The notes under the pieces are model-generated. The model had not been told where the DNA came from. It ran no database searches and saw only the letters and a program-made list of their open reading frames with translations. From assembly GCA_041664205.1 (NCBI GenBank), contig JBAYLF010000001.1:67380-131379 (forward strand): a stretch of 64,000 nt of DNA. Reading direction: 5' to 3'. This stretch comes from Minisyncoccota bacterium. GTDB taxonomy: Bacteria > Patescibacteriota > Minisyncoccia > Phycocordibacterales > JBAYLF01. Shown piece by piece: positions 1-64,000 of the stretch. The position numbers were made by a program, and so were the translations under genes. Numbering within the stretch: position 1 is the first letter of the stretch; each line of letters starts with the position of its first letter.

Positions 1-2643
1 TTCATAGAACGAAACAACATTCAAAAGTCTGGTAAATACTTTTTTTACAACTTCATCCAAACCTTTTTCAGTAAATGCTATTTCCTCCCCTTTTACTGCG
101 GGCGATGTCAAAAGATAAAATCTTAAAGCATCTGCGCCATATTTATCTAAAACATAATCTATCGGCGGATAATTTTTTAAATGTTTGCTCATTTTTTGTC
201 CGTCTTCTGCAAGAACAGTTCCATGTGTAATTACACATTTATATGGAGCATGATCAAAAAGTGCCGTTCCTAAAACAATCAATGAATAAAACCAGCCTCT
301 AGTCTGATCAATTCCTTCCGCAATAAAATCAGCTGGGTATCGTGTATTTTTTTCAGGATCGAATTTATCTTTATTTTCAAATGGATAGTGATTTTGTCCA
401 TAAGGCATTGAACCAGATTCAAACCAGCAATCAAAAACTTCTGGAACTCTTTTTAGAGTTGCTCCGGCCTCGCAATCACATTTAAAAGTAAGTTCATCGA
501 TATATGGCTTATGAAAATCGAGCTCATAATTTTCATTGTGGGGCAAAGTCGTAAACTCAAGTTTTATCATTCCTCCTGTAGGAATAAACTCCGAACTGTC
601 CTTAGTCATAGAAACCGTCTTTTTTACATCAAACCCTTCGCTTACAGATTTCAAAAGCCATGCTGGACATTCATGAGTAACGATTAAAATATTTTTCTTC
701 TCGTATTTATTATTTATATCGTAAATAAACTCTCCTACTCTTCTTTTTACATCTGAAAGATTTTCTCCATTCGGCGCCCTAGTGACAAATCTATCTTCAT
801 AACCTTTGAAATAATTTACATATTCATTTACAGATTTTCCATTTAAATCACCTGCATTAATTTCTCTGAGCCTATCATCAGTAATAATTTTTTCAGAAGA
901 AACACCTAAGGCTTTTGCAATAATTTCAGCGGTTTCCTTAGTTCTTAAAATTGGCGAACGAAATATAAGATCAATTTTTTCTTTTTTAAGAAGTTCAGCT
1001 GTATCAAGAACTTGATCTTTACCTTTTGAAGTTAGAGGTCTTGGTGTGCTATCGTCGCTATTTATAACACCTAGTGCATTACTTTCTGATTCGCCATGGC
1101 GCATTACAAAATAATTATTTCGCGTTCCTACTTTTTCTTTTATATCAGCAATAGATCCTAGAACAACTTTGTCGTCGCATTTTGTGCATGTCCAAACTGG
1201 AAGTGGCGCGCCCCAATATCTTGAACGTGAAATAGACCAATCAGGAGCTCCTTCAAGTAATTTGCCGAAACGGCCATCACGAATTTCCTCCGGTATCCAA
1301 TGAACTTTTTTATTTTCTTCAATTAATCTGTTCTTGAATTCTGAAACTTTAACAAACCATGAAGAAGTAGCGTAATTCAAAAGCGGTGTATCGCATCTCC
1401 AACAATGAGGATACGAGTGCGTAATCTTTTCTTTTTCAAAAAGAAGTCCTTTGCCCGCAAGATTTTTTAAAACAACAATGTCAGTAGATTGGTGATCATC
1501 TTTTGGCTTTACCATAAGACCAGCAAAATCAGTAACTTCTGATTTAAATTTTCCATCAATTCCAACATGATGAATTATCGGCAAATTTTTCTCATTGGCC
1601 AAATTCAAGTCGTCCCCTCCAAAAGCGGGAGCGATGTGAACAATTCCTGTTCCGTCTTCTGTTGTTACAAAATCCGCGCTATATACTTTCCAGCCATTTT
1701 CTATATTTGGAACTTTTGCGCCAATATAATAATTAAAAGCAGTCTTGTATTGAGTATTCAAAAGTCGGTCGCCATTAAATTCTTCAACAACTTTATATTC
1801 TTTATTTTTGAAAACTGTTTCGAGTCGCGACTTCGCAAGAATAAGAAATTCTTCTCTCGAATCTGCATCTTTTTTGTAAGAAACTTTTACATAAGGAATA
1901 TCACTTTTAATAGCAAGCGCAACATTTCCAGGAAGAGTCCATGGGGTTGTTGTCCAGGCTAACAAAAATGTTCCAGGTTCAGTAGCAATTTCAAATTTCA
2001 CATAAACAGAAATATCGGCAATATCTTTGTAGCCTTGTGATACTTCAAAGTTTGAAAGTGTTGTCTCGCAACGGGGACAAACATGCATCGCTTTAAAACC
2101 TTTATAAATGTAGCCTTTGTCAAAAATATTTTTAAATATCCACCAGACAGTTTCAGTGTAATCGGAATCCATTGTTCTGTAAGCATTCTCCATATCAGCC
2201 CATCGTCCCGTTCGTGGAATAATTTTCTTCCAATCATCTACATATCTTTGCACTGCTTCTCTGGCAGCCTGATTGAATTTAGCAACGCCAAAATTCTCAA
2301 TATCTTTTTTTACTTTTAGATTGAGTTCTTTTTCAATAATATTTTCAATAGGAAGACCGTGGCAATCCCAACCCCATCGACGAGGAACATATTTACCGCG
2401 CATTGTTTGGAAACGCGGAATCACGTCTTTCATTGTGCCAGGCAAAATGTGTCCGTAGTGCGGAAGTCCTGTAGCAAATGGTGGGCCATCATAAAAAACA
2501 AACTCGGTTTTACCCTCGTTTTTCTTGAGTGATTTTTCAAAAACTTTATTTTCCTGCCAGAAAGCAAGAATTTCCTCCTCTTTTTTAGATAGACTGCTTT
2601 TTTCCTGAACATTGTCAGGTTGTTTTTTTTGTTCTTCTGTCAT
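1..2643 (-). CDS. ileS: Isoleucyl-tRNA synthetase, C-terminus beyond window start, with an inserted ~190 aa SixA-like histidine phosphatase domain (about nt 545-1128)
   Basis: My translation of the minus strand from the ATG at 2641-2643 gives MTEEQKKQPDN...FYDGPPFATGLPHYGHIL...GWDCHGLP (HYGH motif), WTTTPWTLPGN, HCWRCDTPL, KMSKH (the KMSKS motif), then CWFESGS. Between TCTKCDDK and HKPYIDE the frame continues through FVMRHGESESN...RPLTSKGKDQ...SPILRTKET...ILIVTHECPAWLL, a complete histidine-phosphatase (RHG/H) fold. The ORF track omits this gene because it runs off the window edge. Confidence 0.85.
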   Translation of the reverse strand, partial: MTEEQKKQPDNVQEKSSLSKKEEEILAFWQENKVFEKSLKKNEGKTEFVFYDGPPFATGLPHYGHILPGTMKDVIPRFQTMRGKYVPRRWGWDCHGLPIENIIEKELNLKVKKDIENFGVAKFNQAAREAVQRYVDDWKKIIPRTGRWADMENAYRTMDSDYTETVWWIFKNIFDKGYIYKGFKAMHVCPRCETTLSNFEVSQGYKDIADISVYVKFEIATEPGTFLLAWTTTPWTLPGNVALAIKSDIPYVKVSYKKDADSREEFLILAKSRLETVFKNKEYKVVEEFNGDRLLNTQYKTAFNYYIGAKVPNIENGWKVYSADFVTTEDGTGIVHIAPAFGGDDLNLANEKNLPIIHHVGIDGKFKSEVTDFAGLMVKPKDDHQSTDIVVLKNLAGKGLLFEKEKITHSYPHCWRCDTPLLNYATSSWFVKVSEFKNRLIEENKKVHWIPEEIRDGRFGKLLEGAPDWSISRSRYWGAPLPVWTCTKCDDKVVLGSIADIKEKVGTRNNYFVMRHGESESNALGVINSDDSTPRPLTSKGKDQVLDTAELLKKEKIDLIFRSPILRTKETAEIIAKALGVSSEKIITDDRLREINAGDLNGKSVNEYVNYFKGYEDRFVTRAPNGENLSDVKRRVGEFIYDINNKYEKKNILIVTHECPAWLLKSVSEGFDVKKTVSMTKDSSEFIPTGGMIKLEFTTLPHNENYELDFHKPYIDELTFKCDCEAGATLKRVPEVFDCWFESGSMPYGQNHYPFENKDKFDPEKNTRYPADFIAEGIDQTRGWFYSLIVLGTALFDHAPYKCVITHGTVLAEDGQKMSKHLKNYPPIDYVLDKYGADALRFYLLTSPAVKGEEIAFTEKGLDEVVKKVFTRLLNVVSFYE

Positions 2644-2789
2644 AATTCCCTATCATAACAATTTTTCCGAATTTTTCTAGTATTATAAAAAAAGGAGTTA
2701 CTCACAATAAATGTGGTAACCCCTTTGATGTTTTCTTAATCTTTCAATTTAAAAAACATATTAGATTAGATACAATCTCTCTTCGAGTT

Positions 2790-3347
2790 TTAGTATCCAT
2801 ACGCCCGACGAAGTGCCTTTCGAAGTTCAGCATCCTCACGAGCTTTCCTTTTTTCTTGTGCGATTCTCTCCCTACTGATCATTGCACACACTTTTGCATG
2901 TGCTTCCTCATGCTTGCTTTCAAGCAATTCATAGAGATTAAGAATCGGATCGGCAGAAGATTCCATGTCCCGGGCTATTGTTTTAACCCAACGTCCGTGA
3001 CCACGAGCATCAAGTCCTCCATAGAAAATCAGAAACATGGTCAATATGGTCCATTTATCTGTGTCATGGAAATTGCCAATCACTGTAATGTGATACTTTT
3101 CTTTGACTGCGTTCAGTGCCTTCGTTACACGTTCTGCATCCTTGCCACCCACATCCTTGAAATAAGCCAGCACCAACTTACTAATAGTGCCGAAACTCAT
3201 AACATCACCGCTGCGAACGAACACTTCGTCATTGTGAATAAGTTCGTTTACAGCTTTTACAAGAAGTTGTTCATCTTGTAATTCTTCGGGTGTAAGCTGA
3301 TGAAGTTCCACTTCATCCAATTCATTAAGAATATTTCTCATATACAA
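2790..3347 (-). CDS. Hypothetical protein, compositionally atypical (GC clearly above local background)
   Basis: 185 aa ORF with no recognisable motifs. Sequence such as cgcccgacgaagtgcctttcgaagttcagcatcctcacgagc contrasts with its roughly 30% GC neighbours. Confidence 0.4.
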   Translation of the reverse strand: MYMRNILNELDEVELHQLTPEELQDEQLLVKAVNELIHNDEVFVRSGDVMSFGTISKLVLAYFKDVGGKDAERVTKALNAVKEKYHITVIGNFHDTDKWTILTMFLIFYGGLDARGHGRWVKTIARDMESSADPILNLYELLESKHEEAHAKVCAMISRERIAQEKRKAREDAELRKALRRAYGY

Positions 3348-3505
3348 TCATAAGTAATTGATCAGATATCGCTCTAATCGATTGCGTGTCTCTTTTAAAA
3401 GAACATTTTATACTAAAATTATAGCAAATTTAATATCATTTGTCAAGCATATGTATCATAAACACGCATACTTGAAAAAATTAGTATTATACAGAAATTT
3501 AGTTT

Positions 3506-5236
3506 CTACATCTTCTCTGGAACCTTGATTCCTAAAAGATGCAATCCGTTTTTGAGCGTAATATAAACAGCCTTAGTTAAAGCCAATCTATGAGCCGAAG
3601 TTTTTAAATCGTCTGGATCAAGAATTTTATTATTAGCATAAAAGCTATTAAAAAGTGAGGCAATCTCTGTTAAATAAATAGCAATATAATGCAAAGAATA
3701 TTCATTTTGGGATCTTACTACTATTTCAGGAAAACGATAAAGCATTTTTTCCAACTCTGATGACCCCTCATCAATATCATCGGATAGTTCTTTTTCTATT
3801 GTTTCTACCAATCCTGAATTATTTAATTTTTCTAAAACTGATTTTGCGCGAACAAAAGAATATTGAATATAAGGACCGGAATCACCTTCAAATGAAATTG
3901 ATTTTTCAAAATCATAAATAATATCAGAGCCAGCAGACTGTTTTAATATAGAATATTTTATCGCGCCAATCGAAACTCTCTCTGCTATTTCTTTTTTCTC
4001 ATCGTCATCAAATCCACGATCTTTTATTTTTTCTTCTATCAATTTACTTATATCAGACATAAGAGACTCAGCTGTTATAACATCACCTGTGCGTGAAGAC
4101 ATTTTTCCAGTTGGAAGTCGTAGCATTCCGTGAGAAAGATGCTTAGTCTTAGCTCGTAATTCTGGGAATAAAAGCTCCATCGCTTTTAGCACTACGCTAA
4201 AATAGTCCCTAACTTCATTACCTGTAATTATTATAGATTTGTCATAAGAATATTCATCGTGTTTTATTTTTGCCAAACCAAGTTCTTTTGCTTCATATGT
4301 CGCTATTCCCTCTTTATTTATAAAAACCCTAGTATGCAGATCATATTTTTCTCCTTTAAAAATAACTGCGCCATCGCTTTTTTCAAAAATTTTGCCGATA
4401 TTTTCTTCGACTATTTTTTTACCAAGATCTGCGGTATTGCTTTCAAAAAAATAATAATCGAATGTTGTTCCAAGTTTTTTGTATATTCCTTCAAAATATT
4501 CTAAACTCCATTTTTTACCAAGATCATATAGGGCATTTATTTTTTTGTCAGATCGTTCGTAAATTTTTTTGTTAAGTTCTGCAATTTCTTGTTTATGTTC
4601 ATCATCGCTTTCATACATCATTGAGCCAGTTTTGTAACACATTCCTAAAAATTCCGCCTTACTAATAACTGAGTCTTTTTCATTAGGTAAAAGACTTTCA
4701 TTCATAAGAATTCCGCTCATAGCTTTTGCAACATGAAGCCCGACATCACCTTGATAACAGGCACGTTTTACTTCTGCGCCAGAAAATTCAACAAGTCTAG
4801 CGATTGATTCGCCAATTGAGTTCGACATCAAATGTCCGATATGAAATTCCTTAAATGGATTTGGGTCCGTGTATTCGATAATAACTTTTTTGTTTTTTAA
4901 AGAATCATTTTTTCCAAAATTTTCTCCTTCTTCGACTATCTGTTTAATACTATTTGCAAAAAATTCGTGCGACAAATAGAAGTTTATAAAACCAGGACCG
5001 GCAACCTCAACCTTTTCAATTTCTGGAATTTTATTTTTTGAAATTTCGGCGACAACTTTTTCAGCAAGATCTTTCGGAGAAGTTTTTAGTTGTTTTGAAT
5101 AAACAAGCGCTACATTAGTAGAATAGTCACCATTAGAAATATCTTCTGGATGTTCAGTAACAATATTTGAAACATCAGCATCTATTCCGAGTTTTTTTAA
5201 AGCTTCACCTATTAAAATTTTTAATTTTTCCTGCAT
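3506..5236 (-). CDS. argS: Arginyl-tRNA synthetase
   Basis: 576 aa. HIGH-type motif in PNPFKEFHIGHLMSN, an N-terminal Arg-tRNA synthetase N-domain-like region, and the typical ...VPEKM C-terminus. Confidence 0.9.
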   Translation of the reverse strand: MQEKLKILIGEALKKLGIDADVSNIVTEHPEDISNGDYSTNVALVYSKQLKTSPKDLAEKVVAEISKNKIPEIEKVEVAGPGFINFYLSHEFFANSIKQIVEEGENFGKNDSLKNKKVIIEYTDPNPFKEFHIGHLMSNSIGESIARLVEFSGAEVKRACYQGDVGLHVAKAMSGILMNESLLPNEKDSVISKAEFLGMCYKTGSMMYESDDEHKQEIAELNKKIYERSDKKINALYDLGKKWSLEYFEGIYKKLGTTFDYYFFESNTADLGKKIVEENIGKIFEKSDGAVIFKGEKYDLHTRVFINKEGIATYEAKELGLAKIKHDEYSYDKSIIITGNEVRDYFSVVLKAMELLFPELRAKTKHLSHGMLRLPTGKMSSRTGDVITAESLMSDISKLIEEKIKDRGFDDDEKKEIAERVSIGAIKYSILKQSAGSDIIYDFEKSISFEGDSGPYIQYSFVRAKSVLEKLNNSGLVETIEKELSDDIDEGSSELEKMLYRFPEIVVRSQNEYSLHYIAIYLTEIASLFNSFYANNKILDPDDLKTSAHRLALTKAVYITLKNGLHLLGIKVPEKM

Positions 5237-5247
5237 TGTTTTAAAAT

Positions 5248-5745
5248 TTATTTTCCTGAACTGCCAAAACCTTTTTTACCTCTTTGCGAGTCAGCCAGAG
5301 ATGTAACTTCCTTAACCTTAACCGATTCTTTTTTCTGAATAACCATCTGCGCTACCTTGTGGCCTTTTTCAAATTTATACACTTTTTTGGAAAGATTTAC
5401 TATACCAACTTTCACTTCACCTCGAAAGCCAGCATCGACAACACCACCTAAAGTTTTCAATCCAAAATTATGAGAAAGTCCGCTTTTATCCCAGATAAGT
5501 CCAACATATCCTTTTGGAATTTCTATCGCAACACCTGTGGCAACCGAAAATCTTTCGCCTGGCTTAAGCGTTACATTTTCATTTGAATATAGATCAAGAC
5601 CAGCATCGTCATGATTAGCATAGTTTGGTAAAATTGCGCTTTTATCCAACTTCTGAATTTTTAGTGTAATTGACATGAGGATATTGTAACAAAAAAGGCC
5701 TAACTTTGTTAGACCTTTATATTTTATACTTATCTTATTTAACAA
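5248..5745 (-). CDS. dut: dUTP diphosphatase
   Basis: 165 aa. dUTPase motifs are present (AGLDLYS, GERFSVATGV, GLIWDKSGL, VDAGFRGEV). Confidence 0.85.
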   Translation of the reverse strand: MLNKISIKYKGLTKLGLFCYNILMSITLKIQKLDKSAILPNYANHDDAGLDLYSNENVTLKPGERFSVATGVAIEIPKGYVGLIWDKSGLSHNFGLKTLGGVVDAGFRGEVKVGIVNLSKKVYKFEKGHKVAQMVIQKKESVKVKEVTSLADSQRGKKGFGSSGK

Positions 5746-6406
5746 GAATGCTTATTATTTCAAGACATTGCTTCTCCACAGCATCCGCAGACTGATTGGC
5801 ATCGATAATCTCGCAAGGAATACAGGGTAAAGAATCTTGATATCCTTTAGCCATTCTTTCATAGAAATCCTGATATCCTTTAGCCATTCTTTCATAGAAC
5901 CATCGAGGCTGATCATGGAAATGATGCGATATATCAGGACGAGCTTTATATCTCTTCTCAGCAACATCAAGATCAACGTTCAGATATATATACAAATCTG
6001 GAGCATTAAATGCATAAAATCTTCTCGCCTCAAAAAACCAATCTTTAAGAACAGGATATCCTCGTTCATATATCTGAATAGCATAAGTTGAGCTATCAAA
6101 TCTGTCACAAATAACATTTGCGCCTGATTTAATGGCTGGCGCTATAAGTTTTTGAACATGATCAATGCGTGCAGCCGTGATCATAAGAAAATCGACAGCA
6201 ATATCAGCACCTCTGGCTTCTTCAGATAAAATCACCGTTCTTAGTTTTTCAGCAAGAGGAGATCCGCCCGGCTCTCGTGTAAAAACAAAACTTTCCGAAG
6301 AAAGTTTAGCTTTTAGATTTTTTATCAGCGTAGTTTTGCCCGAACCTCTTATACCATCAACAACAATGAACTTGCCTTTCTTGTTTTTCATAGTTTCTTC
6401 GCCCAT
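5735..6406 (-). CDS. tmk: Thymidylate kinase (contains an in-frame 33-bp tandem duplication)
   Basis: P-loop VVDGIRGSGKTT and a dTMP kinase-like core. FYERMAKGYQD occurs twice in tandem, from identical 33-nt units at 5839-5871 and 5872-5904. Confidence 0.85.
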   Translation of the reverse strand: MGEETMKNKKGKFIVVDGIRGSGKTTLIKNLKAKLSSESFVFTREPGGSPLAEKLRTVILSEEARGADIAVDFLMITAARIDHVQKLIAPAIKSGANVICDRFDSSTYAIQIYERGYPVLKDWFFEARRFYAFNAPDLYIYLNVDLDVAEKRYKARPDISHHFHDQPRWFYERMAKGYQDFYERMAKGYQDSLPCIPCEIIDANQSADAVEKQCLEIISILVK

Positions 6407-6412
6407 CTTAAC

Positions 6413-6898
6413 TTAAAAAATTTCTTCAAGCAATAAGACTGTATGGTTTGAAATTTCATATTTATCTTTCGGTTCGATATCTTTATGTTTTCCCCACTTC
6501 AAATGAATAGTTGTGCAACCAAGCAAATTTCCAAATCGAATTTCAGTATCTATTCTATTTCCAATAACCCAAACTGACAAAGCATCGTCAATTTTATATT
6601 CAGAGATTTTTTCTTTAAATATTTTTTCTTTTTCTTCATCTGTGCCGCAAATAATAATTTGATCAAAATATCCTCGAATACCCAGCACGTCTATTTTTTC
6701 ATTTTGAATTTCTGGATCGCCTCTTGAAATTAAAATTTTCGGACAAGTTATTTTTCCAAGAAGTATTTTGGAATATGGGAATAGAGTTATTGATAAAATA
6801 TCTTTATGAGATGCATCTAACTGTCCTGTTGTATCAAACAGAGTGTCATCGAGATCTATCAATAAAAGTTTCGGTTGTTCATTAAAAATTTTTTTCAT
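6413..6898 (-). CDS. HAD-superfamily hydrolase (probable nucleotidase or phosphatase)
   Basis: N-terminal LLIDLDDTLFDT is HAD motif I with a DxD catalytic pair. The protein is small (161 aa). Confidence 0.6.
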   Translation of the reverse strand: MKKIFNEQPKLLLIDLDDTLFDTTGQLDASHKDILSITLFPYSKILLGKITCPKILISRGDPEIQNEKIDVLGIRGYFDQIIICGTDEEKEKIFKEKISEYKIDDALSVWVIGNRIDTEIRFGNLLGCTTIHLKWGKHKDIEPKDKYEISNHTVLLLEEIF

Positions 6899-6954
6899 TT
6901 ATTTTATAGTATAACAAAAAGACCGCAATATTTTGCGGTCTTTTGATAAAATAA

Positions 6955-7938
6955 TTACAAACTAGCTATTACAGAAGCAATTTTTACATTATGTCTTACG
7001 ATATTGCCTGTCTGATCGGCAAAATTTCTGACTATAATCCGCTCAGCAAACTTACTAAGTTCATCATTATTTACAACAACAGGGTGAGCTTTTTCTTCAG
7101 AATATTTTACGATGATAGCCTCGCTTATACAAGCGGGATCATTGCATAATATAGCATCGAAATTATCACAACCAATATGTTTAAGAAGAACTCTGGCAAA
7201 ATCAGTGGCAGTAAAACCATCTGTTTCAGCCTTTTTTGTCATTACATTTACAATACATATAAGACTGGCTTTTGTTTCCTCAATAGCATCCTTAAATCCA
7301 TTTACCAAAGTATTTGGAATTGTAGAAGTAAAGAAATCACCAGGACAAAATACGATCTTCTGAGCATTAACGATCGCTTGATAAGCTTCTGTGTAAATAA
7401 AAGCTTCCGGCTCTAAAAATGCCCTGACGATAGTTCTGTCATCATCGATCGATCTTGTGTCTATATTACCTTCGCCTTTTATAATACTTCCATCATTAAG
7501 TTCTACACAAAGATCAGCATCGTCCAGACTTACCGGTAAAACTTTTCCTTTAACCCCATACCACTGACACATCGTATTGATAGCGGATGGTAAACTTCCA
7601 GTAATTTCTGTAAGCGCCGTAAGAAAAAGATTTCCCATCGTCACACCATCAAGTGATGATCCGTTTTGCGGTTCAAATCTGAAAGACAAAAGTTTTCGCA
7701 AAGTTGGCTCAATTTTATCATCCGCTAGAGCCAAGATCGCTTGTCTAATATCTCCTGGAGGTAAAACTCCTCTTTCATCGCGAAGCTGACCTGAATGACC
7801 ACCGTGATCAAAAGTGGTTTGAATAGTTGTTATATTCGATCTTATACGTTTTAAAAAATGTGCGATGCGATAAACTCCACCGCCACCACCAATAAGCACA
7901 ATTGATTCTTTTATTTTATTCACAGCTGTTTGTTTCAA
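6955..7938 (-). CDS. YvcK/CofD-family protein (UPF0052, gluconeogenesis-factor family)
   Basis: N-terminal glycine-rich loop IVLIGGGGGVYR..., and a length and pattern typical of the CofD/YvcK family. Confidence 0.7.
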   Translation of the reverse strand: MKQTAVNKIKESIVLIGGGGGVYRIAHFLKRIRSNITTIQTTFDHGGHSGQLRDERGVLPPGDIRQAILALADDKIEPTLRKLLSFRFEPQNGSSLDGVTMGNLFLTALTEITGSLPSAINTMCQWYGVKGKVLPVSLDDADLCVELNDGSIIKGEGNIDTRSIDDDRTIVRAFLEPEAFIYTEAYQAIVNAQKIVFCPGDFFTSTIPNTLVNGFKDAIEETKASLICIVNVMTKKAETDGFTATDFARVLLKHIGCDNFDAILCNDPACISEAIIVKYSEEKAHPVVVNNDELSKFAERIIVRNFADQTGNIVRHNVKIASVIASL

Positions 7939-8038
7939 TTAACAATTCTGCTAGAACTCTACCTGCTAACTATAAAAAAGCAAGAATAAAAAATCGCTTG
8001 TAAATTATACAAGCGATTTTTAAATATTTTTGGATAAA

Positions 8039-10795
8039 TTATTTCTGATCCGCAAGGGCTGCTTGGGCTGCAGCAAGCTTTGCTACTGAAACACGGAATG
8101 GACTGCAACTTACATAAGTTAAGCCTATCCTGTGGCAGAATTTTACGCTTTCAGGCTCGCCACCATGCTCTCCGCAAATTCCAAGTTTGATATCTGGTCT
8201 GGTCTTTTGTCCCAAATCTTTCGCAATTTGTATAAGCTTTCCAACACCATGCTGATCTATTGTTGAAAATGGATTCTTGGCGATAATTTCATTTTCAATA
8301 TATGCAGGCAAGAAACTTCCAGAATCATCTCGGCTCATACCAAGAGTTGTCTGTGTTAGATCATTTGTTCCAAAGCTGAAAAACTGGGCATCTTTTGCAA
8401 TTTCATCAGCAATAACAGCAGCACGTGGAATTTCTATCATTGTTCCAACTTTGTAATCAAATTTTACTTTTTTTTCTTTCGCAACTTCAGATGCAACGCG
8501 ATTAACAATTTCGAGCTGCATTTTTAATTCTTTTGTAAACCCAACAAGCGGGATCATGATCTCTGGCTTAACTTTAATTCCCTGTTTCATCACTTCTGCC
8601 GCAGCCTCAAAAACAGCTCGCGCCTGCATCTCAGAAATTTCAGGATATGAAATTCCTAAACGGCATCCTCGGTGGCCAAGCATCGGATTAAATTCGTGGA
8701 GTTCGTGAACTCGCTTTGCAATAAATTCAGAAGAAACTCCTATCTTTTGCGACAGATCATCTTGAGTCGTTATGTCGTGAGGCAAGAACTCATGTAAAGG
8801 TGGGTCGAGAAATCGAATAGTAGCTGGCAAACCTTTTAAAGCTTTAAATATTCCTGCAAAATCTTTTCGCTGATAAGGCAAAAGCTTCTGAAGCGCTTTG
8901 ACCCTTTCTTCTTTATCTTCAGCTAATATCATTTCGCGCATTGCATCAATTCGATCGCCTTCAAAAAACATGTGCTCAGTTCGGCAAAGGCCGATTCCTT
9001 CTGCTCCAAAAGCTAAAGCATTTTCAACTTGCTCTGGGGTATCAGCATTAGTTCTCACTCCAAGCTTTCTGAATTTATCAACCCAGCTCATAAGTTGTGA
9101 AAATTCCTTAAAAGTCTGACTCTTCTTTGGATCCAAAGTTTTTTCAACCAGGACTTGAACAACTTCTGACGGTGCAGTCTTTACTTCGCCTTCAAAAATC
9201 TCGCCTGTTGTTCCATCAATAGAAATGTAGTCACCTTGCTTAAATGTTTTTTCGTTTGCGGTTAATGTCTTTTTTGCGTAATCAATATGAAGAGTAGAAA
9301 CTCCGCAAACACAAACTTTACCCATTTGTCTTGCAACTAAAGCCGCATGTGAAGATACTCCGCCTCGTGCAGTCAAAATTCCTTCTGCAGCGATCATTCC
9401 TCTAAGATCTTCTGGTGATGTTTCGATTCTAACAAGAATAACTTTTTCGCCTTTGTGCGCCATTTCAACAGCATCAGTTGCGTTGAAAACAATTTTTCCG
9501 GAAGCGGCACCTGGGCCCGCCGCCAAACCAACTGCAATCTTTTCGGCGCTTCTTGCTGAACTCTTATCAAATATCGGCGCAAGAACGTGTGCTAGAGAAT
9601 CAGCTGGAATTCTTTTTACAGCTTCTTCTTTAGTGATCAATTTTTCATTTACCATGTCAACGGCAATTTTTACAGCGGCCAAGCCAGTTCTTTTGCCGTT
9701 TCTTGTTTGAAGCATATACAAATGATTGTCTTCAACAGTAAATTCAAAATCCTGCATATCTTTAAAGTGCTTCTCCAAAGCTTCTCGCACTTTTAATAAA
9801 TCCTTATAAGCTTGAGGCATTTCTTCTGCAAGTTTCAAAACTGGATGAGGTGTTCGAACTCCAGCAACTACATCTTCGCCTTGTGCGTTTATCAAATATT
9901 CTCCATAGAAAGCTTTTTCACCAGTTGCAGGATTTCGAGTGAATGCAACTCCAGTCGCACTTGTATCTCCCATGTTTCCAAAAACCATTGTCTGAACGTT
10001 TACCGCAGTTCCCCATTCGTGAGGAATTCCATACTTTCGACGATAAACAATCGCGCGATCATTGTTCCAAGAACTGAATACTGCGCCAATAGAACCCCAG
10101 AGTTGTTCTCTCGGATCTTGAGGAAATGCTTTTCCTGTTCGCTCTTTTATAAGATCTTTAAATCCTTGAACAAGTTTTTTCAAATCTTCTACTTTAAGTT
10201 CTGTATCATCTTTAACTCTTGCCTCTCGTTTAATTTCTTCAATCACAACTTCAAATGGTTCATGATCTTCGTCTGGCTTTCTTTGAACTCCCATAACAAC
10301 GTCGCCATACATCTGCACAAATCTGCGGTATGAATCCCAAGCAAAGCGATGATTTCCGGTTCTCTCTCCTACAATCTCAACAGTTTTGTCATTCATTCCC
10401 AAGTTCAAAATCGTATCCATCATTCCAGGCATTGAGTCGCGAGCACCTGATCGCACTGAAACAAGCAAAGGCTTTTCTTTGTCGCCCAACTTTTTTCCGA
10501 CAGATTTTTCAAGCTTTAAAAGCGCAGCTTCAACCTGTGCCTTTAATTCAGCTGGATATTTTTTGCCATTTTCATAAAAATAATTGCAAACTTCCGTTGT
10601 AAGAGTAAATCCTGGAGGAACAGGAAGTCCTATGCGGGTCATTTCTGCAAGATTTGCACCCTTACCTCCTAAAAGCGGTTTCATACTGCCGTCGCCATCA
10701 GCACCACCATTACCAAAAAAATAAACGTACTTACCTTTTTTTCCTGCACTTTTCGATTTTGAGTTCGAAGCAGAAGTTTTTCCTTTTGTAGCCAT
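8039..10795 (-). CDS. ppdK: Pyruvate, phosphate dikinase
   Basis: [11 protein letters not shown] near the N-terminus, a central phospho-His domain ([15 protein letters not shown]) and a C-terminal PEP-utilising TIM domain. The likely start is MATKGK at 10795, not the upstream M at 10849. Confidence 0.9.
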
Positions 10796-10973
10796 ATTTT
10801 TAAAAAGAATGAATGAATAATTAAATAATGTAGGAATATGATAACACAATATGTTTTAAAAATAAAAAAATTGGGCATTTTAGACTATACAACTATAAAT
10901 TTGTGTAGTCTGAAAAATTTTTCTTCTAAAATTCATTCACTTTATGCTAAAGTAGCCTCAGAAAAACAGTACT

Positions 10974-12263
10974 ATGAAAGAAATAATTATTGTTGATGAT
11001 CTACCTGTTGAAACTCTTGCTATGTTGCAAGCTCTATATTCCAGAAGTCCTCGCAGTGTTAGAGAACATTTGGAACAAGTTAAAAAAGTTGGACCTGGAA
11101 AATTTATGGCTTCCTTTTATGTCGGTTATGGACATAAAAGCATTGGCGACTGTGGCACAACAAGCATTTTTATAGAAAATGTGAGTATGTTAGTCGCAAA
11201 AGCTATTCAAGATTGGCTGCTATATAAAGGTCAGGAAGCGAGCACTCGCTATCTGGATATGACAAAACAGCCGATCGTTAATCCTTTAGGAACCGAACAA
11301 GGAAAGAAAGTTCAAGATGAATGGATGAGTTTTTATGCTTATCTTCTTGAACAACTTATTCCTATATTAAAAGAACGTTTTCCAAGAGAAGAAGGCCAGG
11401 ACGAAAAGATTTGGACCAAAGCTGTAAATGCCAGAGCATTTGATATCGCGCGGAGTTTTCTTCCTGCAGGCACTGCCACCTTCTTAAGCTGGCATACAGA
11501 TATAAGGCAAGCAAATGACCATATTAAAGAATTGAGACACCACCCTCTTCAAGAAGTGCGTGAAATAGCTCAAGGAATGCTTGCAGCCTTAAGAGAAAAA
11601 TATCCTAATAGTTTTAGTCATAAAGAATATCCGGCTGAAGAATCGTATTTGGAGGAAACAGCAAAGGAAATAACTTACTTTGATGACCCTTCTATTATTC
11701 GTTTCGATTTCAGGCCAAAATTCGATCTACAAGGTTTATTAAAGTTTGAAAAACTTTTAGCTAGTCGACCTGCAAAATCTGAACTACATAGATTATTCAG
11801 AATGTATGGCGATATAACTTTTATCTTTCCTCTTGATTTCGGGTCATTCAGAGATATTCAGCGTCAAAGAAGCGTTATTCAACAAATGCCTTTATTAACC
11901 ACTAAATATGGTTTCCATCATTGGTATCTTGAACAACTGCCAGAAAATTTGCGCTTAGAAGCAGAAAGTTTCATCAATAGGCAAAAAAGAAAGATTGCCG
12001 AACTTGATACAACGCCAGAAATAGCTCAGTATTATACAGCAATGGGATTTATTGTTACATGCAAACTTGTCGCAACCTTGCCTGCTGCGGTTTATATTGC
12101 AGAATTAAGAACGTCCGATGCTGTTCATCCAACATTGCGTGCAATTGCACAAAAAATGGGTGAAGCTCTTAAAGCGTCTGTTCCAGGAATTGCTATACAT
12201 CATGATATGTCATCTGGATCCTGGAATATCAATAGAGGTAAACAAGATATTGTTCAAAAATAA
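10974..12263 (+). CDS. Divergent ThyX-like (flavin-dependent thymidylate synthase family) protein; identity uncertain
   Basis: GHKSIGDCGTTSIFIENVSMLVAKAI and QEASTRY resemble the ThyX core and its ...NExSxRY motif, but the canonical RHR is absent and the protein is long (429 aa). It sits in a dNTP metabolism neighbourhood. Confidence 0.35.
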   Translation: MKEIIIVDDLPVETLAMLQALYSRSPRSVREHLEQVKKVGPGKFMASFYVGYGHKSIGDCGTTSIFIENVSMLVAKAIQDWLLYKGQEASTRYLDMTKQPIVNPLGTEQGKKVQDEWMSFYAYLLEQLIPILKERFPREEGQDEKIWTKAVNARAFDIARSFLPAGTATFLSWHTDIRQANDHIKELRHHPLQEVREIAQGMLAALREKYPNSFSHKEYPAEESYLEETAKEITYFDDPSIIRFDFRPKFDLQGLLKFEKLLASRPAKSELHRLFRMYGDITFIFPLDFGSFRDIQRQRSVIQQMPLLTTKYGFHHWYLEQLPENLRLEAESFINRQKRKIAELDTTPEIAQYYTAMGFIVTCKLVATLPAAVYIAELRTSDAVHPTLRAIAQKMGEALKASVPGIAIHHDMSSGSWNINRGKQDIVQK

Positions 12264-12282
12264 TTATTTAAAATAATTTAAA

Positions 12283-12321
12283 ACACCCTTTGAAATTTCG
12301 ATTTCAAAGGGTGTTATTTTT
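12283..12321. terminator. Bidirectional intrinsic terminator between convergent genes
   Basis: Perfect hairpin acaccctttgaaatttcgatttcaaagggtgt followed by a T-run. Confidence 0.7.
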
Positions 12322-12329
12322 TGGTAATT

Positions 12330-12881
12330 CTACATGTCAGAATACTCCGTCATTTTGTTATTAAGCAGTTCAAGTTTTACACCCGACTCTTTAAATCTTT
12401 TTTTGCTTTGCTCGCTCGCATGATAATCTTCTTTCGCCACTACACGCTTGATACCTGCATTTATAATACTCTTAGCACATGTGTAACAAGGCACCATTTT
12501 ACAATACAACGTTGCACCATCAGTGCTTATGCCAAATCGTGCAGCTTGTGTTATTGCGTTAAGCTCTGTGTGAACAGTGCGAATACAGTGCCGAGATTTT
12601 ACTCCGTCATCGCTTATCACAGTGTGCATTTCATGGCCATCTTCATCACAATGCTTACAACCAATCGGAGCACCAACATAGCCTGTGGAAATTATCCTTT
12701 TATCTTTCACTAATACAGAACCAGAACGACCCCGATCACAAGTACTTCGAGTTCCAACTACATCAACAATACTCATAAAATACTCGTCCCAAGAAGGTCT
12801 TTTATAAACTTCGGTTTTTTCGACTTCTGATTTAACTGCTTTTTTATTTATAACTTTCTTTTTTTTACTTTTATAAGCCAT
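12330..12881 (-). CDS. dCMP deaminase (ComEB-like) with a lysine-rich N-terminal extension
   Basis: Zinc-binding signature HTELNAI and PCYTCAKSII (HxE ... PCxxC). Confidence 0.8.
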   Translation of the reverse strand: MAYKSKKKKVINKKAVKSEVEKTEVYKRPSWDEYFMSIVDVVGTRSTCDRGRSGSVLVKDKRIISTGYVGAPIGCKHCDEDGHEMHTVISDDGVKSRHCIRTVHTELNAITQAARFGISTDGATLYCKMVPCYTCAKSIINAGIKRVVAKEDYHASEQSKKRFKESGVKLELLNNKMTEYSDM

Positions 12882-13037
12882 GTAATATTAGCTTTTTAGA
12901 AATTAATAGCATAATAATATCCAATAGCCCCAAAACATCAATAAAAACTTTTAGTAGAAACTGATTTGCCTTTTATGTCTACTAAACAATAATCCTGTGA
13001 AGTTTTATTATAGTAATATAAATTTTAAAAAAATATC

Positions 13038-13670
13038 GTGTCTGTAATAACAAAAAGACAAATCTTAGAATACGTTAAAAAAGGAGAAATCGCTTTTACT
13101 CCCAATCTTGATAAGTTCCAGCTTCAAGAACATGCGGTTGATATGCGTCTCGGTTTTACCTTTCTTATACCTAAACATTGGCATCTAACCAAACTCGGCC
13201 GAGAATCGCTTGAGGTCAGCCATTTCAACAAGCCAAATGCAAAATTCTTCGATGTGGTAAATCTTAAAGAAGGACAATTTTTTGATCTTATGCCTCACGA
13301 GTTCGTTCTTGTTTCTACATTAGAGTCCATCAAAGTTCCGACAAACCTTATGGCGGTCCTCTATCCCCGATCTTCAACAAATCGCAAAGGACTTTCATTA
13401 GACTTAACTGGAATTATTGATTCCGGATACGAAGGACAATTGACACTCCCTATTAGAAACAATTCGCACTCACAAATAGTCCGCCTCTATCCAGGCGAAA
13501 GGATCTGCCAAGTAGTTTTCGAAGAACTTACAGAAAAAGTCTCGCCAAGACAGAGTAAATATCATAAAAAAGAAATAGTAGAAGGAGTGCTTTTAGAAAA
13601 AAAAGAGGAAGTAGATCAAATAATGAAAGGAAAACTGAAACATCTGAAAGAAAAATATAAAATTAAGTAA
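13038..13670 (+). CDS. dcd: dCTP deaminase-family protein (GTG start)
   Basis: Pattern and length of the dCTP deaminase / dUTPase-like beta-barrel family. The start codon at 13038 is GTG. Confidence 0.7.
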   Translation: MSVITKRQILEYVKKGEIAFTPNLDKFQLQEHAVDMRLGFTFLIPKHWHLTKLGRESLEVSHFNKPNAKFFDVVNLKEGQFFDLMPHEFVLVSTLESIKVPTNLMAVLYPRSSTNRKGLSLDLTGIIDSGYEGQLTLPIRNNSHSQIVRLYPGERICQVVFEELTEKVSPRQSKYHKKEIVEGVLLEKKEEVDQIMKGKLKHLKEKYKIK

Positions 13671-13721
13671 ATGAAAACGCCGACATGCTCAATGTCGACG
13701 TTCCTTACATCTAAAAAATTC

Positions 13722-13964
13722 TTATCCTTTTTTACGAGCCAATTCTTTGGCTTTATTTAATTCTTTTCTTGTTGGTCTCCTGTCTCGATAGTATACAAGT
13801 TTCAAGATCGTAATAACTTCCTGATTATTTCCATCTTTAATCACTACGAAATAACGTCTATCGACTTCACTATAAAACAAAAGATGAACTATATTTTTTT
13901 CTTCTCGGCCAACAACCACAACCCGTTTAGAATCAATCAAATCTCTAACTTCGTCAGTGGTCAT
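13722..13964 (-). CDS. DUF4258-like toxin candidate (the conserved N-terminal FTEHA segment lies upstream of the annotated Met and lacks a canonical start codon)
   Basis: The in-frame upstream sequence KGDDFITTFTEHACRRALGGKRQRVS-MTTDEV... matches the DUF4258 signature (FT.HA..R...RGI). An AAAGGAG Shine-Dalgarno sequence precedes it, but no ATG/GTG/TTG is in frame. Confidence 0.35.
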   Translation of the reverse strand: MTTDEVRDLIDSKRVVVVGREEKNIVHLLFYSEVDRRYFVVIKDGNNQEVITILKLVYYRDRRPTRKELNKAKELARKKG

Positions 13965-14142
13965 GCTTACTCGCTGACGCTTTCCACCTAAAGCCCTTCT
14001 GCAAGCATGTTCAGTAAAAGTTGTTATAAAATCATCTCCTTTCTATTATTGTTCTGAGGATATAATACTACTGATTCCAACAAAAGCTAGGAGTAAAAAC
14101 AAAAAAGACCGGCGTATTACGCAACGGTCTTTAATATATATT

Positions 14143-14457
14143 CTAAATTACTCCTATTCTATAACGCCAGCTTTCTGAAATACCCGGCTTACAGCAAAAA
14201 TAGGCTTTGCCAATCTGATTAAATTCACCTTCCATTATTATTAAATTGATTTCCTTAAGTATTTCTCTAATAGACTCTGTTAAGTCCTCTTTCGATAAGC
14301 CTGTTCTATTCATCAAAGTATAACCATCCATACCTTGACCCTCTAATATTAGAAAGATTGTTATAATGTTTTCTATAATAATAGGAACTCTATCATTTTT
14401 TTCTCTTAATAATCTAACGATTAACATACTTGCTACCTCCATAGAAAAACTTAACAC
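14143..14457 (-). CDS. Hypothetical protein, possible winged-helix
   Basis: ORF only. The segment YTLMNRTGLSKEDLTESIREILKEINLI looks HTH-like. Confidence 0.3.
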   Translation of the reverse strand: MLSFSMEVASMLIVRLLREKNDRVPIIIENIITIFLILEGQGMDGYTLMNRTGLSKEDLTESIREILKEINLIIMEGEFNQIGKAYFCCKPGISESWRYRIGVI

Positions 14458-14479
14458 ACCAACTTAAAAATACAAATGT

Positions 14480-14522
14480 AAAAACAAAAAATCGGCACTT
14501 CTGCCGACTTTTTGTTTTTTAT
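14480..14522 (-). terminator. Intrinsic terminator immediately after rplK
   Basis: Hairpin tcggcacttctgccga flanked by A/T runs, directly downstream of the rplK stop. No rplA follows. Confidence 0.7.
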
Positions 14523-14530
14523 TTAAAGTC

Positions 14531-14956
14531 TTACTTTGTGATTTCTACTCCCATCGCTCTGCATGATCCTTCGATAATCTTCATTGCTGCTTCTATTGTA
14601 TTTGCGTTTAGGTCTGGCATTTTTTTCTCAGCAATCTGGCGAACCTGCTCTTTTGTGATTTTGCCAATCTTTTTTGTATTTGGTTGACCTGAACCCTTTT
14701 CTTTTCCTAAAGCTTTAAGAATAAGATTAGTTGCTGGAGATGTCTTTAATACAAAAGTGAATGTTCTGTCTTCATAGACTGAAATTTCAACTGGTATCAC
14801 ATCGCCTGCCATCTTTGCGGTAGCGTCATTAAATTGCTTAACGAATTCTCCAATATTAACACCAGCCTGACCTAATGCAGGACCAACTGGAGGAGCTGGA
14901 GTTGCTTTACCTCCCGCTATCTGTAGTTTTAATTTTTTTGTTACTTTTTTTGCCAT
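14531..14956 (-). CDS. rplK: 50S ribosomal protein L11
   Basis: [35 protein letters not shown] is the canonical L11 N-terminus. Confidence 0.95.
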
Positions 14957-14982
14957 AAATTTGTATTGAATAATAGCTTACC

Positions 14983-15528
14983 TTATATCTTTTTTACTTG
15001 CAAGAAATCGAGTTCAACTGGAGTTTCGCGTCCAAACATTGAAACCAGAACCTTAACCTTACCTCTTTCCTCATCGACTCCATCAACTTTTCCTTCAAGT
15101 TCTTTGAATGGACCATCAACGATGATAACTGAATCACCTGGTTGTAGATCAATCTTGTGTTTAATAATATCAGAACTCATTCTCTTGAATAACTCATCTA
15201 CTTCTTTCTGATCTAAAGGAACAGGATAAACTCCTGAACCTACGAAGCCAGTAACGCGAGGGGTATTTCGGACAACATACCAAGAATCATCTGTTACTAC
15301 CATATCAACAAGAATATAACCGGGATAAATTTTTTCTTCTTCTTCAACACGTTTGCCACCTTTTATCTTTATCTTTTTTTCGATAGGAACGAGCACATTA
15401 AAGATCTTATCCTCCATACTCAAGGACTCAATTCTCTGTTTCAAGTTTCTAGCAACAGCATTTTCATAACCTGCATAGGTATGAATTGCGTACCAGTTTC
15501 TTTCGCTGTGAATTTGTTGTTTTGACAT
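14983..15528 (-). CDS. nusG: Transcription antiterminator NusG
   Basis: WYAIHTYAGYENAV in the NGN domain and a C-terminal KOW domain (GDSVIIVDGPFKELEGKV). Confidence 0.9.
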   Translation of the reverse strand: MSKQQIHSERNWYAIHTYAGYENAVARNLKQRIESLSMEDKIFNVLVPIEKKIKIKGGKRVEEEEKIYPGYILVDMVVTDDSWYVVRNTPRVTGFVGSGVYPVPLDQKEVDELFKRMSSDIIKHKIDLQPGDSVIIVDGPFKELEGKVDGVDEERGKVKVLVSMFGRETPVELDFLQVKKI

Positions 15529-15533
15529 AATGA

Positions 15534-15722
15534 TTACGCCTTAAGAATAAAAGCTTTGAGAATGTATGAAAATACATAATCAAAAAAACCTAAAAACATA
15601 GCCACTAAAATTGATAATACTATAACAATTACAGTAAAGATTGTAGCTTGTTTTCTTGTGGGCCAATTTACATGCTTCATCTCTGCTCTTGTTTCTTTTA
15701 TATATTCTGTAGCTTTTGACAT
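15534..15722 (-). CDS. secE: Preprotein translocase subunit SecE
   Basis: 62 aa single-TM protein immediately upstream of nusG, which is the conserved position. Confidence 0.75.
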   Translation of the reverse strand: MSKATEYIKETRAEMKHVNWPTRKQATIFTVIVIVLSILVAMFLGFFDYVFSYILKAFILKA

Positions 15723-15855
15723 AAAATTTTATAATTTTTCTTAATAAAAAACCCCTTCCGGGGTGTCATTGAATATCTACATATTATTACTATAACACTT
15801 AAAAGTCAATACCTTTCAGCAAACTTACTTATAAAGTAAAACTTTTCCTAACTAA

Positions 15856-16299
15856 TTGACGCTAAGCTTATATCTAGGCTATATTGGATACAGAAAAATG
15901 AAAAATTCAGAATCAGAAGAAGATAAAAGATCTTTAACGGAAGTTTTATTTATAATAACTTTCAAGCCCCAAATTTTAAGTGAAAAAAGAAACTTTTCTA
16001 AAGTTCTTATCGAAAGCATATATGAATCTTTAGTTTCTAGAAATCTCATAAAAGCTTACCAAATAGGAGAAAAGGATCAGAAATTTAATGGCATTGTTTA
16101 CATTCATGCATACAGTAATAATCAAGAATTAGTTGATAAAATACTTGTATTATACTCAGTATTTCATTACTTTAAATGGAAAATTTCCTACGACATTCCC
16201 TACTATATTCCTTTAAATTTAAAGAATAAGTTAAGTTTGTGGCAGAAAATAATTAACTTCTTTTGTAAGTTTTTTAGACTAAATTCGATATTTACATAA
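15856..16299 (+). CDS. Hypothetical protein
   Basis: ORF only. Confidence 0.3.
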   Translation: MTLSLYLGYIGYRKMKNSESEEDKRSLTEVLFIITFKPQILSEKRNFSKVLIESIYESLVSRNLIKAYQIGEKDQKFNGIVYIHAYSNNQELVDKILVLYSVFHYFKWKISYDIPYYIPLNLKNKLSLWQKIINFFCKFFRLNSIFT

Positions 16300-16437
16300 A
16301 GAAATTATTAATAAATTACCCCATTTTTTATGGGGTAATTTTTATAAACTGTAATTTTCATATTTTAAAAACTACTTTTTAAAAATTTGACAGACTTGAC
16401 TTTTTACAGTAGAAAACTATACTGAATCCAGACAAAT

Positions 16438-16713
16438 ATGAAAACAGCAGAATTCAAAAATCCGATAGTATTTTGTATAAAATTTAATACAGCCGTTGAT
16501 GTTGGCACTGTAGACAAATTAATGGGCTCAATATTGAAAGAGAGCGGTTGTCTAGGAGCATATGATTCCGAAAGCAAGCCTGATGAAAAACGCGTTCCAA
16601 GATTTGATGGAAAAACAGCTCATCTTCATGTTGAAAAAAGCCGGCAGAAAAAAATTGAAAAAATTCTAAATGACTACGCCATAATTTACAATTTTGGCTG
16701 GAAATTAGAATAA
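16438..16713 (+). CDS. Hypothetical protein
   Basis: ORF only. Confidence 0.3.
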   Translation: MKTAEFKNPIVFCIKFNTAVDVGTVDKLMGSILKESGCLGAYDSESKPDEKRVPRFDGKTAHLHVEKSRQKKIEKILNDYAIIYNFGWKLE

Positions 16714-16842
16714 CACCCTCTTCAATTAATTCAATAAGAACCTTCAAAGGACTCAGAATTTTCTGAGTCCTTTTTTTAATTTAATTAAAATCACTCGATT
16801 ATTGATAATCGAGTGATTTTTTATTTAGTTCAACAAAGCAGA

Positions 16843-17688
16843 CTATCTTATTTCATATACTATCGAAACATTTGAAGTGATCTTCTGTTCACCTACTGAT
16901 ATTTCTGGAGATGGCATTGCTTCACCTCTACCACTACTATCTAATGACATCACAGCTTTAGAATACATAGGCACTGCATAGTTTCCTCCTTCGTTAAAAC
17001 TTACAACTCTTCCTATCTTTACACCAAGATCTTTCGCTAAAATCTTAGCCTGATTTTTTGCATCATCTATCGCCAACTTTCGAGCGTTATGTTGAAGATC
17101 GTCATACTTATCAACTTCAAAATTTAAGCTTGATACATTTTGCACTTCAAGTTGTCCTATACCTGAAAGGATATCTCCTGCCTTTTCTGTATTGCGAATC
17201 TTTACTTGAACAGTCTGACTAACACTGTAACTCTTAAGCACTCTTTCTCCTGTGACTGGAGGGCAACTATATTGAGTGCACGGCATTGCAATAGCCCTTG
17301 TTACATAATCATAATTTGGATATACGCTGTAATCAGTAGTTTTAATATCTTTATCTTCTATTCCCTGATCTTTTAGATATTTTATAGCTTTATTTCCCTT
17401 TTCAGTTGATTTCTTCTGCGCTTCAGAAACTGTCTTTGCTTCTTCTGTTACAGAATAAGTGAATGTTGCAATATCTGGAATAGCCATAACTTCTCCCTTA
17501 CCAGAAACTGAAATAGTATTCACAGCTGGTTTACCAGCAGAAATATAAGGATATGACCATATCTCACTTACTGTTTTCGCAACAAGGAAAAGAGATAGAG
17601 CTACACCAACAATAACTAAAACTTTTTTAAAATGACCATGATGATGCATGCACATTTTATCTTTGTTTTCTTCGCACATATTACACAT
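16843..17688 (-). CDS. SIMPL-domain (DUF541 / BP26-like) periplasmic protein with a Cys/His-rich N-terminus
   Basis: A TM helix after MCNMCEENKDKMCMHHHGH, then ISVSGKGEV...PD and an LpxI-like SIMPL pattern. Confidence 0.6.
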   Translation of the reverse strand: MCNMCEENKDKMCMHHHGHFKKVLVIVGVALSLFLVAKTVSEIWSYPYISAGKPAVNTISVSGKGEVMAIPDIATFTYSVTEEAKTVSEAQKKSTEKGNKAIKYLKDQGIEDKDIKTTDYSVYPNYDYVTRAIAMPCTQYSCPPVTGERVLKSYSVSQTVQVKIRNTEKAGDILSGIGQLEVQNVSSLNFEVDKYDDLQHNARKLAIDDAKNQAKILAKDLGVKIGRVVSFNEGGNYAVPMYSKAVMSLDSSGRGEAMPSPEISVGEQKITSNVSIVYEIR

Positions 17689-17780
17689 ATAAATTTTATT
17701 TAAATAATAATTATTTAGATCTATTAAGTAATAAACCTATTAAGTTTTATTTTAACATACTTACCTCCTTAATATCTACT

Positions 17781-19103
17781 TTATATTATCTCTTTGCCTT
17801 CTTTGTAGTCAGAAGATTTTGAGACCATTAATCGATAAAGAAACGGAAGAAACTTTCTTTCAAGATGTTTCAACAAATTAAAGGCTAAAATAAAGAAGGT
17901 TAACAAAAATACACCTAAAGAAATACCTCCTAAAACATCTGAAAGCCATTGCGCTCTAAGATAGATCATCGAAAATCCAACGCCCACTATAATAAGGATC
18001 GTAAAAATCATAAATACTATTCTTTCCCAATTTTTAGTGATGTCTTTCCTGTAAGAATAAAATATCGATAGGAACAAAATTGTAGCCATTAAGGTGTGAC
18101 CACTAGGAAAACTAAAACCTGAAGCAGCTATCAAGCTGTTGGCAGGCCTCATAGTGTGAAAAATAATTTTTATAACAAGCTCTGAAAATGCTCCGACTAA
18201 TAAAGCCGATAGTGTTACAAAGAGGTGAAATAATTTTTTATAGTAAATTAGTGATATGCAAAAAATCGCTGATAATATAAACGTAACAATAGGTCCTCCT
18301 AAATGAGTAAAGATCTTAAATATTTCTACAGTAAAAGGGTTATAAAGTTTTTCAACAAACAAATTAACTTGTTCATCTAATTGAATAAGCCAGCCAGTAT
18401 GAGTCAGTATTCTTTCCGTGAGCTCTGAAAATATATAAAGAGAAAGAATGTTCAAAGTAATTACAGGCAAATGATATCTAAATAAAATTTCCCTATTTCT
18501 ATAAATAGATTTATAGGCATAAATAATAAGAATTGCAGCAACAAAAGCTAAAAGAAAGGCGGTTCCCACAAAAGGAGCGATAATTTCATAACTTTGGCCA
18601 AATATATAACCTATTCCTAAATGAACAGAAACCCATAAAAATGCTCCAAAAAAATTTACAGTAAATACCTTTAGAAACCTGACATGCGAAACGCCTGCTA
18701 AAAATGACATGAGTGTTCTTGTAACTGGATTAAAACGTCCCAACAAAAGTGTCTTTATAAGATGTTTGTTTACAAGAGATCTAGTTTTTTCCAAAGTTTC
18801 TTCAGGCAAATAAAAATATTTGCCATAAGATCGCAAAAAAGAATAGCCGAATTGCCTTCCTAAAATATAACCTATTAAATCACCTACAATCGCGCCAAGA
18901 AAAGCAAAAACAAAAAGTTCTCCGAAATTTAAGATACCTCCTTTCGCAAAAAAACCGGCAGCCATTGTTATAATTCCTCCAGGTATAAAAAAACCAACTA
19001 TTGGAATATTTTCCAAAGCGATCGCCATAAAAACAATCACATACCCCCACCAACCCAAGGCGGATGATACTAAGTGAATAAGCTGTTGATCTATAACCAT
19101 CAT
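17781..19103 (-). CDS. Fusion membrane protein: N-terminal DedA/SNARE-associated domain plus C-terminal PAP2 (lipid phosphate phosphatase) domain
   Basis: The DedA-like N-terminal half has multiple TM helices (GIGYIFG region). The C-terminal half has PAP2 motif 1 K-x6-RP (KIIFHTMRP) and motif 2 PSGH (FPSGH), but motif 3 is degenerate (SMIYLRAQWLSD instead of SR-x5-H-x3-D). Confidence 0.7.
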   Translation of the reverse strand: MMVIDQQLIHLVSSALGWWGYVIVFMAIALENIPIVGFFIPGGIITMAAGFFAKGGILNFGELFVFAFLGAIVGDLIGYILGRQFGYSFLRSYGKYFYLPEETLEKTRSLVNKHLIKTLLLGRFNPVTRTLMSFLAGVSHVRFLKVFTVNFFGAFLWVSVHLGIGYIFGQSYEIIAPFVGTAFLLAFVAAILIIYAYKSIYRNREILFRYHLPVITLNILSLYIFSELTERILTHTGWLIQLDEQVNLFVEKLYNPFTVEIFKIFTHLGGPIVTFILSAIFCISLIYYKKLFHLFVTLSALLVGAFSELVIKIIFHTMRPANSLIAASGFSFPSGHTLMATILFLSIFYSYRKDITKNWERIVFMIFTILIIVGVGFSMIYLRAQWLSDVLGGISLGVFLLTFFILAFNLLKHLERKFLPFLYRLMVSKSSDYKEGKEII

Positions 19104-19121
19104 AAAAATAAGAAGTTAACC

Positions 19122-19808
19122 CTACATTGATTTAGATTCAATGTCTCTTCCATAATCATTCCAAGCTAATACTTTCCAACCTTTGGTTTCATTCTTTTTT
19201 TCTTTTGGAACATATTCGCACAAAGTGATACCGGCATTATTCATAGGGTTATGAAAACTCAACCTAGCATAATCTTCTGCTGTAAGTTTTTCTCTGTAAA
19301 GCATGAATGAAACTACCATTTTAAGAAAGATTGCGTGAGTAACTATAACTATCTGCGTCTCCTTTCTTTTTGCAATAAAATCCAAAAGTTTGCTAGCGCG
19401 CTCCTTCATATCTTCAAAATTCTCCTCATCAGAGTAGCGTAGATCATTTGTGTGAAAACTTTTATCAATTAAATCTACAATTTTTTTAACTTCAGGATCA
19501 TCGCCTCTTTTGCCAACTATTTCTGAAGGATTTCGTCTTTCTTTCAACAAATCAGTATATTCTATTTTTTTATTATTAAGTTCCTTTGAAATAATTTTCG
19601 AAGTTTCTACTGTTCTTTCATAAGGACTGGAAATAATAATCTGAATAGGAAAATTTGATAAACGAGCACCAACAAAAAGAGCTTGCTCTCTGCCCTTTTC
19701 GCTCAACTTACCTTCAGGACCTTGCCTTACATGAGCAGCGTTATTCTCAGTCTCTCCATGACGAACTAGATAGATTCTTTTAGGTTTTTTAAAGAAAAAG
19801 AAAAACAT
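19122..19808 (-). CDS. Histidine phosphatase family protein (PGAM/SixA-like)
   Basis: LVRHGETENN (RHG motif), SSPYERTVET, and a downstream IVTHA catalytic His. Confidence 0.7.
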   Translation of the reverse strand: MFFFFFKKPKRIYLVRHGETENNAAHVRQGPEGKLSEKGREQALFVGARLSNFPIQIIISSPYERTVETSKIISKELNNKKIEYTDLLKERRNPSEIVGKRGDDPEVKKIVDLIDKSFHTNDLRYSDEENFEDMKERASKLLDFIAKRKETQIVIVTHAIFLKMVVSFMLYREKLTAEDYARLSFHNPMNNAGITLCEYVPKEKKNETKGWKVLAWNDYGRDIESKSM

Positions 19809-19876
19809 AGTAAAAAATAATTAGATGTTAAAAGTATATCAATTTTTTATTGAAAATCCTAAAAATATTAAACGAA

Positions 19877-19900
19877 AACCCCGCTAAATTTAGCGGGGTT
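19877..19900 (-). terminator. Intrinsic terminator after paralog A
   Basis: aaccccgctaaatttagcggggtt, a perfect hairpin. Confidence 0.7.
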
Positions 19901-19919
19901 ATAAAAAATATAGTCTAAA

Positions 19920-20537
19920 CTAACTTGGCTTTACGAGAATAAAACAATCCGTATCATCCAATCTCAATCCAAACCATGTCATGTTGAGTTTCCAATGAAA
20001 CTTAATTTGTTTGTTCCAAATTTTACTAACACGACCAAAGACATGAGGATCAACGACTCTCTTATTATAACTTGGTCTGGTAGATAAATTTCTCTCGATA
20101 TCTAAAGATGACAACCACTTACCTTCAGGAAAATACTCTTTTTTAAGTCGCCAAACAAGAGATAAACCTTGCATGCCGACTAAAAGCGCACCGTTCTTTC
20201 TGAGAAAATCCAGACAATCATTTACGGAAGTCGGAGTATTAACTTGAAATATCTGAACGGAATAGGTCCTTCCAGGCTCAAGTCTGTTACTCACTCTTTG
20301 AAAATCTTCATCAAGCATTTTTTTGGGTAAAATGATCCTTTCACATTGATCACTTCTTTTACCTTTATCTTTAGAAGCTTCTGTGAAAAATGAACTGACT
20401 TGTGTTCTATGTTCATAATCCAAAGGAATTGTCAGATAAAAACCACCAACAAGATCGAACCTTGAATCAAGGTGACTTATTAACGGTATTTCTGAAGTAA
20501 TAGTATCAGTAATTTCTATCGTTTCTATTTCTGTCAT
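19920..20537 (-). CDS. Unknown-function protein, tandem paralog A
   Basis: 205 aa. Clearly homologous to the adjacent 202 aa ORF (GGFYLTIP, LEPG.xYSVQI.QV, DCLDFL.KNGALLVGMQGL, FPEG.WL.SLD, KFHWKL, DCFILVKPS). Confidence 0.5.
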   Translation of the reverse strand: MTEIETIEITDTITSEIPLISHLDSRFDLVGGFYLTIPLDYEHRTQVSSFFTEASKDKGKRSDQCERIILPKKMLDEDFQRVSNRLEPGRTYSVQIFQVNTPTSVNDCLDFLRKNGALLVGMQGLSLVWRLKKEYFPEGKWLSSLDIERNLSTRPSYNKRVVDPHVFGRVSKIWNKQIKFHWKLNMTWFGLRLDDTDCFILVKPS

Positions 20538-20640
20538 AGTGTTTTTTCAATTTATCACATTGGTTTGAAACCAATGTGATAAATCTTTCTGCAAGTAGTA
20601 ATATCACACTTTTTTTAAGTTAGCAATATTAATTCTTAAA
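20538..20640 (-). promoter_or_regulatory. Conserved leader/promoter of paralog A with a perfect 27-bp palindrome
   Basis: ctgcaagtagtaatatcacactttttttaagttagcaatatt is shared with the leader at 21340-21385. The palindrome atcacattggtttgaaaccaatgtgat lies between it and the start codon. Confidence 0.5.
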
Positions 20641-20642
20641 TA

Positions 20643-20670
20643 AAACCCTCTGCTAGATTTAGCAGAGGGT
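20643..20670 (-). terminator. Intrinsic terminator after paralog B
   Basis: aaccctctgctagatttagcagagggtt hairpin. Confidence 0.7.
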
Positions 20671-20694
20671 TAAAAACACTATATAATATTTAAA

Positions 20695-21303
20695 CTAACT
20701 TGGCTTTACGAGAATAAAACAATCCTCAACATCCATAGGTAATTTAAACCATGCTGTGGTTAATTTCCAATGGAACTTTAATCTTTCGTCCCAAATTCTA
20801 TTTACGCGAGGAATCTCATATTTTCTAGTCTTATTATTATTCCTAGAACCTGGGCTACAAAATAATTTTTTCTCATAATCTAGAGATGTCAGCCATCTGC
20901 CTTCAGGAAAACATTCTTTTTTAAGTTGCCACGCAAGAGTTAAACCTTGCATACCAACCAGAAGTGCTCCGTTCTTAATGAGAAAATCCAGACAATCATC
21001 TGTAGAAGTTTTTTCATCAACTTGCAAAATTTGAACAGAATATATTTTTCCAGGCTCAAGTTTATCACTTACATTCGAAAAATCTTCATCAGATATATTC
21101 CTCGGTATAAGAAATTTTTCACAAAATTCAGTATGTTTGCCTTTGGTTTTAGAAGCCTCTACACAAAATGAACTGACTTGTGTATTACTCACATAATCTG
21201 AAGGAATGGTTAAATAAAAACCTCCAATTAAACTAAATCTCGGATCCTCATGGATCAATGGTATGTTTAAAACTTTCGTATCTGTCGTTTCTGTCTTTGT
21301 CAT
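20695..21303 (-). CDS. Unknown-function protein, tandem paralog B
   Basis: See paralog A. The two share a near-identical roughly 45-nt upstream element. Confidence 0.5.
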   Translation of the reverse strand: MTKTETTDTKVLNIPLIHEDPRFSLIGGFYLTIPSDYVSNTQVSSFCVEASKTKGKHTEFCEKFLIPRNISDEDFSNVSDKLEPGKIYSVQILQVDEKTSTDDCLDFLIKNGALLVGMQGLTLAWQLKKECFPEGRWLTSLDYEKKLFCSPGSRNNNKTRKYEIPRVNRIWDERLKFHWKLTTAWFKLPMDVEDCFILVKPS

Positions 21304-21529
21304 ATTATTTTATTTTTCAATAATTACCACATTAATTTCATATCAAGGTGGCAATTCGTTCTGCGAGTAGTAATATCACACTTTTTTTAAGTTAGCAATA
21401 TTTATTTTGAAAAATTTTTAATTGTATATAAATATATTTTTTAAAACAATTCCAATATCATCCTAGATAGCCAAAGTAAAATCGTTCCACTCCTGTTGAA
21501 AAAAGACTAGTTTTTGCTACAATATTGGA

Positions 21530-22282
21530 ATGATTTCATGGTTTTTTAATGTTTTTTTCTATAAACCGCTATACAACGGCCTTATTTTTTTACTCTATAT
21601 TCTCCCTTCATGGGCTGATGTTGGTATTGCCATAGTTCTATTTACATGTCTTGTTAAACTCGCTCTCTTCCCTCTTTCTCAAAAATCGATCAAAACTCAA
21701 ATAAAAATGAAAGAAGTTGAACCAGAAATGGCTGCGATAAAAGAAAAGTTTAAAGATAATAAGGAAGAACAGGCTAGACAAATGATGGAAATTTATAAAA
21801 ATAAAAAAATAAATCCATTTTCAGGCATCCTTGTTCTTTTTCTTCAAATTCCTATAATTTTAGCCTTATATTTTATATTTTTCCAAGGAGGTCTCCCTAT
21901 AATCGATTCGGGCATGCTATATAATTTCATTCCAAAGCCAGAGTTCGTTAATATGAATTTTCTTGGTATTTTGGATGTATCAAAAAAAAGTGCTATACTG
22001 GCATTCCTAGCGGGTATAACACAATATATGCAAGCTAGATTGATGCCTTCACCACAGAAAAAACCAGGTGTTGAATCAACTTTCCAAGACGATTTAGCAA
22101 GAAGTATGAATTTGCAAATGAAATATGTGTTTCCTGTGATAATTTTCATGATTGCATGGAATATTTCAGGAGCAGTTGCGCTTTATTGGGCAACAAGCAA
22201 CTTATTTATGGTTGGACAAGAACTTTATGTAAGAAGAAAGTTTAAAAAAGATCAAAATAATAGCCAACCTGCAGTAATTTAA
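21530..22282 (+). CDS. yidC: Membrane protein insertase YidC (short form)
   Basis: 250 aa, 5 TM, with a conserved YidC/Oxa1 core. It is followed by jag. Confidence 0.85.
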   Translation: MISWFFNVFFYKPLYNGLIFLLYILPSWADVGIAIVLFTCLVKLALFPLSQKSIKTQIKMKEVEPEMAAIKEKFKDNKEEQARQMMEIYKNKKINPFSGILVLFLQIPIILALYFIFFQGGLPIIDSGMLYNFIPKPEFVNMNFLGILDVSKKSAILAFLAGITQYMQARLMPSPQKKPGVESTFQDDLARSMNLQMKYVFPVIIFMIAWNISGAVALYWATSNLFMVGQELYVRRKFKKDQNNSQPAVI

Positions 22283-22285
22283 AAC

Positions 22286-22786
22286 ATGGAAAACGAACAA
22301 ATAAAAAATTTAATAAATGATTTACTAAACAAAATGACGATATCTGTCGATTCTATTGAATTTTTAGAAGACGGATTCGGCGGTAAAACCCGCATTTTAA
22401 TACACACAAGAGACTCAAGATTGTTAATCGGAAAAGGTGGAGAAAATCTCTTCTCTTTATCCCATATAATCAACAAAATAATTCATAAAGGTCAGGGGGT
22501 TCAAGATGATCCAGAAAAAGAAGAGAAAAGATTCATTATTGATGTAAATAACTACCAAAACAATCTTGTTCAAGAATTAAAAGTAAAAACAATGATCTTG
22601 GCAGATCGCGCTCGATCTTTCAGAAAAGATATCGAGCTTGAACCAATGTCTTCTTATGAACGCATGATAATCCATACTTTTTTTGAAAATGATTCTACAA
22701 TCAAAACTCAATCAAAAGGAGAAGGTAGGGATAGAAGAGTTGTTCTCTGTTACAACGAAGAATTTAATGATCTAGAAAGAATTTAA
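22286..22786 (+). CDS. khpB: Jag/KhpB (KH plus R3H RNA-binding protein)
   Basis: LLIGKGGENL (KH GxxG) and an R3H-type ERMIIHTFFEND. Conserved yidC-jag pair. Confidence 0.8.
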   Translation: MENEQIKNLINDLLNKMTISVDSIEFLEDGFGGKTRILIHTRDSRLLIGKGGENLFSLSHIINKIIHKGQGVQDDPEKEEKRFIIDVNNYQNNLVQELKVKTMILADRARSFRKDIELEPMSSYERMIIHTFFENDSTIKTQSKGEGRDRRVVLCYNEEFNDLERI

Positions 22787-22800
22787 AGTTAAAACAAAAA

Positions 22801-22826
22801 ACTCCAGCAAAAGCTGGAGTTTTTTG
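22801..22826. terminator. Bidirectional terminator
   Basis: actccagcaaaagctggagt plus TTTTTG. Confidence 0.7.
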
Positions 22827-22846
22827 TTTTAAAATTCAATTAAATT

Positions 22847-24145
22847 TTAGTTCAATTTTAGACTCCATAATATAGAATCTTTTTTGTTTGTAAAAAATAG
22901 ATACGTTTCGCTATCATTCAAGAAAAGACTTACGGCATCAATATTTTTTGAGTTTTCAGTTACTGGACTTGAAACTATCTTAAATACTGAATTATTTAGA
23001 TTTATTTTCCATAATTCATCTGTAAAAGTTACAGAACCTTGATACCAATCATCAGGATATAATGCTTTAGGAATCTCTCTTGGAATTGCACAATACAAAG
23101 TTGCTGTTTCTTTTTTACTCCAAACGCATTTTTCTGGAAGAGTTGTAATTGTAAGCGACTCGTCTTTACCACTTTTCATAATTCGATGATAAAGAGAGAA
23201 AGTATCTCCTTGCGAAACAGAAAATATTATATGAGCAAGATCTGGCGAAACAAGCGAAGTCATACCATTTATATTGCCGATTTGTTTTTCAAATGTGCTT
23301 TTACCTTTACTTAGAAAGAATAAGAAACCAGGAACAGACGCTGAAGGTTTTGTTTGAAAAGCAACTATATCAGTTTGTGGCCATGATATTAACCAGCTCT
23401 TTATCGCTGATTGAAAAAATCCTTGTTTTTTTGTTCCATCAGGTTTTGAACTTACTCCTTGAGAACTATCTGAAGTTTCTTGAAGATAAAAAATCATATC
23501 TTTAAGCGGAGAAAGTGCAATTTCTTTTATATCTTGAGTAAGAAAATTACCATTTAATTCTTTTTCTGTGACCTGTTCTCCCGGCTGAGTGCTTTGAGGT
23601 GTTGTGCTCGCCTTTATACTGGTAGGTTGGAGTTTAGCATAAAAAGTATCTACTGATTCGGTATTATCTTTATTGTAACGGATTAGAACTGCTTCTCCTT
23701 TTTCCACCCATTTCGCTTCATAAATTTTAGGAATTGTTGTATTAGATATTTCTTTTATTTCTGGATAATTAGTTTGCGCTTCAAAAACATGACCTGTTGA
23801 TTTTTCCATAAAACGAACAAGATCATTATCATTTGTCTTTTTTATAGTTATTGCGCCAGCGATTGCAGTATTTGATATCTGTCTAAGTCTTGGAAGAGTA
23901 GTTGTTCCATTTTGATACGTTGGAGAAGTATTATTATTCTGATTCTGGGATGATTGATAGTTATTTTGCGTATTAGTATTGCTACTATTATTTGTTGACC
24001 CAAATGGATCAAACTCACTATTTAAAGGATTAAGCTGGCTTATATTTCCTCCTTGATTTAAAAATAGATAATAGAAAATAATAAGACCACCAATCAGAAC
24101 TATTAGAAAAATTATTATTGTTAGAGCTGTTGTTTTCTTAGACAT
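22847..24145 (-). CDS. Membrane-anchored secreted protein with an N/Q/S/T-rich linker (last gene of the T4SS-like locus)
   Basis: N-terminal TM IIIFLIVLIGGLIIFYYLF, a low-complexity linker, then a beta-rich C-terminal domain. Confidence 0.4.
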   Translation of the reverse strand: MSKKTTALTIIIFLIVLIGGLIIFYYLFLNQGGNISQLNPLNSEFDPFGSTNNSSNTNTQNNYQSSQNQNNNTSPTYQNGTTTLPRLRQISNTAIAGAITIKKTNDNDLVRFMEKSTGHVFEAQTNYPEIKEISNTTIPKIYEAKWVEKGEAVLIRYNKDNTESVDTFYAKLQPTSIKASTTPQSTQPGEQVTEKELNGNFLTQDIKEIALSPLKDMIFYLQETSDSSQGVSSKPDGTKKQGFFQSAIKSWLISWPQTDIVAFQTKPSASVPGFLFFLSKGKSTFEKQIGNINGMTSLVSPDLAHIIFSVSQGDTFSLYHRIMKSGKDESLTITTLPEKCVWSKKETATLYCAIPREIPKALYPDDWYQGSVTFTDELWKINLNNSVFKIVSSPVTENSKNIDAVSLFLNDSETYLFFTNKKDSILWSLKLN

Positions 24146-24249
24146 AGTTATATTTTAAAACAATAAGTAGGGTTTGTTTAGTGTATAACTTTATTTTTAC
24201 ATCAAACAAAATACTTCTATCAATACCCGAAAAAACCGCTTAATTAATA

Positions 24250-24684
24250 TTAATTTGAAGTTGAACCCCCCGAGTTTGTATTAACTTGTTGAATATCAAG
24301 AGAAAAAGTAACCAACTTAGGATTTATCGTATACAAAACCATGTATGAAGTCAGCGCAAGTAAAAGTCCGAGCAATGCATAAGTAACTTTACTCTTTCCT
24401 TCTTCCTTACCTGTAAATGAATCTGTAGACATATACTGTGCGCCACCAAGTATGATCATAATTAATGCAAGAAATATAGCGGTAGCAACTCCAACTTTAT
24501 AAAGAACATTTAAATATGCTACGAAACCTCCGCCTGTATATTCGGCGCCTTGAAGTTTAAAGTCAGCAAGAGGAACATATTCAGTAGAAGAGTTTCCAGT
24601 AGTATCCTCAGCAAATGCACAAAAAGGCAAAAATATCCCTATAAGCAAAAAAATCATTGATATGCCAACTATGTATTTCTTCAT
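24250..24684 (-). CDS. VirB2/TrbC-like pilin candidate
   Basis: 144 aa with a signal peptide and two hydrophobic helices (ATAIFLALIMIILGGAQYM and LLGLLLALTSYMVLYTI), the typical T4SS pilin architecture. Confidence 0.4.
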   Translation of the reverse strand: MKKYIVGISMIFLLIGIFLPFCAFAEDTTGNSSTEYVPLADFKLQGAEYTGGGFVAYLNVLYKVGVATAIFLALIMIILGGAQYMSTDSFTGKEEGKSKVTYALLGLLLALTSYMVLYTINPKLVTFSLDIQQVNTNSGGSTSN

Positions 24685-24719
24685 GTATTAATTAATTTAT
24701 TCTTTAATTAAAGTTAAAC

Positions 24720-25904
24720 TTATAATCCAAAAGTAGCTTGGCCATTTGGACTAAACTTCAGCGAAAAAGACGATTCGGCTGATTGGAATGTTTTAGAAAG
24801 ACTTTTTACAAAAACATCAATTGCTGAAGCTCCTTCCTTACTGTCAGCATTTCTGAATAAAATGTTTCCACTATTGTTTCCAGTAATATCTTGCTTGTTC
24901 ATTTGCCATCTATATTTAAGTGTCGAATCATTTCTGTTTGTGACACTAAAAAAGTAAGGTATTGCAACAAATTTCATTTCTTTACCTGTAAGTGATGTTT
25001 CTTTTTGTATCTTATTGTTATAAAGAATTCCAAAAAGCGGACTATTTTCATATATCGCAATTTTAGGTTGGCTATTAGAAGGATCGAAAAACACAGACCT
25101 CTCGGCAGATAAACTTCCCCCCATAGATTTTGCAACAACTTTTATTGTTGTAGGTCTTGTTATTGGGGTTGTATTAAAAACAAAAACATTTTTTCCATAA
25201 CCAGATGCTCCACTAACAACCGAGCCATTCTGTGACCAAGTGTATATAAGATTATTAGGATCAAGACGTTTGCCTCCATAAATAAAATTAGGAAAAGCAA
25301 CTATTGTTACACTGCTTTCTATCGTAAAAAGCGCTTTCCCAGAATAAAAAGGAGGGGTATAAGTATTCGCATCCCAGATCAAATCAACTTCTGCTGGTAT
25401 AAATGAAAGAACTTTCTTAACATAATTTCCATCATTTGTTGTAACTTCTACACTAACAACACTTTCCTTCCCCAATCCACCTGTAGTAAAACCGAAACTT
25501 TTTTCACCGGTTCCGCTAAGTTCTGTTTTACCGTTAACTCTCCAAATAACTTCAGATCGATCTAGATCAAAAGAAAAACTTTGAAGTGTTATTGTTACAT
25601 CATCATATGCTTTTGGATTTTGAGGACTAGAAACAACGGTAAGATTTTCTACTGTCGTAGATTCTTGCTGAAGCGGAGTAAAATCGACTGGCTCATAAGG
25701 TGGAGTAACTAGTGGTGTATAGATATCTGTAGTAGATGTATCATCAGTAGAATCTGATACTAAATCTGCTTGAGCAAACTCAGGAGGCAAAGGAGTATCT
25801 ATTGTTTGTGCAAAAGTTATAAAAGGCAAAAAGAATAAGACGAGTAATAAAATTATTCCTGTTTTCAAAATGGCATTATTACTTTGTGATTTTATAAAAA
25901 CCAT
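24720..25904 (-). CDS. Secreted beta-rich (Ig-like repeats) protein
   Basis: Signal peptide/TM, an acidic T-rich linker, and repeated beta-strand-pattern segments. Confidence 0.4.
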   Translation of the reverse strand: MVFIKSQSNNAILKTGIILLLVLFFLPFITFAQTIDTPLPPEFAQADLVSDSTDDTSTTDIYTPLVTPPYEPVDFTPLQQESTTVENLTVVSSPQNPKAYDDVTITLQSFSFDLDRSEVIWRVNGKTELSGTGEKSFGFTTGGLGKESVVSVEVTTNDGNYVKKVLSFIPAEVDLIWDANTYTPPFYSGKALFTIESSVTIVAFPNFIYGGKRLDPNNLIYTWSQNGSVVSGASGYGKNVFVFNTTPITRPTTIKVVAKSMGGSLSAERSVFFDPSNSQPKIAIYENSPLFGILYNNKIQKETSLTGKEMKFVAIPYFFSVTNRNDSTLKYRWQMNKQDITGNNSGNILFRNADSKEGASAIDVFVKSLSKTFQSAESSFSLKFSPNGQATFGL

Positions 25905-25931
25905 TATTTATTTTTGAATTAACTTAATAAA

Positions 25932-26438
25932 TTATTTTATTGGAAGCGATCTTGTTTTTGTAGTATTTATTTTTTGAACACTTTTACCTTTTGGAATTGC
26001 AGAGCCTCTGGCAACATTTTGTTTTTTTGGTGTGGCTTGATTTCTATTTCTTGAATAGCGAGATGATACATTTCCACTACTGATCATACTATTATTATAC
26101 TCTGCATCTTCTTCTCTAACAATTTTAGTAACTCTCCAAACCATAAAAGTATAATCTGGAATGAATGCACCAACTTCAGGAATAGCACTAACTACTGCAG
26201 AAATTATAAAAGTTCTTGCTTTCTTAGCTTCCCATATCGATATTGATTTTGATGCAAACCATAATCCAAATAATGAATAACCTAATAAATCAATAATGAG
26301 TCCGAATATCCAACCGATAACAGGAATCAACTCTATAAGATTCAAAATATCAAAAAATATTGCTGTTCCAATCATTAGGTCATAATCAATACCTGAAATT
26401 CTTTCCCTTGGTGTTGTATTTGTTCTTACGCCATCCAT
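25932..26438 (-). CDS. Small polytopic membrane protein with a basic C-terminal tail
   Basis: 3 predicted TM segments and a K/R-rich tail. Confidence 0.4.
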   Translation of the reverse strand: MDGVRTNTTPRERISGIDYDLMIGTAIFFDILNLIELIPVIGWIFGLIIDLLGYSLFGLWFASKSISIWEAKKARTFIISAVVSAIPEVGAFIPDYTFMVWRVTKIVREEDAEYNNSMISSGNVSSRYSRNRNQATPKKQNVARGSAIPKGKSVQKINTTKTRSLPIK

Positions 26439-26440
26439 AT

Positions 26441-28330
26441 TTATTTTTTCGTTACAGCTTCTTCATCTTTTCCTTGACCTGCACTTTCAGAAGCCTGCTG
26501 AGCTGCTTCCATTTGTTTGCGATCATCTTTTGCCTTTCTTATTGCCAAAAGCTGTGAAGGGTCTGAAGTAATGATCTGATCTTCTGTATAAGATGAAATA
26601 ACTTTGATAGCTACATGCTTCATTCCAGCGAAAAATATTCCCTCCCCTACGTCAGATTCAAGCAAAAGATATTTTTCCTCTTCTGTAAGATTAAATGTTC
26701 TTTGAATATTATCTATTGATGATGGCGACTGCTTCAATAAAAGCTGAATGGATGAGTTCGTAATAATAGGAAGACCGTATGGCGATTTCAAAAAGTCATC
26801 AACATCCTGCGTAATAGTAGCAAGGCCAAGATAATATTTTCTTCCTCTTTTTGCCAAAGAAAGCAAGAATGATGCAGTATCTTCGGATTTCATCATCCAC
26901 CAAGCCTCGTCAATAACCAGCAATCGTTTCTTTAGTTCTTTTCTAATGGCATTCCATATAAAGTGCGTAACAATATACATAGCAACTGGTTTCAATTCGT
27001 CTTCCATGTCTCTAATAGAGAACACTACGAATTTTTTGTTTATATCAACGTTTGTTGGTTGGTTAATGAAACCTGACCATGTTCCTTTAGTATATTTTGC
27101 AAGTTTTGCAACAAGCGACTCGGCGCCGTCCATACCAGCAAGTACTAATTCAAAGTCAGAAAGAAGTGGTGGTTCGAGATTAGCAAAATCAGATTCCGCA
27201 GTAATGTCTTTAAGTGCATAAGTTTCGGTAATAGCTCGGTCAATAATAGAATCTTCTTCAGGAGTAAGTCCTCCAAGCATAATACGAAAAAGTCCTACAA
27301 GGTTAACGATGTTTGAACGCAAAACATCTGATGGCGATTCATCTTCTCTTGGCATTGGAAGATCAAAAGGATTTATATGATGTTCTGATGTAAGAGATAT
27401 CTTAAAATATCTACCTCCTGTTGCTTCCGCGAGATATTCGTACTCTCTTTCAGGGTCAATCACAAGAACATCGGAATCAAACATCAGTGTTCTTATAATC
27501 TCAAGTTTTGTTGTGTATGATTTTCCCGCTCCAGCTTTTGCAAAAGTTACAGAGTTATAGTTTTCAAGAGAAAATCTATCAAAAAGAATAAGACTTGAAT
27601 TGTGACGATTTATTCCATAAAGAATACCTTTATCCGAAGTAAGGTCAAAAGAAATAAATGGGAAAAGACTTGAAAGAGGCGACGAATTTAATTTCGAGTG
27701 AACATTTAAAAGATCGGTAGCTATTGGTATAACACTTTTAAATCCTTGCTCCTGCTGGAAAAGAGCTGGTTTTACGTAAACTAAACGAGCCTCAAGGATT
27801 GATTTAATCTCTGATTCTACCTTATCAATCTCTGCTTCATTATCACCATATATAGAAATATATAATCCGACATCAAAAATTCTCTCTTGCGCTCTTTGAA
27901 GATCATCTCGAAGTCTTTCGAGATCTTGATATGCTGTGTCCAACATCGGATCGCGAACAACTCCTTTTTCTTCTCTTGTATGTATCTGACTTTGAACCTC
28001 GGCCACTTTTTTCTGGAACTGTCTCAAAACAGTTGAAGTATCTATAGGATGAACAAAAATTGAAATATCATAAACTTTATCCAAGTTTATAATAGGAGCA
28101 AACCAATTATCAGAAAGAAAACGCGGATATGAAATAACGTAAAAGGTACGAACAATTTTATCGCCAAGATTTAATTCTTTTGATGTAATCTTAAGAGCTG
28201 ATGGCGCAATAACATCCTTGAGCTCTAAAACTCCAGTGTCATAAATTTCTTGAGGTAAAAATGAACTGATGTCAGTTGTTTTTTTCTCTTCTTTTTTTGT
28301 TTTACCGAAAAGATCGTCTAATAAAGACAT
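26441..28330 (-). CDS. virB4: VirB4/TrbE-family type IV secretion ATPase
   Basis: Walker A AKAGAGKSYTT and Walker B LLVIDEAWWMM (the DEAW signature of VirB4). The N-terminal IAPSALKITSKELNLGDKIVRTFYVISYPRF resembles the VirB4/PrgJ-type N-domain. Confidence 0.85.
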   Translation of the reverse strand: MSLLDDLFGKTKKEEKKTTDISSFLPQEIYDTGVLELKDVIAPSALKITSKELNLGDKIVRTFYVISYPRFLSDNWFAPIINLDKVYDISIFVHPIDTSTVLRQFQKKVAEVQSQIHTREEKGVVRDPMLDTAYQDLERLRDDLQRAQERIFDVGLYISIYGDNEAEIDKVESEIKSILEARLVYVKPALFQQEQGFKSVIPIATDLLNVHSKLNSSPLSSLFPFISFDLTSDKGILYGINRHNSSLILFDRFSLENYNSVTFAKAGAGKSYTTKLEIIRTLMFDSDVLVIDPEREYEYLAEATGGRYFKISLTSEHHINPFDLPMPREDESPSDVLRSNIVNLVGLFRIMLGGLTPEEDSIIDRAITETYALKDITAESDFANLEPPLLSDFELVLAGMDGAESLVAKLAKYTKGTWSGFINQPTNVDINKKFVVFSIRDMEDELKPVAMYIVTHFIWNAIRKELKKRLLVIDEAWWMMKSEDTASFLLSLAKRGRKYYLGLATITQDVDDFLKSPYGLPIITNSSIQLLLKQSPSSIDNIQRTFNLTEEEKYLLLESDVGEGIFFAGMKHVAIKVISSYTEDQIITSDPSQLLAIRKAKDDRKQMEAAQQASESAGQGKDEEAVTKK

Positions 28331-28356
28331 ATGATTTTAATTAAATTTCTTAGTGA

Positions 28357-29019
28357 TTACTCTAATTGAATAGGTTTCTCCATTTCTCCAGGATTAAATA
28401 ATTTATAAAATAACTCGATTATTTCTTCCGTTCCTAATTGAACGACTCTTACACCACAACGAACAAGTCCTTGCTCTACTACTGATATACGCTGTTCTAA
28501 TTGAGTTCGATGTTCTTCAAAATCAAAACTCTGGTCGGCTTTTTTAGAAGTAGGTTTGTCTTTCTGTGGAAGTATTCCTCCAAATGTTGATTTTTTTATA
28601 TTCAAAATTGCTGGACTGTATGGAATAACAATGAAAAAACTTTTTGTCATAATGTTCGTGCTTTCTGTAAAAGTTCTGATGAATTCTATATACTCACCTG
28701 TTTGAATTTTCATTAGATCTGAAACCTGATCTTTAAGCCTGTTTTCCAAAAGAGCAATGTAAGGTCTAATATCAAGTTTTCTTGATTCTGCAAATATTTG
28801 TATTGAAAAATTAACTGAGTTAAGAAAATTCTGAAACTGCAATATAATAGCGTTCTGCTCATCTTCTGACTTCAATGCAAAGTTTAATGATGATGTCATA
28901 ACAATTGCCCTTAAAGATCCGTCTTTAAGCACTACAATACCGTCTCGGATTTCTTTCATTGGAATAAAATCCTGTGTTGCTTTTGCGTTTTGAGTATTTT
29001 GTGTATTTGGTGCGACCAT
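28357..29019 (-). CDS. Stand-alone VirB4 N-terminal-domain-like (CagE/TrbE/VirB family) protein
   Basis: IRDGIVVLKDGSLRAIVMTSSLNFALKSEDEQNAIILQFQNFLNSV and C-terminal LVRCGVRVVQLGTEEIIELFYKLFNP resemble the N-domain of Gram-negative VirB4. There is no ATPase motif. Confidence 0.4.
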   Translation of the reverse strand: MVAPNTQNTQNAKATQDFIPMKEIRDGIVVLKDGSLRAIVMTSSLNFALKSEDEQNAIILQFQNFLNSVNFSIQIFAESRKLDIRPYIALLENRLKDQVSDLMKIQTGEYIEFIRTFTESTNIMTKSFFIVIPYSPAILNIKKSTFGGILPQKDKPTSKKADQSFDFEEHRTQLEQRISVVEQGLVRCGVRVVQLGTEEIIELFYKLFNPGEMEKPIQLE

Positions 29020-29046
29020 TTAATATTTTTGTTTAAATTGAAATTT

Positions 29047-29499
29047 TTAAAATTTAATCGAATTTTTTTCTTTAATTTCTTTACTTACTCCGCTTAAGTT
29101 TTCATTAATATCTAAACTCCATGTAAGCTCTTTTAATTTACTTTCGGAAAGTTTAGGAATTCTTAAGGAGGATTTTGCTTGTGCTTCTTCTTTTTTAAGT
29201 GTTTTCTTTTCTTCTTTCTTCCAAAGATATAATCTTGATCCTAAATAATATCTAATTGCAGACTCGACGACGAAAATAAAAGGTTTGTTGTTAATTTTAA
29301 TAAACGCTAGAGCAAAAGAAAATCCAAGAACGGGCGCAATAATTAAAAGTGCTGCATAAAATGGCAACAATTTATAAACAATAAATGCAATACCTAGACC
29401 TCCCCCCATATAAACAAATTGTTTAAATGTAAATGGTCCAATTATTTTGTCTTCTATTTCAATGAATTGTGGAACTTGATAACGCATGATATTTTTCAA
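29047..29499 (-). CDS. VirB3/PrgI-like small membrane protein
   Basis: 150 aa. YQVPQFIEIEDKIIGPFTFKQFVYMGGG followed by two TM helices, the PrgI/VirB3 arrangement, immediately upstream of the VirB4 genes. Confidence 0.4.
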   Translation of the reverse strand: MKNIMRYQVPQFIEIEDKIIGPFTFKQFVYMGGGLGIAFIVYKLLPFYAALLIIAPVLGFSFALAFIKINNKPFIFVVESAIRYYLGSRLYLWKKEEKKTLKKEEAQAKSSLRIPKLSESKLKELTWSLDINENLSGVSKEIKEKNSIKF

Positions 29500-29536
29500 T
29501 TTTTACTCCATTCTTATCACTACTATTTACTTTTCT

Positions 29537-29610
29537 GTCATTCCCGCGAAGGCGGGAATCCAGTCTTCATCTTCTCTACTCTGGATTCCCGCCTTCGCGG
29601 GAATGACAGT
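29537..29610. repeat. Double-hairpin palindromic repeat element, copy 1
   Basis: tgtcattcccgcgaaggcgggaatccag ...17 nt... ctggattcccgccttcgcgggaatgaca. Each arm is itself a GAAG/CTTC-loop hairpin. It is GC-rich relative to its surroundings, and a second copy lies at 40129-40200. Confidence 0.7.
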
Positions 29611-29649
29611 GTTGAAGACTTCACAACTTTAAACACTCTTACCCTACAA

Positions 29650-30489
29650 CTAACTCAGTGGCTCCTTATAAGGATCTGTAACGTTAGAATCTTTTTTAAT
29701 CTCTGTCTTCATAACCATTTTCTGTGGCTCTTTTATAATTTTTTCTTCCTTTTGTGATACCACAATGTCATTTAACTTTGCTTCATGAATAGAAAGTAAT
29801 GGTTTGGAAACAGGCGCTTCAATCTCTGGAATATTTAGATCCTGAACTGGTTTTACCGGAACTGCGACAGAATTAGCAACAACTGCAGAACTTATTGGTT
29901 TTTTATCAACGATAACCATTTCCTGTTTTTTATCTTTTGATTCCATAAACATTGTCTGCTTTTGCACATTTGTATCTGTTTTTGAAGTTATAGTTGATGG
30001 ATTTTCAATTTCTTTTAAAAGATCGTCTTTTGACATTTTTTCAAAATCTTCTTCTTTAATTTCCTTAATTGGTGTTGTTGAAACTGTAGGATTTTCTTCC
30101 ATTACTTCAATTTGACTCTCTTGATCTTCAGCTTGCTGTTTTTTTAATTCTTCTTGATAAGCAGTTTCTTCGTCATCGTGCATTTTTATCAACGATTGGC
30201 GTATAGTTTTAAAAATTTGATCATTCACATCAGCAGCTATAGCCTCAGCCTGCCCTGTGCTCATAAGAAGATCGTCTCTTACATCCTTAACAAAATCCTC
30301 TGGATGAGAAATTCCAACCATTACAAGCATCGTGTCAGTTTCAAGCTGATCAATTTGATCTAAGTGCAACGCATGCTTCTTTGAAATTCCTTGAAGAATT
30401 TCTTTAGTGTTTAAAGAAACAATTGCTTGTTTGATGTCTTTTGGAAGACGCTCAAGACTTTGTTTTAATATTTGTTCTGTTTCGTCCAT
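29650..30489 (-). CDS. Acidic coiled-coil protein (T4SS-locus component, probably cytoplasmic)
   Basis: A start at MDETEQ (30489) avoids overlap with the upstream gene. The protein is E/K/Q-rich with no TM. Confidence 0.4.
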   Translation of the reverse strand: MDETEQILKQSLERLPKDIKQAIVSLNTKEILQGISKKHALHLDQIDQLETDTMLVMVGISHPEDFVKDVRDDLLMSTGQAEAIAADVNDQIFKTIRQSLIKMHDDEETAYQEELKKQQAEDQESQIEVMEENPTVSTTPIKEIKEEDFEKMSKDDLLKEIENPSTITSKTDTNVQKQTMFMESKDKKQEMVIVDKKPISSAVVANSVAVPVKPVQDLNIPEIEAPVSKPLLSIHEAKLNDIVVSQKEEKIIKEPQKMVMKTEIKKDSNVTDPYKEPLS

Positions 30490-30508
30490 ATTTTTATTTT
30501 TAAATTTT

Positions 30509-32704
30509 TTACACTGATGCTGTTGGAGGTTTTGGTGTTGGAGGTTTTGGTTTTTCTTCTTGAACACCTTCTCCTGATTTTGTTTGCTCCTTCATCTCAC
30601 TCATTGCAGCTTCAAATATTTTGTCTTTATTACTCTTACTTTTTACTATCTTAGCTAATGCCATCTTGTCTGACTTTCCTAATGCCCCACCTGTCATCTT
30701 TGATAAAATTGATTTTTCTAACCCAGCTTTCATTTTATTTCCTCTATCTCTTGCCTTTTGTTCTATTGCCATTTTCTTGGTAATAGCTGCTTTAGAAATC
30801 TCCATTTTTTTCTCTGTTTCCGCAATTTTTCTTTTTGCCTCTTGTGCTTCTCTATTAGCTGCTTCCCGACGAGAATTAGACATCATTGGATTAGAAGAAA
30901 TAGCAGCTGCTGCTCTTAGATTACTCTTTTCTTTATTTAGTGTTCCTTCTAATTCTTTCATATTTCCTATCTTGCTTTGCTCTGCTGCTGCAGCAAGAGT
31001 TTCAGCTGTTGTTTGACTAGAAACCATTCCATGCATCTGGGTTTTTGCTTCAGTTTGTTTTTTAAGTTCAGCTGCAAAACCACCCCTTCCTCCAGCTGCG
31101 CCTACACCCATAGAACCTCCCACACCAGTAGCTCTAACATCAAAACTTGATTTTCCAACTTTACTCAAACCTTGTAGAGCAAGACGCCCAGCCTTACTAC
31201 CAGCTAAACTTCTAGCAAAATCTGAGTCAGATAACATTTCCGCTCCACGTCCAAATGTTTGTCTTCCTGCCCAACCCGCACCACCTAATACTGCTCCACC
31301 TGCATAAGCTTGGGCTTTACCAACAAATGTGCTTACAGCAGAACCTCCTTTTGAAGCTAATGATCTAGATATCACAAGTGATGCTATTAAAAATGCAGAA
31401 ACCACAATAAAATTTAGAATAATACCCATACTTCCGGAACCACTTGGATTACTAAGAGCATTTATAAATCCTCCATTATTCTTCATGGCCATTGCTGTTT
31501 TAAAACTATCACTAGTCACAATTAAAAGCGTGATCCATATAAGCATGAAAAATATTGGTGCAAAAAATGCTTGAGAAAAAAGTGCGCTCCACCACTTACT
31601 TGTAAAACTTCTGGTTTGAGGAAGCACCATACTAACAAAAGCTAAAGGCGACAATATCATTACCATTACCAAAACTACAAATCTTGTTGCAAAAAGTATA
31701 GCCGCAATAAAAAATACAAACGAGGTGATTAGTAAAAATATTGATCCCATCGTTGCTATTACAAAAGCATTTTCATTTTCAAGAAAAGCAAATTTATTAC
31801 TACCTGAGGCTTTTGCTTTTTCAATTTGATCTTTAGAAGGTATAAATATACTTTGAAGATTATAAACAGACTGAAACGACCCAGAAATATCTGGCGTGCC
31901 GTTAGCAGTTTGCGCACCTGTAGCAGAATAAAATTCTTTAGCTAAAATATTAGAAGAATCAATTATAACTTTTGTAATAAATAAACTGAAATTTATCAGA
32001 ACAATAGCTATTGCAAGTCTAGCAAGAAGCTGTTTAGTACCGAAGTTACTTAATTGAAGTATCGTAGCAATAGCAATATACAGAAGTATAAAAATAAATG
32101 TCATGTTTGCTACATCTCTCAGGGCTAGCCATGCTGTATTAATAGCGTCTATATTCGACACATTCGCAGCCATTTGAACAACAGTAATATTTACAGAATA
32201 ATTTAAAAGTGCAGATGCTTGAGCAAGAATCCATCCACATAATAACAAAAGGGCATAACCAAGATTTTTTAGAAGTAAACTAATACAAGCCCAAGAAAAT
32301 AAATTTATTACTCCACATTGCTTACTAGCGGCTTCTTCAGCCTTTTTTTGCTGATCTTGAGTTTGATATGGTTGAGTATTCTTAATATAGAGACTTCCAT
32401 CAGCATTCTGACTAAGATTCATTGCATAATTATTATCTGCTCCATCAAAAAGCATGGTGGCATGATTTTGACCATAAGCCGTGCTCTTATAACTTACAGG
32501 TTTATCGTTTATATATAGTTGATTATTTGCATCTGCTGTAAGTTTATAATTTGGATCTTGCTGCATTTTTAGAACATTCTGGACTTCATTTGAAAGAGGA
32601 GCTGTAGTATTCGTGGTTTGTGCATTCACACTTAAAGCAAAACTAAGAAGCATAACAATGGTTAAGCTAAAAAATATTAAAGTGTGTAAAATATTTTTTT
32701 TCAT
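30509..32704 (-). CDS. VirB6/TrbL-like polytopic membrane protein with an N-terminal periplasmic domain and a long Gly/Ala-rich then charged C-terminal tail
   Basis: Signal peptide, a roughly 130 aa periplasmic domain, at least 6 TM helices, then a G/A/S-rich region and a lysine/glutamate-rich tail ending in PKPPTPKPP. Confidence 0.55.
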   Translation of the reverse strand: MKKNILHTLIFFSLTIVMLLSFALSVNAQTTNTTAPLSNEVQNVLKMQQDPNYKLTADANNQLYINDKPVSYKSTAYGQNHATMLFDGADNNYAMNLSQNADGSLYIKNTQPYQTQDQQKKAEEAASKQCGVINLFSWACISLLLKNLGYALLLLCGWILAQASALLNYSVNITVVQMAANVSNIDAINTAWLALRDVANMTFIFILLYIAIATILQLSNFGTKQLLARLAIAIVLINFSLFITKVIIDSSNILAKEFYSATGAQTANGTPDISGSFQSVYNLQSIFIPSKDQIEKAKASGSNKFAFLENENAFVIATMGSIFLLITSFVFFIAAILFATRFVVLVMVMILSPLAFVSMVLPQTRSFTSKWWSALFSQAFFAPIFFMLIWITLLIVTSDSFKTAMAMKNNGGFINALSNPSGSGSMGIILNFIVVSAFLIASLVISRSLASKGGSAVSTFVGKAQAYAGGAVLGGAGWAGRQTFGRGAEMLSDSDFARSLAGSKAGRLALQGLSKVGKSSFDVRATGVGGSMGVGAAGGRGGFAAELKKQTEAKTQMHGMVSSQTTAETLAAAAEQSKIGNMKELEGTLNKEKSNLRAAAAISSNPMMSNSRREAANREAQEAKRKIAETEKKMEISKAAITKKMAIEQKARDRGNKMKAGLEKSILSKMTGGALGKSDKMALAKIVKSKSNKDKIFEAAMSEMKEQTKSGEGVQEEKPKPPTPKPPTASV

Positions 32705-32747
32705 TTTTTAATACTTTGTAAAATTCAATCGCCCTAATTTATTAATA

Positions 32748-34430
32748 CTACTTAGTTACTGTTACTTTAGCGCTTTGTGTAACCGAACTTTCTGATTTTA
32801 TGCATGTAATTGTGTAAGTTGTTGTAGTTGCTGGAGATACTGTAATTGAACCTGACGTGCTAGATGCTACAAAATTAGTTCCGGAACATGAAGTAGTGTT
32901 AATTGAACTCCATAAAAGTTTCGATGAGCTTCCTAATTTTATCGAAGTAGGGTCAGCAGCAAATACAACTGTTGGTGTTGCGCTAGAACCTCCATTAAAT
33001 GTTGCTCCGACTGTTTTATTTGAATTAAGTGTAACTGCACACGTTCCTGTGCCTGTGCAAGCTCCTGACCAGCCTGTAAATGTTGCGCCTGTGCCTGGCG
33101 TTGCTGTTAATGTTATTGATGTTCCTGAATTTGATATTTGAGAACAAATTGTTCCACAAGTTATTCCTCCTCCTGAGACTACTCCGGATCCTGTTCCTAA
33201 TTTATTTATAGAAAGAGTATATTTTGTTGTTGTTCCACCACCTGTTGTCCCACCCCCAGTAGTTCCTCCACCAGTTGTGCCCCCTCCTGTAGTTCCTCCA
33301 CCAGAAGGACTCCCGAGATTAAAACCTCCTCCTGTAATGTATGGTCCAATCTTTCTACTATTATTAATTCCGGAACCACTATTACCATAATTAAATGAAT
33401 TACCATTATATGAGCTTCCGTTAGTTCCACTATTAAATTGTTGCTGTGCGTTTTGTAAAGTAGTTGGATCAGTTAAAAGTCCTAGATTTCTCTTTGTGAA
33501 TTGTGTCGACATATCAGATATAAATTCTTGATATTCATTAGAAGATTCAATTCTTCGTAAGTTACTTCCTAAGTTGTTATTTGCTTGTGTCCCTACAACC
33601 GATCCTGGTGTAATTAGGTCAGAATAAAGATTATTAGTGGCTCTGTAAGGCTTAAAACCATCTCCTTGATTAAGAAGGGTCAACTCATTCTGTTGTTTTT
33701 GTTGGATTTGATAATCTAATTGATTTTCTGCTTCTGTGTAAGCACCCCAAATATTATTTCTATTTGCTAACATTTCATCCCACGCTTGTGCACCGCCATT
33801 ATTCCAATCACTCACAAAACTATCAGAATCTGTTAGATATTGATTTTGTTGTTTATTCCTATCCGAGTAATTATCAATATAATCGCTCATTAATGCATTT
33901 TTTACAGTGCTATTAATTGTGTTTTGAGGTAATAAATCAAATTGCTTTTCAAAAAATCTTATTGTTGCTTGATCAGATACATTAGTTAGATAATCATCTA
34001 AATTTGTTACAAACATAGGATTTCCTTGATCTCCTGTATTTACCCATTTAACTGTGTCTTCTGTTATTTTATTAATGACTCCTGAAACTGTTTTAAAATC
34101 TTTACTGTCCAAACTTTCGCCATTAGCACAAGGACCACCAATTCCTACTTCCTTACAAGAAACTGCGCGAGTCCATTGTTCTATAAGAACAAGTAGATCT
34201 TTTGACATTTTTGTCCATTGTTCTATAAGTCGTGTTGATTGTTGTATAGCACTAGAACTTGATTTTATAGCGCTAGTGTTTGATCCTACTTTTGAATCAA
34301 CAACTGGAATTGCGCCACCGGCTAAAGCTGTCCCAGTATTTACTAAGAAAAAGAATAGAATAAATATTGAAAAAATAGCTGCTTTATTTTTCATTTTGGA
34401 AATTATTTTAAAATAGCGATTAAATAACAT
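32748..34430 (-). CDS. Surface/adhesin-like protein with a (GGGTT)x5 repeat, a divergent InlB B-repeat domain and a C-terminal Ig/PKD-like domain
   Basis: Signal peptide. Five 15-nt repeats at 33228-33306 encode GGGTTGGGTTGGGTTGGGTTGGGTT. YTLSINKLGTGSGVVSGGGITCGTICSQ...TFTGWSGACTGTGTCAVTL is the Listeria-Bacteroides (InlB B) repeat pattern. The terminal beta-sandwich segment is TYTITCIKSESSVTQSAKVTV. Confidence 0.55.
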   Translation of the reverse strand: MLFNRYFKIISKMKNKAAIFSIFILFFFLVNTGTALAGGAIPVVDSKVGSNTSAIKSSSSAIQQSTRLIEQWTKMSKDLLVLIEQWTRAVSCKEVGIGGPCANGESLDSKDFKTVSGVINKITEDTVKWVNTGDQGNPMFVTNLDDYLTNVSDQATIRFFEKQFDLLPQNTINSTVKNALMSDYIDNYSDRNKQQNQYLTDSDSFVSDWNNGGAQAWDEMLANRNNIWGAYTEAENQLDYQIQQKQQNELTLLNQGDGFKPYRATNNLYSDLITPGSVVGTQANNNLGSNLRRIESSNEYQEFISDMSTQFTKRNLGLLTDPTTLQNAQQQFNSGTNGSSYNGNSFNYGNSGSGINNSRKIGPYITGGGFNLGSPSGGGTTGGGTTGGGTTGGGTTGGGTTTKYTLSINKLGTGSGVVSGGGITCGTICSQISNSGTSITLTATPGTGATFTGWSGACTGTGTCAVTLNSNKTVGATFNGGSSATPTVVFAADPTSIKLGSSSKLLWSSINTTSCSGTNFVASSTSGSITVSPATTTTYTITCIKSESSVTQSAKVTVTK

Positions 34431-34436
34431 AAATTT

Positions 34437-35459
34437 TTACATATTAGATATTTCCCAAAAATATCCTGCTTCATCTTTATTAAAAGTAATATTATTCTTT
34501 TTTAAATAACTCATAACGTTTTTGTAATTTTGAACCTGCACCGTAGAATAACTTGCAAATTTTTGTAACCCTCCTAAAGCATTGATTGGGTCGCTATCAT
34601 ATAAACTCATTTCAAAAATTCCTTGTCCCATTATGTAATGTGTATTAATAATATCTAAATGGTTTTTGGAAAGCGCTGCTGGCACAGGAATTTTGGAAAG
34701 ATCTTCTGCTAATAAAATGTAATACTTTGCGATCTCTGATAATTTTGCACCTGCATTGTTGTCATTTCCGTTAGTTGAGTTATTAAAAATTTCATAAGGA
34801 TCCGTTGACGCAATATCAGGATAACTAGAAACTGCAAAAATTAAATCGTTACCATATTTTTTGTCTGATTCTTTTGTTCCATCATTAACAATATTTAATG
34901 AACTTAATGAATATTTAATTGTGGCTTCTGTTGGCTTGTAACTATTTACTAATGAATCTATTAATTGTTTTTTTGTGTCTGCATTCAAATTACCTGCATC
35001 TTGTAATTTTAAATATTGCGTAGTCGCATCATTAGCAATTTGTTGTGTTATCGAAACTTGATCGCTACTAATTTCATATGACGCCGCTTTATTTTTATTT
35101 TGATCGACAAAAGTAATACTGTCTTTATTTAACTTATCATTAGGACCTTTCACTAAAGGATTTCTTCCTTGTTTTATTTCATCACCATCTTTTGCACCAT
35201 CGCCATCTGTGTCTGGATTTAATAAATCAGTTTTCCAAAGCGATTCTTCCCAGTCCGGCAACCCATCATTGTCGCTATCTTTTGCTGAATTTAAATCAGA
35301 TACTACCTGGAGAGATTTTACTTCATTAAAATTTTGAACTTTGTAGCCTATTTTTTGACTTAATTTATTGATACCTCCTCTTGATATAAAGAAGAAACCA
35401 CCCACAAAAGCGAGAGATACCAAAAAAATTCCCCAAATTTTTTTGCTTGGCAAGTTCAA
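34437..35459 (-). CDS. Membrane-anchored protein with thrombospondin type-3-like calcium-binding repeats
   Basis: N-terminal TM, then DSDNDGLPDWEE ... DTDGDGAKDGDE (DxDxDG motifs). Confidence 0.5.
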   Translation of the reverse strand: MNLPSKKIWGIFLVSLAFVGGFFFISRGGINKLSQKIGYKVQNFNEVKSLQVVSDLNSAKDSDNDGLPDWEESLWKTDLLNPDTDGDGAKDGDEIKQGRNPLVKGPNDKLNKDSITFVDQNKNKAASYEISSDQVSITQQIANDATTQYLKLQDAGNLNADTKKQLIDSLVNSYKPTEATIKYSLSSLNIVNDGTKESDKKYGNDLIFAVSSYPDIASTDPYEIFNNSTNGNDNNAGAKLSEIAKYYILLAEDLSKIPVPAALSKNHLDIINTHYIMGQGIFEMSLYDSDPINALGGLQKFASYSTVQVQNYKNVMSYLKKNNITFNKDEAGYFWEISNM

Positions 35460-35659
35460 GATAAAAATTCTTAAAAGCAGCTACAATACTTCCAGCTTGC
35501 TTAAATTAATTATATCAAATAATACATATATAGTATGTGAAAAACTTCATTTATGTGGATAGTGAGAAGTAAAAATTTATAAAAAATAATTATTTATTTT
35601 TAAAACAAAAAAGCCAGCGTTTTTTAAGCGCTGGCTTTAGAATTCATACTTTCTTTTTG

Positions 35660-36304
35660 TTACTTTTCTGGTTTCTTTTCTAAAAGTCTCTGAATATTAC
35701 CTGAGTCTTTTTCAATTCTTCCTTGTTCCAATCTCACGTCTATCGTCCATAAAAACCTAGTATCATGCAATGTGTGTAATATCACAGGTTGATTACCGAG
35801 ACTATTCGCGGTTCTAAACTTTAAATCAACTTCACACATAGCAAAGGGGCTTGAAGGAGATAGATCGACTGTATAAGGTTTTCCGATGGCCAAAAAAACC
35901 ACTTTTAGTTTTTGACCAGGTTTTAGAAACCCATTGTTACTCCTGTATTTTTCATTTGATCCACTTAATACCTTGCCAATATTATGACCAGTAGTGGAAT
36001 CAAACAATATCTGCAAGGGAAATTCGGCAGTATTTTGAAAAACATAAGAACAAGCATACATTTCGGTTACCTCAACTTCAGCCATTCCTTTTGTTTTTGC
36101 GTAAATACTACTTATAAACCGTTGGGCTTCCTTATAATAAGGACCATTTTCATCCAAAATATCAATCTTTTGTAGATTTGAATCAACTTCGATAATATAT
36201 TTGGAAATCGCAACATCCTTGTTTCCAACAACCTGATCGGCCATTGAAAAACAAGGGACTAGAAAGTATGTTAATGTCAAAAGAGCAATCATCAGTGTTT
36301 TCAT
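35660..36304 (-). CDS. Secreted protein of unknown function (first gene of the T4SS-like locus)
   Basis: Signal peptide MKTLMIALLTLTYFLVPCFSMA. Confidence 0.4.
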   Translation of the reverse strand: MKTLMIALLTLTYFLVPCFSMADQVVGNKDVAISKYIIEVDSNLQKIDILDENGPYYKEAQRFISSIYAKTKGMAEVEVTEMYACSYVFQNTAEFPLQILFDSTTGHNIGKVLSGSNEKYRSNNGFLKPGQKLKVVFLAIGKPYTVDLSPSSPFAMCEVDLKFRTANSLGNQPVILHTLHDTRFLWTIDVRLEQGRIEKDSGNIQRLLEKKPEK

Positions 36305-36413
36305 TTTCTTTTTCAGTATTTTAAAGTTTCGATGTTTTTACAGCGTTTTTGCTGTTTTCTGCGTTAATTGTATGATATTTTTAAAGATTTGTCAATAAAA
36401 ATGTGAGTTTCAA

Positions 36414-36441
36414 TTGACATCTGTCATTCATTTTGTATAAT
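36414..36441 (+). promoter_or_regulatory. Strong sigma70-like promoter upstream of nusA
   Basis: TTGACA (36414-36419), a 16-nt spacer, and an extended -10 TGTATAAT (36434-36441). Confidence 0.55.
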
Positions 36442-36462
36442 TGTAAATGTTAAATCAATGTT

Positions 36463-36488
36463 CGCCCACGAGGCGGGCTATTTTTTTA
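36463..36488 (+). terminator. Terminator-like hairpin with T-tract immediately downstream of the promoter (attenuator or tiny sRNA)
   Basis: cgcccacgaggcgggc followed by tattttttt. Confidence 0.4.
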
Positions 36489-36559
36489 AAAAAATTAAAA
36501 ATATAATATATAAAATGGCTACAAATATAGATTATTGGCTGTTTTATTAACAAAATATA

Positions 36560-37720
36560 ATGCTTGACTTAAAAGTAATAAATTCAGTTTTAGAACAATT
36601 AGAAGAAGAACGCGGAATCCCTAAGGAAAAAATCATGGAAGCAATAGAAATGGCCTTAGCTACCGCATACAAGAAAGAATACGGTAAAAAAGGCCAGATT
36701 GTTAGAGCTACTTTTGATATTAACACCGGAGCTACACAATTTTTCCAAGTAAAGAAAATTGTTGATGAATCTTTGGTAATAATTGAGGAAGAAGGTGAAG
36801 ATTTTGATGACCAATCAAAAACACCAATAATCGACGAGGAAGACGGACGTGTTAGATACAATCCGGAGCATCATATTTTGATAGAAGATGCAAAAAAGAT
36901 CAAAAAAGACTCTGTTTTAGGCGAAGAGATAGTATTTCCTTTAGAAACAAAGAGTGATTTTGGACGAATTGCAGCCCAAACAGCAAAACAGGTAATTATT
37001 CAAAAAATCCGTGAAGCTGAAAGAGTTTCTGTTGTTGGTGAATTTGGTGAAAAGGAAGGAGAAATCGTAAGTGGCACAGTTCAGAGAGTAGAACATGGAA
37101 ATATCTTTCTAGATATGGGCAGAACAAGCGGTATTTTACCTTTTGAAGAGCAAATTCCAGGAGAAAGATACAGACAAGGCGAACGAATTCGCGTATATCT
37201 TGATAGAGTTGAAGAGACTCCAAGAGGTATTTTTCTAAGACTCTCAAGATCACATCCTAAATTTCTTATAAAACTATTCGAAGTTGAGGTCCCAGAAATT
37301 GCCAGCGGTGTAGTAGAAATTAAAGCTGTGGCTCGTGAAGCAGGTTCTCGTTCAAAAGTGGCTACATATTCAAATGATGAACATATAGATCCTGTTGGTT
37401 CTATGGTTGGACAGCGAGGAGTTCGCGTTTCTACAGTTATGAGTGAGCTTGGTGGTGAAAAAATAGACATAATTCAATGGTCTCCTGACACAAAAAAGTT
37501 TATTGAGGACTCCCTATCACCTGCACATGTATTGAGCGTAGATATTGATGAAAAAGAGCGCAGAGCAGTAGTTAAAGTCACTGAAGATCAACAATCATTA
37601 GCAATAGGAAAAGGTGGTCAAAATGTGCGTCTTGCAGTTAAACTTACAGGTTGGAAAATAGATATCCAATCCGTAAAAGGAGAAAATTTAGCAGAATCTG
37701 AAGAATCTTCAGAAAAATAA
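36560..37720 (+). CDS. nusA: Transcription termination/antitermination factor NusA
   Basis: N-terminal NusA domain, S1 domain, and two KH domains (GQRGVRV..., GKGGQNVRLA). Confidence 0.9.
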   Translation: MLDLKVINSVLEQLEEERGIPKEKIMEAIEMALATAYKKEYGKKGQIVRATFDINTGATQFFQVKKIVDESLVIIEEEGEDFDDQSKTPIIDEEDGRVRYNPEHHILIEDAKKIKKDSVLGEEIVFPLETKSDFGRIAAQTAKQVIIQKIREAERVSVVGEFGEKEGEIVSGTVQRVEHGNIFLDMGRTSGILPFEEQIPGERYRQGERIRVYLDRVEETPRGIFLRLSRSHPKFLIKLFEVEVPEIASGVVEIKAVAREAGSRSKVATYSNDEHIDPVGSMVGQRGVRVSTVMSELGGEKIDIIQWSPDTKKFIEDSLSPAHVLSVDIDEKERRAVVKVTEDQQSLAIGKGGQNVRLAVKLTGWKIDIQSVKGENLAESEESSEK

Positions 37721-37864
37721 AATTAATTTTTAAATTTAATAAACAAAAAGCCGAGAAATCGGCTTTTTGTTTATATCAACCTTGTTTTTAATCTATATAA
37801 AAAATATAATTACAATAAGACTTTTAAAAAGAAGTCTATTAATTAGAGTAATTAAAAAATAATC

Positions 37865-38635
37865 ATGAATCATAATATTAATAAAAGAACTTTCGTCTTA
37901 CTTGGTATCATTGGAGCAATGGCTTTGATTCCAAACATCATTCTTGCTGAAACAAATAATCCACCGAAACCTATTAACAAACCCAACGGAGTAATAAAAG
38001 ATATGAAACAGGATACCAAACAAGTTATTCAAAATGAAAGAAAGGATCTTAAAAATGATATACATTACATAAAAGAAAACGCCAGCACTACAGGAACTAG
38101 CACAAGAAAACAGATAGAAGAAAAGAAAATCGAAACCAAAGGAATAATCAAAGATGAAAAACAAGATTTAAAAAACAGAGTAAGAATCGAACAAAATAAA
38201 AAGTTATTAGACCAAACAATAAAAAAATTAACTGCGGCATACGAAAGATTAAAAACATTAGCGGAAAGAATCGATTCTCGTATAAAAAAGCTTGAAAGTC
38301 AAAATATTGATGAAACAAAATCTAAAACTATTCTTGCGCAAGCAAACCTAAAAATTACAGACGTTGAACAAAAAATTCATTTGTTTTCAACAACAACCAT
38401 CAGCACAATGCTTTCAAATGCAACAACTACCGAATCAACAAAAGTTGTAACAAAAAAGATTAAAGATAGCACTTCAGTAATAAAACAAGAATTACAAGAT
38501 ATTCAAAAACTTTTAGCAGACTCGGTCAATAGTCTAAAACCAGGTTTTAACAAAAATGCCACAACGACAAATGCTACATCAACTCCAGATAGAAATAAAT
38601 TTGGCACCACAACTCCTAAAAATCCTAAAAAATAA
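37865..38635 (+). CDS. Secreted coiled-coil protein
   Basis: Signal peptide and K/E/Q-rich heptad-like repeats (KDLKN). Confidence 0.4.
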   Translation: MNHNINKRTFVLLGIIGAMALIPNIILAETNNPPKPINKPNGVIKDMKQDTKQVIQNERKDLKNDIHYIKENASTTGTSTRKQIEEKKIETKGIIKDEKQDLKNRVRIEQNKKLLDQTIKKLTAAYERLKTLAERIDSRIKKLESQNIDETKSKTILAQANLKITDVEQKIHLFSTTTISTMLSNATTTESTKVVTKKIKDSTSVIKQELQDIQKLLADSVNSLKPGFNKNATTTNATSTPDRNKFGTTTPKNPKK

Positions 38636-38657
38636 TTAGAAATAAAAAAAATTTAAA

Positions 38658-38993
38658 ATGGAAAATTTAAATCAACAAAATAATACAAATAACGCTAGTG
38701 GAACAATACCAGAAATTAAAATGACACCGAAAAATTCAATTGGACCGCTTGTAAGTGCATTGATTGTTATTGCTCTTATTGCATTAGGAGGACTTTATGC
38801 TTGGAGCCAAAATATTTCTAAAATTGAAGAAATAAAAAGTGAAAATACAGAAATTATTAAAAGTAATACAGCTCAAGAAGAAATTAATAAGCTTACAACA
38901 CAAGGAACAAGTGATGAAGTAGATTCGATTAAACAAGATTTGGATGCCACTAATTTAGACAAAATCGATTCTGATGTTCAATCAATACAATAA
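38658..38993 (+). CDS. Small membrane-anchored protein
   Basis: One TM helix (LVSALIVIALIALGGLYAW). Confidence 0.35.
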   Translation: MENLNQQNNTNNASGTIPEIKMTPKNSIGPLVSALIVIALIALGGLYAWSQNISKIEEIKSENTEIIKSNTAQEEINKLTTQGTSDEVDSIKQDLDATNLDKIDSDVQSIQ

Positions 38994-39098
38994 GTTATAA
39001 AAATCTAAATTAAATCTTTTTCTAACCCCTTTGATCTGTCAGAGGGGTTAGATTGTAAAAGAGTTGTAAAAAATGAATTTCAGTATAAACTATCATTT

Positions 39099-40118
39099 AT
39101 GAAAAAAATAAATTATAAAATATTAAATATTAACAATCTACCTCATTCAGAAGTTGAAATTGAGGTTGAAATTCCTGTCGAAGAACTAAATAAGCAAAGA
39201 AAAGAAACCTTAATTAAGCTTTCTGAAAAAGTTGAAATTTCAGGATTCAGAAAAGGTCATATTCCTGAAAGTGTTTTGGTTCAAAAAATAGGAGAAAACA
39301 CAGTTCTAGAAGAAACTGCTGATGAAATAATCTCAAATGTATATACTCAGATTCTTTTTGATAAAAAAATAGATGCTATCGGCAAACCAGAAGTTACAAT
39401 AAAAGAGCTCGCTAGTGGAAAACCTGTCATTATTAAAATAAAAACCGCCATAATTCCAGAAATTAAAATTTCCGACTATAAAAAGATCGCTAAAAATGAA
39501 ATGTCTAAAAAAGATGAATCTACTGAAGTAAGTGATGAGGAACTTGAAAAAACTATAACAACCATCCAAAAATCCCAACTCAAAAGCCCTGATGAAAAAG
39601 TTCCAGAATTAACTGATGAATTTGTAAAAAAATTCGGCAATTTCACTGATGTTGCTGATTTCAAAAACAAAGTAAAAGAAATGCTTATTAATGAAAAGGC
39701 ACATAAAAATAAAGAGAAAAAAAGAATCGCCGTAGCAGAAGAAATCGTAAAAGATTCAAAAATTGATCTGCCTAAGATATTGATAGACAGCGAATTAAAT
39801 AAAATGGAAGCTGAATTTAAAGATAATCTATTAAGAATGGGTGGAACTATGGAAGATTATCTCGCTAAGATCAAAAAAAGTTTGGAAGATCTAAAAAAAG
39901 AATGGCAAAAAGATGCCGAAAAAAGAGCTAAACTACAATTATGTTTAAACAAAATAGCGCACGATGAAAAGATTACAGTAAAAGAAGAACTTATTAATCA
40001 TGAAACAGAGCATATGTTAGAACATTATAAAGAAGCTGATCCTGAACGCGTTAGAGTCTACATAACTTCTGTTCTAACTAATGAAGAAGTTTTTAAATTT
40101 TTAGAAGCTCAAAAATAA
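39099..40118 (+). CDS. tig: Trigger factor lacking the PPIase domain
   Basis: Ribosome-binding signature GFRKGHIPESV in the N-domain, followed directly by the C-terminal chaperone domain. It is 339 aa against roughly 430 aa for a typical trigger factor. Confidence 0.8.
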   Translation: MKKINYKILNINNLPHSEVEIEVEIPVEELNKQRKETLIKLSEKVEISGFRKGHIPESVLVQKIGENTVLEETADEIISNVYTQILFDKKIDAIGKPEVTIKELASGKPVIIKIKTAIIPEIKISDYKKIAKNEMSKKDESTEVSDEELEKTITTIQKSQLKSPDEKVPELTDEFVKKFGNFTDVADFKNKVKEMLINEKAHKNKEKKRIAVAEEIVKDSKIDLPKILIDSELNKMEAEFKDNLLRMGGTMEDYLAKIKKSLEDLKKEWQKDAEKRAKLQLCLNKIAHDEKITVKEELINHETEHMLEHYKEADPERVRVYITSVLTNEEVFKFLEAQK

Positions 40119-40128
40119 GATTTTTCTT

Positions 40129-40200
40129 GTCATTCCCGCGAAAGCGGGAATCCAGACCATATAGATAAAAACCTAGATTCCCGCTTTCGCGGGAATGACA
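40129..40200. repeat. Double-hairpin palindromic repeat element, copy 2 (between convergent tig and rsmE)
   Basis: tgtcattcccgcgaaagcgggaatccag ... ctagattcccgctttcgcgggaatgaca. Confidence 0.7.
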
Positions 40201-40221
40201 AACTAATTCATAATTAGTTAT

Positions 40222-40920
40222 TTATAACAATAAGAGTGCGCTCGAAACAATTGCTGCTGTTTCAGCGCGCAACACGCAATTTCCCAAACAAACAATTTTT
40301 ACATTATTATTTTTAAATAATTCAATTTCCCTTTCTGTCCATCCTCCTTCAGGTCCGATCAAAATAATCATTTCTTGATTGCCTTCAAAATCTTCCTTTT
40401 TAAACTGCTCGCCTTCAAGGTGAAACGCAACAATCGGAATTTTATATTTAACAATGTCATCAATTTTTATAATCTCATGTAGCTCCGGCATAAATCCCCT
40501 TCCAGATTGCTCGCTTGCTTCTTTAATAATTTTTCTAGCTCGTTCCATATTTATATCTTTCTTCTCGCTTCGATCAGAAATTAATGGAACAAAATCTGAA
40601 ACGCCAACCTCTGTGCATTTTTCAATCACCCATTCAAAATTATCTTTTTTAATAAGAGACTGAATAACCCAAAGCTTTTTTGAAGGAATATTTTTGTTTT
40701 CCTTTGATTCTATAATAGAAACTTTTGCTTCTTTCTTTGTAAGTAGAGTAATTTCTGAAAGATATTCAAATCCGCTATTATCAAGAAGGATTATTCTTTC
40801 ACCTGAAGAAAATCTAAAAACCTTCTGCCATTGGTGAATAAGTTCAGAATCTGTAATAAAAATCTCCTTTCCAACATTCTCATTTAGTTTTTGTGTAATA
40901 AAAAATTTATGAAGTCGCAT
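40222..40920 (-). CDS. rsmE: 16S rRNA (uracil1498-N3)-methyltransferase RsmE
   Basis: MRLHKFFI start, PUA-like N-terminus, and a C-terminal ILIGPEGGWTEREIE...LGNCVLRAETA SPOUT motif. Confidence 0.8.
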   Translation of the reverse strand: MRLHKFFITQKLNENVGKEIFITDSELIHQWQKVFRFSSGERIILLDNSGFEYLSEITLLTKKEAKVSIIESKENKNIPSKKLWVIQSLIKKDNFEWVIEKCTEVGVSDFVPLISDRSEKKDINMERARKIIKEASEQSGRGFMPELHEIIKIDDIVKYKIPIVAFHLEGEQFKKEDFEGNQEMIILIGPEGGWTEREIELFKNNNVKIVCLGNCVLRAETAAIVSSALLLL

Positions 40921-41075
40921 ACAATCAATGTATCATCAGACAATTTTCACGCAAGATTTTTAGAAAAAATTATTTAAAATAAAAGTTCTTCACAATATTG
41001 AACCTATATTTTGTCTTCGCTCGGATGTCATGCAAACTCTTAGTTTGCGCGACACTCCTCGCTCGACGAAATAAT

Positions 41076-41110
41076 AATCACCACTTGTCAAATAGCTTAA
41101 AATCTGCTAT
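41076..41110 (+). promoter_or_regulatory. Candidate clpP promoter
   Basis: ttgtca, a 17-nt spacer, tatatt. Confidence 0.4.
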
Positions 41111-41148
41111 ATTGGTTTTTACTATTAAAAAATAACAATCTTAACAAT

Positions 41149-41748
41149 ATGTTAATACCAACAGTTATTGAAAAATCACCCATGGGAGAAAGAGCTTATG
41201 ATATTTATTCTCGTCTATTAAGAGAAAGAATTGTTTTTCTTGGTGGACCAATAGACGACGATACTGCAAATATAGTAATTGCTCAACTTCTTTTTCTACA
41301 ACAAGAAGATCCGAAAAGTGATATTAATCTCTATATAAATTCTCCTGGAGGCTCAGTTACAGCAACTCTTGCAATGCTAGATACTATGAACTACATAAAA
41401 CCAGACGTATCAACTGTATGTATTGGAATTGCAGCTTCTGGAGCAGCAATTATTCTATCGGCTGGCGCAAAAGGTAAAAGATATGCCCTACCAAATTCCG
41501 AAGTTATGATCCACCAACCATGGGGTGGCACTGAGGGCAGAGCGTCTGATATTGAAATAACAGCAAAACATATTTTAAAGACCAAAGAATCATTAAATAA
41601 GATTTTGTCCAAAAACACAGGTCAATCAATGGAACAAATTGAAAAAGATGTAGATCGTGACTTCTTTATGAATGCGGAAGAATCAAAAAAATACGGGATT
41701 ATTGATAAAGTTATTTCTAAAAACACTTCGGCTATCCCTACAAAATAA
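41149..41748 (+). CDS. clpP: ATP-dependent Clp protease proteolytic subunit
   Basis: Catalytic Ser in [11 protein letters not shown] and the His and Asp context. Highly canonical ClpP. Confidence 0.95.
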
Positions 41749-41901
41749 TTAGCCTCTTAAAACAAAAAGACCCAGAATATTCTGGGTCTTTTTGTTTAAA
41801 ATAGAAGTTTAGTATAAAAAACTCGCCCCTCAAACGCAAAGAACGAGTCTTTTTGTTAAAGGACGAGTAATGAACCGAGTCTCAGCCACTTACCTGTTAA
41901 G

Positions 41902-42096
41902 TTAGCACGTTAAACTTCTCTTCCAGGATGCGAAATTGTTCTCCTCATGAAATTGATCTTCCAGTATTTGAACTTGTTCTTCTGGAGTTGCGATCTTTTT
42001 GATTTTTGCCCAGGTTTTTCTGGCAGATTCTCCACAATCCCTGTACGTTGATTCTTCCTTCCACTGTTCAACAAGCTTTTTCAATTTTGGTGTCAT
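41902..42096 (-). CDS. Small hypothetical protein
   Basis: ORF only. Confidence 0.25.
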   Translation of the reverse strand: MTPKLKKLVEQWKEESTYRDCGESARKTWAKIKKIATPEEQVQILEDQFHEENNFASWKRSLTC

Positions 42097-42481
42097 AAGT
42101 TCTCCTTATTTTTGATTTTGGAATGTAATGCTTTCATTCAATTTTGAGCAATAATAGCTCAAATTGAAAGCTAATAAAAATGTATCATAAGATTGTTATT
42201 TTGTCAAATAAAAATGGGGACCATCACGAAAGTTAGACAAAATCATATTTATTCTGTAATATATAGTGGTTATTACAGTTAATTTAAACGATTTAGCTTT
42301 TTTACTTTAACCTTTTATGCATTACGCAAAAATATTACTTATAAAAACTCTGAACGAACACCATAGCAGATATGTGGTAAAAACTGAGTTTCCTAGTGTT
42401 TAATAAACCTTCAATAGTAAGTTTGTGCTGTAAAATCTACATATAAGACACAAAGTGTAAAAAGCGAATCATTCGCTTATT

Positions 42482-44011
42482 ATGTCATTAAAAATAGCAT
42501 TCCTTCTTGTCGGTCTCGCTGGAGCTGTTGGAATTTTTGTAGGCTATTTTTTGCGTCTCATAATTTCTTTGGGTAAAAAAGGCTCAATGGAACTTGAGAT
42601 CAAGCAGATGATGCTTGAAGCAAAAGAACAGGCTAAGAAAATAACTTTCGAAGCTGAAACAAAAGCTGAACAAACTTTGAGACAGATCCGTGAGGAAGCA
42701 AAAGAAAGAGAAGAAAAAATTAAAAGAACCGAGGATCGCCTTATTAAAAAAGAGGAATTTCTCGACAAACGCCAAGTCGATATCGATAAAGATACCGAAA
42801 ATATAAAGACAAAGATTATAGAGGTAAAAGAAATTAAGGAGCGAGCTAATACGCTTGAAGAGAAAAAACAAAAGGAGTTAGAAAAAATTTCAGGGTTAAG
42901 CCAAGAAGAGGCTCGTGTGCTTCTTTTAAATAATTTTGAAAAGAACAACGAGGAAGACTTACTTGTAAGAATGCAAAAAATTGAGGCTTTCGGTCAAGAA
43001 AAACTTGAAAAGAAAGCTCAGGAAATTTTAACATCTTGCGTTCAAAGATATGCAGGATCAGTATCAGCAGATGTTATGGCAACAACCATAACTATTCCTA
43101 ACGATGAAATAAAAGGAAAGATTATTGGAAAAGAAGGAAGAAATATCAAAGCTTTCGAAAGAGCTTCGGGAGTAGAAATTATCGTTGATGATACACCAGG
43201 AGCAATCACTATTTCTTCATTCGATCCTATTCGAAGACAAATTGCTAGAATCGCTCTAGAAAACCTTATTATCGACGGAAGAATACAACCTGCAAAAATA
43301 GAAAAAGAAATAGAAAAAGCTAAACTCGATATCAATAAAATAATAAAAGAAAAAGGTGAACAAGCTGCGTTCGAGTGCGGTGCATTCAACCTTAACCCTC
43401 GCATCATTTCGATCTTAGGCCGATTATATTTCCGAACAAGCTATGGACAAAATGTTCTTCAACACTCTGTAGAAATGTCACATATAGCGGGAATGTTAGC
43501 TGAAGAACTTGGAGCTGATGTTCAGATCGCAAAAACAGGAGCATTAGTCCACGATATAGGTAAAGCACTTGATCATGAAGTTCAAGGAACACATGTTGAG
43601 ATCGGACGAAGAATTCTTCAGAAATTTGGAGCAGATGAAAATATAATCAAAGCAATGCAAGCTCACCATGGTGAATATCCATACGAGACTGTTGAATCTA
43701 TGATCGTGCAAACAGCTGACGCTATCTCTGGTAGCCGTCCTGGCGCACGTAGAGACACTGTGGAAAATTATCTTAAACGATTAAGCGATCTAGAATCTAC
43801 TGCGACTTCATTCCCAGGTGTTGAAAAAGCATACGCACTTGAAGCTGGAAGAGAAATAAGAGTATTTGTTACTCCTACAGAAATTTCCGACATTGATGCC
43901 AAAAAAATGGCTAGAGATATAGCTTCTAAGATAGAACAGGAATTAAAATACCCAGGAGAAATTAAGGTAAATGTTATTCGAGAAATGAGAGTAATTGAAT
44001 ACGCAAGATAA
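42482..44011 (+). CDS. rny: Ribonuclease Y
   Basis: N-terminal TM, coiled coil, KH domain (GKIIGKEGRNIKAFE), and HD domain (LVHDIGKALDHE). Confidence 0.9.
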   Translation: MSLKIAFLLVGLAGAVGIFVGYFLRLIISLGKKGSMELEIKQMMLEAKEQAKKITFEAETKAEQTLRQIREEAKEREEKIKRTEDRLIKKEEFLDKRQVDIDKDTENIKTKIIEVKEIKERANTLEEKKQKELEKISGLSQEEARVLLLNNFEKNNEEDLLVRMQKIEAFGQEKLEKKAQEILTSCVQRYAGSVSADVMATTITIPNDEIKGKIIGKEGRNIKAFERASGVEIIVDDTPGAITISSFDPIRRQIARIALENLIIDGRIQPAKIEKEIEKAKLDINKIIKEKGEQAAFECGAFNLNPRIISILGRLYFRTSYGQNVLQHSVEMSHIAGMLAEELGADVQIAKTGALVHDIGKALDHEVQGTHVEIGRRILQKFGADENIIKAMQAHHGEYPYETVESMIVQTADAISGSRPGARRDTVENYLKRLSDLESTATSFPGVEKAYALEAGREIRVFVTPTEISDIDAKKMARDIASKIEQELKYPGEIKVNVIREMRVIEYAR

Positions 44012-44132
44012 TTTTTAATTTAATATTAAAGCTGAAAAATAAAATTTTGAAAGTCAAATTTTATTGTCCACATAAATTTGTAAGCATATTGCACAAAAAA
44101 CGGCTTAATATATAATTAAAATGTTATTAAAT

Positions 44133-44210
44133 AGACCTGTTACCTGATAGGATTTCAAAAACTAATTCTTTCAGAAGGACTATTAGGTAACAGGTCTAAG
44201 TCGGTCGAAT
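44133..44210. other. Long imperfect hairpin (18-nt arms, roughly 35-nt loop) downstream of rny
   Basis: agacctgttacctgatag ... ctattaggtaacaggtct. Confidence 0.5.
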
Positions 44211-44395
44211 TATCACTTATTTAAATAGTAGGCCTTTATAAAAGAGTAGAACTTACGAGTTTGGATGCAGTTCGAGGAACGAGTGCGGAGCGAACCGAGT
44301 AATACTTATAGTATTGTGAGGGAGCACCGTAAACTAGTGACGAAGAAATGCGCCAAACACGTAAGTTCTAAAGAAATTTATAAAAGTCAAAAACT

Positions 44396-44668
44396 ATGAA
44401 TAAACAAGGATTAGCCGAAGCTGTACAAGGAGTCTTGGGCGGAACAAAGGTTCAAGCCGAAGAAGTAGTAGACAAGGTAATTGACTCCATTGTAGCAAGT
44501 CTAAAGAAAGAAGAAGAAGTCTCAATAGCTGGTCTTGGAATCTTTTCAACAAAGGTTCGAGCTGCTAGAACTGCTCGAAATCCAAGAACTGGAGAATCAA
44601 TCCATGTTCCATCAATGCGAGTTCCAAAGTTCAGAGCCGCAAAAGCATTGAAAGACGCAGTAAAGTAA
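44396..44668 (+). CDS. hup: DNA-binding protein HU
   Basis: MNKQGLAEAV...RNPRTGESIHVP, the HU/IHF signature. Confidence 0.9.
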   Translation: MNKQGLAEAVQGVLGGTKVQAEEVVDKVIDSIVASLKKEEEVSIAGLGIFSTKVRAARTARNPRTGESIHVPSMRVPKFRAAKALKDAVK

Positions 44669-44789
44669 AACTTCCATTTTCTATATAGGAAAACACAAAA
44701 CCGCTTTAATAAGCGGTTTTGTGTTTTCTGGCACTATTAAAATTTTTCAATAAAAAGCTGCCATATTTTGGCAGCTTTTAATTTTTTAT

Positions 44790-45074
44790 TTAAGATTTAC
44801 GCAATGTAGTTGGTCCATCTATACGACGATTCTTTCGTGCTTTTTTAGCAAGTTTTTCAAATCTATTGAAACAAAACTTGCATTTTTCAGCATGGTCCAT
44901 CATATAGTACCAATCACTCATAGATACTTGAGCAGGATCATTTGCTCCTGTTTCAAGCAACTCCTGCATTTTTGCATTAATTTGTTTAGGAGTAACTCCT
45001 TCTTTACTCCAACGTTCTTTTTGATCTTTAGAAGGTGTTAAAAATGTGCATTTTTCTTTTTTCTTTTTTACCAT
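44790..45074 (-). CDS. Hypothetical basic protein
   Basis: ORF only. The C-terminus has Cys pairs (CKFCFNRF). Confidence 0.3.
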   Translation of the reverse strand: MVKKKKEKCTFLTPSKDQKERWSKEGVTPKQINAKMQELLETGANDPAQVSMSDWYYMMDHAEKCKFCFNRFEKLAKKARKNRRIDGPTTLRKS

Positions 45075-45189
45075 ACCTATATTTTCCTTTCTTTTTCAGA
45101 TTTTAAATCCAAATATAAAATACTACATTTATAATTTTATGTCAAATTTTGATACCGAAAAAAAGATGACTTTGAAGCCATCTTTTTTG

Positions 45190-45208
45190 GTGCGGGATGG
45201 GAGAATCG
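45190..45208 (-). repeat. Direct repeat of the 3' end of tRNA-Gly(UCC) (att-like)
   Basis: gtgcgggatgggagaatcg, identical to 45345-45363 inside and next to the tRNA. Confidence 0.75.
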
Positions 45209-45345
45209 GTCACAACTCTTTTGCTTCGCAAAAGGTCGCGACCCCGGCTCGCTTTTTTGTAAGACAAAACATGGCTCCGCCTTTCGATTCTCCACGCAGG
45301 CAAAGCAGTTTGCCTGCTCATCCTGCTCGCTCACTTTGTTCGCTG
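45209..45345. other. 137-bp GC-rich structured insert between the tRNA-Gly(UCC) gene and the partial copy of its 3' end
   Basis: Homologous to the insert at 48294-48430. It contains the hairpin gcaggcaaactgctttgcctgc and an inverted copy of the host T-arm (ttcgattctcc). Confidence 0.6.
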
Positions 45346-45416
45346 TGCGGGATGGGAGAATCGAACTCCCACCCACAGTTTGGAAAACTGTTATTCTACC
45401 ATTAAACTAATCCCGC
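45346..45416 (-). tRNA. tRNA-Gly (anticodon UCC)
   Basis: Manual fold: acceptor GCGGGAT/ATCCCGC, anticodon stem ACAGU/ACUGU, loop UUUCCAA, T-arm GGGAG-UUCGAUU-CUCCC, discriminator A. 71 nt with CCA not encoded. Confidence 0.75.
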
Positions 45417-45487
45417 GCTTTTGTTATAATTTAGCAAATTAATATCATATTCGCAATTTTTTCAATTTACTGTTATATAATTAACTC

Positions 45488-46666
45488 ATGTTTAATTTAT
45501 TCAACACAATACAAATAAAAATTATTTCTTCTTTTTTAGCTATAATAAGCCTTTTTAGCTTTAACAAATTCCCCATCGTAGAAAATACAAATCCTAGAAA
45601 CCAAGACCAAACAACAGAAATTAATCAACAAATAAAAGAACCTGAAAAAATAACAATCGAAGAAACTAAAAAAACGGAACAAAAAACAACGGAAATAAAA
45701 CCTATTCCCCTACCGGAAAATAAAAAATTAGTTAATACCACATCAACTGAACAAAAAACCATTTCCAGCACCACAATACAAACAATTCAGCAGCCAGTAA
45801 AAATAAACATTCCTGATAATAGCAAACCTTGGACTCAGATAAATACTGAAACAAGACCGGCAATTGTTAATATTTTTTGCATATCAGAAGGTTCTTCATT
45901 AAGTGTTGCCGCTGGTAGCGGTATTATTATCGACAAACGAGGTGTAATTCTAACAAATTCTCATGTAAGCCAATATTTTCTTTTACAAAATATTCCAGAA
46001 TTACAAAAAATCTCTTGTTATATAAGAGATGGTGATCCAGCAAAAATGCTTTATAAAGCCAAACTTCTTTATTTACCTAAAGATTGGATTGAGGATAATT
46101 ATAAAAAATTAAAATTACAAAACCCTCTCGGGACAGGTGAATTTGATTTTTCGTTGTTATTAATAACCCAAACCATTGATCCTCAAACACCCTTCCCTAC
46201 TGAATTTCCATTTTTACCAATAGATTTTTCAGAAATTACAGAAAAACAAGATGTTTTGATCGCAGGATATCCAGCTGGTTTTCTTGGTAATTTAGAGATA
46301 CTTTATAATCTCTATAAAGCTTCGGCTGTTACAAAAATTAATGATGTTCTTACATTTTCAAAAAATAATATTGATTTAATAAGCGTTGGCGGAACAGTGA
46401 TATCTCAAAAAGGCTCTTCTGGTGGAGCTGTAGTAAACAATAAAGGAGACTTAATAGGTCTTGTGGTAACAACGACCGACGCAACAACAACATCATCTAG
46501 AGATCTACGAGCAATTACAACAGCATATATAAACAGAGCCTTTGAAAATCAAAAAGGCTTAAATATTAAAGATTTTCTATCAAGAAATCTGAATGTGGAG
46601 GCAAACAGATTCGAAACTGAAGATGCTCCAAATTTAACCAAAAAGCTTTTGGATGGAATTAAATAG
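45488..46666 (+). CDS. Secreted trypsin-like (S1 family) serine protease
   Basis: Signal/TM, GSGIIIDKRGVILTNSHV (His region) and GSSGGAVVN (the GxSGG catalytic Ser motif). Confidence 0.7.
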   Translation: MFNLFNTIQIKIISSFLAIISLFSFNKFPIVENTNPRNQDQTTEINQQIKEPEKITIEETKKTEQKTTEIKPIPLPENKKLVNTTSTEQKTISSTTIQTIQQPVKINIPDNSKPWTQINTETRPAIVNIFCISEGSSLSVAAGSGIIIDKRGVILTNSHVSQYFLLQNIPELQKISCYIRDGDPAKMLYKAKLLYLPKDWIEDNYKKLKLQNPLGTGEFDFSLLLITQTIDPQTPFPTEFPFLPIDFSEITEKQDVLIAGYPAGFLGNLEILYNLYKASAVTKINDVLTFSKNNIDLISVGGTVISQKGSSGGAVVNNKGDLIGLVVTTTDATTTSSRDLRAITTAYINRAFENQKGLNIKDFLSRNLNVEANRFETEDAPNLTKKLLDGIK

Positions 46667-46716
46667 ATTTAGAGCCTGTTCATAATCTAACCGCAAATTA
46701 ACAAACAAAAACAATG

Positions 46717-46833
46717 CTTGCCTGCTAAAATGCTAAAATTTTGGCTGCAAATTACTCATTCCTCCTCGCCGTATCACCGATATGTCTCGTCGGACTTCAT
46801 GATTTTCGCTCAAAATTTTAGCATTTTTGCTAG
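46717..46833. repeat. About 117-bp element with 25-nt terminal inverted repeats around a GC-rich core
   Basis: Left arm tgcctgctaaaatgctaaaattttg; right arm caaaattttagcatttttgctaggca, whose reverse complement tgcctagcaaaaatgctaaaattttg is near-identical to the left arm. Confidence 0.45.
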
Positions 46834-46836
46834 GCA

Positions 46837-47145
46837 TTAGATTCTGAACAGACTCTTAGATAATCTGATAATTTCATCAAAATTATCATTTTCGTTGATC
46901 TTATTCTTACTTTCTTGTCCACATTTCTGACATTGATGAATTAATGAATATCTTTCTCCAATTTTTAAAACGCTTATAGGCTTCATTAAGCCATGGCAAT
47001 CCTCTTCCCTATCACCTGGATTTATATCCACATGCTTACTCCAGAGGCATTTAGGGCAATGATTAGTGTAACCATTACCTTTTACACTGATACCACAATT
47101 TCCACACACAAAATCTTCAATTTTTCTTTGAAATTGTTTAGTCAT
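46837..47145 (-). CDS. RNHCP-domain zinc-ribbon protein
   Basis: FVCGNCG...YTNHCPKCLWSKHVD matches the RNHCP signature, and CQKCGQ is a second zinc ribbon. Confidence 0.6.
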   Translation of the reverse strand: MTKQFQRKIEDFVCGNCGISVKGNGYTNHCPKCLWSKHVDINPGDREEDCHGLMKPISVLKIGERYSLIHQCQKCGQESKNKINENDNFDEIIRLSKSLFRI

Positions 47146-47173
47146 TATAAAAAATATAAAAGTATTACTTAAT

Positions 47174-47195
47174 TTGTCGGGGTGCCGAGATTTGG
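47174..47195 (-). repeat. Direct repeat of the 3' end of tRNA-Pro(UGG) (att-like)
   Basis: tttgtcggggtgccgagatttg, identical to 47337-47358. Confidence 0.75.
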
Positions 47196-47336
47196 CCGCG
47201 ACTCTCGGCTCGTCAAACTCGCCTCGGTCTGGCCACCGCCTCGCGGCCTCGCTTGCTAGCTCGGCATCGCTCCGGCGTTCAAATCTCGGTGCAAGTGAAG
47301 CAGTTCACTTGCACCAACTTTGTATTAAATTTTAAT
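47196..47336. other. 141-bp GC-rich structured insert 3' of tRNA-Pro
   Basis: Contains the hairpin ggtgcaagtgaagcagttcacttgcacc (CTGC-containing loop, as in the Gly inserts) and an inverted copy of the host T-arm, ttcaaatctcgg. Confidence 0.55.
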
Positions 47337-47340
47337 TTTG

Positions 47341-47411
47341 TCGGGGTGCCGAGATTTGAACTCGGACTGTATGCTCCCAAAGCACATATGCTACCGTTAC
47401 ACCACACCCCG
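47341..47411 (-). tRNA. tRNA-Pro (anticodon UGG)
   Basis: Manual fold: acceptor CGGGGUG/CACCCCG, anticodon loop UUUGGGA, T-arm CCGAG-UUCAAAU-CUCGG. Confidence 0.7.
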
Positions 47412-47476
47412 ATTTATCACATAGTATCATACCGATAAATAAAAAACAAAAAACTCATAAAAGACATAGTCTCTTA

Positions 47477-47896
47477 TTAATCAATGATTATATTGGACAA
47501 CAATTTAACTTTAGCCTCCTTGCTATTTTGATTCAAAAGAACAGTGACAACATCAAATTGCCACTCTTTTTTATCATCTAGCTTATAATCAAGCAAATAA
47601 GTCTGAATAACTCTTGATAATCTCTTCAATTTCCAAGGATGAACATTGTCTTCAGGTCTAAAATTAGAGTTTGTTTCATCAGAAACATCTAAAAAATTTT
47701 CACGTGTAACAGTTTTTACTTCAATAAAATGAATAATATCCTTATTTTCAGCCACTATGTCTATTTCTCCCCAATTTTTTCGGTAATTTCTGTTTAAAAT
47801 CTTAAAAAATCTCTTTTCTAAAAATCTACAGGCAATATCTTCGCCTAATTTACCTACTTTATTGTAATTTATATTAAATTGTTTCATGTAAAACAT
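47477..47896 (-). CDS. yraN: YraN-family (UPF0102) endonuclease-like protein
   Basis: GEDIACRFLEK...GEIDIVAENKDIIHFIEVK matches the UPF0102 core. Confidence 0.7.
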   Translation of the reverse strand: MFYMKQFNINYNKVGKLGEDIACRFLEKRFFKILNRNYRKNWGEIDIVAENKDIIHFIEVKTVTRENFLDVSDETNSNFRPEDNVHPWKLKRLSRVIQTYLLDYKLDDKKEWQFDVVTVLLNQNSKEAKVKLLSNIIID

Positions 47897-48272
47897 TTAA
47901 ATTACCACCAAATATGATCAATTATGCAATTCTTACTTTCTTATTTTTATAATAAAATCATTAATTCGGCTTAAAATTCATTAATTTTGTTGTTTTTATA
48001 GCAATGTTTCTTATGTAACATTTTTTAATGTTTCATATGAAACAAAAACTGGGGATAAGATTAAATATTTAATAACTTCTTTTTAAATAGCTGGAATTTT
48101 CAAAAAGTCATTCATTAAAGCCATTTTTTAAAAAGTCAGAGACATACTTTAGGACAAAAAATTACTGTCTTTTTCACCAATCCACAGGGTTATCCACATT
48201 TATGAGTATTTTGTTGATAATTACCGCTTAATCTTATAAGAAAATAACCTCTAAAAGAGGTGTTTTCTCGAT

Positions 48273-48293
48273 CTGTGCGGGTAGGGAGAATCG
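48273..48293 (-). repeat. Direct repeat of the 3' end of tRNA-Gly(GCC) (att-like)
   Basis: ctgtgcgggtagggagaatcg, identical to 48431-48451. Confidence 0.75.
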
Positions 48294-48430
48294 ATCACAA
48301 GTTTCCTCAATCCGTTCGGAACTCGCGATCCCGCCTCGCCTGTTTTGCTAGGCAAAACATGGCTCCGGCTTCCGATTCTCCACGCAAACAAAGCAGTTTG
48401 TTTGCTCTACCTGCTCGCTCACTTCGTTCA
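48294..48430. other. 137-bp GC-rich structured insert 3' of tRNA-Gly(GCC), homologous to 45209-45345
   Basis: Shares caaaacatggctccg..ttccgattctccacgca..caaagcagtttg...cctgctcgctcact with the other Gly insert. Its hairpin gcaaacaaactgctttgtttgc shows compensatory changes relative to gcaggcaaactgctttgcctgc. Confidence 0.6.
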
Positions 48431-48433
48431 CTG

Positions 48434-48504
48434 TGCGGGTAGGGAGAATCGGACTCCCGTCTCATCCTTGGCAAGGACGTGTTCTACCACTAAACCATAC
48501 CCGC
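48434..48504 (-). tRNA. tRNA-Gly (anticodon GCC)
   Basis: Manual fold: acceptor GCGGGUA/UACCCGC, anticodon stem CGUCC/GGAUG, loop UUGCCAA, T-arm GGGAG-UCCGAUU-CUCCC. Confidence 0.75.
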
Positions 48505-48748
48505 ATGTTTATAACATTATACAAAAAAACTTATTTTTACAAAATTCTATACTTTTATGACTTAACTTATCCACACATGGCAAGATCCGTCATTCTGCAA
48601 ATTAATGTGCACCCGGCAGGATTCGAACCCACAATAACGGTTCCGAAGACCGTTGTGATATCCATTTCACCACGGGTGCAATATACTCGAACAAAGTAAT
48701 AATACGATAAATTAGCGAAAAAACCAAATTTATAATAAAATATTTATC

Positions 48749-50263
48749 ATGTTTAAGTTAAATAATAAAAATGAATTCAAAATACCTATTGAAATTGCTA
48801 AAATTTCAAAAACCTTAGAGAAATCCGGGTTTGATAGTTATCTAATAGGGGGTTGCGTTAGAGATTTATTAATAGGAAAAAAACCAAAAGACTGGGATTT
48901 AACAACAAATGCTACACCTGAACAAATAATATCCTTATTTGAAGAGACTTTTTATGAAAATGACTATGGAACTGTTGGTGTTATAAATAAAGATGTTTCT
49001 GATGAAACATTAAAAGTCGTTGAAATTACTCCTTACAGATTAGAATCTGAATATTCCGACAAAAGAAGGCCTGATTCTGTAATTTTTAGTAATAAACTAG
49101 AAGATGATCTAAAAAGAAGAGATTTTACCATAAATGCTATAGCTGTAAGGATAGAACAACCAGAAAATGGTGATGATTTATATAAAGGACAGATTATTGA
49201 TCCTTATAAAGGACAGGATGACTTGAAAAATACCCTTATTAAAGCTGTGGGCGACCCAAATGAAAGATTTAAAGAAGATGCGCTTCGTATGATTAGGGCC
49301 ACAAGATTAGCAACTGAATTATCTTTTGATATAGAAAAAGAAACTAAAGAAGCAATTAAAAAGGATGTGGATTTATTGCAACATATATCAAAAGAAAGAA
49401 TAAGAGACGAATTTACTAAAACCTTAATGTCTGACCATCCAAAAGACGGCCTTATTCTTAATCACGATTTGGGTATTCTTAAATTTATGGTGGAAGAATT
49501 GGAGAAGGGGATTAATATAAAACAAAATCAGGCACACTCATTTGATGTTTGGGAACATACTCTTAAAACACTTCAGCACTCAGCGGATAAAAAACTATCG
49601 CTTGAAGTTAGATTAGCAGCGCTTTTCCATGATATTGCTAAACCACAGACTAGACGCTGGTCAGAAGAAAAAAATGATTGGACATTCTATGGTCATGATG
49701 TAGTTAGTGCAAGAGTTGCTACAAAATCACTTTCAGAATTAAAATTCCCTAAAAAAATAATAGAAAAAGTTATTAAACTCGTTCGTTGGCATATGTTTTT
49801 CTCTGATACTGAACAAATTACTCTTTCGGCAGTTAGAAGAATAGTTAGAAATGTCGGACCAGATAATATTTGGGATCTTATGAATCTCAGAATGTGCGAT
49901 AGAATAGGCACAGGAAGGCCTAAAGAAAGCCCTTATAGATTAAGAAAATACCAATCAATGATAGAAGAAGCTTTAAGGGAACCAATATCTGTTGGAATGC
50001 TTAAAATAAACGGTAGTAAGTTAATGGAAATTACAAAGCTTAATCCTAGTCCTAAAATAGGGTATATATTACACGCTCTTTTTGAAGAAGTTATTGAAAA
50101 TCCGAAATTAAACACAGAAGAATACTTATCAGAAAAAGCGATCGAAATGTCAAAAATGTCTGACAATGAATTAAAAGAATTAGGTGAAAAAGGAAAAGAA
50201 AAAAAGGAAGAGGAAGAGGAAAAAGTAATAGAAGAGATAAGAAAGAAATATTGGGTAAAATAA
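48749..50263 (+). CDS. cca: CCA-adding enzyme / poly(A) polymerase-family nucleotidyltransferase with HD domain
   Basis: IGGCVRDLLIGKKPKDWDLTT (the GG...RD..DxD polymerase-beta motif) and a C-terminal HD domain (FHDIAKP). Confidence 0.85.
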   Translation: MFKLNNKNEFKIPIEIAKISKTLEKSGFDSYLIGGCVRDLLIGKKPKDWDLTTNATPEQIISLFEETFYENDYGTVGVINKDVSDETLKVVEITPYRLESEYSDKRRPDSVIFSNKLEDDLKRRDFTINAIAVRIEQPENGDDLYKGQIIDPYKGQDDLKNTLIKAVGDPNERFKEDALRMIRATRLATELSFDIEKETKEAIKKDVDLLQHISKERIRDEFTKTLMSDHPKDGLILNHDLGILKFMVEELEKGINIKQNQAHSFDVWEHTLKTLQHSADKKLSLEVRLAALFHDIAKPQTRRWSEEKNDWTFYGHDVVSARVATKSLSELKFPKKIIEKVIKLVRWHMFFSDTEQITLSAVRRIVRNVGPDNIWDLMNLRMCDRIGTGRPKESPYRLRKYQSMIEEALREPISVGMLKINGSKLMEITKLNPSPKIGYILHALFEEVIENPKLNTEEYLSEKAIEMSKMSDNELKELGEKGKEKKEEEEEKVIEEIRKKYWVK

Positions 50264-50279
50264 TCTAAAATTAAAAAAG

Positions 50280-50315
50280 TTCCTAGTATTAAAGTTAATA
50301 TTAGGAACTTTTTTT
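50280..50315 (+). terminator. Intrinsic terminator after cca
   Basis: ttcctagtattaaagttaatattaggaac hairpin plus TTTTTTT. Confidence 0.6.
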
Positions 50316-50697
50316 ATAAGTAAATAAAAAACCGCCTGTGCGAAATAGATAAATATCGCTGCAAGCGGTTTTAAAAAGGAGTTTTTTGTGTTTTGATAAA
50401 AGATTTTTTGAAAAAGTATTAAACAAATGGCAGATGTGTTATGCCACATCTTTTTAAAAATCTATGGCCATTGTTCTGCTTAATCAAAGTTGCTTTTCAA
50501 TAACACAAAAACAAACTAAATTTTCAAAGAACTTATCAAACTTCTAATAGCTTTAAAAACTTCACTTCTTAAAGACACTGAGCTAACTAACCGTTTGATC
50601 CTGTAATCAGTTTAACATCAGTAAAAGACATGTAAAGGACAATATGTGGATAACTTAAATTTAACTTCTTATTTAATTAAAAAAGACTTAATTTAAG

Positions 50698-51642
50698 CTA
50701 TTTATTGTGAAATTTTTTGTAAATGTCTTTGAGATGTTTGTCTATTATGTGTGTATAAATTTGAGTGGTAGTGATATTTGCATGTCCTAAAAGCATTTGG
50801 ACGGAACGAATATCTGCACCGTTTGCAAGTAAATCTGTAGCAAAGCTATGTCTTATTATGTGAGGGGTAACTTTTTTTGTAATACCCGCTTTAATTGCAT
50901 AGTATTTTACAATTCTTTCTATATGTCGTGGGGTTAACCTATTATCTCTTGTTTCTTCATTAGAAAGTCTTGTTGGAACAAAAAGGGCATCCTCGGTATC
51001 TGCACGCTTATCCAAATACTTTTTTATAGATTCTTTTGCATTTTCCGAAAGGAAAACAACTCTTACTTTTTCACCCTTTCCTCGTATTGAAAACTCATCT
51101 TTTTTTAGATCTAGATCACGCGACAATGAGCATAATTCAGCTAAACGTAGTCCTGTTGAGAAAAAAAGTTCTAATATGGCTTTATCTCTTAAGCTTTTTA
51201 AATCGTTTCCATCTGGAGCATCAAGAAGACGTTTTAATTCATCTATCGAGATCAAATCTACTGTTCTTTCAGGGACTTTTGCTAGATCAATCCTATCTGG
51301 AGAAAGAGTTTTAAAGTTTCTTTTAATTAAATATTTAAGAAATGTGCGTAAAGAAATCAAATAATAGTTTTGGGTTCTCTTTTTAAGTGTTTCATTTGAT
51401 ACTTTTGATGATTGCCTGTTAAGCCAAAGGCGAAATTCGCGAATATTATCGTCTGTTATTTCTTCTGGTTTTGTAATTTTTATAAAACCTAAAAAACGTG
51501 TGAGATAATGATCATAGTTTTCAATAGTTTTTAAACTGCGTCCTTTCTCAATTTCTAAAGATTCAAGAAATTCTCTTTTTAATTGATTTATATCTTTTAT
51601 CATAAATTCATAAATTAAGGTCGCACAATATAATAATACCAC
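50698..51642 (-). CDS. Tyrosine site-specific recombinase (XerC/XerD-like integrase)
   Basis: RHSFAT and LLGHANITTTQIYTHI (the R-H-R-Y catalytic tetrad region). The true start is probably MIKDIN at 51603. Confidence 0.8.
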   Translation of the reverse strand: MVLLYCATLIYEFMIKDINQLKREFLESLEIEKGRSLKTIENYDHYLTRFLGFIKITKPEEITDDNIREFRLWLNRQSSKVSNETLKKRTQNYYLISLRTFLKYLIKRNFKTLSPDRIDLAKVPERTVDLISIDELKRLLDAPDGNDLKSLRDKAILELFFSTGLRLAELCSLSRDLDLKKDEFSIRGKGEKVRVVFLSENAKESIKKYLDKRADTEDALFVPTRLSNEETRDNRLTPRHIERIVKYYAIKAGITKKVTPHIIRHSFATDLLANGADIRSVQMLLGHANITTTQIYTHIIDKHLKDIYKKFHNK

Positions 51643-51755
51643 TAATTATATTTTTTAAATTCAAAATAATGTTAATTGTCAAAAAACGACCTATTTTCTA
51701 AGGATAAGCGATTTTGCTTGCAAAGAATATGGATTTATGCTATTGTGTTTAAACC

Positions 51756-52022
51756 ATGCTTACAAAGAATAAAAAGCAAAAAGTTATAAAAGAATTCCAA
51801 GTTCACGAGACTGACACAGGATCTTCTGAGGTTCAGGCTGCAGTTTTAACCAAAAGAATCGACGAACTTGCAAGTCATCTTAAAAAACACCCTAAAGACA
51901 ATCACTCAAGAAGGGGACTTCTTCAAATGGTTGCCGATAGACAGACATTTCTTAAGTATCTCAAGAAGAAGAACGAGAAAAGCTACAAGACAGTGATCAA
52001 AAAACTCGATCTTAAGAAATAA
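51756..52022 (+). CDS. rpsO: 30S ribosomal protein S15
   Basis: 88 aa, with HSRRGLLQMV..R.LKYL, a typical S15. Confidence 0.9.
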   Translation: MLTKNKKQKVIKEFQVHETDTGSSEVQAAVLTKRIDELASHLKKHPKDNHSRRGLLQMVADRQTFLKYLKKKNEKSYKTVIKKLDLKK

Positions 52023-52117
52023 AACACTGATGAATCTAGTTTTAATACAAATATTCAAATAAAAAATAATCAGTTTAACTGGTTGTTTTTTATCTTAAAA
52101 AGTTAATTTAAATAATT

Positions 52118-52684
52118 ATGTCAATAATAAAACACAAACAACAAAGAGTTGCCGTCTTCATAGACGCACAAAATCTTTATCATTGCGCTAAGAATCTCTA
52201 TCATTCTAGAGTTAATTTCGGGCAGATTGTAAAAGATGCCGTAGCAGGAAGATCTCTTATTAGAGCAGTCGCCTATGTTATTACAACAGAAAGTGGTGAG
52301 GAAAAGAATTTTTTTGAAGCTCTTGAAAAAGTCGGAATTGAAACTAAGACTAAAAACCTACAGATTTTCGCTGGTGGAGCCAAAAAAGCAGACTGGGATG
52401 TAGGTTTAGCAGTCGATGCTATAAAACTCGCACCTAAATTAGATGCTGTAATCATTGTTTCTGGCGACGGAGACTTTGTTCCATTAGTAGAATATCTTCA
52501 AATGAACGAGGGATGCCAAGTAGAAGCTGTTTCTTTTGGAAAATCAACATCAGCAAAACTCAAAGAAGCCGTTGATGATTTTATAGATCTTGATAGAAAT
52601 CCAAATAAATATCTCATTAATTCATCTGTTTCACCTAAAAGAAACAGAAACAACTCTCAGATACCAAAAAATCCACAACAATAA
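52118..52684 (+). CDS. NYN/LabA-like (PIN-fold) domain protein inserted between rpsO and pnp
   Basis: VFIDAQNLY ... VSGDGDF, the NYN signatures. Confidence 0.7.
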   Translation: MSIIKHKQQRVAVFIDAQNLYHCAKNLYHSRVNFGQIVKDAVAGRSLIRAVAYVITTESGEEKNFFEALEKVGIETKTKNLQIFAGGAKKADWDVGLAVDAIKLAPKLDAVIIVSGDGDFVPLVEYLQMNEGCQVEAVSFGKSTSAKLKEAVDDFIDLDRNPNKYLINSSVSPKRNRNNSQIPKNPQQ

Positions 52685-53053
52685 AAGTTAAAAATAATAA
52701 AACTTATGGTCTGTGAATAGAAATTCTATTTACAGACCATTTTTTATAAAAAGAAAACACGAGTAATATTTTGCCATTTTTAAAATTTCTGGTAGATTAT
52801 TGATATCCTACTTCTAATAAAATGCTTTCCATAGAATCTAAAAATTCGTGGCGAGACGAAGAGAAAAATCAGAAGAATATCCTTAGATATTTTGAGGATT
52901 TTTCTCAAAGTCGTAGCCCGAATTTTTAGATTATGGTGGAAAATGATTTTTTAGAAGTAGGATACATTAATAAACAGTAATTTTGGCCTTCAAATAAATA
53001 GGTTTGAAAGAAATTCTTTCAAATTTAATATTTGGGGGTCTAAACTATAATCA

Positions 53054-55165
53054 ATGCAAAAAAAAGAATACTCCGTTGAAGTTGCTGGAAAAACTTTAAC
53101 AGCCGAGTTTAATGACCTCGCCGACCAAACCAATGGATCGGTAATGCTTAAGTATGGAAATACTGTGATTTTAGCCACAGCGGTTATGGGAAAAAACCTA
53201 AAAGATGGTGATTTCTTTCCTCTAACAGTAGATTTTGAAGAAAAATTTTACGCATCTGGAAAAATTTCCGGAAGCAGATTTATGAAAAGAGAAGGCAAGC
53301 CTTCAGATGATTCTATTTTAAGAGGTAGAATTATTGATAGAACCATCCGTCCTCTTTTTGACCAACATCTTCGCTATGAAGTCCAGGTTGTCATCACAGT
53401 TCTTGCTGTTGATGAATATGATCCTGACGTTTTAGGCGTAACCGCTGCATCTTTAGCACTAGGAACATCTGACATTCCATGGAACGGACCTGTAAGTTGT
53501 GTGCGTGTTGGCAAAGTTCCAGCAAATTCCGACTTTATTTTGAATCCTTCCTATTTAACAAGGGCTAATGATCTAGAAATGGAACTAGTTGCTTGTGGTA
53601 AAGATAAAAACATAAACATGATTGAATTTGCCGGCAAAGAAGCTCACGAAACAACAACTGTTGAAATGTTAAACAAAGCCTCAGAAGAAATAGAAAAAAT
53701 TCAAGCTTTTCAACAAAAAGTCATTGCTGAAATTGGAAAAACTAAAAAAGTCATTGATTTTCCAAAGATTTCTGACGAAGCAGTAGCTTTATTCAAAAAA
53801 GAGATCGAACCAAAGCTTTTTGATGAAGTTTTCAGTGGCCCAGGTAATAAACAAATTAATGATCTTAAAGAAGAGTGGGGTAAACTATATGAAACAACAT
53901 TTCCTGAGGATAAAAAAGCCCTTGCTGACGATCTTTTTGAAGAAGAAGTAAATGGTTTAATTCACAGAGAAGCAATTGCGAACCAAAAACGACCTGATGG
54001 AAGAAAAACTGATGAAATAAGACCTCTTTTTGTTCAAGCTGGAGGAATTTCTCCAGTGCTTCATGGTTGTGGAATATTTTATAGAGGAGGAACTCACGTA
54101 TTATCAGTTCTTACTCTTGGAGGCCCTAAAGATTCTCAAGTTATTAACGGCGGAATGGATTCACAAGAAGACACGTTTAAGCGTTTCATGCATCATTACA
54201 ACTTTCCTCCATATTCAAGCGGTGAAACAGGAAGAATGGGTGGAACAAACAGAAGAATGATTGGGCATGGAGCATTAGCTGAAAAGGCCTTATTCCAAGT
54301 TATTCCTTCTAAAGAAGAATTTCCTTACACAATACGCCTTGTTTCAGAATCAATGGCATCAAATGGTTCAACATCAATGGGTTCTGTTTGTGCTTCAACA
54401 ATGGCGCTTATGGACGGCGGAGTGCCTATAAAAGCTCCTGTTGCAGGAATTGCATCCGGACTTATGATGGAAACTCACGAAAAATATCAGTTATTAACCG
54501 ATATTCAAGGTCCAGAAGATCATCATGGTGATATGGACTTTAAGGTTGCTGGAACAGAGAAGGGAATTACAGCCATTCAAATGGATGTAAAGGTAGACAG
54601 CATACCTATAAAAATCCTTGCCGAAGCATTAGAAAAGGCAAAAAAAGCCCGATTAGAAATTATTGAAAAAATAAAGAAAGAAATAAGTGAACCTCGTAAA
54701 GATATTTCTGAACGCGCACCTAAAATTCTCATAACAAAGATCAAACAAGATCAAATTGGAATGATAATTGGCCCACAAGGTAAAAATATAAAAGAAATTA
54801 AAGAAAAAACTGGAGCAGAAATCGATATAGACGATGATGGAACAATTTATATTACAGGAAAGAATGGTGCTGCAGATAAAGCTAAAGCTATTATTGAAGA
54901 AATGACTCGTGTGTATAAAGCTGGGGATAAGTTTGAAGGTGTTGTAACAAAAATTATGGAATTTGGTGCTTTTGTTAAAATTGGTAGCAACACTGAAGGG
55001 CTTGTTCACATTTCAGAAATAGCTCCATTTAGAGTAGATAGAGTTGAAAAATATCTTAAAGAGGGACAAAAAATTCCTGTTGTTATTAAAGAAATTGACG
55101 AAAGAGACAGAATTAGCTTATCGATCAAAAAAATTGATCCAAATTTTGTTAAAGAAATTAAATAA
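53054..55165 (+). CDS. pnp: Polyribonucleotide nucleotidyltransferase (PNPase)
   Basis: Two RNase PH domains, KH (IGMIIGPQGKNIK) and S1 (GDKFEGVVTKIMEFGAFVKI) domains, 703 aa. Confidence 0.95.
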   Translation: MQKKEYSVEVAGKTLTAEFNDLADQTNGSVMLKYGNTVILATAVMGKNLKDGDFFPLTVDFEEKFYASGKISGSRFMKREGKPSDDSILRGRIIDRTIRPLFDQHLRYEVQVVITVLAVDEYDPDVLGVTAASLALGTSDIPWNGPVSCVRVGKVPANSDFILNPSYLTRANDLEMELVACGKDKNINMIEFAGKEAHETTTVEMLNKASEEIEKIQAFQQKVIAEIGKTKKVIDFPKISDEAVALFKKEIEPKLFDEVFSGPGNKQINDLKEEWGKLYETTFPEDKKALADDLFEEEVNGLIHREAIANQKRPDGRKTDEIRPLFVQAGGISPVLHGCGIFYRGGTHVLSVLTLGGPKDSQVINGGMDSQEDTFKRFMHHYNFPPYSSGETGRMGGTNRRMIGHGALAEKALFQVIPSKEEFPYTIRLVSESMASNGSTSMGSVCASTMALMDGGVPIKAPVAGIASGLMMETHEKYQLLTDIQGPEDHHGDMDFKVAGTEKGITAIQMDVKVDSIPIKILAEALEKAKKARLEIIEKIKKEISEPRKDISERAPKILITKIKQDQIGMIIGPQGKNIKEIKEKTGAEIDIDDDGTIYITGKNGAADKAKAIIEEMTRVYKAGDKFEGVVTKIMEFGAFVKIGSNTEGLVHISEIAPFRVDRVEKYLKEGQKIPVVIKEIDERDRISLSIKKIDPNFVKEIK

Positions 55166-55277
55166 GTTTAAATTCTTATTTCGGAAGTAAAAAATCATCG
55201 AAAATTTTCGATGATTTTTTACTTAGTTGTGTATTGTTTTATTGTTATTGATTAGTTTTTGAACTAAAATATATATA

Positions 55278-56879
55278 ATGGATAATAATGAAAAATTAAA
55301 TTCTAGTTTATCTCAGAATAATCCACCTACTCCTACTGATAAAAAAAACCTATCTGATGATGTGGGTCTTTTAATAATGCCAAAAAATATTTCCGATATA
55401 AATAAAACTCCAAAAGAAAGTCCTACGGTAATTTCACCTATAATCACAACTCCTATTAAGCCTATACTTGAAGATGATAGAGGTCTTACAATAATGCCTA
55501 AAAACGCTTCTGAAATAAATAATCCTCCAAAAGAATCGTTGAAAAAAGTTTTATCTACACCAAACATTCCTATATCAATATCACCAACACCTTTAGGTCC
55601 AGCAATACCAATTAACAACGAAACAGAACCTAATTTAAAAGGTGAGGCAGTAAAAGAAAAACAACAAGAAATAAGATCTGCGCTACTCGGATGGGTAAAA
55701 GGAGCTAAACCAACATTACCAGGAGCTCCTAAAAACACAGCCATAGCAAGTTCATTAGATACTAAAGTAAATCCAAATTTAAAAGTTATACCCCAAACAC
55801 CAAAACCAAAAGAGGAGAGTGTTTTTCAAGAAAAAACTCAGCTCGGAGAATTAGTATCAAAATCAACAGAAACACAAAAAGAAGGAGTAAAATCAGCAAC
55901 AAATGAAATTTCACTACCTAATAAAAACCCTTCGATTATAACTAATTTTAAATTTGAAAAAGCAGCACAAGCTTATGAAGAAAAAGTAGAAAATATGCTT
56001 GTAAGACCTCTTAGAACTTACAAGGAGGATTTGGCTAAAACAATTAAGGAACAGAATGTTTCAGTTGTTAAAATCGCAGCAGCAGAAAGTAAAAAACAAC
56101 AATATCAAGAAAAAGTTGAGGAAGAAAAATCCCCATCAAATCCAAAAAATATTATAATAATTATTTTTTCTATTATATTAATAGGTGGAGGATTAATAGA
56201 TTTGTATTACATATATAATAATTTTTATAAAGCCACAGAAATAAATCAGCAGGTTATTAAAAAAACAATTTCTACTGATTTTATTAAAAATATCGATATT
56301 ACAGGACTTCATGATCGAGAATTTCAAGATAAAATCTTAGCAGAAATAAATAAAAACAATTCAGCATTAGGCTCTATTACTAGTTATCAACTTATAGAAA
56401 AAATTGCTGGACAAGAAACTCTTTTATCATCTCAAAATTTCTTTGCTGAAGTGGCTCCAAGAATGCCCAGTGAATTAAGTAGGGCACTTAACAGTAATTT
56501 TGTTTTTGGTATTCACACCTTTGATGGAAATAGACCATTTATTATTCTTAATCTTAATTCATACGAAAATGTTTATTCTGGGATGCTTTCTTGGGAAAAA
56601 AATATGACAAACGATATTGAAAGAATCTTTAATTTAAAAAATGTTGATCAAAACATCGGTGGATTTGCTTCATCAACAACAGATGAGATGGCGGCATCAC
56701 AAAATCATTTTACTGACATATTGGTTCAAAATAAGGATGTTCGTCTTTTAAAGAATAAAAATAATGAAGAAGTTATCCTTTATTCTTTTTTTGATAATAA
56801 TCATTTAGTAATAACAACAAACGAAATTACTATGATAAAGATCTTTGAAAGGCTACGGGTTGCACAGCTTGAACGTTAA
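55278..56879 (+). CDS. Membrane protein with N-terminal proline-rich tandem repeats
   Basis: Repeated GL(L/T)IMPKN(I/A)S(D/E)IN..PKES units, a central TM (IIIIIFSIILIGGGLIDLYYIY), and a C-terminal globular domain. Confidence 0.35.
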   Translation: MDNNEKLNSSLSQNNPPTPTDKKNLSDDVGLLIMPKNISDINKTPKESPTVISPIITTPIKPILEDDRGLTIMPKNASEINNPPKESLKKVLSTPNIPISISPTPLGPAIPINNETEPNLKGEAVKEKQQEIRSALLGWVKGAKPTLPGAPKNTAIASSLDTKVNPNLKVIPQTPKPKEESVFQEKTQLGELVSKSTETQKEGVKSATNEISLPNKNPSIITNFKFEKAAQAYEEKVENMLVRPLRTYKEDLAKTIKEQNVSVVKIAAAESKKQQYQEKVEEEKSPSNPKNIIIIIFSIILIGGGLIDLYYIYNNFYKATEINQQVIKKTISTDFIKNIDITGLHDREFQDKILAEINKNNSALGSITSYQLIEKIAGQETLLSSQNFFAEVAPRMPSELSRALNSNFVFGIHTFDGNRPFIILNLNSYENVYSGMLSWEKNMTNDIERIFNLKNVDQNIGGFASSTTDEMAASQNHFTDILVQNKDVRLLKNKNNEEVILYSFFDNNHLVITTNEITMIKIFERLRVAQLER

Positions 56880-56940
56880 AAATATATAATGAAAAACTGC
56901 GTGCAAAATTATTCAATTTTGCACGCAGTTTGTTTTATAT

Positions 56941-57150
56941 CTAAACAACCCTTAAAAAATCAGCGTAAGTTGATTTTCTTGATTCATTAAAAATGAAATT
57001 ACTTTTTTTCCTTTGAGGTCTAACAATAAAACCATCTTCTTCGGGTATTGCCGAACCATCGCTACACATCAAATCTAAAATATCTTTTTCACTAGAACTT
57101 TCTGGTATTAGAAGTAATTTTCTAGTTGAATTCAAAATTTTACATCTCAT
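56941..57150 (-). CDS. Small hypothetical protein downstream of rnpA (not YidD-like)
   Basis: ORF only, without the YidD Cys pattern. Confidence 0.25.
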   Translation of the reverse strand: MRCKILNSTRKLLLIPESSSEKDILDLMCSDGSAIPEEDGFIVRPQRKKSNFIFNESRKSTYADFLRVV

Positions 57151-57199
57151 ATATCTGAATAAGATAATGACAGTAAAATATAATTAAGTCAATAATTTC

Positions 57200-57538
57200 T
57201 TATATAATTTCTGCTTTTTTTAGTAAAAAAGCTATTTCTTCCTTAAGATTTTCAAAATCTAGCCCATTTGCTTCTTTTTTAACAAAAAATACCCCTAAAA
57301 AACCTGGTTTTAATAAAGGTTTTAAAAAAACTAACACCGCATTCGCTCTTCTTTTTATTAAATTCCTTTCTGTAGCCTTTTTTGAGACTTTCAAAGAAAC
57401 TGTTGTGGAAAACCTGCTTTTTTTAAGATTTTCATCCTTTATATACCTAAAGGATAGAGAAGGAGAGTGTATAGATCTTCCTTTTGTTAATACAACCTTA
57501 AACAAAGATTGATTTATCCTTTGTTTTTTAGGTAACAT
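57200..57538 (-). CDS. rnpA: Ribonuclease P protein component
   Basis: 112 aa basic protein immediately downstream of rpmH, with an RNR-like basic motif (KRRANAVLV). Confidence 0.8.
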   Translation of the reverse strand: MLPKKQRINQSLFKVVLTKGRSIHSPSLSFRYIKDENLKKSRFSTTVSLKVSKKATERNLIKRRANAVLVFLKPLLKPGFLGVFFVKKEANGLDFENLKEEIAFLLKKAEII

Positions 57539-57583
57539 ATTGGTTAATTTAAGATAAATAGGTAAATAACACTATAAAAGCTG

Positions 57584-57724
57584 TTATTTTGAAACACTTA
57601 GACTCTTCCTTCCTTTTCTTCTTCTTCTAAGTAAAACCTGTTTTCCTGTAGCACTTTTTGTTCTAACTAAAAAGCCGTGTGTTGTTGCTCTTTTTCTTTT
57701 TTTAGGGTTGTATGTGAAAGACAT
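57584..57724 (-). CDS. rpmH: 50S ribosomal protein L34
   Basis: Manual translation: [46 protein letters not shown]. Absent from the ORF track because it is under 60 aa. Confidence 0.85.
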
Positions 57725-57866
57725 TGTTATTTTGTTATGTAATTATGTAAATATACACTCTTATTTAGACTTATCAACACATTATAAACATATTTTATTT
57801 TTTTAACAAGTTCTGCATTTCTTTAGTGGGTATATAATACAAGTATATTTTTTCCTAAGAAATAAC

Positions 57867-59219
57867 ATGCTAGAAACAAAAAAACTTTGGGAAAGCGTTT
57901 TGGTGGATATGGAGTTGTCAGTATCGAAAGCAAATTTCAGTACATGGTTTAAAAATACCTCAATTATTAAAATTGAAGACGGTGTTGTGAGTGTTGCTGT
58001 TCCTAATGAGTTTGTTAAGGATTGGTTAATCAATAAATTTCATAAACTTATTTTAAAATCCTTAAGAAATCTATCAGAAAGCACCCGATCTATAGAATAT
58101 ATTGTAATTAAAGATATAAATAACAAAAAGGAGTTTGAAGAAAAACCAAAATACCTAGCTAACTTATCTACTAATACTCTTCCTTTAAATGATTTTTATA
58201 TTAATAAGGATGATAATTTAAATCCTAAATACACGTTTGAAAACTTTGTTGTTGGACCTTTCAACGAACTTGCATTTGCTGCATCCCAAGCAATCATTAA
58301 AAAACCTGGTATTGCATATAATCCATTATTTATTTTCGGTAGCACAGGACATGGTAAAACACATCTTATTCAAGCAATAGGTAATGCTTTAAAACACTCA
58401 AATAAAGATATAAAAATATTCTATGCAACATCTGAAAAATTCAGTGTAGACTATGTAACTTCACTTCAAACCAACAAAGTTAACTTCTTTAAAGAAAAAT
58501 ACAGAAAATATGATGTTTTAATCATGGATGATATTCAATTTCTTTCAGGAAAAGAAAAAATACAAGAAGAACTTTTTCATTTATTTAACACTCTTTACGA
58601 CAATAATAAACAAATTGTGTTTTCATCAGACAAACACGTAAATTACATTCCAAATTTAGAAGAAAGATTAAAATCAAGATTTGGAGCAGGAATGATAGTA
58701 GAAATTCCACAACCTGATCAAGAATCACGTATCGCAATTTTAAAAACTAAGGCACAATTTCATAATTTTCCACTATCTCATGAAATGTGTGATTACTTAG
58801 CTTCTGCAATTGAAGGAAATATAAGAGAACTTGAATCAATCATAAACGCAATTATGTGCCAATCTCAGATCAAAAACAGAGAATTAAGTCTTCTTGAGGT
58901 TAAACACCTTATAAAAGACAGTGCTAAACCAAAAAAGAATGTTTCGATCAAAGATATAATTAAAATTGTTGCAGATTATTACAAAATAGATGAAGAAAGC
59001 ATTTATGAAAAAACAAGAAGAAAAGAGGTTGTTAGACCAAGACAACTAATAATGTATATTTTAAGAGAAGATTTTAGTGTTTCATACCCAACCATAGGAC
59101 AAAAACTAGGAGGAAGAGATCATACGACAGTTATACATTCGTGTGAAAAGATTAAAAATGATATTAAAACCGATCCAACACTTCAACAAGAAATAAATAA
59201 GATAAGATCGATGATATGA
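57867..59219 (+). CDS. dnaA: Chromosomal replication initiator DnaA
   Basis: AAA+ Walker A GSTGHGKTHL, Walker B VLIMDDIQF, and a C-terminal DNA-binding domain. Confidence 0.95.
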   Translation: MLETKKLWESVLVDMELSVSKANFSTWFKNTSIIKIEDGVVSVAVPNEFVKDWLINKFHKLILKSLRNLSESTRSIEYIVIKDINNKKEFEEKPKYLANLSTNTLPLNDFYINKDDNLNPKYTFENFVVGPFNELAFAASQAIIKKPGIAYNPLFIFGSTGHGKTHLIQAIGNALKHSNKDIKIFYATSEKFSVDYVTSLQTNKVNFFKEKYRKYDVLIMDDIQFLSGKEKIQEELFHLFNTLYDNNKQIVFSSDKHVNYIPNLEERLKSRFGAGMIVEIPQPDQESRIAILKTKAQFHNFPLSHEMCDYLASAIEGNIRELESIINAIMCQSQIKNRELSLLEVKHLIKDSAKPKKNVSIKDIIKIVADYYKIDEESIYEKTRRKEVVRPRQLIMYILREDFSVSYPTIGQKLGGRDHTTVIHSCEKIKNDIKTDPTLQQEINKIRSMI

Positions 59220-59488
59220 CCTTTATATTAAAGACACAGATGTGAATATACTGTTAAGAACTGTGTTTATTAGTTTAGGAGAAAGTGTTTTTAATTTATA
59301 ACAATTTCAAGCCTTTCTGAAAAACTAACGAAAGTAATCATTTATTGTTTATAAGTTATCAACACTTCATTAAAAACAATTTTTATTTAAACAGTTCTGA
59401 TTAAAGTTATTCCGAGATATCCACTTATCCACAGTTATAATAATAGTAATAATCTTATATATATAATAACTAAGAAATACTAAGAACA
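59220..59488. promoter_or_regulatory. Candidate oriC / DnaA-box region between dnaA and dnaN
   Basis: Perfect DnaA box TTATCCACA at 59426-59434 with the adjacent atatccact (7/9), and ttatcaaca (8/9) near 59349, in an AT-rich spacer. Confidence 0.5.
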
Positions 59489-60589
59489 ATGAAATTAGAA
59501 ATTTTAAAAGACGCATTAGCAAATGCAATATATAAGTCAGAAAAGATTGCAGTTAAAAATGCAACACTTCCTGTCTTAAGTTGTGTATTAATTACAGCAT
59601 CAAAAAATGCAGTTAAGATACGCACAACAAACCTTGATATAGGTTTAGAAATATCTATTCCTGCAAAAGTTGAAGTAGAAGGAGCTATCGCTGTTCCAGC
59701 AAATATTTTGAATTCCTTTCTAAATGGTTTAGGTAATGAAAAAAGTATTATTTTAGAGGCAGATGAAAATAAACTATCTGTATTAACATCACATGTTTCA
59801 ACATCTATTAATTTATTAAATCATAATGATTACCCAACTATTCCTATTATTTCTGAAGGAGAATCATTTTTAATTAATTCTTCTGATTTTACTAAAGGTG
59901 TAAAAGCTGTTTATTACAGTTCTGCTGTTTCAAGTATGAAACCAGAACTTGCTAGTGTTTTTATTTATACAGATGGTGATTGGATATACTTTGTTGCAAC
60001 TGATTCTTTCCGCTTAGCTGAGAAAAAAATTAAGGCTGGAAAAAGAAAGGAATTTTCACCACTTCTTATTCCTTTTAAAAATACTATTGAAATTGCCAGA
60101 ATTTTTGAAAATGTGAACGGAGAGATAAAAGTTATTGTTGGTAAGAATCAAATATCTATCTTTTATGAAAATTTTTATATAACATCGAGAGTTGTTGATG
60201 GAAATTTTCCTGATTACAAACAGTTTTTTCCAAAAGATTTTCTTACAGAAGTTGTTGTTCTTAAACAGGATATTATCGATATTTTTAAATTATCCAATAT
60301 TTTTTCAGATAATTTTAACCGTATTCGTTTTGAGATCAATCCTTCACGTAAAACATTTGAGATTATTACAAAAAATACTTCAATTGGTGAGAATACAAGT
60401 AAGGTTGATGCTGTTTTAAAAGGCGAAAGTGTTGATTTGAGTTTTAATTACAAATATATTGCTGATAGTTTTCAATCTATAGATTCTGATAGTATAGGTT
60501 TTTATTTTAATGGTCCCAATAAGCCGGCTATAATGAAAGGAATATCTGATAATTCTTTTAATTATATGGTTATGCCAATGAATAGGTAA
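59489..60589 (+). CDS. dnaN: DNA polymerase III beta sliding clamp
   Basis: 366 aa three-domain clamp pattern, directly after dnaA. Confidence 0.9.
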   Translation: MKLEILKDALANAIYKSEKIAVKNATLPVLSCVLITASKNAVKIRTTNLDIGLEISIPAKVEVEGAIAVPANILNSFLNGLGNEKSIILEADENKLSVLTSHVSTSINLLNHNDYPTIPIISEGESFLINSSDFTKGVKAVYYSSAVSSMKPELASVFIYTDGDWIYFVATDSFRLAEKKIKAGKRKEFSPLLIPFKNTIEIARIFENVNGEIKVIVGKNQISIFYENFYITSRVVDGNFPDYKQFFPKDFLTEVVVLKQDIIDIFKLSNIFSDNFNRIRFEINPSRKTFEIITKNTSIGENTSKVDAVLKGESVDLSFNYKYIADSFQSIDSDSIGFYFNGPNKPAIMKGISDNSFNYMVMPMNR

Positions 60590-60608
60590 TATTAGTTAGT
60601 ATGTTTCT

Positions 60609-60890
60609 TTGTTATTCTATTTGTTTCATACTTTTATGTTACACATTTCTGATTATTTTAAGAAAATTAAAGATGTTGAGTTAAAAAGTTTTGCCACCAG
60701 AGATGTTATAGTTGTTGCAGTTTTAAAAGTAATAGGTCTAAAGTTGGAATATAAAGATATAACTATAAAAAACAGAACCGTTTACTTAAAAGTTTCACCT
60801 CTGATAAAAAATGAAGTCTACATTAATAAAAAAGCTATTTTAGAGGAAATAAATAAAGAAAAGATGCTTAATATTGATGATATAAGATAA
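60609..60890 (+). CDS. DciA/DUF721-like small protein (candidate helicase-loader accessory)
   Basis: Position immediately after dnaN. IKNRTVYLKVSPLIKNEVYINKKAILEEIN loosely resembles the DUF721 core. Confidence 0.3.
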   Translation: MLFYLFHTFMLHISDYFKKIKDVELKSFATRDVIVVAVLKVIGLKLEYKDITIKNRTVYLKVSPLIKNEVYINKKAILEEINKEKMLNIDDIR

Positions 60891-60941
60891 TTATTACAAA
60901 AACACACTCGGAAAATCCGAGTGTGTTTTTTGTTTCATATT

Positions 60942-63467
60942 TTATCTAACTAAGAAATTTATAGAAGCTTCTTTTTCGTTATATTGGCTATCTTTTACTT
61001 TTACTTTAAGAATATTTATTTTATCTTGCAATATTGAGTCAATATCACTTGGTGTAAATGAAAAACTAAATGGTGATGTTTCTGAAAAACCTACAAAAAC
61101 ATTATTAATATAGTAATCAGCCCTTGTTATTGGGTATTTACTACTAAGAGAAAGGTTTACTCTGAAACTTGTTCCTATGTCTAATATTTGGAGATTTGTT
61201 GGTGTTGTTATTGAAACATTAGGAATTGAATCTTGAGTATGAACAGTGTCAAAACCTAAGGGAGTTTGGTTATTTATAAGATTTTGCTTAGTTGCCCAAT
61301 CTAAGACAGGTTTTTCCCAAAGATAGAATGAAGGATCGTCAGCTGGATTTTTAGGTGCTGGGCCTAAGGGATCAGATCTGTCTATCCAGAAAAGTTCTGA
61401 ATGTATATTGTTAATAAATTTTTCTTCTTTTAATTCTGATGGAGTCATATTTGTTGCGAGTTCTCCAGAAGATTTATTAATAATATAACTTTGATCTCCT
61501 TGCCAAACTCCGCGGATAATAGGTTTCATTTTTGTTTCATCAACTGGAAGTGGTTTTTCAAATTTTTCATCAGGTAATGTTTTGAGAAGTTCTGTCATAA
61601 AGGCATTCCACATAGGTGCCACAATCATACCTGCAACTTGTTTAACCATAGGACTGTTGTCATTATTTCCAACCCAAGCACCAACTGCAATTTGTGGAGT
61701 GTATCCAATAACCCACGCGTCGCGAGTGTCGTTTGTTGTTCCTGTTTTTGATGCGACATCTCTTCCTGAAAAATATAATGAGGAATTTGCTCCATAAGCT
61801 GGTATTTTTGCTTGATTGTCAGATAAAACATCTGTAATCATAAGTGCTGTTTGTTCCGGAAGAACTCGTGTTGATTGTGATTTATATTCTTCTAAAGTTT
61901 TTCCTTGATCATCCTCAATTTTTAAAATACCTGTAGGTGTATTTTTTTCTCCTTTGTTTGCAAATACAGAATAAACGCTAGTTAATTCTAGTGGAGAAAC
62001 TTCACCACCTCCAAGAACTAGAGTTAATCCATATTGTGCCGGATTAGTTAATGATTCAATACCCATATCTTTTGCTAACTGCAAAGAATCTTTTACTCCA
62101 ACAAGATATAGAAGTTTAATAGCTGGAATGTTAATTGATTGTGCTAAAGCATTTCGTAGAGATATAGGTCCGCGATATTTAAGATCATAATTTTCAGGCA
62201 TATAACAATCAGAACTTGAGTTTGATGCCTGTTTTGGATCAATTAGCTTTCCGTCAGGTGTGCAGTATGTGGAAAATTCTGTTTTAACATCAAACAAAAC
62301 AGTATCGGGAAGATATCCTTTATTAAATGCTTCTGCATACACAATTGGTTTGAATGCAGAACCTGGTTGCCTATGTGCAAGTGTAATATTAAAATTTCCT
62401 TCAATTGATTTATCAAAGTAGTCACGAGACCCCACCATTACAAGAATTTGCCCTGTAGGCGCATCAAGAGTGATAAGACCAGCATTCTTAGCTTTGAATT
62501 TTGTTTCGTTCTCTAGTGCGTATTTTTTAACGATCTCCTCTGCAATTTTTTGTAGATTATAATCAAGAGTTGTTGTAATTCTGAGTCCTCCCTCATCTAA
62601 AACATTTTGTCCATATTTTTTTTCAAGATAGTCTTTAATATAAAATACAAAATGAGGGGCTTTTATTGATCTGCTTTCTTGTTGTGCAAAAATAACTTTT
62701 TCATTAATAGCTTGATCATATTCGTCCTGAGTTATTTTTTTATAATCAAGCATTTTTCTGAGAACTAGATTTTTTCTAGCATCAAGTTTAGCTCGATTAC
62801 TTCCATAAGGAGAATAATAACTAGGTGCTTGAGGAAGTGCTGCTAAATATGCCGCTTCTGCAATATCTACATCTTTGGCACTTTTTCCAAAATATCCAAA
62901 ACTCGCTTCTTCAACCCCATATAAGTTGCCTCCATAAGGAGATTCATTAAGATACATTCCTAAAATAGTGTTTTTATTAGCAATCTGTTCAAGTTTGATA
63001 GCTAAAAATATTTCTTTTAGTTTTCTTGTTATTGTTTTATCTTTTGTTAAAAGTGTATTTTTAATAACTTGTTGAGTAATAGTAGAACCACCTTGACTGT
63101 ATCCACCAGCACCAATATTAGTAAGAATCGCGCGAAGAAATGCCTTAGGTTCAAATCCTTTATGATTATAAAAATTTACATCCTCAATTGATATTGTTGC
63201 ATCTTTTATATAAGGTGAAATCGAGTCAAATTGAACAACCGTTCTTTTCATATCTCCACCAAAATCATATAGTAAAACTTTTCCTGTTTTGTCGTAAATT
63301 TTAGTTGATTGAGAGACCACTCTTTGATCAAAAGAATCTAGCGCAGGTATTTTTAATGTTGCAGCCCAAAGTAAAATAGCGCCTGAAATTATGAATAAAA
63401 ACGACAAAATAACCAAAATTGAGGTTTTTAATAAGCTCCAATGTTTATTTTTTAATTTTTTTATCAT
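60942..63467 (-). CDS. Class A penicillin-binding protein (glycosyltransferase GT51 plus transpeptidase) with a C-terminal extra domain
   Basis: The GT51 motifs (GGSTITQQVIKN...), transpeptidase SxxK (GSAFKP), SxN and KTG(T), and a roughly 150 aa extension. Confidence 0.85.
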   Translation of the reverse strand: MIKKLKNKHWSLLKTSILVILSFLFIISGAILLWAATLKIPALDSFDQRVVSQSTKIYDKTGKVLLYDFGGDMKRTVVQFDSISPYIKDATISIEDVNFYNHKGFEPKAFLRAILTNIGAGGYSQGGSTITQQVIKNTLLTKDKTITRKLKEIFLAIKLEQIANKNTILGMYLNESPYGGNLYGVEEASFGYFGKSAKDVDIAEAAYLAALPQAPSYYSPYGSNRAKLDARKNLVLRKMLDYKKITQDEYDQAINEKVIFAQQESRSIKAPHFVFYIKDYLEKKYGQNVLDEGGLRITTTLDYNLQKIAEEIVKKYALENETKFKAKNAGLITLDAPTGQILVMVGSRDYFDKSIEGNFNITLAHRQPGSAFKPIVYAEAFNKGYLPDTVLFDVKTEFSTYCTPDGKLIDPKQASNSSSDCYMPENYDLKYRGPISLRNALAQSINIPAIKLLYLVGVKDSLQLAKDMGIESLTNPAQYGLTLVLGGGEVSPLELTSVYSVFANKGEKNTPTGILKIEDDQGKTLEEYKSQSTRVLPEQTALMITDVLSDNQAKIPAYGANSSLYFSGRDVASKTGTTNDTRDAWVIGYTPQIAVGAWVGNNDNSPMVKQVAGMIVAPMWNAFMTELLKTLPDEKFEKPLPVDETKMKPIIRGVWQGDQSYIINKSSGELATNMTPSELKEEKFINNIHSELFWIDRSDPLGPAPKNPADDPSFYLWEKPVLDWATKQNLINNQTPLGFDTVHTQDSIPNVSITTPTNLQILDIGTSFRVNLSLSSKYPITRADYYINNVFVGFSETSPFSFSFTPSDIDSILQDKINILKVKVKDSQYNEKEASINFLVR

Positions 63468-63576
63468 ATTTTAAATTATACATCATAAAACTTTGTTTGT
63501 TGTGTTTTGTAAAGATATATTGTTGATACTAAAAAGATACTAAAAAATTTCCCAATATGTTATATTATTTATAATT

Positions 63577-64000
63577 ATGTCCAAAAAAGACTTACAAAAC
63601 CTTTCAAATCCAGATATTAACGAGCTTTTGTCTCGAGGAATTGAAAAAATCTATCCGAACCAAGAATTTTTCAAAAAAAATCTAGAGGAACGAAAAATTA
63701 CTCTTTATTTTGGAATTGACCCTACTGGACCGACACTTCATCTTGGACACATGATAAGTCTAAAGAAATTAAGGGATTTTCAACTTTTAGGTCATAAAAT
63801 CATCTTACTTATAGGTGATTTTACAGCTACTATTGGTGACCCTTCTGGAAAGGAGAATACTCGCAAAATGCTTACTACGCAAGAAGTTTTAGATAATGCT
63901 AAGTTATACAAAGAACAGGCTAGTAAGTTTATTAGTTTTGAAGGTTCAAACAAGGCTGAAATTGAATACAACTCAAAATGGCTTTCAAAGATGACCTTTA
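63577..64000 (+). CDS. tyrS: Tyrosyl-tRNA synthetase (N-terminal part; continues beyond the window)
   Basis: GIDPTGPTLHLGH (HIGH-class motif). Confidence 0.85.
   Translation, partial: MSKKDLQNLSNPDINELLSRGIEKIYPNQEFFKKNLEERKITLYFGIDPTGPTLHLGHMISLKKLRDFQLLGHKIILLIGDFTATIGDPSGKENTRKMLTTQEVLDNAKLYKEQASKFISFEGSNKAEIEYNSKWLSKMTF

What the first reader, a model, noticed from the sequence alone, without database searches (positions are those of the whole stretch)
545..1128. Isoleucyl-tRNA synthetase with an inserted SixA-like histidine phosphatase domain
Inside ileS the reading frame runs uninterrupted from the second zinc-knuckle region (TCTKCDDKVV...) into about 190 aa with a complete histidine-phosphatase fold (FVMRHGESESN...RPLTSKG...SPILRTKET...ILIVTHECPAWLL). 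It resumes with the IleRS HKPYIDE...CWFESGS segment and KMSKH. This is a domain insertion in a core aminoacyl-tRNA synthetase, not a neighbouring gene. A second free-standing paralog of the same phosphatase family lies at 19122-19808. I do not recognise a phosphohistidine-phosphatase insertion in IleRS as a described architecture.
Basis: seen in the sequence. Interest (0 to 1): 0.65.

Follow-up and report, generated by a model that had tools for sequence, protein, structure and literature searches.

The report
IleRS carrying a nested histidine phosphatase
The isoleucyl-tRNA synthetase of this Paceibacteria (CPR) genome really does carry a complete histidine phosphatase domain, with its catalytic residues intact, inside its catalytic core; related lineages encode the same phosphatase as a separate gene just upstream of ileS, which points to an undescribed enzyme partnership whose substrate is unknown.

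Summary
One minus-strand ORF (start codon at 2643, running off the left end of the window) encodes a type-2 IleRS. It is interrupted at window 520-1122 by a ~200-aa His_Phos_1 domain (Pfam E=1e-31). The domain sits inside the CP3 zinc-knuckle hairpin, between CTKC and CDC.

It is not an assembly artefact. The full-length protein (P0035, 1177 aa) is in public databases. All 120 best IleRS homologues carry the domain, and a pattern-limited scan found it in at least 308 GTDB species genomes. The catalytic R-H-G, Arg, Glu and His are invariant across 116 sequences.

The domain resembles PhoE, PspA and CobC. It is not SixA and not a dPGM.

The main new result is genetic. In other Paceibacteria the same phosphatase subfamily is a ~190-aa gene lying between argS and an ileS that has no insert. 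The two forms never co-occurred in 160 loci. The window keeps the argS-x-ileS synteny.

Rare variants carry 2-4 copies, use other IleRS loops, or are fused to ArgRS or TsaC.

My best reading is a dedicated, catalytically active phosphatase partner of IleRS, fused in cis here. Its substrate is unknown. I found no paper describing it. It is a new variant of a known kind, and I score interest at about 0.6.

The parts
1..2643 (-). ileS, first 881 codons. The remaining 296 codons lie beyond the left edge of the window. It encodes a type-2 (eukaryote/Thermus-like) isoleucyl-tRNA synthetase.
   Evidence: Single frame. Identical to P0035 residues 1-881. TIGR00392 ileS scores 893.5 bits against a cut-off of 621.4. 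Best PDB matches are human, yeast, T. thermophilus and P. megaterium IleRS2.
2449..2460 (-). HIGH signature (HYGH, P0035 residues 62-65)
   Evidence: invariant in A5
1636..1956 (-). CP1 editing-domain motifs (WTTTPWT at 1936-1956 and GTGIVH at 1636-1653). The editing domain appears intact.
   Evidence: conserved in A5
1177..1188 (-). First half of the CP3 zinc knuckle, CxxC (CTKC; C486 and C489)
   Evidence: at least 90% conserved in 116 sequences
520..1122 (-). Nested histidine phosphatase domain (His_Phos_1, branch 1; P0035 residues 508-708), inserted in CP3
   Evidence: Pfam E=4e-33. Insertion boundaries come from alignment to human and yeast IleRS. AF2 model of the insert alone has pLDDT 97, and its top Foldseek hits are PspA 4ij5/4ij6, PhoE 1h2e and Rv2419c.
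1093..1101 (-). RHG motif (R515, nucleophile H516, G517)
   Evidence: Invariant in A4, A5 and A7
940..957 (-). SPILRT, carrying the second phosphate-pocket arginine R567
   Evidence: Invariant
850..867 (-). REINAG, carrying E594, the predicted general acid
   Evidence: Invariant
670..681 (-). VTHE, carrying the second catalytic histidine H657
   Evidence: Invariant
523..546 (-). Return linker LPHNENYE (consensus PxPHNxNYELD). It is conserved only in the nested forms. It is absent from canonical IleRS and from the free-standing phosphatases.
   Evidence: P701, H702, N703, E707 and D709 are at least 90% conserved. Present in both sequence subtypes. Absent from insert-less IleRS and from free-standing proteins.
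472..480 (-). Second half of the CP3 zinc knuckle, CxC (CDC; C722 and C724)
181..195 (-). KMSKS-type loop (KMSKH, residues 817-821)
2790..3347 (-). 185-aa ORF of unknown function. It occupies the argS-ileS slot where sister lineages carry the free-standing phosphatase gene. It is not a phosphatase.
   Evidence: No Pfam hit. No hit in the six-frame phosphatase HMM scan.
3506..5236 (-). argS (arginyl-tRNA synthetase), the conserved upstream syntenic neighbour
   Evidence: Pfam tRNA-synt_1d, DALR_1 and Arg_tRNA_synt_N. argS lies within 3 genes upstream of ileS in 58 insert-bearing loci and 33 insert-less loci.
19122..19808 (-). Free-standing, distant His_Phos_1 paralog (228 aa). It is not part of the IleRS-associated subfamily.
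   Evidence: Pfam E=1.7e-30. 31% identity to the insert. Groups with the outgroups in the NJ tree. Subfamily HMM score 74, against 265 for the insert.

Best explanation
This is a genuine bifunctional enzyme. It is a complete, editing-competent type-2 IleRS whose peripheral CP3 zinc-knuckle hairpin carries a nested ~200-aa histidine phosphatase of the PhoE/PspA/CobC type, with intact catalytic residues.

By family chemistry, H516 would attack a phosphomonoester to form a phospho-histidine intermediate. R515, R567 and H657 would hold the phosphate. E594 would protonate the leaving group, and water would then release Pi. This is inferred, not shown.

The nested domain is the cis-fused form of a small phosphatase gene that lies between argS and ileS in other Paceibacteria. 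The phosphatase is therefore best read as a dedicated partner of IleRS that docks at CP3. A conserved, fusion-specific return linker (PHNxNYELD), the four zinc-knuckle cysteines and a tightly conserved insert length suggest it is held in a fixed orientation. CP3 follows directly on the CP2-3 linker, which in yeast IleRS forms part of the binding pocket for reveromycin A. That inhibitor occupies the tRNAIle binding site.

My committed guess is that the domain removes a phosphate from something bound at or passing through the synthetic-site entrance. I put functional coupling to IleRS at about 55%.

Within that 55%:
- About 30% is a blocking phosphate on a macromolecule. Examples are a 3'/2'-(pyro)phosphorylated A76 of tRNAIle, or a phosphorylated IleRS residue such as the KMSKS serine that HipA-type kinases target in other class I synthetases.
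- About 25% is a nucleotide or inhibitor-like small phosphomonoester.

Shown here: the architecture, conservation of the catalytic residues, the fold, and the mutually exclusive cis and trans genetic forms. Inferred: catalytic activity, docking, and coupling to IleRS. Guessed: the substrate.
For: Architecture and reality:
- Single frame and Pfam domains.
- A clean 200-for-3-residue insertion relative to solved IleRS structures.
- The full-length identical protein P0035.
- All 120 best homologues carry PF00300.
- 308 GTDB species genomes match across both junctions.
- AF2 model of the full protein has pLDDT 90.9 and pTM 0.85, with an IleRS2 fold (TMt 0.8-0.87).

Active enzyme:
- R515, H516, G517, R567, E594 and H657 are invariant in 116 sequences that are 55-60% identical to the query overall. 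They are also invariant in alignments that include free-standing and TsaC-fused members.
- The extra copies in multi-copy variants keep these residues.
- The insert core is about as conserved (0.51 mean pairwise identity) as the anticodon-binding domain (0.56).

Partner relationship:
- A metagenome scan with the free-standing family returned 45 loci with a ~190-aa gene and 35 with the domain inside a long ORF (34 in IleRS, one fused to ArgRS).
- In 37-39 of 43 free-standing loci the gene order is argS, then the phosphatase, then an ileS that has no insert.
- In 160 loci the two forms never co-occur.
- No insert-bearing locus has a free copy upstream.
- The window keeps argS-x-ileS.
- Both IleRS sequence subtypes occur in both states.

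Geometry:
- The linker motif and the zinc-knuckle cysteines are at least 90% conserved.
- Insert-region length is 258-267 aa in most of 67 sequences.
- CP3 boundaries and the role of the CP2-3 linker in the reveromycin A (tRNA-site) pocket come from PMC7955072 and PMC7191050.

The simplest fusion would be hp-IleRS end to end, because hp lies directly upstream of ileS. I did not see that form. The nested CP3 form dominates instead.
Against: - No coordinates of the AF2 model were available to me. I could not measure the distance or orientation of H516 relative to the A76 pocket or the KMSKS loop.
- The nearest solved relatives are all small-molecule metabolic phosphatases.
- The nested domains are mildly acidic (pI about 6, net charge -5), which does not favour extensive RNA binding.
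- Rare variants have 2-4 tandem copies, or copies in two other IleRS loops. These argue against one strict geometry.
- The whole region (infC-rplT...argS-hp-ileS...recO) is syntenic, so adjacency could be inherited rather than selected.
- Patescibacterial TsaC is fused to many apparently unrelated partners, so fusion is weaker evidence of shared function in this clade.
- The genome has a CCA-adding enzyme with an HD domain. In E. coli that domain already provides tRNA 3'-end phosphatase activity (my own knowledge).
Confidence: 0.55

Rival explanations
1. Passenger enzyme. The domain is an ordinary housekeeping or metabolic small-molecule phosphatase, for example a phosphoserine-, sugar-phosphate- or nucleotide-phosphatase. 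It lay in a conserved housekeeping gene cluster next to ileS and was captured into the structurally permissive CP3 loop. It works independently of aminoacylation and gains only co-expression.
For: - Closest structures are PspA, PhoE, GpgP, a riboflavin-pathway phosphatase, CobC and dPGM.
- CP3 is a variable peripheral subdomain with three different topologies in solved IleRS structures.
- Tandem arrays of up to 4 diverged copies, and copies at other surface loops, look like IleRS acting as a scaffold.
- Fusions are promiscuous in this clade: TsaC is found joined to MGMT, TruB, a 2H phosphoesterase, NUDIX and GNAT domains.
- The nested domain has an acidic surface.
Against: - The free gene is found almost only in the argS-hp-ileS slot (37-39 of 43 loci).
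- The cis and trans forms are strictly mutually exclusive.
- The insertion is always at the same CP3 point, with a conserved purpose-built linker. The trivial end-to-end fusion to the adjacent ileS start is not seen.
- The association persists across two IleRS subtypes.
Confidence: 0.3
2. It is the 'missing' cofactor-dependent phosphoglycerate mutase of Parcubacteria. This is a special case of the passenger reading.
For: - The best NCBIfam match is dPGM_arch (98.5 bits).
- Jaffe et al. 2020 report that PGM is absent from several shallow Parcubacteria clades, possibly because the enzymes are too divergent to detect (PMC7304191).
Against: - The dPGM_arch score is far below its cut-off (98.5 against 225), and so is TIGR01258 (29.8 against 81.7).
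- The residues that distinguish mutases from phosphatases in this superfamily are not present. In E. coli GpmA numbering these are R90 and Y92 after the catalytic Glu, R116/R117, and the G-N after the second His. Here the sequence reads E-I-N-A and H-E-C. The residue list is from my own knowledge of the family.
- The domain is about 190 aa and lacks the dPGM C-terminal tail.
Confidence: 0.05
3. Non-catalytic module. The domain serves as a structural replacement or extension of CP3, or as a sensor that binds a phosphorylated metabolite and modulates IleRS allosterically.
For: - It sits in a peripheral subdomain that mediates protein-protein contacts in human IARS1 (PMC13439101).
- The linker is fixed and the full-length model has a high pTM.
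Against: - All five catalytic residues are invariant over more than 116 sequences and in the extra copies. A pure binding or structural role would not require the nucleophile together with the general acid.
Confidence: 0.08
4. Artefact: a misassembly, a frameshift that joins two genes, or a mobile or intein-like insertion.
For: None found.
Against: - There is one frame.
- The same junctions appear in hundreds of independent assemblies from many studies.
- The insert shows no GC anomaly: 33.2%, against 36.4% for the rest of the gene and 33.0% for the window.
- Phage and plasmid collections hold only distant free-standing phosphatases, at most 34% identical.
- There are no intein or endonuclease domains.
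Confidence: 0.01

Closest known systems
Small branch-1 histidine phosphatases (Geobacillus PhoE 1H2E; Hydrogenobacter phosphoserine phosphatase PspA 4IJ5; CobC alpha-ribazole phosphatase; Rv2419c GpgP)
   Same: Same fold and size (TM 0.73-0.80). Same catalytic set of RHG, Arg, Glu and His. 18-28% identity.
   Different: All of these are free-standing metabolic enzymes. This one is nested inside an aminoacyl-tRNA synthetase, or is encoded next to it. It passes none of the curated equivalog cut-offs. Its subfamily has its own signatures: SGNKYFVMRHG in nested forms and SSWPEK..NPLT in free forms.
Type-2 IleRS (T. thermophilus 1ILE, P. megaterium IleRS2 8C8U, yeast and human cytosolic IleRS)
   Same: Same domain order, HIGH and KMSKS motifs, CP1 editing domain, and anticodon-binding plus C-terminal domains. 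As in T. thermophilus, CP3 carries a Cys4 zinc knuckle.
   Different: The CP3 hairpin loop is expanded by a 200-aa catalytic domain and a new conserved linker. No solved or described IleRS has this.
CP1 editing domain of class Ia synthetases
   Same: It is also a second hydrolytic catalytic domain nested in the Rossmann fold of the same enzyme family. A recent survey notes aaRSs as preferred hosts for domain insertions (PMC13114784).
   Different: CP1 is universal in class Ia synthetases, acts on the aminoacyl ester, and has a different fold. The phosphatase here is clade-specific and has a free-standing alternative form.
Rv2228c-type bifunctional RNase HI/acid phosphatase (NCBIfam NF005567)
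   Same: It is a precedent for a CobC/PhoE-like His_Phos_1 domain fused to a nucleic-acid enzyme. The insert scores 72.8 bits on that model.
   Different: That is an end-to-end fusion, not a nested one. The score is far below the cut-off of 326. The partner enzyme is different.
IleRS with an N-acetyltransferase domain (NCBIfam NF040702 ileS_w_GNAT)
   Same: It shows that IleRS with an extra catalytic domain is a recognised annotation category. Some Patescibacteria IleRS carry both the phosphatase and a C-terminal GNAT domain (P0064, P0280).
   Different: The added domain and its position are different. P0035 scores 338 bits against a cut-off of 1999.
SixA phosphohistidine phosphatase
   Same: Same superfamily and the same RHG nucleophile motif.
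   Different: Only the N-terminal ~75 residues align. The score is 47 bits against a cut-off of 74.5, and the PDB E-value is 6e-4 against 7e-14 for PspA. SixA is a truncated ~160-aa form, whereas this is the full ~190-aa form.

Membership tests
Histidine phosphatase superfamily, branch 1 (Pfam PF00300 His_Phos_1) | Profile score above the curated gathering threshold | tested here: met
   110.6-115.1 bits against 21.7; E=1e-31 to 4e-33
Histidine phosphatase superfamily, branch 1 (Pfam PF00300 His_Phos_1) | RHG motif with the nucleophilic His, plus a second Arg and a second His forming the phosphate pocket | tested here: met
   R515-H516-G517, R567 and H657 are present and invariant in 116 sequences
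Histidine phosphatase superfamily, branch 1 (Pfam PF00300 His_Phos_1) | Acidic proton donor (Glu) after the third strand | tested here: met
   E594 in RLREIN is invariant
Histidine phosphatase superfamily, branch 1 (Pfam PF00300 His_Phos_1) | Alpha/beta fold of the dPGM/PhoE type | tested here: met
   AF2 pLDDT 97; Foldseek top hits are PspA, PhoE, GpgP and CobC with TM 0.73-0.80
Histidine phosphatase superfamily, branch 1 (Pfam PF00300 His_Phos_1) | Phosphomonoesterase or mutase activity through a phospho-His intermediate | not testable with these tools
   Needs an enzyme assay with an H516A control
SixA (TIGR00249) | Equivalog score above cut-off, with full-length coverage of the ~154-position model | tested here: not met
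   47 bits against 74.5; only model positions 3-75 align
Cofactor-dependent phosphoglycerate mutase (TIGR01258, NF038349) | Score above cut-off | tested here: not met
   29.8 against 81.7, and 98.5 against 225
Cofactor-dependent phosphoglycerate mutase (TIGR01258, NF038349) | Mutase-specific substrate residues (E. coli GpmA R90, Y92, R116/R117, N186) | tested here: not met
   The sequence reads E594-I-N-A and H657-E-C. The residue list is from my own knowledge of the family, and the alignment was by eye.
Isoleucyl-tRNA synthetase (TIGR00392 ileS) | Equivalog score above cut-off | tested here: met
   893.5 bits against 621.4 for P0035
Isoleucyl-tRNA synthetase (TIGR00392 ileS) | Class I HIGH and KMSKS signatures, CP1 editing motifs and an anticodon-binding domain | tested here: met
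   HYGH, KMSKH, WTTTPWT and GTGIVH. PF08264 and PF19302 are present in P0035. The fold matches IleRS2.
Isoleucyl-tRNA synthetase (TIGR00392 ileS) | Isoleucylation of tRNAIle | not testable with these tools
   Needs an aminoacylation assay. No second ileS was seen in the window, but only 64 kb was available.
IleRS-associated phosphatase subfamily (defined here) | Encoded either inside IleRS CP3 or as a ~190-aa gene between argS and ileS, never both | tested here: met
   115 loci with the domain only inside a long ORF, 45 with it only as a short ORF, 0 with both. The loci were selected by the presence of the domain, so this shows exclusivity, not universality.

The most novel reading that the evidence does not exclude
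The phosphatase is a built-in 'unblocking' activity of IleRS. Docked at CP3 beside the acceptor-end pocket, it would remove an inhibitory phosphate. One candidate is a 3'/2'-(pyro)phosphate on A76 of tRNAIle, of the kind written by toxSAS-type enzymes or left by RNases. The other is a phospho-serine on the synthetase's own KMSKS loop, of the kind written by HipA-type kinases on GltX and TrpS. In either case the synthetase would carry its own antidote, in cis here or in trans in sister lineages. This would be a new class of aaRS accessory function alongside editing.
Probability: 0.15. Interest if true: 0.85.

Novelty: new variant of a known kind. Interest (0 to 1): 0.6.

Why it matters
Aminoacyl-tRNA synthetases are among the most conserved enzymes known. 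A second catalytic domain nested in the catalytic core has so far meant editing.

Here a different hydrolase, a histidine phosphatase, is nested in IleRS across a large uncultivated bacterial clade. It alternates with a stand-alone gene next to ileS. That pattern is classic Rosetta-stone evidence for a physical and functional partnership.

If the coupling is real, it reveals either an unknown requirement of isoleucylation in CPR bacteria or a new defence or repair function attached to a synthetase. If the domain is only a passenger, it remains a clean natural example of repeated domain insertion into an essential enzyme at a single permissive site.

There is also an annotation consequence. NCBI records in this clade name these proteins only 'class I tRNA ligase family protein', although the full-length protein P0035 passes the ileS equivalog model. 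The free-standing partner genes carry only generic names such as 'uncharacterized phosphatase'.

Tried and rejected
Rejected explanations:
- Misassembly, frameshift or two genes: rejected on the single frame and on conservation in hundreds of assemblies.
- Intein or mobile element: no such domains, no GC anomaly, and nothing similar in phage or plasmid collections beyond distant free phosphatases.
- SixA and dPGM membership: both fail the curated cut-offs.

Analyses that did not deliver:
- The first homologue search with the insert alone found only four fragmentary fusions, because of the limits of the word index. Searching with the whole protein was needed.
- The look-up of encoding contigs did not find P0035.

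Weak or unresolved evidence:
- The TsaC-phosphatase fusion (P0220, P0303-P0305) first looked like a clue to adenylate or t6A chemistry. It is weakened because Patescibacteria TsaC is fused to many partners.
- NJ trees of the domain and of the IleRS core are star-like and unsupported. They hint at several fusion or fission events but cannot count them. Average identities suggest that the nested or free state is older than the two IleRS sequence subtypes, with a few recent switches.

Literature:
- Nine full-text searches found no description of the architecture. Subscription-only papers were not searched.
Full report
**Observation**

Translating the minus strand of 1-2700 gives one uninterrupted frame, from the ATG at 2643 to the left edge of the window. 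The 881 residues are identical to the first 881 of a 1177-aa database protein, P0035. NCBI names it 'MAG: class I tRNA ligase family protein [Candidatus Paceibacterota bacterium]', and it comes from a 300-kb contig.

Pfam places tRNA-synt_1 in two stretches, with His_Phos_1 between them (E=1e-31, 110.6 bits against a cut-off of 21.7). P0035 passes the NCBIfam ileS equivalog model (893.5 bits against 621.4).

Alignment to solved IleRS structures is colinear except at one point. Query residue 508 pairs with human 494 and residue 710 with human 498. About 200 residues (window 520-1122) therefore replace three. GC content of the insert (33.2%) is unremarkable.

**Where the insert sits**

The insertion point corresponds to yeast IleRS residues 496-499. 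It therefore lies inside the CP3 subdomain, which spans yeast residues 459-526 (PMC7955072) and C. albicans residues 473-534 (PMC7191050).

- CP3 is peripheral and variable. It carries a zinc-binding motif in T. thermophilus IleRS.
- Here the two halves of that knuckle, C486xxC489 and C722xC724, flank the insert. They are at least 90% conserved.
- CP3 follows directly on the CP2-3 linker. In yeast IleRS that linker lines the pocket that binds reveromycin A, an inhibitor that occupies the tRNAIle binding site.
- An AF2 model of the full protein is confident (pLDDT 90.9, pTM 0.85). It superposes on IleRS2 structures with TMt 0.8-0.87.

**What the insert is**

The nearest solved proteins by sequence and by fold are small metabolic phosphatases: Hydrogenobacter phosphoserine phosphatase PspA, Geobacillus PhoE, Rv2419c, a riboflavin-pathway phosphatase, CobC, and then the dPGMs.

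No curated NCBIfam equivalog model is passed. SixA aligns only over its N-terminal half (47 bits against 74.5), and the dPGM models are far below cut-off. 'SixA-like' is therefore not accurate.

The catalytic residues R515, H516, G517, R567, E594 and H657 are invariant in 116 homologues that are 55-60% identical to the query overall. They are also invariant in alignments that add free-standing and TsaC-fused relatives. The domain core is about as conserved as the anticodon-binding domain (0.51 against 0.56 mean pairwise identity). This points to an active enzyme.

**How common it is**

- All 120 best IleRS homologues carry PF00300.
- A pattern-limited scan of one genome per GTDB species found 308 genomes that encode the junction plus the insert. 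Almost all of those listed are labelled Patescibacteria or Paceibacteria lineages: Nomura-, Wolfe-, Campbell-, Yonath-, Niyogi-, Vogel-, Adler-, Taga- and Berkelbacteria.
- An exhaustive phmmer search of 1.84 billion cluster representatives gave 67 clusters at E≤1e-30. Of the best 148 hits, 99 have IleRS flanks.

Variants exist:
- Tandem arrays of two to four copies in CP3 (P0165, P0300, P0301).
- A second copy between the catalytic and anticodon-binding domains (P0241, P0297).
- A second copy in the loop between WFESG and DQTRGWF (P0240).

All of these copies keep the catalytic residues.

**The key result**

Forty-nine of the best 148 hits had no IleRS flanks, and many of these are complete ~190-aa proteins. 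A metagenome scan with that family returned 80 loci. The gene is free-standing in 45 loci, lies inside IleRS in 34, and is fused to ArgRS in one.

- In 37-39 of 43 free-standing loci the order on one strand is argS, then the phosphatase, then ileS. That IleRS (~949 aa) has an intact short zinc knuckle and no insert.
- Across all 160 fetched loci the domain is either only nested (115 loci) or only free (45 loci). It is never both.
- None of the 114 insert-bearing ileS loci has a free copy upstream, and 58 of them still have argS within three genes.
- The window shows the same synteny: argS at 3506-5236, an unrelated 185-aa ORF at 2790-3347, then ileS.
- Two IleRS sequence subtypes (PPFATGLPHYGH and PPTANGxPGIHH) each occur in both states.
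- Nested domains of both subtypes resemble each other (0.42 identity) more than they resemble free ones (0.37-0.38). A few nested domains carry the free-type SSWPEK signature, which suggests recent switches.
- The trees are too star-like to count the events.
- Nested forms share a linker motif, PxPHNxNYELD. It is absent from canonical IleRS and from the free proteins.
- Insert-region length is tightly conserved.

**Other fusions**

- One locus has ArgRS fused end to end with the phosphatase (L095).
- Four clusters have TsaC fused to it (P0220, P0303-P0305).
- Patescibacterial TsaC is also fused to MGMT, TruB, 2H-phosphoesterase, NUDIX and GNAT domains. That fusion is therefore weak evidence of shared function.

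**Interpretation**

The architecture is real and ancient within this clade, and the phosphatase is almost certainly active.

Several observations argue for a dedicated IleRS partner docked at CP3. I put this at about 55%.
- The cis and trans forms are mutually exclusive.
- The insertion point is constant, although a trivial end-to-end fusion to the adjacent ileS start was available.
- The return linker looks purpose-built.
- The association persists across two IleRS subtypes.

The substrate is unknown. Candidates are:
- a blocking phosphate on the tRNAIle acceptor end;
- a blocking phosphate on the synthetase itself;
- a nucleotide-like small molecule.

The main rival reading, at about 30%, is a passenger metabolic phosphatase captured into a permissive loop. 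It is supported by:
- the small-molecule nature of all the structural relatives;
- the acidic surface of the nested domains;
- the multi-copy and multi-site variants;
- the synteny of the whole region;
- the clade's promiscuous fusions.

The 'missing PGM of Parcubacteria' idea (PMC7304191) is unlikely. The scores are low and the mutase-specific residues are absent.

**Novelty**

Nine full-text searches found no description of this architecture. A 2026 survey of domain insertions mentions tRNA synthetases as hosts, but only for editing domains.

The sequences and their Pfam architectures are already in public databases. The find is therefore an undescribed variant of a known kind, not a new protein family.

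Noticed in passing
P0165, P0240, P0241, P0297, P0300, P0301 (database proteins, not in the window): Some Patescibacteria IleRS carry 2-4 histidine phosphatase domains. They occur as tandem arrays in CP3 or as extra copies at two other surface sites (after P0035 residue ~885, and between residues 758 and 771). The copies are diverged (27-43% identity) but all keep the catalytic residues.
   Followed up: partly
P0064 and P0280 (database proteins): These are IleRS proteins with the phosphatase insert and also a C-terminal GNAT acetyltransferase domain. P0280 additionally has an in-frame IS200-like Y1 transposase domain inside the editing-domain region. That could be a real nested element or an assembly or annotation artefact.
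   Followed up: no
P0303-P0419 (database proteins): TsaC/YrdC (the t6A threonylcarbamoyl-AMP synthase) of Patescibacteria is fused to a striking variety of partners. An O6-methylguanine methyltransferase DNA-binding domain is the most common. The others are TruB, 2H/CPDase phosphoesterases, NUDIX, methylpurine glycosylase, GNAT and the IleRS-type phosphatase.
   Followed up: no
L095:6408-8570: A 720-aa ORF in which ArgRS runs straight into the phosphatase with no stop codon (...GISSPQQM|KRIELNNKYYIMRHG...), directly upstream of an insert-less ileS. It is a single example and could be a sequencing error.
   Followed up: partly
window 2790-3347 (-): A 185-aa ORF with no Pfam hit sits between argS and ileS, exactly where sister lineages carry the free-standing phosphatase gene. 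Other insert-bearing loci have different small ORFs there, or none.
   Followed up: partly
window 48749-50263 (+), with tRNA genes at 45345-48679: A CCA-adding enzyme with an HD domain lies next to a cluster of four tRNA genes (Gly-TCC, Pro-TGG, Gly-GCC, Arg-TCG). In E. coli the HD domain of this enzyme has tRNA 3'-end phosphatase and phosphodiesterase activity (my own knowledge). This bears on the tRNA-end-repair hypothesis.
   Followed up: no
window 22847-35459 (-): A run of large minus-strand ORFs, most with no Pfam hit (432, 394, 220, 305 and 731 aa). Among them are a TraG/VirD4-like P-loop ATPase (26441-28330) and proteins with InlB B-repeat and TSP3 repeats. This may be a secretion, pilus or conjugation-like surface apparatus.
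   Followed up: no
window 57867-60589 (+): The dnaA-dnaN pair is here, so the chromosomal replication origin region probably lies within the window. A tyrosine recombinase (XerC/integrase-like) is at 50698-51642.
   Followed up: no
window 5248-13670: A cluster of nucleotide-metabolism genes: dUTPase, thymidylate kinase, a 429-aa ORF with a ThyX domain, and a dCTP deaminase-like gene. It also holds a CofD/YvcK-like gene and a 936-aa pyruvate phosphate dikinase (8039-10849), which indicates PPi-linked central metabolism.
   Followed up: no
P0035 and relatives: Where an NCBI name is given, it is only 'class I tRNA ligase family protein' or 'hypothetical protein'. The one protein I tested, P0035, passes the TIGR00392 ileS equivalog cut-off. 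This looks like an annotation gap caused by the insert.
   Followed up: partly

What the first reader, a model, noticed from the sequence alone, without database searches (positions are those of the whole stretch)
19877..21420. Tandem paralog pair of unknown function with conserved promoter-leader and a perfect 27-bp palindrome
Two adjacent minus-strand ORFs (205 and 202 aa) are clear paralogs with no recognisable domain. Each ends in its own strong intrinsic terminator. Each is preceded by a near-identical roughly 45-nt element (ctgc[a/g]agtagtaatatcacactttttttaagttagcaatatt) that reads on the coding strand as a -35/-10-like promoter. Paralog A additionally has the perfect palindrome atcacattggtttgaaaccaatgtgat between that element and the start codon, which could be an operator or 5'UTR hairpin. 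Paralog B has a degenerate version. This looks like a recently duplicated, individually regulated gene module, a candidate accessory or defence/effector family.
Basis: seen in the sequence. Interest (0 to 1): 0.55.

Follow-up and report, generated by a model that had tools for sequence, protein, structure and literature searches.

The report
Retroelement-target protein pair without its retroelement
The two adjacent unknown genes belong to a large family found only in ultra-small (Patescibacteria/CPR) bacteria, whose tail end is normally rewritten by a mutagenic retroelement (DGR). Here no such element lies within 64 kb, and the two copies appear to have diverged by ordinary evolution, each keeping its own conserved promoter, 5' hairpin and terminator.

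Summary
Two minus-strand paralogs (205 and 202 aa, 59% identical) each have a near-identical 45-nt promoter-like element, a leader hairpin and a terminator. In paralog A the hairpin is a perfect 35-bp palindrome, not 27 bp.

The proteins are not orphans. An exhaustive HMMER search found 722 relatives with no Pfam, NCBIfam or PHROG model. In related genomes the last ~41 codons of these genes are the variable region (VR) of a diversity-generating retroelement (DGR). I found 15 template/variable repeat pairs with adenine-only mismatches, next to Avd and reverse-transcriptase genes, and two loci carry two family targets each.

The window pair looks uncoupled from a DGR:
- There is no RT, Avd or template repeat in 64 kb.
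- The tail lacks the GC-rich template signature.
- 9 of 33 tail differences lie at third codon positions, against 1 of 248 in real pairs.

The tail still evolves fastest (dN/dS 0.85-2.5, against 0.24 in the scaffold). The duplication is old (dS about 0.8), so the conserved promoter and the hairpin, which keeps its pairing through compensatory changes, are under constraint or were converted.

Verdict: a divergent, probably DGR-independent branch of a known kind of C-type-lectin-like binding protein. A remote DGR elsewhere in the 300-kb contig is not excluded (about 20%).

The parts
19877..19900 (-). Terminator-like GC-rich hairpin of paralog A. The stem is 10 bp, the loop 4 nt, and it lies 19 nt after the stop codon.
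   Evidence: I4. It is homologous to the paralog B hairpin, with a compensated insertion on both arms.
19916..19950 (-). 35-nt block identical in both paralogs: the last 9 codons (DCFILVKPS), the stop codon and 4 nt. It sits at the position that holds the 3' end of the VR (the TR-homologous, IMH-like end) in DGR-linked homologs.
   Evidence: The Logan contig L045 breaks inside this block.
19920..20537 (-). Paralog A CDS (205 aa; GenBank WCW87_00470). It is a single domain with no signal peptide.
   Evidence: The AF2 model has pLDDT 82.8.
19923..20045 (-). VR-equivalent segment of paralog A: the last 41 codons, which form the C-terminal beta-strands in the model.
   Evidence: Mapped by alignment to homologs with a proven VR. 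dN/dS is raised here. No TR-like signature was found.
20550..20584 (-). Perfect 35-bp palindrome, read as the 5'-UTR stem-loop of paralog A. It ends 11-13 nt before the ATG.
20594..20630 (-). Conserved promoter-like element of paralog A. The -35 hexamer TTGCTA is at 20621-20626, TG at 20605-20606 and the -10 hexamer TATTAC at 20598-20603, giving a 17-nt spacer.
   Evidence: The hexamer assignment is my reading of the sequence. The scan did not list this site, because its rule needs a T at position 6 of the -10 hexamer.
20644..20671 (-). Terminator-like hairpin of paralog B. The stem is 12 bp and the loop 4 nt. It lies 18 nt upstream of paralog A's -35 hexamer.
20691..20725 (-). The 35-nt identical 3' block, copy in paralog B.
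20695..21303 (-). Paralog B CDS (202 aa; GenBank WCW87_00475).
21322..21356 (-). Degenerate leader hairpin of paralog B (14 pairs in the MFE fold).
21366..21402 (-). Conserved promoter-like element of paralog B. The -35 hexamer is at 21393-21398 and the -10 hexamer at 21370-21375.

Best explanation
**What the proteins are.** The two genes encode small cytoplasmic single-domain proteins (no signal peptide is visible). They belong to a Patescibacteria-specific family that elsewhere is the variable (target) protein of diversity-generating retroelements. The predicted fold has the secondary-structure order of a C-type-lectin-like domain. The last ~45 residues (two beta-hairpin strands plus the terminal strand) form the part that DGRs hypermutate in homologs, so this is presumably the ligand-binding face.

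**DGR status (inferred).** In this genome the pair is most likely no longer, or not currently, rewritten by a DGR. It is an old tandem duplication. The conserved scaffold is under purifying selection, and the former VR has diverged fastest by ordinary substitution. This gives two fixed binding specificities.

**Gene units (inferred from sequence).** Each gene is its own transcription unit with three flanking elements:
- a sigma-70-type promoter with an extended -10 (TTGCTA-N14-TG-A-TATTAC);
- a ~55-60-nt 5' UTR carrying a stable stem-loop that acts at the RNA level (mRNA stability or control of translation initiation);
- an intrinsic terminator.

**Shown versus inferred.** Shown here: homology to proven DGR targets; absence of RT, Avd and TR in 64 kb; the substitution patterns; conservation of the cis elements. 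Inferred: the fold assignment, loss of DGR coupling, the promoter hexamers, the RNA-level role of the hairpin and the ligand-binding function.
For: **Family and its DGR link.**
- There are 722 relatives at E<=1e-3 and 261 at E<=1e-10.
- Homologs lie directly upstream of bAvd and RVT_1 genes.
- 15 TR/VR pairs have adenine-specific mismatches, for example 15/16, 20/21, 16/16 and 21/21, and the VR is the last ~41 codons.
- Loci L008 and L021 each have two family targets per TR.
- In a neighbour-joining tree the window pair nests among DGR-linked members.

**No DGR in the window.**
- tblastn with the clade's RT and Avd gave no hit better than E=0.12.
- An adenine-tolerant TR scan found nothing for the last 120 or 60 nt, or for any 60-nt segment of either gene.

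**No DGR signature in the tail.**
- Tail GC is 0.34-0.36, the same as the rest of the gene. Canonical members in AT-rich genomes show 0.49-0.59 in the tail against 0.33-0.36 in the rest.
- The tails are only 34-53% identical to the clade's TRs, which are 84% identical to each other.
- 9 of 33 A/B differences in the last 41 codons fall at codon position 3. In real TR/VR pairs the figure is 1 of 248, and TR adenines are almost never at position 3.

**Selection pattern.** dS is 0.81 overall. dN/dS is 0.24 for residues 20-150, 2.5 for 151-170 and 0.85 for 160-196.

**Fold.** The AF2 model has pLDDT 82.8. The top Foldseek PDB and BFVD hits are C-type lectins, but weak (E=0.1, TM 0.27-0.46).

**Cis elements.** Hairpin pairing is retained in B with P=0.003 by simulation.

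**Literature.** CPR DGR targets typically lack recognisable domains, and novel C-Lec variants are expected there (PMC8144416). CPR VR classes are left as 'unknown VRs' (PMC5758913).
Against: - About 236 kb of the 300,645-bp contig, and the rest of the MAG, could not be read. A remote DGR with a non-canonical, AT-rich TR therefore cannot be excluded.
- The 35-nt block at the 3' end is perfectly identical in both paralogs. It sits exactly where co-targets of one TR share their 3' end, and a GC-rich hairpin follows 19-23 nt downstream. This is what an IMH-plus-hairpin target site would look like (PMC3240598; compare L008 and L021).
- The promoter and the RNA role of the hairpin are not tested experimentally.
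- Full identity of the promoter spacer is not explained by promoter function alone.
- Only two sequences exist for all covariation arguments.
Confidence: 0.6

Rival explanations
1. The two genes are active remote co-targets of a DGR encoded elsewhere in the genome. On this reading the 35-nt identical 3' block is the IMH-like end shared with the TR, and the downstream GC-rich hairpins double as the hairpin/cruciform needed for retrohoming.
For: - The family is a proven DGR target family, and tandem double targets exist (L008, L021).
- Many canonical members have no RT within 6 kb.
- Remote targets are documented (PMC5758913, PMC8144416).
- The 3' block is identical 35/35 and includes all 9 synonymous sites.
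- The hairpins lie 19-23 nt after the stop codon, within the 4-34 bp range reported for DGR targets (PMC3240598).
- dN/dS is highest in the VR-equivalent segment.
Against: - Third-codon-position and synonymous differences in the VR-equivalent region (9 of 33) should be erased by each retrohoming event and are absent from real pairs.
- The tail shows no GC/TR compositional signature and no similarity to the highly conserved TRs of this DGR clade.
- The hairpin loops are AATT and AATC, not GRNA (PMC3240598).
- No RT, Avd or TR lies within 20-43 kb on either side.
Confidence: 0.2
2. The palindrome is a DNA operator for a dimeric repressor, and the fully conserved promoter block is part of the same regulator's binding region. 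The pair would then be co-regulated by a trans-acting HTH protein.
For: - Paralog A carries a perfect 35-bp dyad placed between the promoter and the ATG.
- The whole 37-nt promoter block, spacer included, is conserved despite dS of about 0.8.
- A partly conserved half-site core ([AT]TT..CAC.TT) is seen in both genes (my reading).
Against: - Paralog B changed 10 of 34 arm positions yet keeps 15 of 17 pairs. This includes 3 double compensatory changes and 2 G.T pairs that pair only in the sense RNA. That pattern is typical of selection on RNA structure, not on a protein-recognised sequence.
- 17-bp arms are far longer than typical operators.
- The half-site occurs nowhere else in the window beyond chance.
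- No regulator gene is adjacent.
Confidence: 0.2
3. The near-perfect identity of the 5' (promoter) and 3' (last 35 nt) ends reflects recent short-tract gene conversion between the tandem copies, not selection on those sequences.
For: - Identity is absolute over whole stretches, including the promoter spacer and synonymous sites, which function alone does not require.
- The copies are tandem and in the same orientation, 772-778 bp apart.
Against: - Two separate tracts would have to sit precisely on the functional boundaries of the unit, while the 600 bp between them stays at about 70% identity.
- The hairpin between the promoter and the ATG has diverged with compensation, so it was not converted.
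Confidence: 0.25
4. One reading: a novel, recently duplicated defence or effector module of an unknown family.
For: - No Pfam, NCBIfam, PHROG or PDB sequence match was found.
- The genes are accessory and individually transcribed.
Against: - The family is large and its genomic role elsewhere is clear: it is a DGR variable protein.
- The duplication is old.
- The neighbours are housekeeping genes: yidC, jag, a histidine phosphatase and a DedA-PAP2 protein.
- The family is absent from viral contigs.
Confidence: 0.07

Closest known systems
DGR variable (target) proteins of Patescibacteria/CPR: DGR clade 2 of Roux et al. 2021 (PMC8144416) and the 'unknown VR' (UVR) classes of Wu et al. 2018 (PMC5758913)
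   Same: - The scaffold is homologous (residues ~20-155, E down to 1e-24), with shared motifs F.LT[IV]P.DY, L.PG..Y.V.I, DCL.FL, LVG.QGL.L and FP.G.W..S.D.
- The C-terminal beta-strand pattern ends in DC[FL][IL]L.
- The proteins are small and lack Pfam domains.
- Tandem two-gene arrangements also occur in true DGR loci (L008, L021).
   Different: - No TR, Avd or RT lies within 64 kb.
- The C-terminal 41 codons lack the canonical HRVP..R.SDG.F.F.LG.F...W....CLLCFCD sequence and its GC-rich, TR-derived composition.
- The paralogs differ at third codon positions.
- There is no ~50-aa N-terminal helical extension.
- A dedicated conserved promoter and a 5' hairpin are present, and these are not seen upstream of homologs.
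C-type-lectin-fold DGR variable proteins with solved structures: Mtd, TvpA, the archaeal AvpA (PMC5006420) and Thermus TaqVP (PMC6328139)
   Same: - The variable segment sits at the C-terminus of a compact alpha/beta domain.
- The predicted secondary-structure order is beta-alpha-alpha-beta-beta-beta-beta, as in a CTLD.
- The best Foldseek hits are C-type lectins.
   Different: - No sequence-level match to any PDB chain was found, even with a profile.
- Structural scores are weak (E=0.1, TM<0.5).
- None of those proteins themselves appeared among the hits.
Non-adjacent or remote DGR targets (Treponema, Trichodesmium; PMC5758913, PMC8867640)
   Same: These are target-family genes located far from any RT. 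Their 3' ends are conserved, and a hairpin follows.
   Different: Remote targets are defined by an adenine-only match to a TR. None could be found or tested here, and the substitution pattern argues against one.
5'-terminal stem-loops that stabilise bacterial mRNAs (for example the ompA and ermC leaders; from my own knowledge)
   Same: A stable hairpin lies near the predicted 5' end of a short UTR. Its pairing is preserved by compensatory change.
   Different: The TSS is not mapped, the stem is unusually long and perfect (17 bp), and the RNase repertoire of this organism is unknown.

Membership tests
Patescibacteria DGR-target protein family (sequence family; no Pfam model) | Significant sequence homology across the scaffold to proteins of the family | tested here: met
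   A profile HMMER search found 261 proteins at E<=1e-10. The conserved motifs and an invariant Gln in the LVG.QG motif are present. The pair nests inside the family tree.
DGR variable protein (functional definition) | A VR in the gene paired with a TR that differs almost only at TR adenines | tested here: not met
   No TR was found in the 64-kb window for any 60-120-nt segment of either gene. Neither paralog can serve as TR for the other (18/81 and 19/82 non-A mismatches).
DGR variable protein (functional definition) | A DGR reverse transcriptase, with or without Avd, in the same genome | tested here: inconclusive
   Both are absent from the window: the best tblastn E-values are 0.36 for RT and 0.12 for Avd. 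About 236 kb of the contig and the other contigs of the MAG were not available.
DGR variable protein (functional definition) | Differences between co-targets restricted to TR-adenine positions (codon positions 1 and 2 in this clade) | tested here: not met
   The window A/B differences in the last 41 codons fall at codon positions 1, 2 and 3 as 13, 11 and 9. In 15 real TR/VR pairs the counts are 135, 112 and 1.
DGR variable protein (functional definition) | A target-site 3' element (IMH-like end) followed by a GC-rich hairpin with a 4-nt GRNA loop, 4-34 bp downstream | tested here: inconclusive
   A 35-nt identical 3' block is present, and 10-12-bp hairpins with 4-nt loops lie 19-23 nt downstream. 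However, the loops are AATT and AATC, and the hairpins also look like ordinary terminators. The criteria come from PMC3240598.
C-type lectin-like fold | Structural similarity to CTLD or CLec-fold proteins | tested here: inconclusive
Sigma-70-type promoter with extended -10 | -35 and -10 hexamers with a 16-18-nt spacer and TG at -15/-14; transcription start downstream | tested here: inconclusive
   TTGCTA-17-TATTAC with TGA directly upstream of the -10 is present in both copies. The consensus scan did not list it. TSS mapping is not possible with these tools.
Known RNA families (Rfam) | A match at gathering score to any Rfam model in the leader or 3' region | tested here: not met
   The best hit was rnk_leader at 30 bits, against a gathering score of 50. 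Nothing reached threshold.

The most novel reading that the evidence does not exclude
The pair is still diversified, but by a remote and non-canonical DGR with an AT-rich TR that carries adenines at all codon positions. The 35-nt shared block would be its IMH, and the terminators would double as the retrohoming hairpins. This would be an unrecognised DGR lineage in Paceibacteria that targets a promoter-equipped two-gene cassette.
Probability: 0.15. Interest if true: 0.6.

Novelty: new variant of a known kind. Interest (0 to 1): 0.4.

Why it matters
It turns two 'hypothetical proteins' into members of a definable family. The family is large, restricted to CPR bacteria and has no Pfam model. It is a DGR variable-protein family with a probable C-type-lectin-like fold.

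The pair also offers a natural comparison. The same scaffold appears once under retroelement-driven hypermutation, in many relatives, and once apparently evolving by duplication and ordinary divergence. In both cases the fastest change is in the same C-terminal segment. That helps in asking what these non-secreted CPR binding proteins recognise, and what happens to DGR targets after the retroelement is lost.

The practical value is modest. The work gives a seed alignment for a family model, and a small, cleanly delimited promoter/5'-hairpin/terminator cassette from a phylum whose gene-expression signals are poorly known.

Tried and rejected
**Searches that found nothing.**
- Pfam, NCBIfam and PHROGs, on the two proteins and on 62 and 29 family members, gave only noise.
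- A PDB sequence search with the single protein and with a profile found nothing.
- Rfam at a permissive E-value gave nothing near threshold.
- The first AF2 run, with a 2-sequence alignment, was unusable (pLDDT 44.8).
- The first word-indexed homolog search returned only the protein itself and its paralog, which wrongly suggested an orphan.
- The family has no relatives in viral contigs.

**Libraries and records not available.**
- Paul et al. 2017 and the supplement of Wu et al. 2018 are not held.

**Attempts to reach the rest of the genome.**
- A metagenome scan for the 3' block gave 4 chance matches and not this contig.
- Look-ups of paralog A and four other window proteins gave either no record or loci that add at most ~300 nt beyond the window.

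**Tests I rejected.**
- 'An adenine is present in one of the two paralogs at differing sites' does not work as a DGR test. The expected fraction is about the same under both models (my own reasoning, not a tool result).
- I considered the break of the Logan contig next to paralog A as a sign of population hypervariability. It starts 30 nt inside the 35-nt repeat, so it is a k-mer repeat artefact.

**Readings I rejected.**
- An integron attC-like reading of the 3' block: the block does not fit GTTRRRY. No check for an integrase was run.
- The leader palindrome as a terminator: no U-tract follows it on either strand.

**Negative checks on the cis elements.**
- The leader hairpin is not a family-wide feature.
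- The palindrome half-site and the promoter element do not recur in the window.
Full report
**1. The observation**

The window carries two minus-strand ORFs, 19920-20537 (205 aa, 'A') and 20695-21303 (202 aa, 'B'). They are 59% identical (E=6e-86).

An alignment of the two ~810-nt units shows that similarity starts abruptly at AATATTGCTAAC... and ends after the terminator. The repeated unit is therefore promoter, leader, CDS and terminator, with a period of 772-778 bp.

- **Promoter block.** A 37-nt block is exactly repeated at 20594-20630 and 21366-21402 and occurs nowhere else in 64 kb. The wider 45 nt differ at one base.
- **Palindrome in A.** It is 17+1+17 = 35 bp and perfect (20550-20584), not 27 bp. 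As RNA it folds at -20 kcal/mol (z=-6.5).
- **Hairpin in B.** B has a weaker hairpin (-12.5 kcal/mol, z=-4.0).
- **Terminators.** Both genes are followed by GC-rich terminator-like hairpins (19877-19900 and 20644-20671).

**2. The proteins are not orphans**

Pfam, NCBIfam and PDB sequence searches are empty. The word-indexed search of 5.8 billion clusters returned only the two proteins themselves, annotated as hypothetical proteins WCW87_00470 and WCW87_00475 of a Candidatus Paceibacterota MAG on a 300,645-bp contig.

The exhaustive profile search of 1.84 billion representatives gave a different picture. It found 722 relatives at E<=1e-3 and 261 at E<=1e-10, mostly 165-280 aa. They share these motifs:
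- F.LTVP.DY.H.TQL
- TD.NF
- L.PGKTY.VKIF
- SEDCL.FL
- LVGAQGLSL (the Gln is invariant)
- FP.GKW..SFDEK.ALW
- RVP
- W.F.LG.F...W....CLLCFCD

None of 62 and 29 members matches any Pfam or PHROG model, and a family profile finds no PDB chain. The family is absent from IMG/VR viral contigs. All but one of the 35 loci in GTDB species representatives are titled as Patescibacteria or as unclassified 'bacterium' MAGs; one MAG is labelled Bdellovibrionales.

**3. What the family is**

Two homologs lie immediately upstream of a bAvd gene and an RVT_1 reverse transcriptase.
- In both, the last ~120 nt of the gene are repeated ~465 nt downstream.
- The two copies differ almost only where the downstream copy has an adenine: 15/16 and 20/21 mismatches.
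- That is the signature of a DGR template repeat (TR) and variable repeat (VR).

Across the GTDB loci, 13 of 35 (L005-L034) have RT and Avd within ~1.5 kb, always in the order target, TR, Avd (reverse strand), RT. With L001 and L002 that makes 15 RT-bearing loci, and each shows an adenine-specific TR/VR pair. The per-adenine statistics in section 4 use 15 pairs from 13 distinct loci: L008 and L021 contribute two each, L005 duplicates L002, and the gapped L012 pair is left out.
- Loci L008 and L021 each have two family genes diversified from one TR.
- Some RT-less loci (L010, L017, L019) carry tails that match TRs of other genomes with mostly A-mismatches.
- The TRs of this clade are 84% identical (median) across CPR classes.

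This fits published surveys.
- A DGR clade is restricted to Patescibacteria, and its targets lack recognisable domains (PMC8144416).
- CPR VR classes were left as 'unknown VRs' because the fold could not be assigned (PMC5758913).

**4. Is the window pair a DGR target?**

Several independent tests say probably not, at least not of the canonical kind.

(a) tblastn with the clade's RT and Avd finds nothing in the window (best E=0.36 and 0.12).

(b) A scan that lets TR adenines match anything finds no TR. This holds for the last 120 or 60 nt and for any 60-nt segment of either gene. Neither paralog can be the other's template (18/81 and 19/82 non-A mismatches).

(c) Composition differs. In canonical members living in AT-rich genomes the tail is strongly GC-enriched (L004: 0.59 against 0.36; L011: 0.49 against 0.33), reflecting the conserved TR. 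In the window pair the tail has background GC (0.34-0.36).

(d) The tails are only 34-53% identical to the clade's TRs. Their protein sequence (…KFHWKL..WF.L..D..DCFILVKPS) departs from the canonical tail.

(e) Codon positions give the most discriminating test.
- In the 15 real TR/VR pairs, TR adenines sit at codon positions 1 and 2 (3 of ~460 at position 3). Mismatches fall 135, 112 and 1 over positions 1, 2 and 3.
- The A/B differences in the homologous 41 codons fall 13, 11 and 9.
- Retrohoming overwrites the whole VR, so third-position and synonymous differences between co-targets should not persist.

In a neighbour-joining tree of the scaffold region the window pair sits on a long branch inside the family, among DGR-linked members. 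A few other AT-rich members with non-canonical tails (L014, L025, L036, L007) also lack a nearby RT. DGR linkage therefore looks ancestral, and its absence looks derived.

**5. What cannot be excluded**

The window is positions ~55,419-119,418 (reversed) of the contig. I could not read the other ~236 kb or the rest of the MAG.

One feature fits a target site. The last 9 codons, the stop codon and 4 nt (35 nt; 19916-19950 and 20691-20725) are identical in both genes.
- All synonymous sites are included, although only 69% of same-residue codons are identical elsewhere in the gene. By my arithmetic the chance of nine identical codons given identical residues is 0.69^9, about 0.035.
- This block is homologous in position to the TR-matching 3' end of the VR in relatives.
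- It is followed after 19-23 nt by a 10-12-bp GC-rich hairpin with a 4-nt loop.

In BPP-1 an IMH plus a downstream GC-rich hairpin (7-10 bp stem, 4-nt GRNA loop, 4-34 bp away) suffices for targeting (PMC3240598). True co-targets in L008 and L021 also share their 3' ends and downstream sequence.

Against this reading, the loops here are AATT and AATC, and the hairpins are equally good ordinary terminators. I put a remote or non-canonical DGR at about 0.15-0.2.

**6. Evolution of the pair**

The duplication is old: pS is 0.50 and dS is 0.81.

| Residues | Region | dN/dS |
|---|---|---|
| 20-150 | scaffold | 0.24 |
| 151-170 | start of the VR-equivalent part | 2.5 (few sites; alignment uncertain) |
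| 160-196 | VR-equivalent part | 0.85 |

The paralogs therefore differ most exactly where relatives are hypermutated.

**7. Fold**

With a 29-sequence alignment AF2 gives pLDDT 82.8 and pTM 0.80. The secondary-structure elements are:
- beta 27-36
- alpha 43-56
- beta 91-99
- alpha 105-114
- alpha 121-135
- beta 141-143
- beta 165-175
- beta 179-188
- beta 197-204

From residue 91 on, this is the order beta1-alpha1-alpha2-beta2-beta3-beta4-beta5 of a C-type lectin-like domain (my reading).

No signal peptide or TM segment is visible in A or B, though some relatives have one.

**8. The cis elements**

*Promoter.* The conserved block reads TTGCTA-N14-TG-A-TATTAC: a -35 hexamer, a 17-nt spacer and an extended -10. 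The consensus scan missed it because its rule needs a T at position 6 of the -10 hexamer. With dS about 0.8, one mismatch in 45 non-coding nt is far from neutral. By my arithmetic the probability is about 2e-6 even at the gene's average 70% identity. Promoter function alone does not explain an invariant spacer, so either an overlapping binding site or short-tract gene conversion remains possible.

*Leader hairpin.* Relative to A, B changed 10 of 34 arm positions yet keeps 15 of 17 pairs.
- Three pairs changed on both sides (T-A to A-T, T-A to C-G, G-C to A-T).
- Two became G.T, which pair only as G.U in the sense RNA.
- Two are broken.
- Random placement of 10 substitutions keeps >=15 pairs in 0.3% of 200,000 trials.

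This favours a structural RNA element in the 5' UTR. It would begin ~10 nt after the predicted start and end 11-13 nt before the AUG, and no Shine-Dalgarno sequence is evident. A protein operator is less likely. The evidence rests on two sequences only.

The hairpin is not found upstream of homologs, and its half-site does not recur in the window.

*Insulation.* B's terminator ends 18 nt before A's -35 hexamer, so the units are insulated from each other.

**9. Context**

The neighbours are housekeeping genes:
- yidC and jag/khpB, divergently transcribed
- a histidine phosphatase
- a DedA-PAP2 fusion
- a SIMPL protein

Composition is unremarkable. No regulator gene is adjacent.

**10. Verdict**

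Its interpretation needs replacing. The pair is a divergent, lineage-specific branch with no relative closer than ~36% identity (best local matches) among 15 billion proteins. It belongs to the Patescibacteria DGR variable-protein family and appears to be uncoupled from its retroelement, with unusually well-preserved private expression signals. It is a new variant of a known kind and of moderate interest.

Noticed in passing
window 19916-19950 and L045 (Logan SRR6484324 contig): The same organism, 100% identical over 6.8 and 8.8 kb, is present in run SRR6484324. Its contig L045 starts at window 19945, 30 nt inside the 35-nt block shared by the paralogs. This is a k-mer repeat break, not evidence of variation.
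   Followed up: yes
window 22847-32704 (minus strand): A cluster that looks like a type IV secretion or conjugation-like system. It includes a TraG/VirB4-type P-loop ATPase (26441-28330) and several Pfam-less proteins with N-terminal hydrophobic segments (22847-24145, 24250-24684, 24720-25904).
   Followed up: partly
window 55195-64000 (L043 gene table) versus 21530-22786: dnaA, dnaN, rpmH and rnpA lie at about 56.9-60.6 kb, but yidC and jag, which usually follow rnpA, lie ~35 kb away, next to the paralog pair.
   Followed up: no
window 45190-45231, 48275-48316 and 48314-48355: Extra copies of the 3'-end sequence of tRNA-Gly (GTGCGGGATGGGAGAATCG on the plus strand) lie ~155 nt from each of the two annotated tRNA-Gly genes (45345-45416 and 48433-48504). 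They could be undetected tRNA genes, fragments or att-like duplications.
   Followed up: no
L001:4576-9194: A complete DGR cassette (target, TR, Avd, RT) is inserted between secY and adk inside the ribosomal-protein operon of a CPR genome.
   Followed up: partly
L018:5815-6579: A family member carries an internal tandem duplication of ~33 residues (LVGGQGVTLLQDNKADQFPVGKWTVSFDEKD, twice) covering the most conserved motif.
   Followed up: no
L034 and L037 (two contigs of MAG MFD01223.bin.1.26): An identical target gene with an identical VR appears on two contigs. Only L034 has Avd and a partial RT beside it. This is either a very recent duplication or an assembly duplicate.
   Followed up: partly
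TRs in L001-L034 (for example L001:6998-7119): The template repeats of this DGR clade are 84% identical (median) across different CPR classes. The target scaffolds they serve are only ~30-60% identical at protein level. The VR is GC-rich even in genomes with 32-36% GC.
   Followed up: partly
window 28767-28812 (minus strand): A third, 72%-similar copy of the promoter-like element (TTGCAG...TGATATTA) lies inside ORF 28357-29019, ~440 nt upstream of the ATPase gene start. It may hint at the organism's promoter consensus.
   Followed up: no

What the first reader, a model, noticed from the sequence alone, without database searches (positions are those of the whole stretch)
22847..36304. Type IV secretion-like / pilus-like locus without coupling protein or relaxase
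Twelve co-directional minus-strand genes encode a secretion-system-like set:
- a VirB4 ATPase with Walker A and the DEAW Walker B
- a stand-alone VirB4 N-domain-like protein
- a PrgI/VirB3-like two-TM protein
- a VirB6/TrbL-like polytopic protein with a roughly 300 aa G/A-rich then charged tail
- a VirB2/TrbC-like pilin candidate
- at least five secreted or surface proteins (an adhesin with a GGGTT peptide repeat, InlB B-repeat and Ig domain; a thrombospondin-type-3 repeat protein; an Ig-repeat protein)

There is no VirD4, relaxase, VirB11 or obvious oriT, so this is unlikely to be a conjugative element. An ultra-small, probably host-associated (CPR-like) genome argues for a cell-cell contact, DNA/protein uptake or pilus apparatus. 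Several components, including the acidic coiled-coil protein, the 168 aa membrane protein and the 432 aa anchored protein, have no recognisable family.
Basis: partly seen in the sequence, partly recalled or inferred. Interest (0 to 1): 0.8.

Follow-up and report, generated by a model that had tools for sequence, protein, structure and literature searches.

The report
Chromosomal Patescibacteria-type type IV secretion locus

Summary
Window 22847-36304 carries 12 co-directional minus-strand genes between a strong promoter-like site and a 20-bp hairpin terminator.

**Core components**
- VirB4 (NCBIfam CD1110 family, 379 bits against a cutoff of 325)
- a stand-alone VirB4 N-domain/TrsD-like protein
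- PrgI/VirB3
- a VirB6/TrbL-like protein. Its homologues carry PF04610/PF19590, and its AlphaFold model best matches R388 TrwI/VirB6.
- one VirB2-like pilin (38 of 41 orthologues hit PF18895)

No VirD4, relaxase, VirB11 or peptidoglycan hydrolase was found in the ORFs of at least 100 aa across the 64 kb, and the flanks are housekeeping genes.

**Relatives and origin**
- The organism is a Paceibacteria MAG (NCBI WCW87_005xx).
- Eleven of the twelve genes form a module with conserved order in related Paceibacteria genomes. In relatives it sits about 1.5 kb from dnaA, beside yidC.

**Prior literature**
This matches the Patescibacteria T4SS of Wang 2023 (essential in Southlakia) and Quiñonero-Coronel 2025. 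It is a new member of a known kind, of modest interest.

**New details from this check**
- A cytoplasmic protein with an invariant C-terminal DPYRE motif belongs to a family of 3,622 clusters.
- A secreted protein has a conserved helical head with no solved structural match, and swappable binding domains.
- Some relatives fuse the pilin to a cell-wall hydrolase domain.

The parts
36367..36395 (-). Promoter-like site (TTGACA-17-TACAAT) upstream of the first gene of the run
   Evidence: Consensus scan, 11 of 12 matches. This is a pattern match only; function is inferred.
35660..36304 (-). 214-aa protein with an N-terminal hydrophobic signal-like segment. It is co-transcribed by position but is not part of the conserved module.
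   Evidence: No Pfam hit. No homologue in any of the 80 related loci. In relatives the upstream neighbours are KsgA and a UvrD-like helicase.
34437..35459 (-). 340-aa membrane-anchored protein. It has one N-terminal TM segment, calcium-binding TSP3 repeats and a ~200-aa C-terminal domain of unknown family.
   Evidence: PF18884 TSP3_bac at 1.1e-7. TM segment at residues 8-26. The profile hits only Ca-binding repeats in the PDB. Present at this position in 31 of 44 full loci by tblastn.
32748..34430 (-). 560-aa secreted protein (548 aa in NCBI, WCW87_00535). It has a conserved ~250-aa helical head, then a GGGTT x5 linker, an InlB B-repeat and an Ig-like tail. In relatives the tail is replaced by other binding domains.
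   Evidence: - PF18998 at 1.6e-9.
- The N-domain is conserved in 31 loci, and the tails differ: F5/8 type C, Ig-like, fn3.
- AlphaFold2 gives a helical N-domain with block-mean pLDDT mostly 70-97.
30509..32704 (-). 731-aa VirB6/TrbL-like polytopic membrane protein with a ~260-aa G/A-rich then K/E-rich cytoplasmic tail ('extended VirB6')
   Evidence: - Homologues carry PF04610 and PF19590; an identical protein is NCBI WCW87_00530.
- AlphaFold2 model has pLDDT 81 and pTM 0.72.
- Top Foldseek PDB hits are TrwI/VirB6 chains 8rtd_L, 8rt9_F and 7o3v_F/G/J (probability 0.99-1.0, E 6e-3 to 3e-2, TM 0.42-0.49).
- About 6-7 TM-like segments.
29650..30489 (-). 279-aa acidic cytoplasmic protein (NCBI MFA6338537.1). 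It has a conserved ~100-aa helical N-domain, a variable linker and an invariant C-terminal DPY(R/K)E motif.
   Evidence: - No TM segment. No Pfam or PDB family.
- The motif ends one ORF per locus, at this position, in 64 related loci.
- The family has 3,622 representative clusters at E<=1e-3. Of the best 150, 109 keep DPY[RK]E within the last 14 residues.
- The start codon agrees with NCBI.
29538..29606 (.). REP-like perfect palindrome (29-bp stem) in the gap between the DPYRE protein gene and prgI
   Evidence: RNA MFE -60.6 kcal/mol, z = -13.4. A second copy lies at 40130-40198, with a compensatory change between the arms. No Rfam family.
29047..29499 (-). 150-aa PrgI/VirB3-like membrane protein
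   Evidence: PF12666 at 32.6 bits, cutoff 27. The hydrophobic stretch spans about residues 30-70; the hydropathy scan resolves only one peak, at 49-67. Found in 44 of 44 full loci, median 51% identity across all matched loci.
28357..29019 (-). 220-aa TrsD-like protein, a stand-alone VirB4 N-terminal domain
   Evidence: NF041427 TrsD at 1e-7. Matches VirB4 models only at their N-terminal positions. Found in 44 of 44 full loci, median 64% identity across all matched loci.
26441..28330 (-). 629-aa VirB4 ATPase lacking the usual N-terminal domain
   Evidence: NF045971 at 378.8 bits, above the cutoff of 325. PF19044 at 2.6e-25. PDB 4AG5 at 3.7e-41. Walker A and B motifs present. At least 502 relatives; the best 80 are 75-84% identical.
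25932..26438 (-). 168-aa small polytopic membrane protein with a basic tail, starting 2 bp after the virB4 stop
   Evidence: TM-like segments. An iterated HMM finds the family directly after virB4 in 48 of 74 loci. No significant Pfam or NCBIfam family.
24720..25904 (-). 394-aa secreted or anchored protein with three W-x-x-NG repeat units, probably Ig-like domains
   Evidence: N-terminal hydrophobic segment. The profile gives weak hits to the Ig-like Hoc protein (9.7e-4). Found in 44 of 44 full loci.
24250..24684 (-). 144-aa VirB2-like T4SS pilin with a signal peptide and two hydrophobic helices. It is the only pilin gene in the window.
   Evidence: PF18895 at 15.8 bits, below the cutoff. 38 of 41 syntenic orthologues hit PF18895, best 4.7e-10. 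Three hydrophobic segments. A pilin HMM finds no second copy in the 64 kb.
22847..24145 (-). 432-aa protein with an N-terminal TM anchor, an N/S/T/Q-rich linker and a probable beta-propeller ectodomain
   Evidence: TM segment at residues 6-24. The profile weakly matches TolB propellers (E 0.08-0.5). Orthologues give weak DPPIV_N and PD40 hits, and two carry PG_binding_1. Found in 44 of 44 full loci. The fold was not modelled.
22789..22832 (-). Terminator-like hairpin closing the run, shared with convergent jag/yidC
   Evidence: 20-bp stem, 4-nt loop, T-run. Pattern match only.

Best explanation
**What it is**
The locus is the vertically inherited, chromosomal type IV secretion system typical of Patescibacteria. 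It derives from the conjugation machinery of monoderm bacteria (MPF-FATA type) and has lost the DNA-processing parts.

**Shown by the tools**
- A split VirB4 ATPase (TrsD-like N-domain plus ATPase body).
- A PrgI/VirB3 membrane anchor.
- An extended VirB6 channel protein.
- A VirB2-like pilin.
- A conserved set of envelope and surface proteins.
- No relaxase, coupling protein or VirB11 in 64 kb.

**Inferred mechanism**
- VirB4/TrsD, held at the membrane by PrgI, powers assembly of the VirB6 translocon and extraction of pilin into a short pilus or conduit.
- The anchored beta-propeller, Ig-like and Ca-binding proteins span or organise the wall.
- The secreted protein, with its conserved helical head and lineage-variable binding tail, contacts the host cell.
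- The apparatus then moves macromolecules between the ultra-small cell and the host it lives on, rather than transferring its own DNA. Which substrate moves, and in which direction, is unknown.
- The cytoplasmic protein with the C-terminal DPYRE motif is a conserved partner. It may dock on the ATPase.
For: **Component identities**.

**Not mobile**
- Housekeeping flanks: YidC, Jag, NusA, trigger factor, ClpP, RNase Y, DnaA, DnaN.
- GC content of 0.31-0.36 matches the neighbouring sequence.
- Gene order p340-p560-VirB6-DPYRE protein-PrgI-TrsD-VirB4-p168-p394-pilin-p432-(jag)-yidC recurs in 44 of 44 full related loci (43 of 44 with yidC). All are Paceibacteria MAGs.
- In relatives the module ends a median of 1,453 bp from dnaA.

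**Constraint**
VirB4 is 80% identical across these genomes, against 63% for DnaA and 48% for YidC. These loci were chosen by VirB4 similarity, which inflates the VirB4 figure.

**Literature**
- The same component set, the lack of a relaxase and the origin-proximal position are described for 2,417 of 3,035 Patescibacteria genomes (PMC12102498).
- The homologous cluster is essential for epibiotic growth of Southlakia epibionticum (PMC10633639).
- Tubular structures that may be T4SS pili are seen at a host interface (bioRxiv 10.64898/2026.06.21.733656).

**Host-facing variability**
The tail of the 560-aa family varies, as do the C-terminal extensions of pilin orthologues.
Against: - No experiment exists for any Paceibacteria system. 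Essentiality is known only for one Saccharimonadia species, whose cluster differs: six pilins, lysozyme/peptidase and an NTF2-like protein.
- Direction and substrate of transport are pure inference.
- A coupling protein could be encoded elsewhere on the 300-kb contig, outside the window. The 2025 survey finds VirD4-like genes far from virB4 in most genomes.
- The pilin and VirB6 assignments rest on orthologues and a modest fold match (TM 0.42-0.49), not on direct above-threshold profile hits.
- The beta-propeller and Ig-like calls are weak (E 1e-3 to 0.5).
- No VirB8-like or VirB1-like component was found, so how the wall is crossed is unexplained.
Confidence: 0.85

Rival explanations
1. It is a DNA (or RNA) import machine. 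A conjugation-derived T4SS would run in reverse to take up host nucleic acids, as the archaeal Ced system and the H. pylori ComB system do, feeding a cell that cannot make nucleotides.
For: - No relaxase or coupling protein is present, so export of the cell's own DNA is unlikely.
- The authors of PMC12102498 favour import of DNA or other macromolecules.
- A 2026 preprint reports host RNA acquisition and possible T4SS pili in a cultivated relative.
- The window encodes a nucleotide-salvage cluster: dUTPase, Tmk, dCTP and dCMP deaminases, ThyX.
- There is a weak CedB match.
Against: - The CedB match is 31 bits against a cutoff of 700.
- No CedA/CedA1/CedA2 or ComB-specific parts were found.
- No nuclease or DNA-binding protein is in the module.
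- In Southlakia, comEC-dependent DNA uptake is dispensable while the T4SS is essential. That neither supports nor excludes T4SS import.
- This is a sub-case of the best explanation rather than a contradiction of it.
Confidence: 0.3
2. It is an effector-secretion system that injects proteins into the host bacterium to make it leak or supply nutrients. It would work without a coupling protein, as the Bordetella Ptl and Brucella VirB systems do.
For: - T4SSs without a T4CP exist and secrete proteins.
- Wang 2023 suggest protein export as a possibility.
- The conserved cytoplasmic protein with a strictly C-terminal DPYRE motif could be a substrate or adaptor, since T4SS signals are usually C-terminal.
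Against: - No recognisable toxin or effector-immunity pair lies in or next to the module.
- The DPYRE motif occurs in only one protein per locus, so it is not a signal shared among several neighbouring substrates.
- Ptl-type secretion uses the Sec pathway and an outer-membrane channel, which is absent in a monoderm.
Confidence: 0.2
3. It is only a pilus/adhesion organelle. VirB4 would assemble a VirB2 filament tipped or decorated by adhesins for attachment to the host, with no translocation through it.
For: - A pilin is present, although monoderm conjugation systems lack one.
- Several surface proteins carry binding-type domains: InlB B-repeat, Ig-like, and F5/8 type C in relatives.
- The host-facing parts are variable.
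Against: - A conserved extended VirB6 channel protein and PrgI are retained under constraint.
- Patescibacteria already use type IV pili for adhesion, so a second adhesion-only organelle would not obviously be essential.
Confidence: 0.15
4. It is the decayed remnant of an integrated conjugative element that lost its relaxase and coupling protein.
For: - The VirB4 is closest to ICE/plasmid families of Firmicutes and Mollicutes (NF045971, NF045975).
- A tyrosine recombinase (50698-51642) and four tRNA genes lie 9-14 kb upstream.
Against: - All twelve ORFs are intact.
- The order is conserved across at least 44 genomes, next to yidC/dnaA.
- VirB4 is 75-84% identical among relatives, with no pseudogenes in the window.
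- Genes between the locus and the recombinase are core housekeeping genes.
- GC content is uniform.
Confidence: 0.03

Closest known systems
Patescibacteria-clade T4SS as surveyed by Quiñonero-Coronel et al. 2025 (Microb Genom, PMC12102498), Paceibacteria arrangement
   Same: - VirB4 with an adjacent TrsD, PrgI/VirB3, VirB6 and a VirB2-like pilin near virB4.
- No relaxase.
- Chromosomal, next to yidC/rnpA/rpmH/dnaA, with KsgA upstream in relatives.
   Different: - In this genome the module, together with yidC and jag, sits 21.5 kb from dnaA, not the ~1.5 kb seen in relatives. KsgA is replaced upstream by a 214-aa orphan and nusA.
- In the parts of the paper read here, accessory genes without a profile match are left uncharacterised ('coloured in grey' in Fig. 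6). Six such genes are delineated here.
Southlakia epibionticum ML1 T4SS, SEML1_0006-0019 (Wang et al. 2023, Cell, PMC10633639)
   Same: - VirB4, TrsD-like, PrgI, VirB6-like and VirB2-like pilin genes in one cluster.
- No recognisable coupling protein or relaxase.
- The cluster is close to position 1 of the genome record (genes SEML1_0006-0019, about 5-24 kb).
   Different: - Southlakia has an array of six pilins, a lysozyme/glucosaminidase gene next to virB4, an NTF2-like (VirB8-type) protein and a 300-aa PrgI.
- The window has one pilin, no hydrolase, no detectable NTF2 protein and a different accessory set.
- Essentiality is shown only for Southlakia.
Staphylococcal pGO1/pSK41 Trs conjugation system (MPF-FATA subclass with TrsC-TrsD-TrsE)
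   Same: The adjacent order VirB3-like, TrsD, VirB4 and the split-off VirB4 N-domain protein (PMC12102498).
   Different: According to the accounts, the plasmid systems are conjugative, with a relaxase and a coupling protein. The pGO1 subclass also has a VirB1-type hydrolase profile (TrsG), no VirB6 homologue and no pilin. It is mobile rather than chromosomal core.
R388 Trw / Agrobacterium VirB (MPF-T) systems of diderm bacteria
   Same: VirB6 fold (TrwI is the best structural match), VirB2-type pilin architecture and the VirB4 motor.
   Different: The window has no outer-membrane core (VirB7/9/10), no VirB5 or VirB8 detected, and no VirB11 or VirD4. Sequence similarity of VirB4 to TrwK is only 3e-6.
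T4SSs that work without a coupling protein (Bordetella Ptl, Brucella VirB)
   Same: No VirD4-type protein in the cluster, and a non-conjugative role.
   Different: Those are diderm MPF-T systems that secrete defined toxins or effectors into eukaryotic hosts. No such substrate is recognisable here.

Membership tests
Type IV secretion system (defined by VirB4) | VirB4-family ATPase with Walker A and B motifs | tested here: met
   NF045971 at 378.8 bits (cutoff 325). PF19044 at 2.6e-25. PDB 4AG5 at 3.7e-41. Motifs at residues 264 and 470-477.
Patescibacteria-clade T4SS (PMC12102498) | VirB4 falls in the monophyletic Patescibacteria clade nested in MPF-FATA | tested here: inconclusive
   No phylogeny was run. 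Indirect support: the best curated model is an MPF-FATA family, and all 80 nearest genomic relatives (75-84% identity) are Patescibacteria MAGs.
Patescibacteria-clade T4SS (PMC12102498) | TrsD-like protein encoded next to virB4 | tested here: met
   The 220-aa protein matches NF041427 at 1e-7 and the N-terminal positions of VirB4 models. It lies 26 bp upstream of virB4.
Patescibacteria-clade T4SS (PMC12102498) | PrgI/VirB3 and VirB6 homologues near virB4 | tested here: met
   PrgI PF12666 scores above its cutoff. For VirB6, homologues carry PF04610/PF19590 and the model matches the TrwI fold.
Patescibacteria-clade T4SS (PMC12102498) | VirB2-like pilin gene near virB4 | tested here: met
   The window protein scores below the cutoff on its own (15.8 bits). 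However, 38 of 41 positional orthologues hit PF18895, and the architecture fits: signal peptide plus two helices.
Patescibacteria-clade T4SS (PMC12102498) | No relaxase associated; chromosomal core context near the replication origin | tested here: met
   No relaxase or T4CP among ORFs of at least 100 aa in the 64 kb. yidC and jag are adjacent, and dnaA is 21.5 kb away. The rest of the 300-kb contig was not examined.
Conjugative element (ICE or plasmid, MPF-FATA) | Relaxase, type IV coupling protein and an origin of transfer | tested here: not met
   None was found in the window by Pfam or NCBIfam. oriT cannot be recognised without a relaxase family.
Conjugative element (ICE or plasmid, MPF-FATA) | Mobile-element boundaries (integrase or att sites) and patchy distribution among related genomes | tested here: not met
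   The nearest recombinase is 14 kb away, behind housekeeping genes. The same position next to yidC is found in 43 of 44 genomes.
VirB6/TrbL family (PF04610) | Direct profile match of the 731-aa protein | tested here: not met
   No Pfam or NCBIfam hit at E<=0.1 for the window protein itself. Membership is inferred through homologues and fold.
VirB8 / VirB1 components of monoderm T4SSs | NTF2-like bitopic protein; peptidoglycan hydrolase in the cluster | tested here: not met
   No such family was found in any of the 12 proteins, or in profiles of four accessory families searched against the PDB. Some relatives carry VanY/M15/YkuD/CHAP domains fused to the pilin. Only two structures were modelled, so a divergent VirB8 fold is not excluded.
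Archaeal Ced DNA-import system | CedB-type ATPase at family level, with CedA partners | tested here: not met
   NF041017 CedB scores 31 bits against a cutoff of 700. No CedA-like proteins were identified.

The most novel reading that the evidence does not exclude
The six conserved accessory genes would make this a distinct Paceibacteria sub-architecture of the T4SS.

- The cytoplasmic protein with the invariant C-terminal DPYRE-P-[IVL]-[ED] motif would replace the missing coupling protein. It would act as the adaptor that docks on the split VirB4/TrsD motor, or it would be the system's universal substrate.
- The secreted protein, whose helical head has no solved structural match and whose binding tail is exchangeable, would be a VirB5-like pilus-tip host-recognition factor that sets host range.
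- Pilin-hydrolase fusions in relatives would supply the missing VirB1 function.
Probability: 0.25. Interest if true: 0.6.

Novelty: new member of a known kind. Interest (0 to 1): 0.3.

Why it matters
The Patescibacteria T4SS is one of the few machines known to be essential for the epibiotic life of a lineage estimated at about a quarter of bacterial diversity. What it transports is an open question.

This locus adds no new kind of system. It does give a clean, complete Paceibacteria example with defined operon boundaries. The comparison also yields testable handles:
- A conserved cytoplasmic partner with a short C-terminal motif, suitable for pull-down or AlphaFold-multimer work.
- A surface protein whose variable tail could predict host specificity.
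- Natural pilin-hydrolase fusions that may explain how the wall is breached without VirB1.

Tried and rejected
2. **DUF4141 lead.** DUF4141 proteins are encoded next to traJ in Bacteroides conjugative transposons (PMC10434189). One of 32 orthologues hit DUF4141 at 1.3e-5. The conserved N-domain alone gave no DUF4141 hit in any member, even at E<=1, so the lead was dropped.
3. **Single-sequence homologue search with the window's 560-aa head.** It found only two proteins. A profile query was needed, and it returned mostly a related Kaiserbacteria-type subfamily about 20% identical to the window protein. The model of the head therefore rests on distant relatives.
4. **Direct family assignment of the accessory proteins.** The 432-, 394-, 340-, 305- and 168-aa proteins gave only weak or partial signals by Pfam, NCBIfam or PDB profile: TolB/DPPIV propeller, Hoc-like Ig, TSP3.
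5. **Fusion of the DPYRE protein with other components.** No fusion with PrgI, TrsD, p168 or the pilin was found in distant family members.
6. **Extending the survey beyond the window.** One look-up failed, probably because of a different start codon. The other returned only a 9-kb contig.
7. **Second pilin copies.** None in the window.
8. **ICE remnant hypothesis.** Rejected on synteny and context.

Full report
**Observation**

The region 22847-36304 holds twelve minus-strand ORFs with short gaps (2-200 bp) and no intervening plus-strand genes. A near-consensus promoter-like site (TTGACA-17-TACAAT) lies at 36395-36367. A hairpin with a 20-bp stem and a T-run lies at 22832-22789, directly after the last stop codon. 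The run therefore looks like one transcription unit of 13.5 kb. GC content (0.31-0.36) does not differ from the flanks.

**Core components**

- **VirB4.** The 629-aa protein passes the curated cutoff of the CD1110-type VirB4 family (378.8 bits against 325) and matches PF19044. Its best solved relative is the VirB4 C-terminal domain 4AG5 (3.7e-41). R388 TrwK matches at 3e-6. Walker A (AGAGKS, residue 264) and Walker B (LLVIDEAW, residues 470-477) are present.
- **Split VirB4.** The 629-aa protein aligns to VirB4 models only from about position 185. The upstream 220-aa protein aligns to the first ~115-240 positions and to TrsD. VirB4 is thus split as in the pGO1 TrsD/TrsE pair.
- **PrgI/VirB3.** The 150-aa protein matches PrgI above the Pfam threshold.
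- **VirB6.** The 731-aa protein has no direct profile hit. Its homologues carry PF04610 (TrbL/VirB6) and PF19590. An AlphaFold2 model of residues 1-500 (pLDDT 81, pTM 0.72) has TrwI/VirB6 chains of the R388 machine as its top PDB matches (probability 0.99-1.0, E 6e-3 to 3e-2, TM 0.42-0.49). Its ~260-residue tail is G/A-rich and then K/E-rich. This is the 'extended VirB6' type mentioned in PMC12857230.
- **Pilin.** The 144-aa protein has a signal peptide and two hydrophobic helices. On its own it scores below the cutoff against PF18895. However, 38 of 41 positional orthologues hit that family. It is the only pilin gene in the window.

**Surroundings**

Pfam scans of every ORF of at least 100 aa in the 64 kb found only core genes:
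- ArgRS, a nucleotide-salvage set, PPDK, NusG, L11 and YidC+Jag on one side.
- NusA, trigger factor, ClpP, RNase Y, CCA-adding enzyme, a XerC/D-type recombinase, PNPase, DnaA, DnaN and a class A PBP on the other.

There is no VirD4, relaxase, VirB11 or peptidoglycan hydrolase. dnaA starts 21.5 kb from the upstream end of the run.

**Relatives**

The 731-aa, 560-aa and 305-aa proteins are identical to NCBI entries WCW87_00530, _00535 and _00525. These come from a Candidatus Paceibacterota MAG, on a contig of 300,645 bp.

A scan of one genome per species with VirB4 found at least 502 relatives. The best 80 (75-84% identity) are all Paceibacteria/Parcubacteria-type MAGs.

In the 44 loci with full 10-kb flanks, the order is p340 - p560 - VirB6 - (p305) - PrgI - TrsD - VirB4 - (p168) - p394 - pilin - p432 - (jag) - yidC. 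This order is conserved. VirB4, TrsD, PrgI, p394 and p432 occur in 44 of 44 loci, and yidC in 43 of 44.

Two genes that tblastn under-detects are in fact near-universal:
- The gene before prgI ends in DPY(R/K)E in 64 loci.
- A small membrane protein follows virB4 in 48 of 74 loci.

The 214-aa first gene and nusA have no counterpart in relatives. Their upstream neighbours are KsgA (38 of 44) and a UvrD-like helicase (31 of 44). The conserved module is therefore eleven genes.

In relatives the module ends a median of 1,453 bp from dnaA, through yidC-rnpA. In this genome a rearrangement has moved the module, with yidC and jag, about 20-35 kb away from rnpA-dnaA.

Median identity to the window proteins is as follows:

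| Protein | Median identity |
|---|---|
| VirB4 | 80% |
| TrsD | 64% |
| DnaA | 63% |
| PrgI | 51% |
| YidC | 48% |
| Envelope/surface proteins | 26-39% |

The loci were selected by VirB4 similarity, so the VirB4 figure is biased upward.

**Accessory proteins**

- **p432.** One TM anchor, a low-complexity linker and an ectodomain with weak TolB/DPP-IV/PD40 propeller signals. Two orthologues add a peptidoglycan-binding domain.
- **p394.** Secreted, with three repeats showing weak Ig-like (Hoc) similarity.
- **p340.** Anchored, with calcium-binding TSP3 repeats and an unassigned C-terminal domain.
- **p305** (279 aa from the NCBI start). Cytoplasmic and acidic, with a ~100-residue helical N-domain, a variable linker and a C-terminal DPYRE-P-[IVL]-[ED] end. 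An exhaustive search finds 3,622 representative clusters at E<=1e-3. Of the best 150, 109 keep DPY[RK]E within the last 14 residues. Most of the rest carry near variants such as DPYHE, DPYLE or DPYRL, or end without any motif and may be truncated. Some members have the N-domain twice. No Pfam or PDB family matches it.

No VirB8-like or VirB1-like protein was detected.

**What is known**

Wang et al. 2023 (PMC10633639) found an 'apparent T4SS' (SEML1_0006-0019) essential for epibiotic growth of Southlakia epibionticum. They describe it as closest to Gram-positive conjugative systems, but with pilins and without recognisable coupling and relaxase proteins.

Quiñonero-Coronel et al. 2025 (PMC12102498) found VirB4 in 2,417 of 3,035 Patescibacteria genomes. 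Almost all fall in one clade nested in MPF-FATA. TrsD, PrgI/VirB3, VirB6 and VirB2-like pilins lie nearby. Relaxases are rare. The chromosomal location is next to dnaA, dnaN, rnpA, rpmH and ksgA. They propose import of DNA or other macromolecules.

The 2025 FEMS review lists these systems as a new T4SS group. A 2026 preprint reports tubular structures that may be T4SS pili at a host interface.

The window locus fits this description feature by feature. Only the VirB4 phylogenetic placement was not tested directly.

**Mechanism**

*Shown:* the parts list, the conserved order, the core chromosomal context and the absence of DNA-processing genes nearby.

*Inferred from established T4SS biology:*
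- VirB4 (with TrsD) bound to PrgI/VirB3 energises assembly.
- VirB6 forms the membrane channel.
- VirB2 subunits are extracted from the membrane into a pilus or conduit.
- The anchored and secreted proteins organise wall passage and host contact.

The variable tail of the p560 family and the variable pilin extensions in relatives suggest that these are the host-facing, fast-evolving parts.

Substrate and direction of transport cannot be decided from sequence. The candidates are nucleic-acid or other macromolecule import, effector export, or adhesion only. A decayed-ICE explanation is contradicted by the synteny and the intact genes.

**Verdict**

The system is a routine member of a published, widespread kind, so the novelty is low.

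The modest added value is threefold: the delineation of the eleven-gene Paceibacteria module, the DPYRE-tailed cytoplasmic family, and the helical-head surface protein with exchangeable tails. These are leads for the open question of what this essential machine does.

Noticed in passing
window 29538-29606 and 40130-40198: Two copies of a REP-like perfect palindrome: 29-bp stem, 17-nt loop, RNA MFE -60.6 kcal/mol, z = -13.4. One copy sits inside the T4SS operon between the DPYRE protein gene and prgI. The other sits in the convergent gap after trigger factor. The arms are conserved with one compensatory change and the loops differ. No Rfam family matches. It produces a spurious plus-strand ORF at 29419-29757.
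   Followed up: partly
window 29650-30489 (-) and the equivalent gene in 64 related loci: A cytoplasmic protein family with an invariant extreme C-terminal motif, DPY(R/K)E-P-[IVL]-[ED], about three residues from the end. There are 3,622 representative clusters in the exhaustive search. It is unannotated in Pfam and the PDB. In the loci examined it is always encoded between VirB6 and PrgI.
   Followed up: yes
related loci, e.g. L006:12978-14204, L036:14580-15425, L043:12286-13131, L061:12880-13926: Orthologues of the VirB2-like pilin carry non-homologous C-terminal extensions of 100-300 aa. A few of these hit cell-wall-active domains (VanY, Peptidase_M15_4, YkuD, CHAP; one member each). These natural pilin-hydrolase fusions might stand in for the missing VirB1. 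The window pilin has no extension.
   Followed up: partly
window 21530-22786 versus 57200-59219: In 51 related loci, dnaA starts a median of about 1.5 kb beyond the module, with yidC and rnpA between them where detected. In this genome, yidC-jag and the module are separated from rnpA-dnaA by about 35 kb of housekeeping genes, which implies a rearrangement near the origin. Cumulative GC skew reaches its minimum near 46-48 kb.
   Followed up: partly
loci L001-L080 compared with the window: Across the same genomes, VirB4 (median 80% identity) is more conserved than DnaA (63%), DnaN (48%) and YidC (48%). The surface proteins of the module are only 26-39% identical. The loci were picked by VirB4 similarity, so the contrast is inflated.
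   Followed up: partly
window 5248-13670: A cluster of deoxynucleotide salvage and conversion genes: dUTPase, thymidylate kinase, an HAD-like hydrolase, a dCMP deaminase-type enzyme, dCTP deaminase, and a 429-aa ThyX-like protein whose Thy1 domain covers only residues 39-212. This fits an organism that depends on imported nucleotides.
   Followed up: no
window 33228-33304 and 30521-30551: Coding tandem repeats. A 15-bp unit repeated five times gives the GGGTT peptide repeat of the 560-aa protein. A 15-bp unit repeated twice gives PKPPT-PKPPT at the C-terminus of the VirB6-like protein.
   Followed up: no
window 55278-56879 (+), 37865-38635 (+), 20695-21303 (-), 19920-20537 (-): Several sizeable ORFs next to the origin and to the T4SS module have no Pfam family. 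They include a 533-aa protein beside rnpA and a very basic 256-aa protein with one TM segment after nusA.
   Followed up: no
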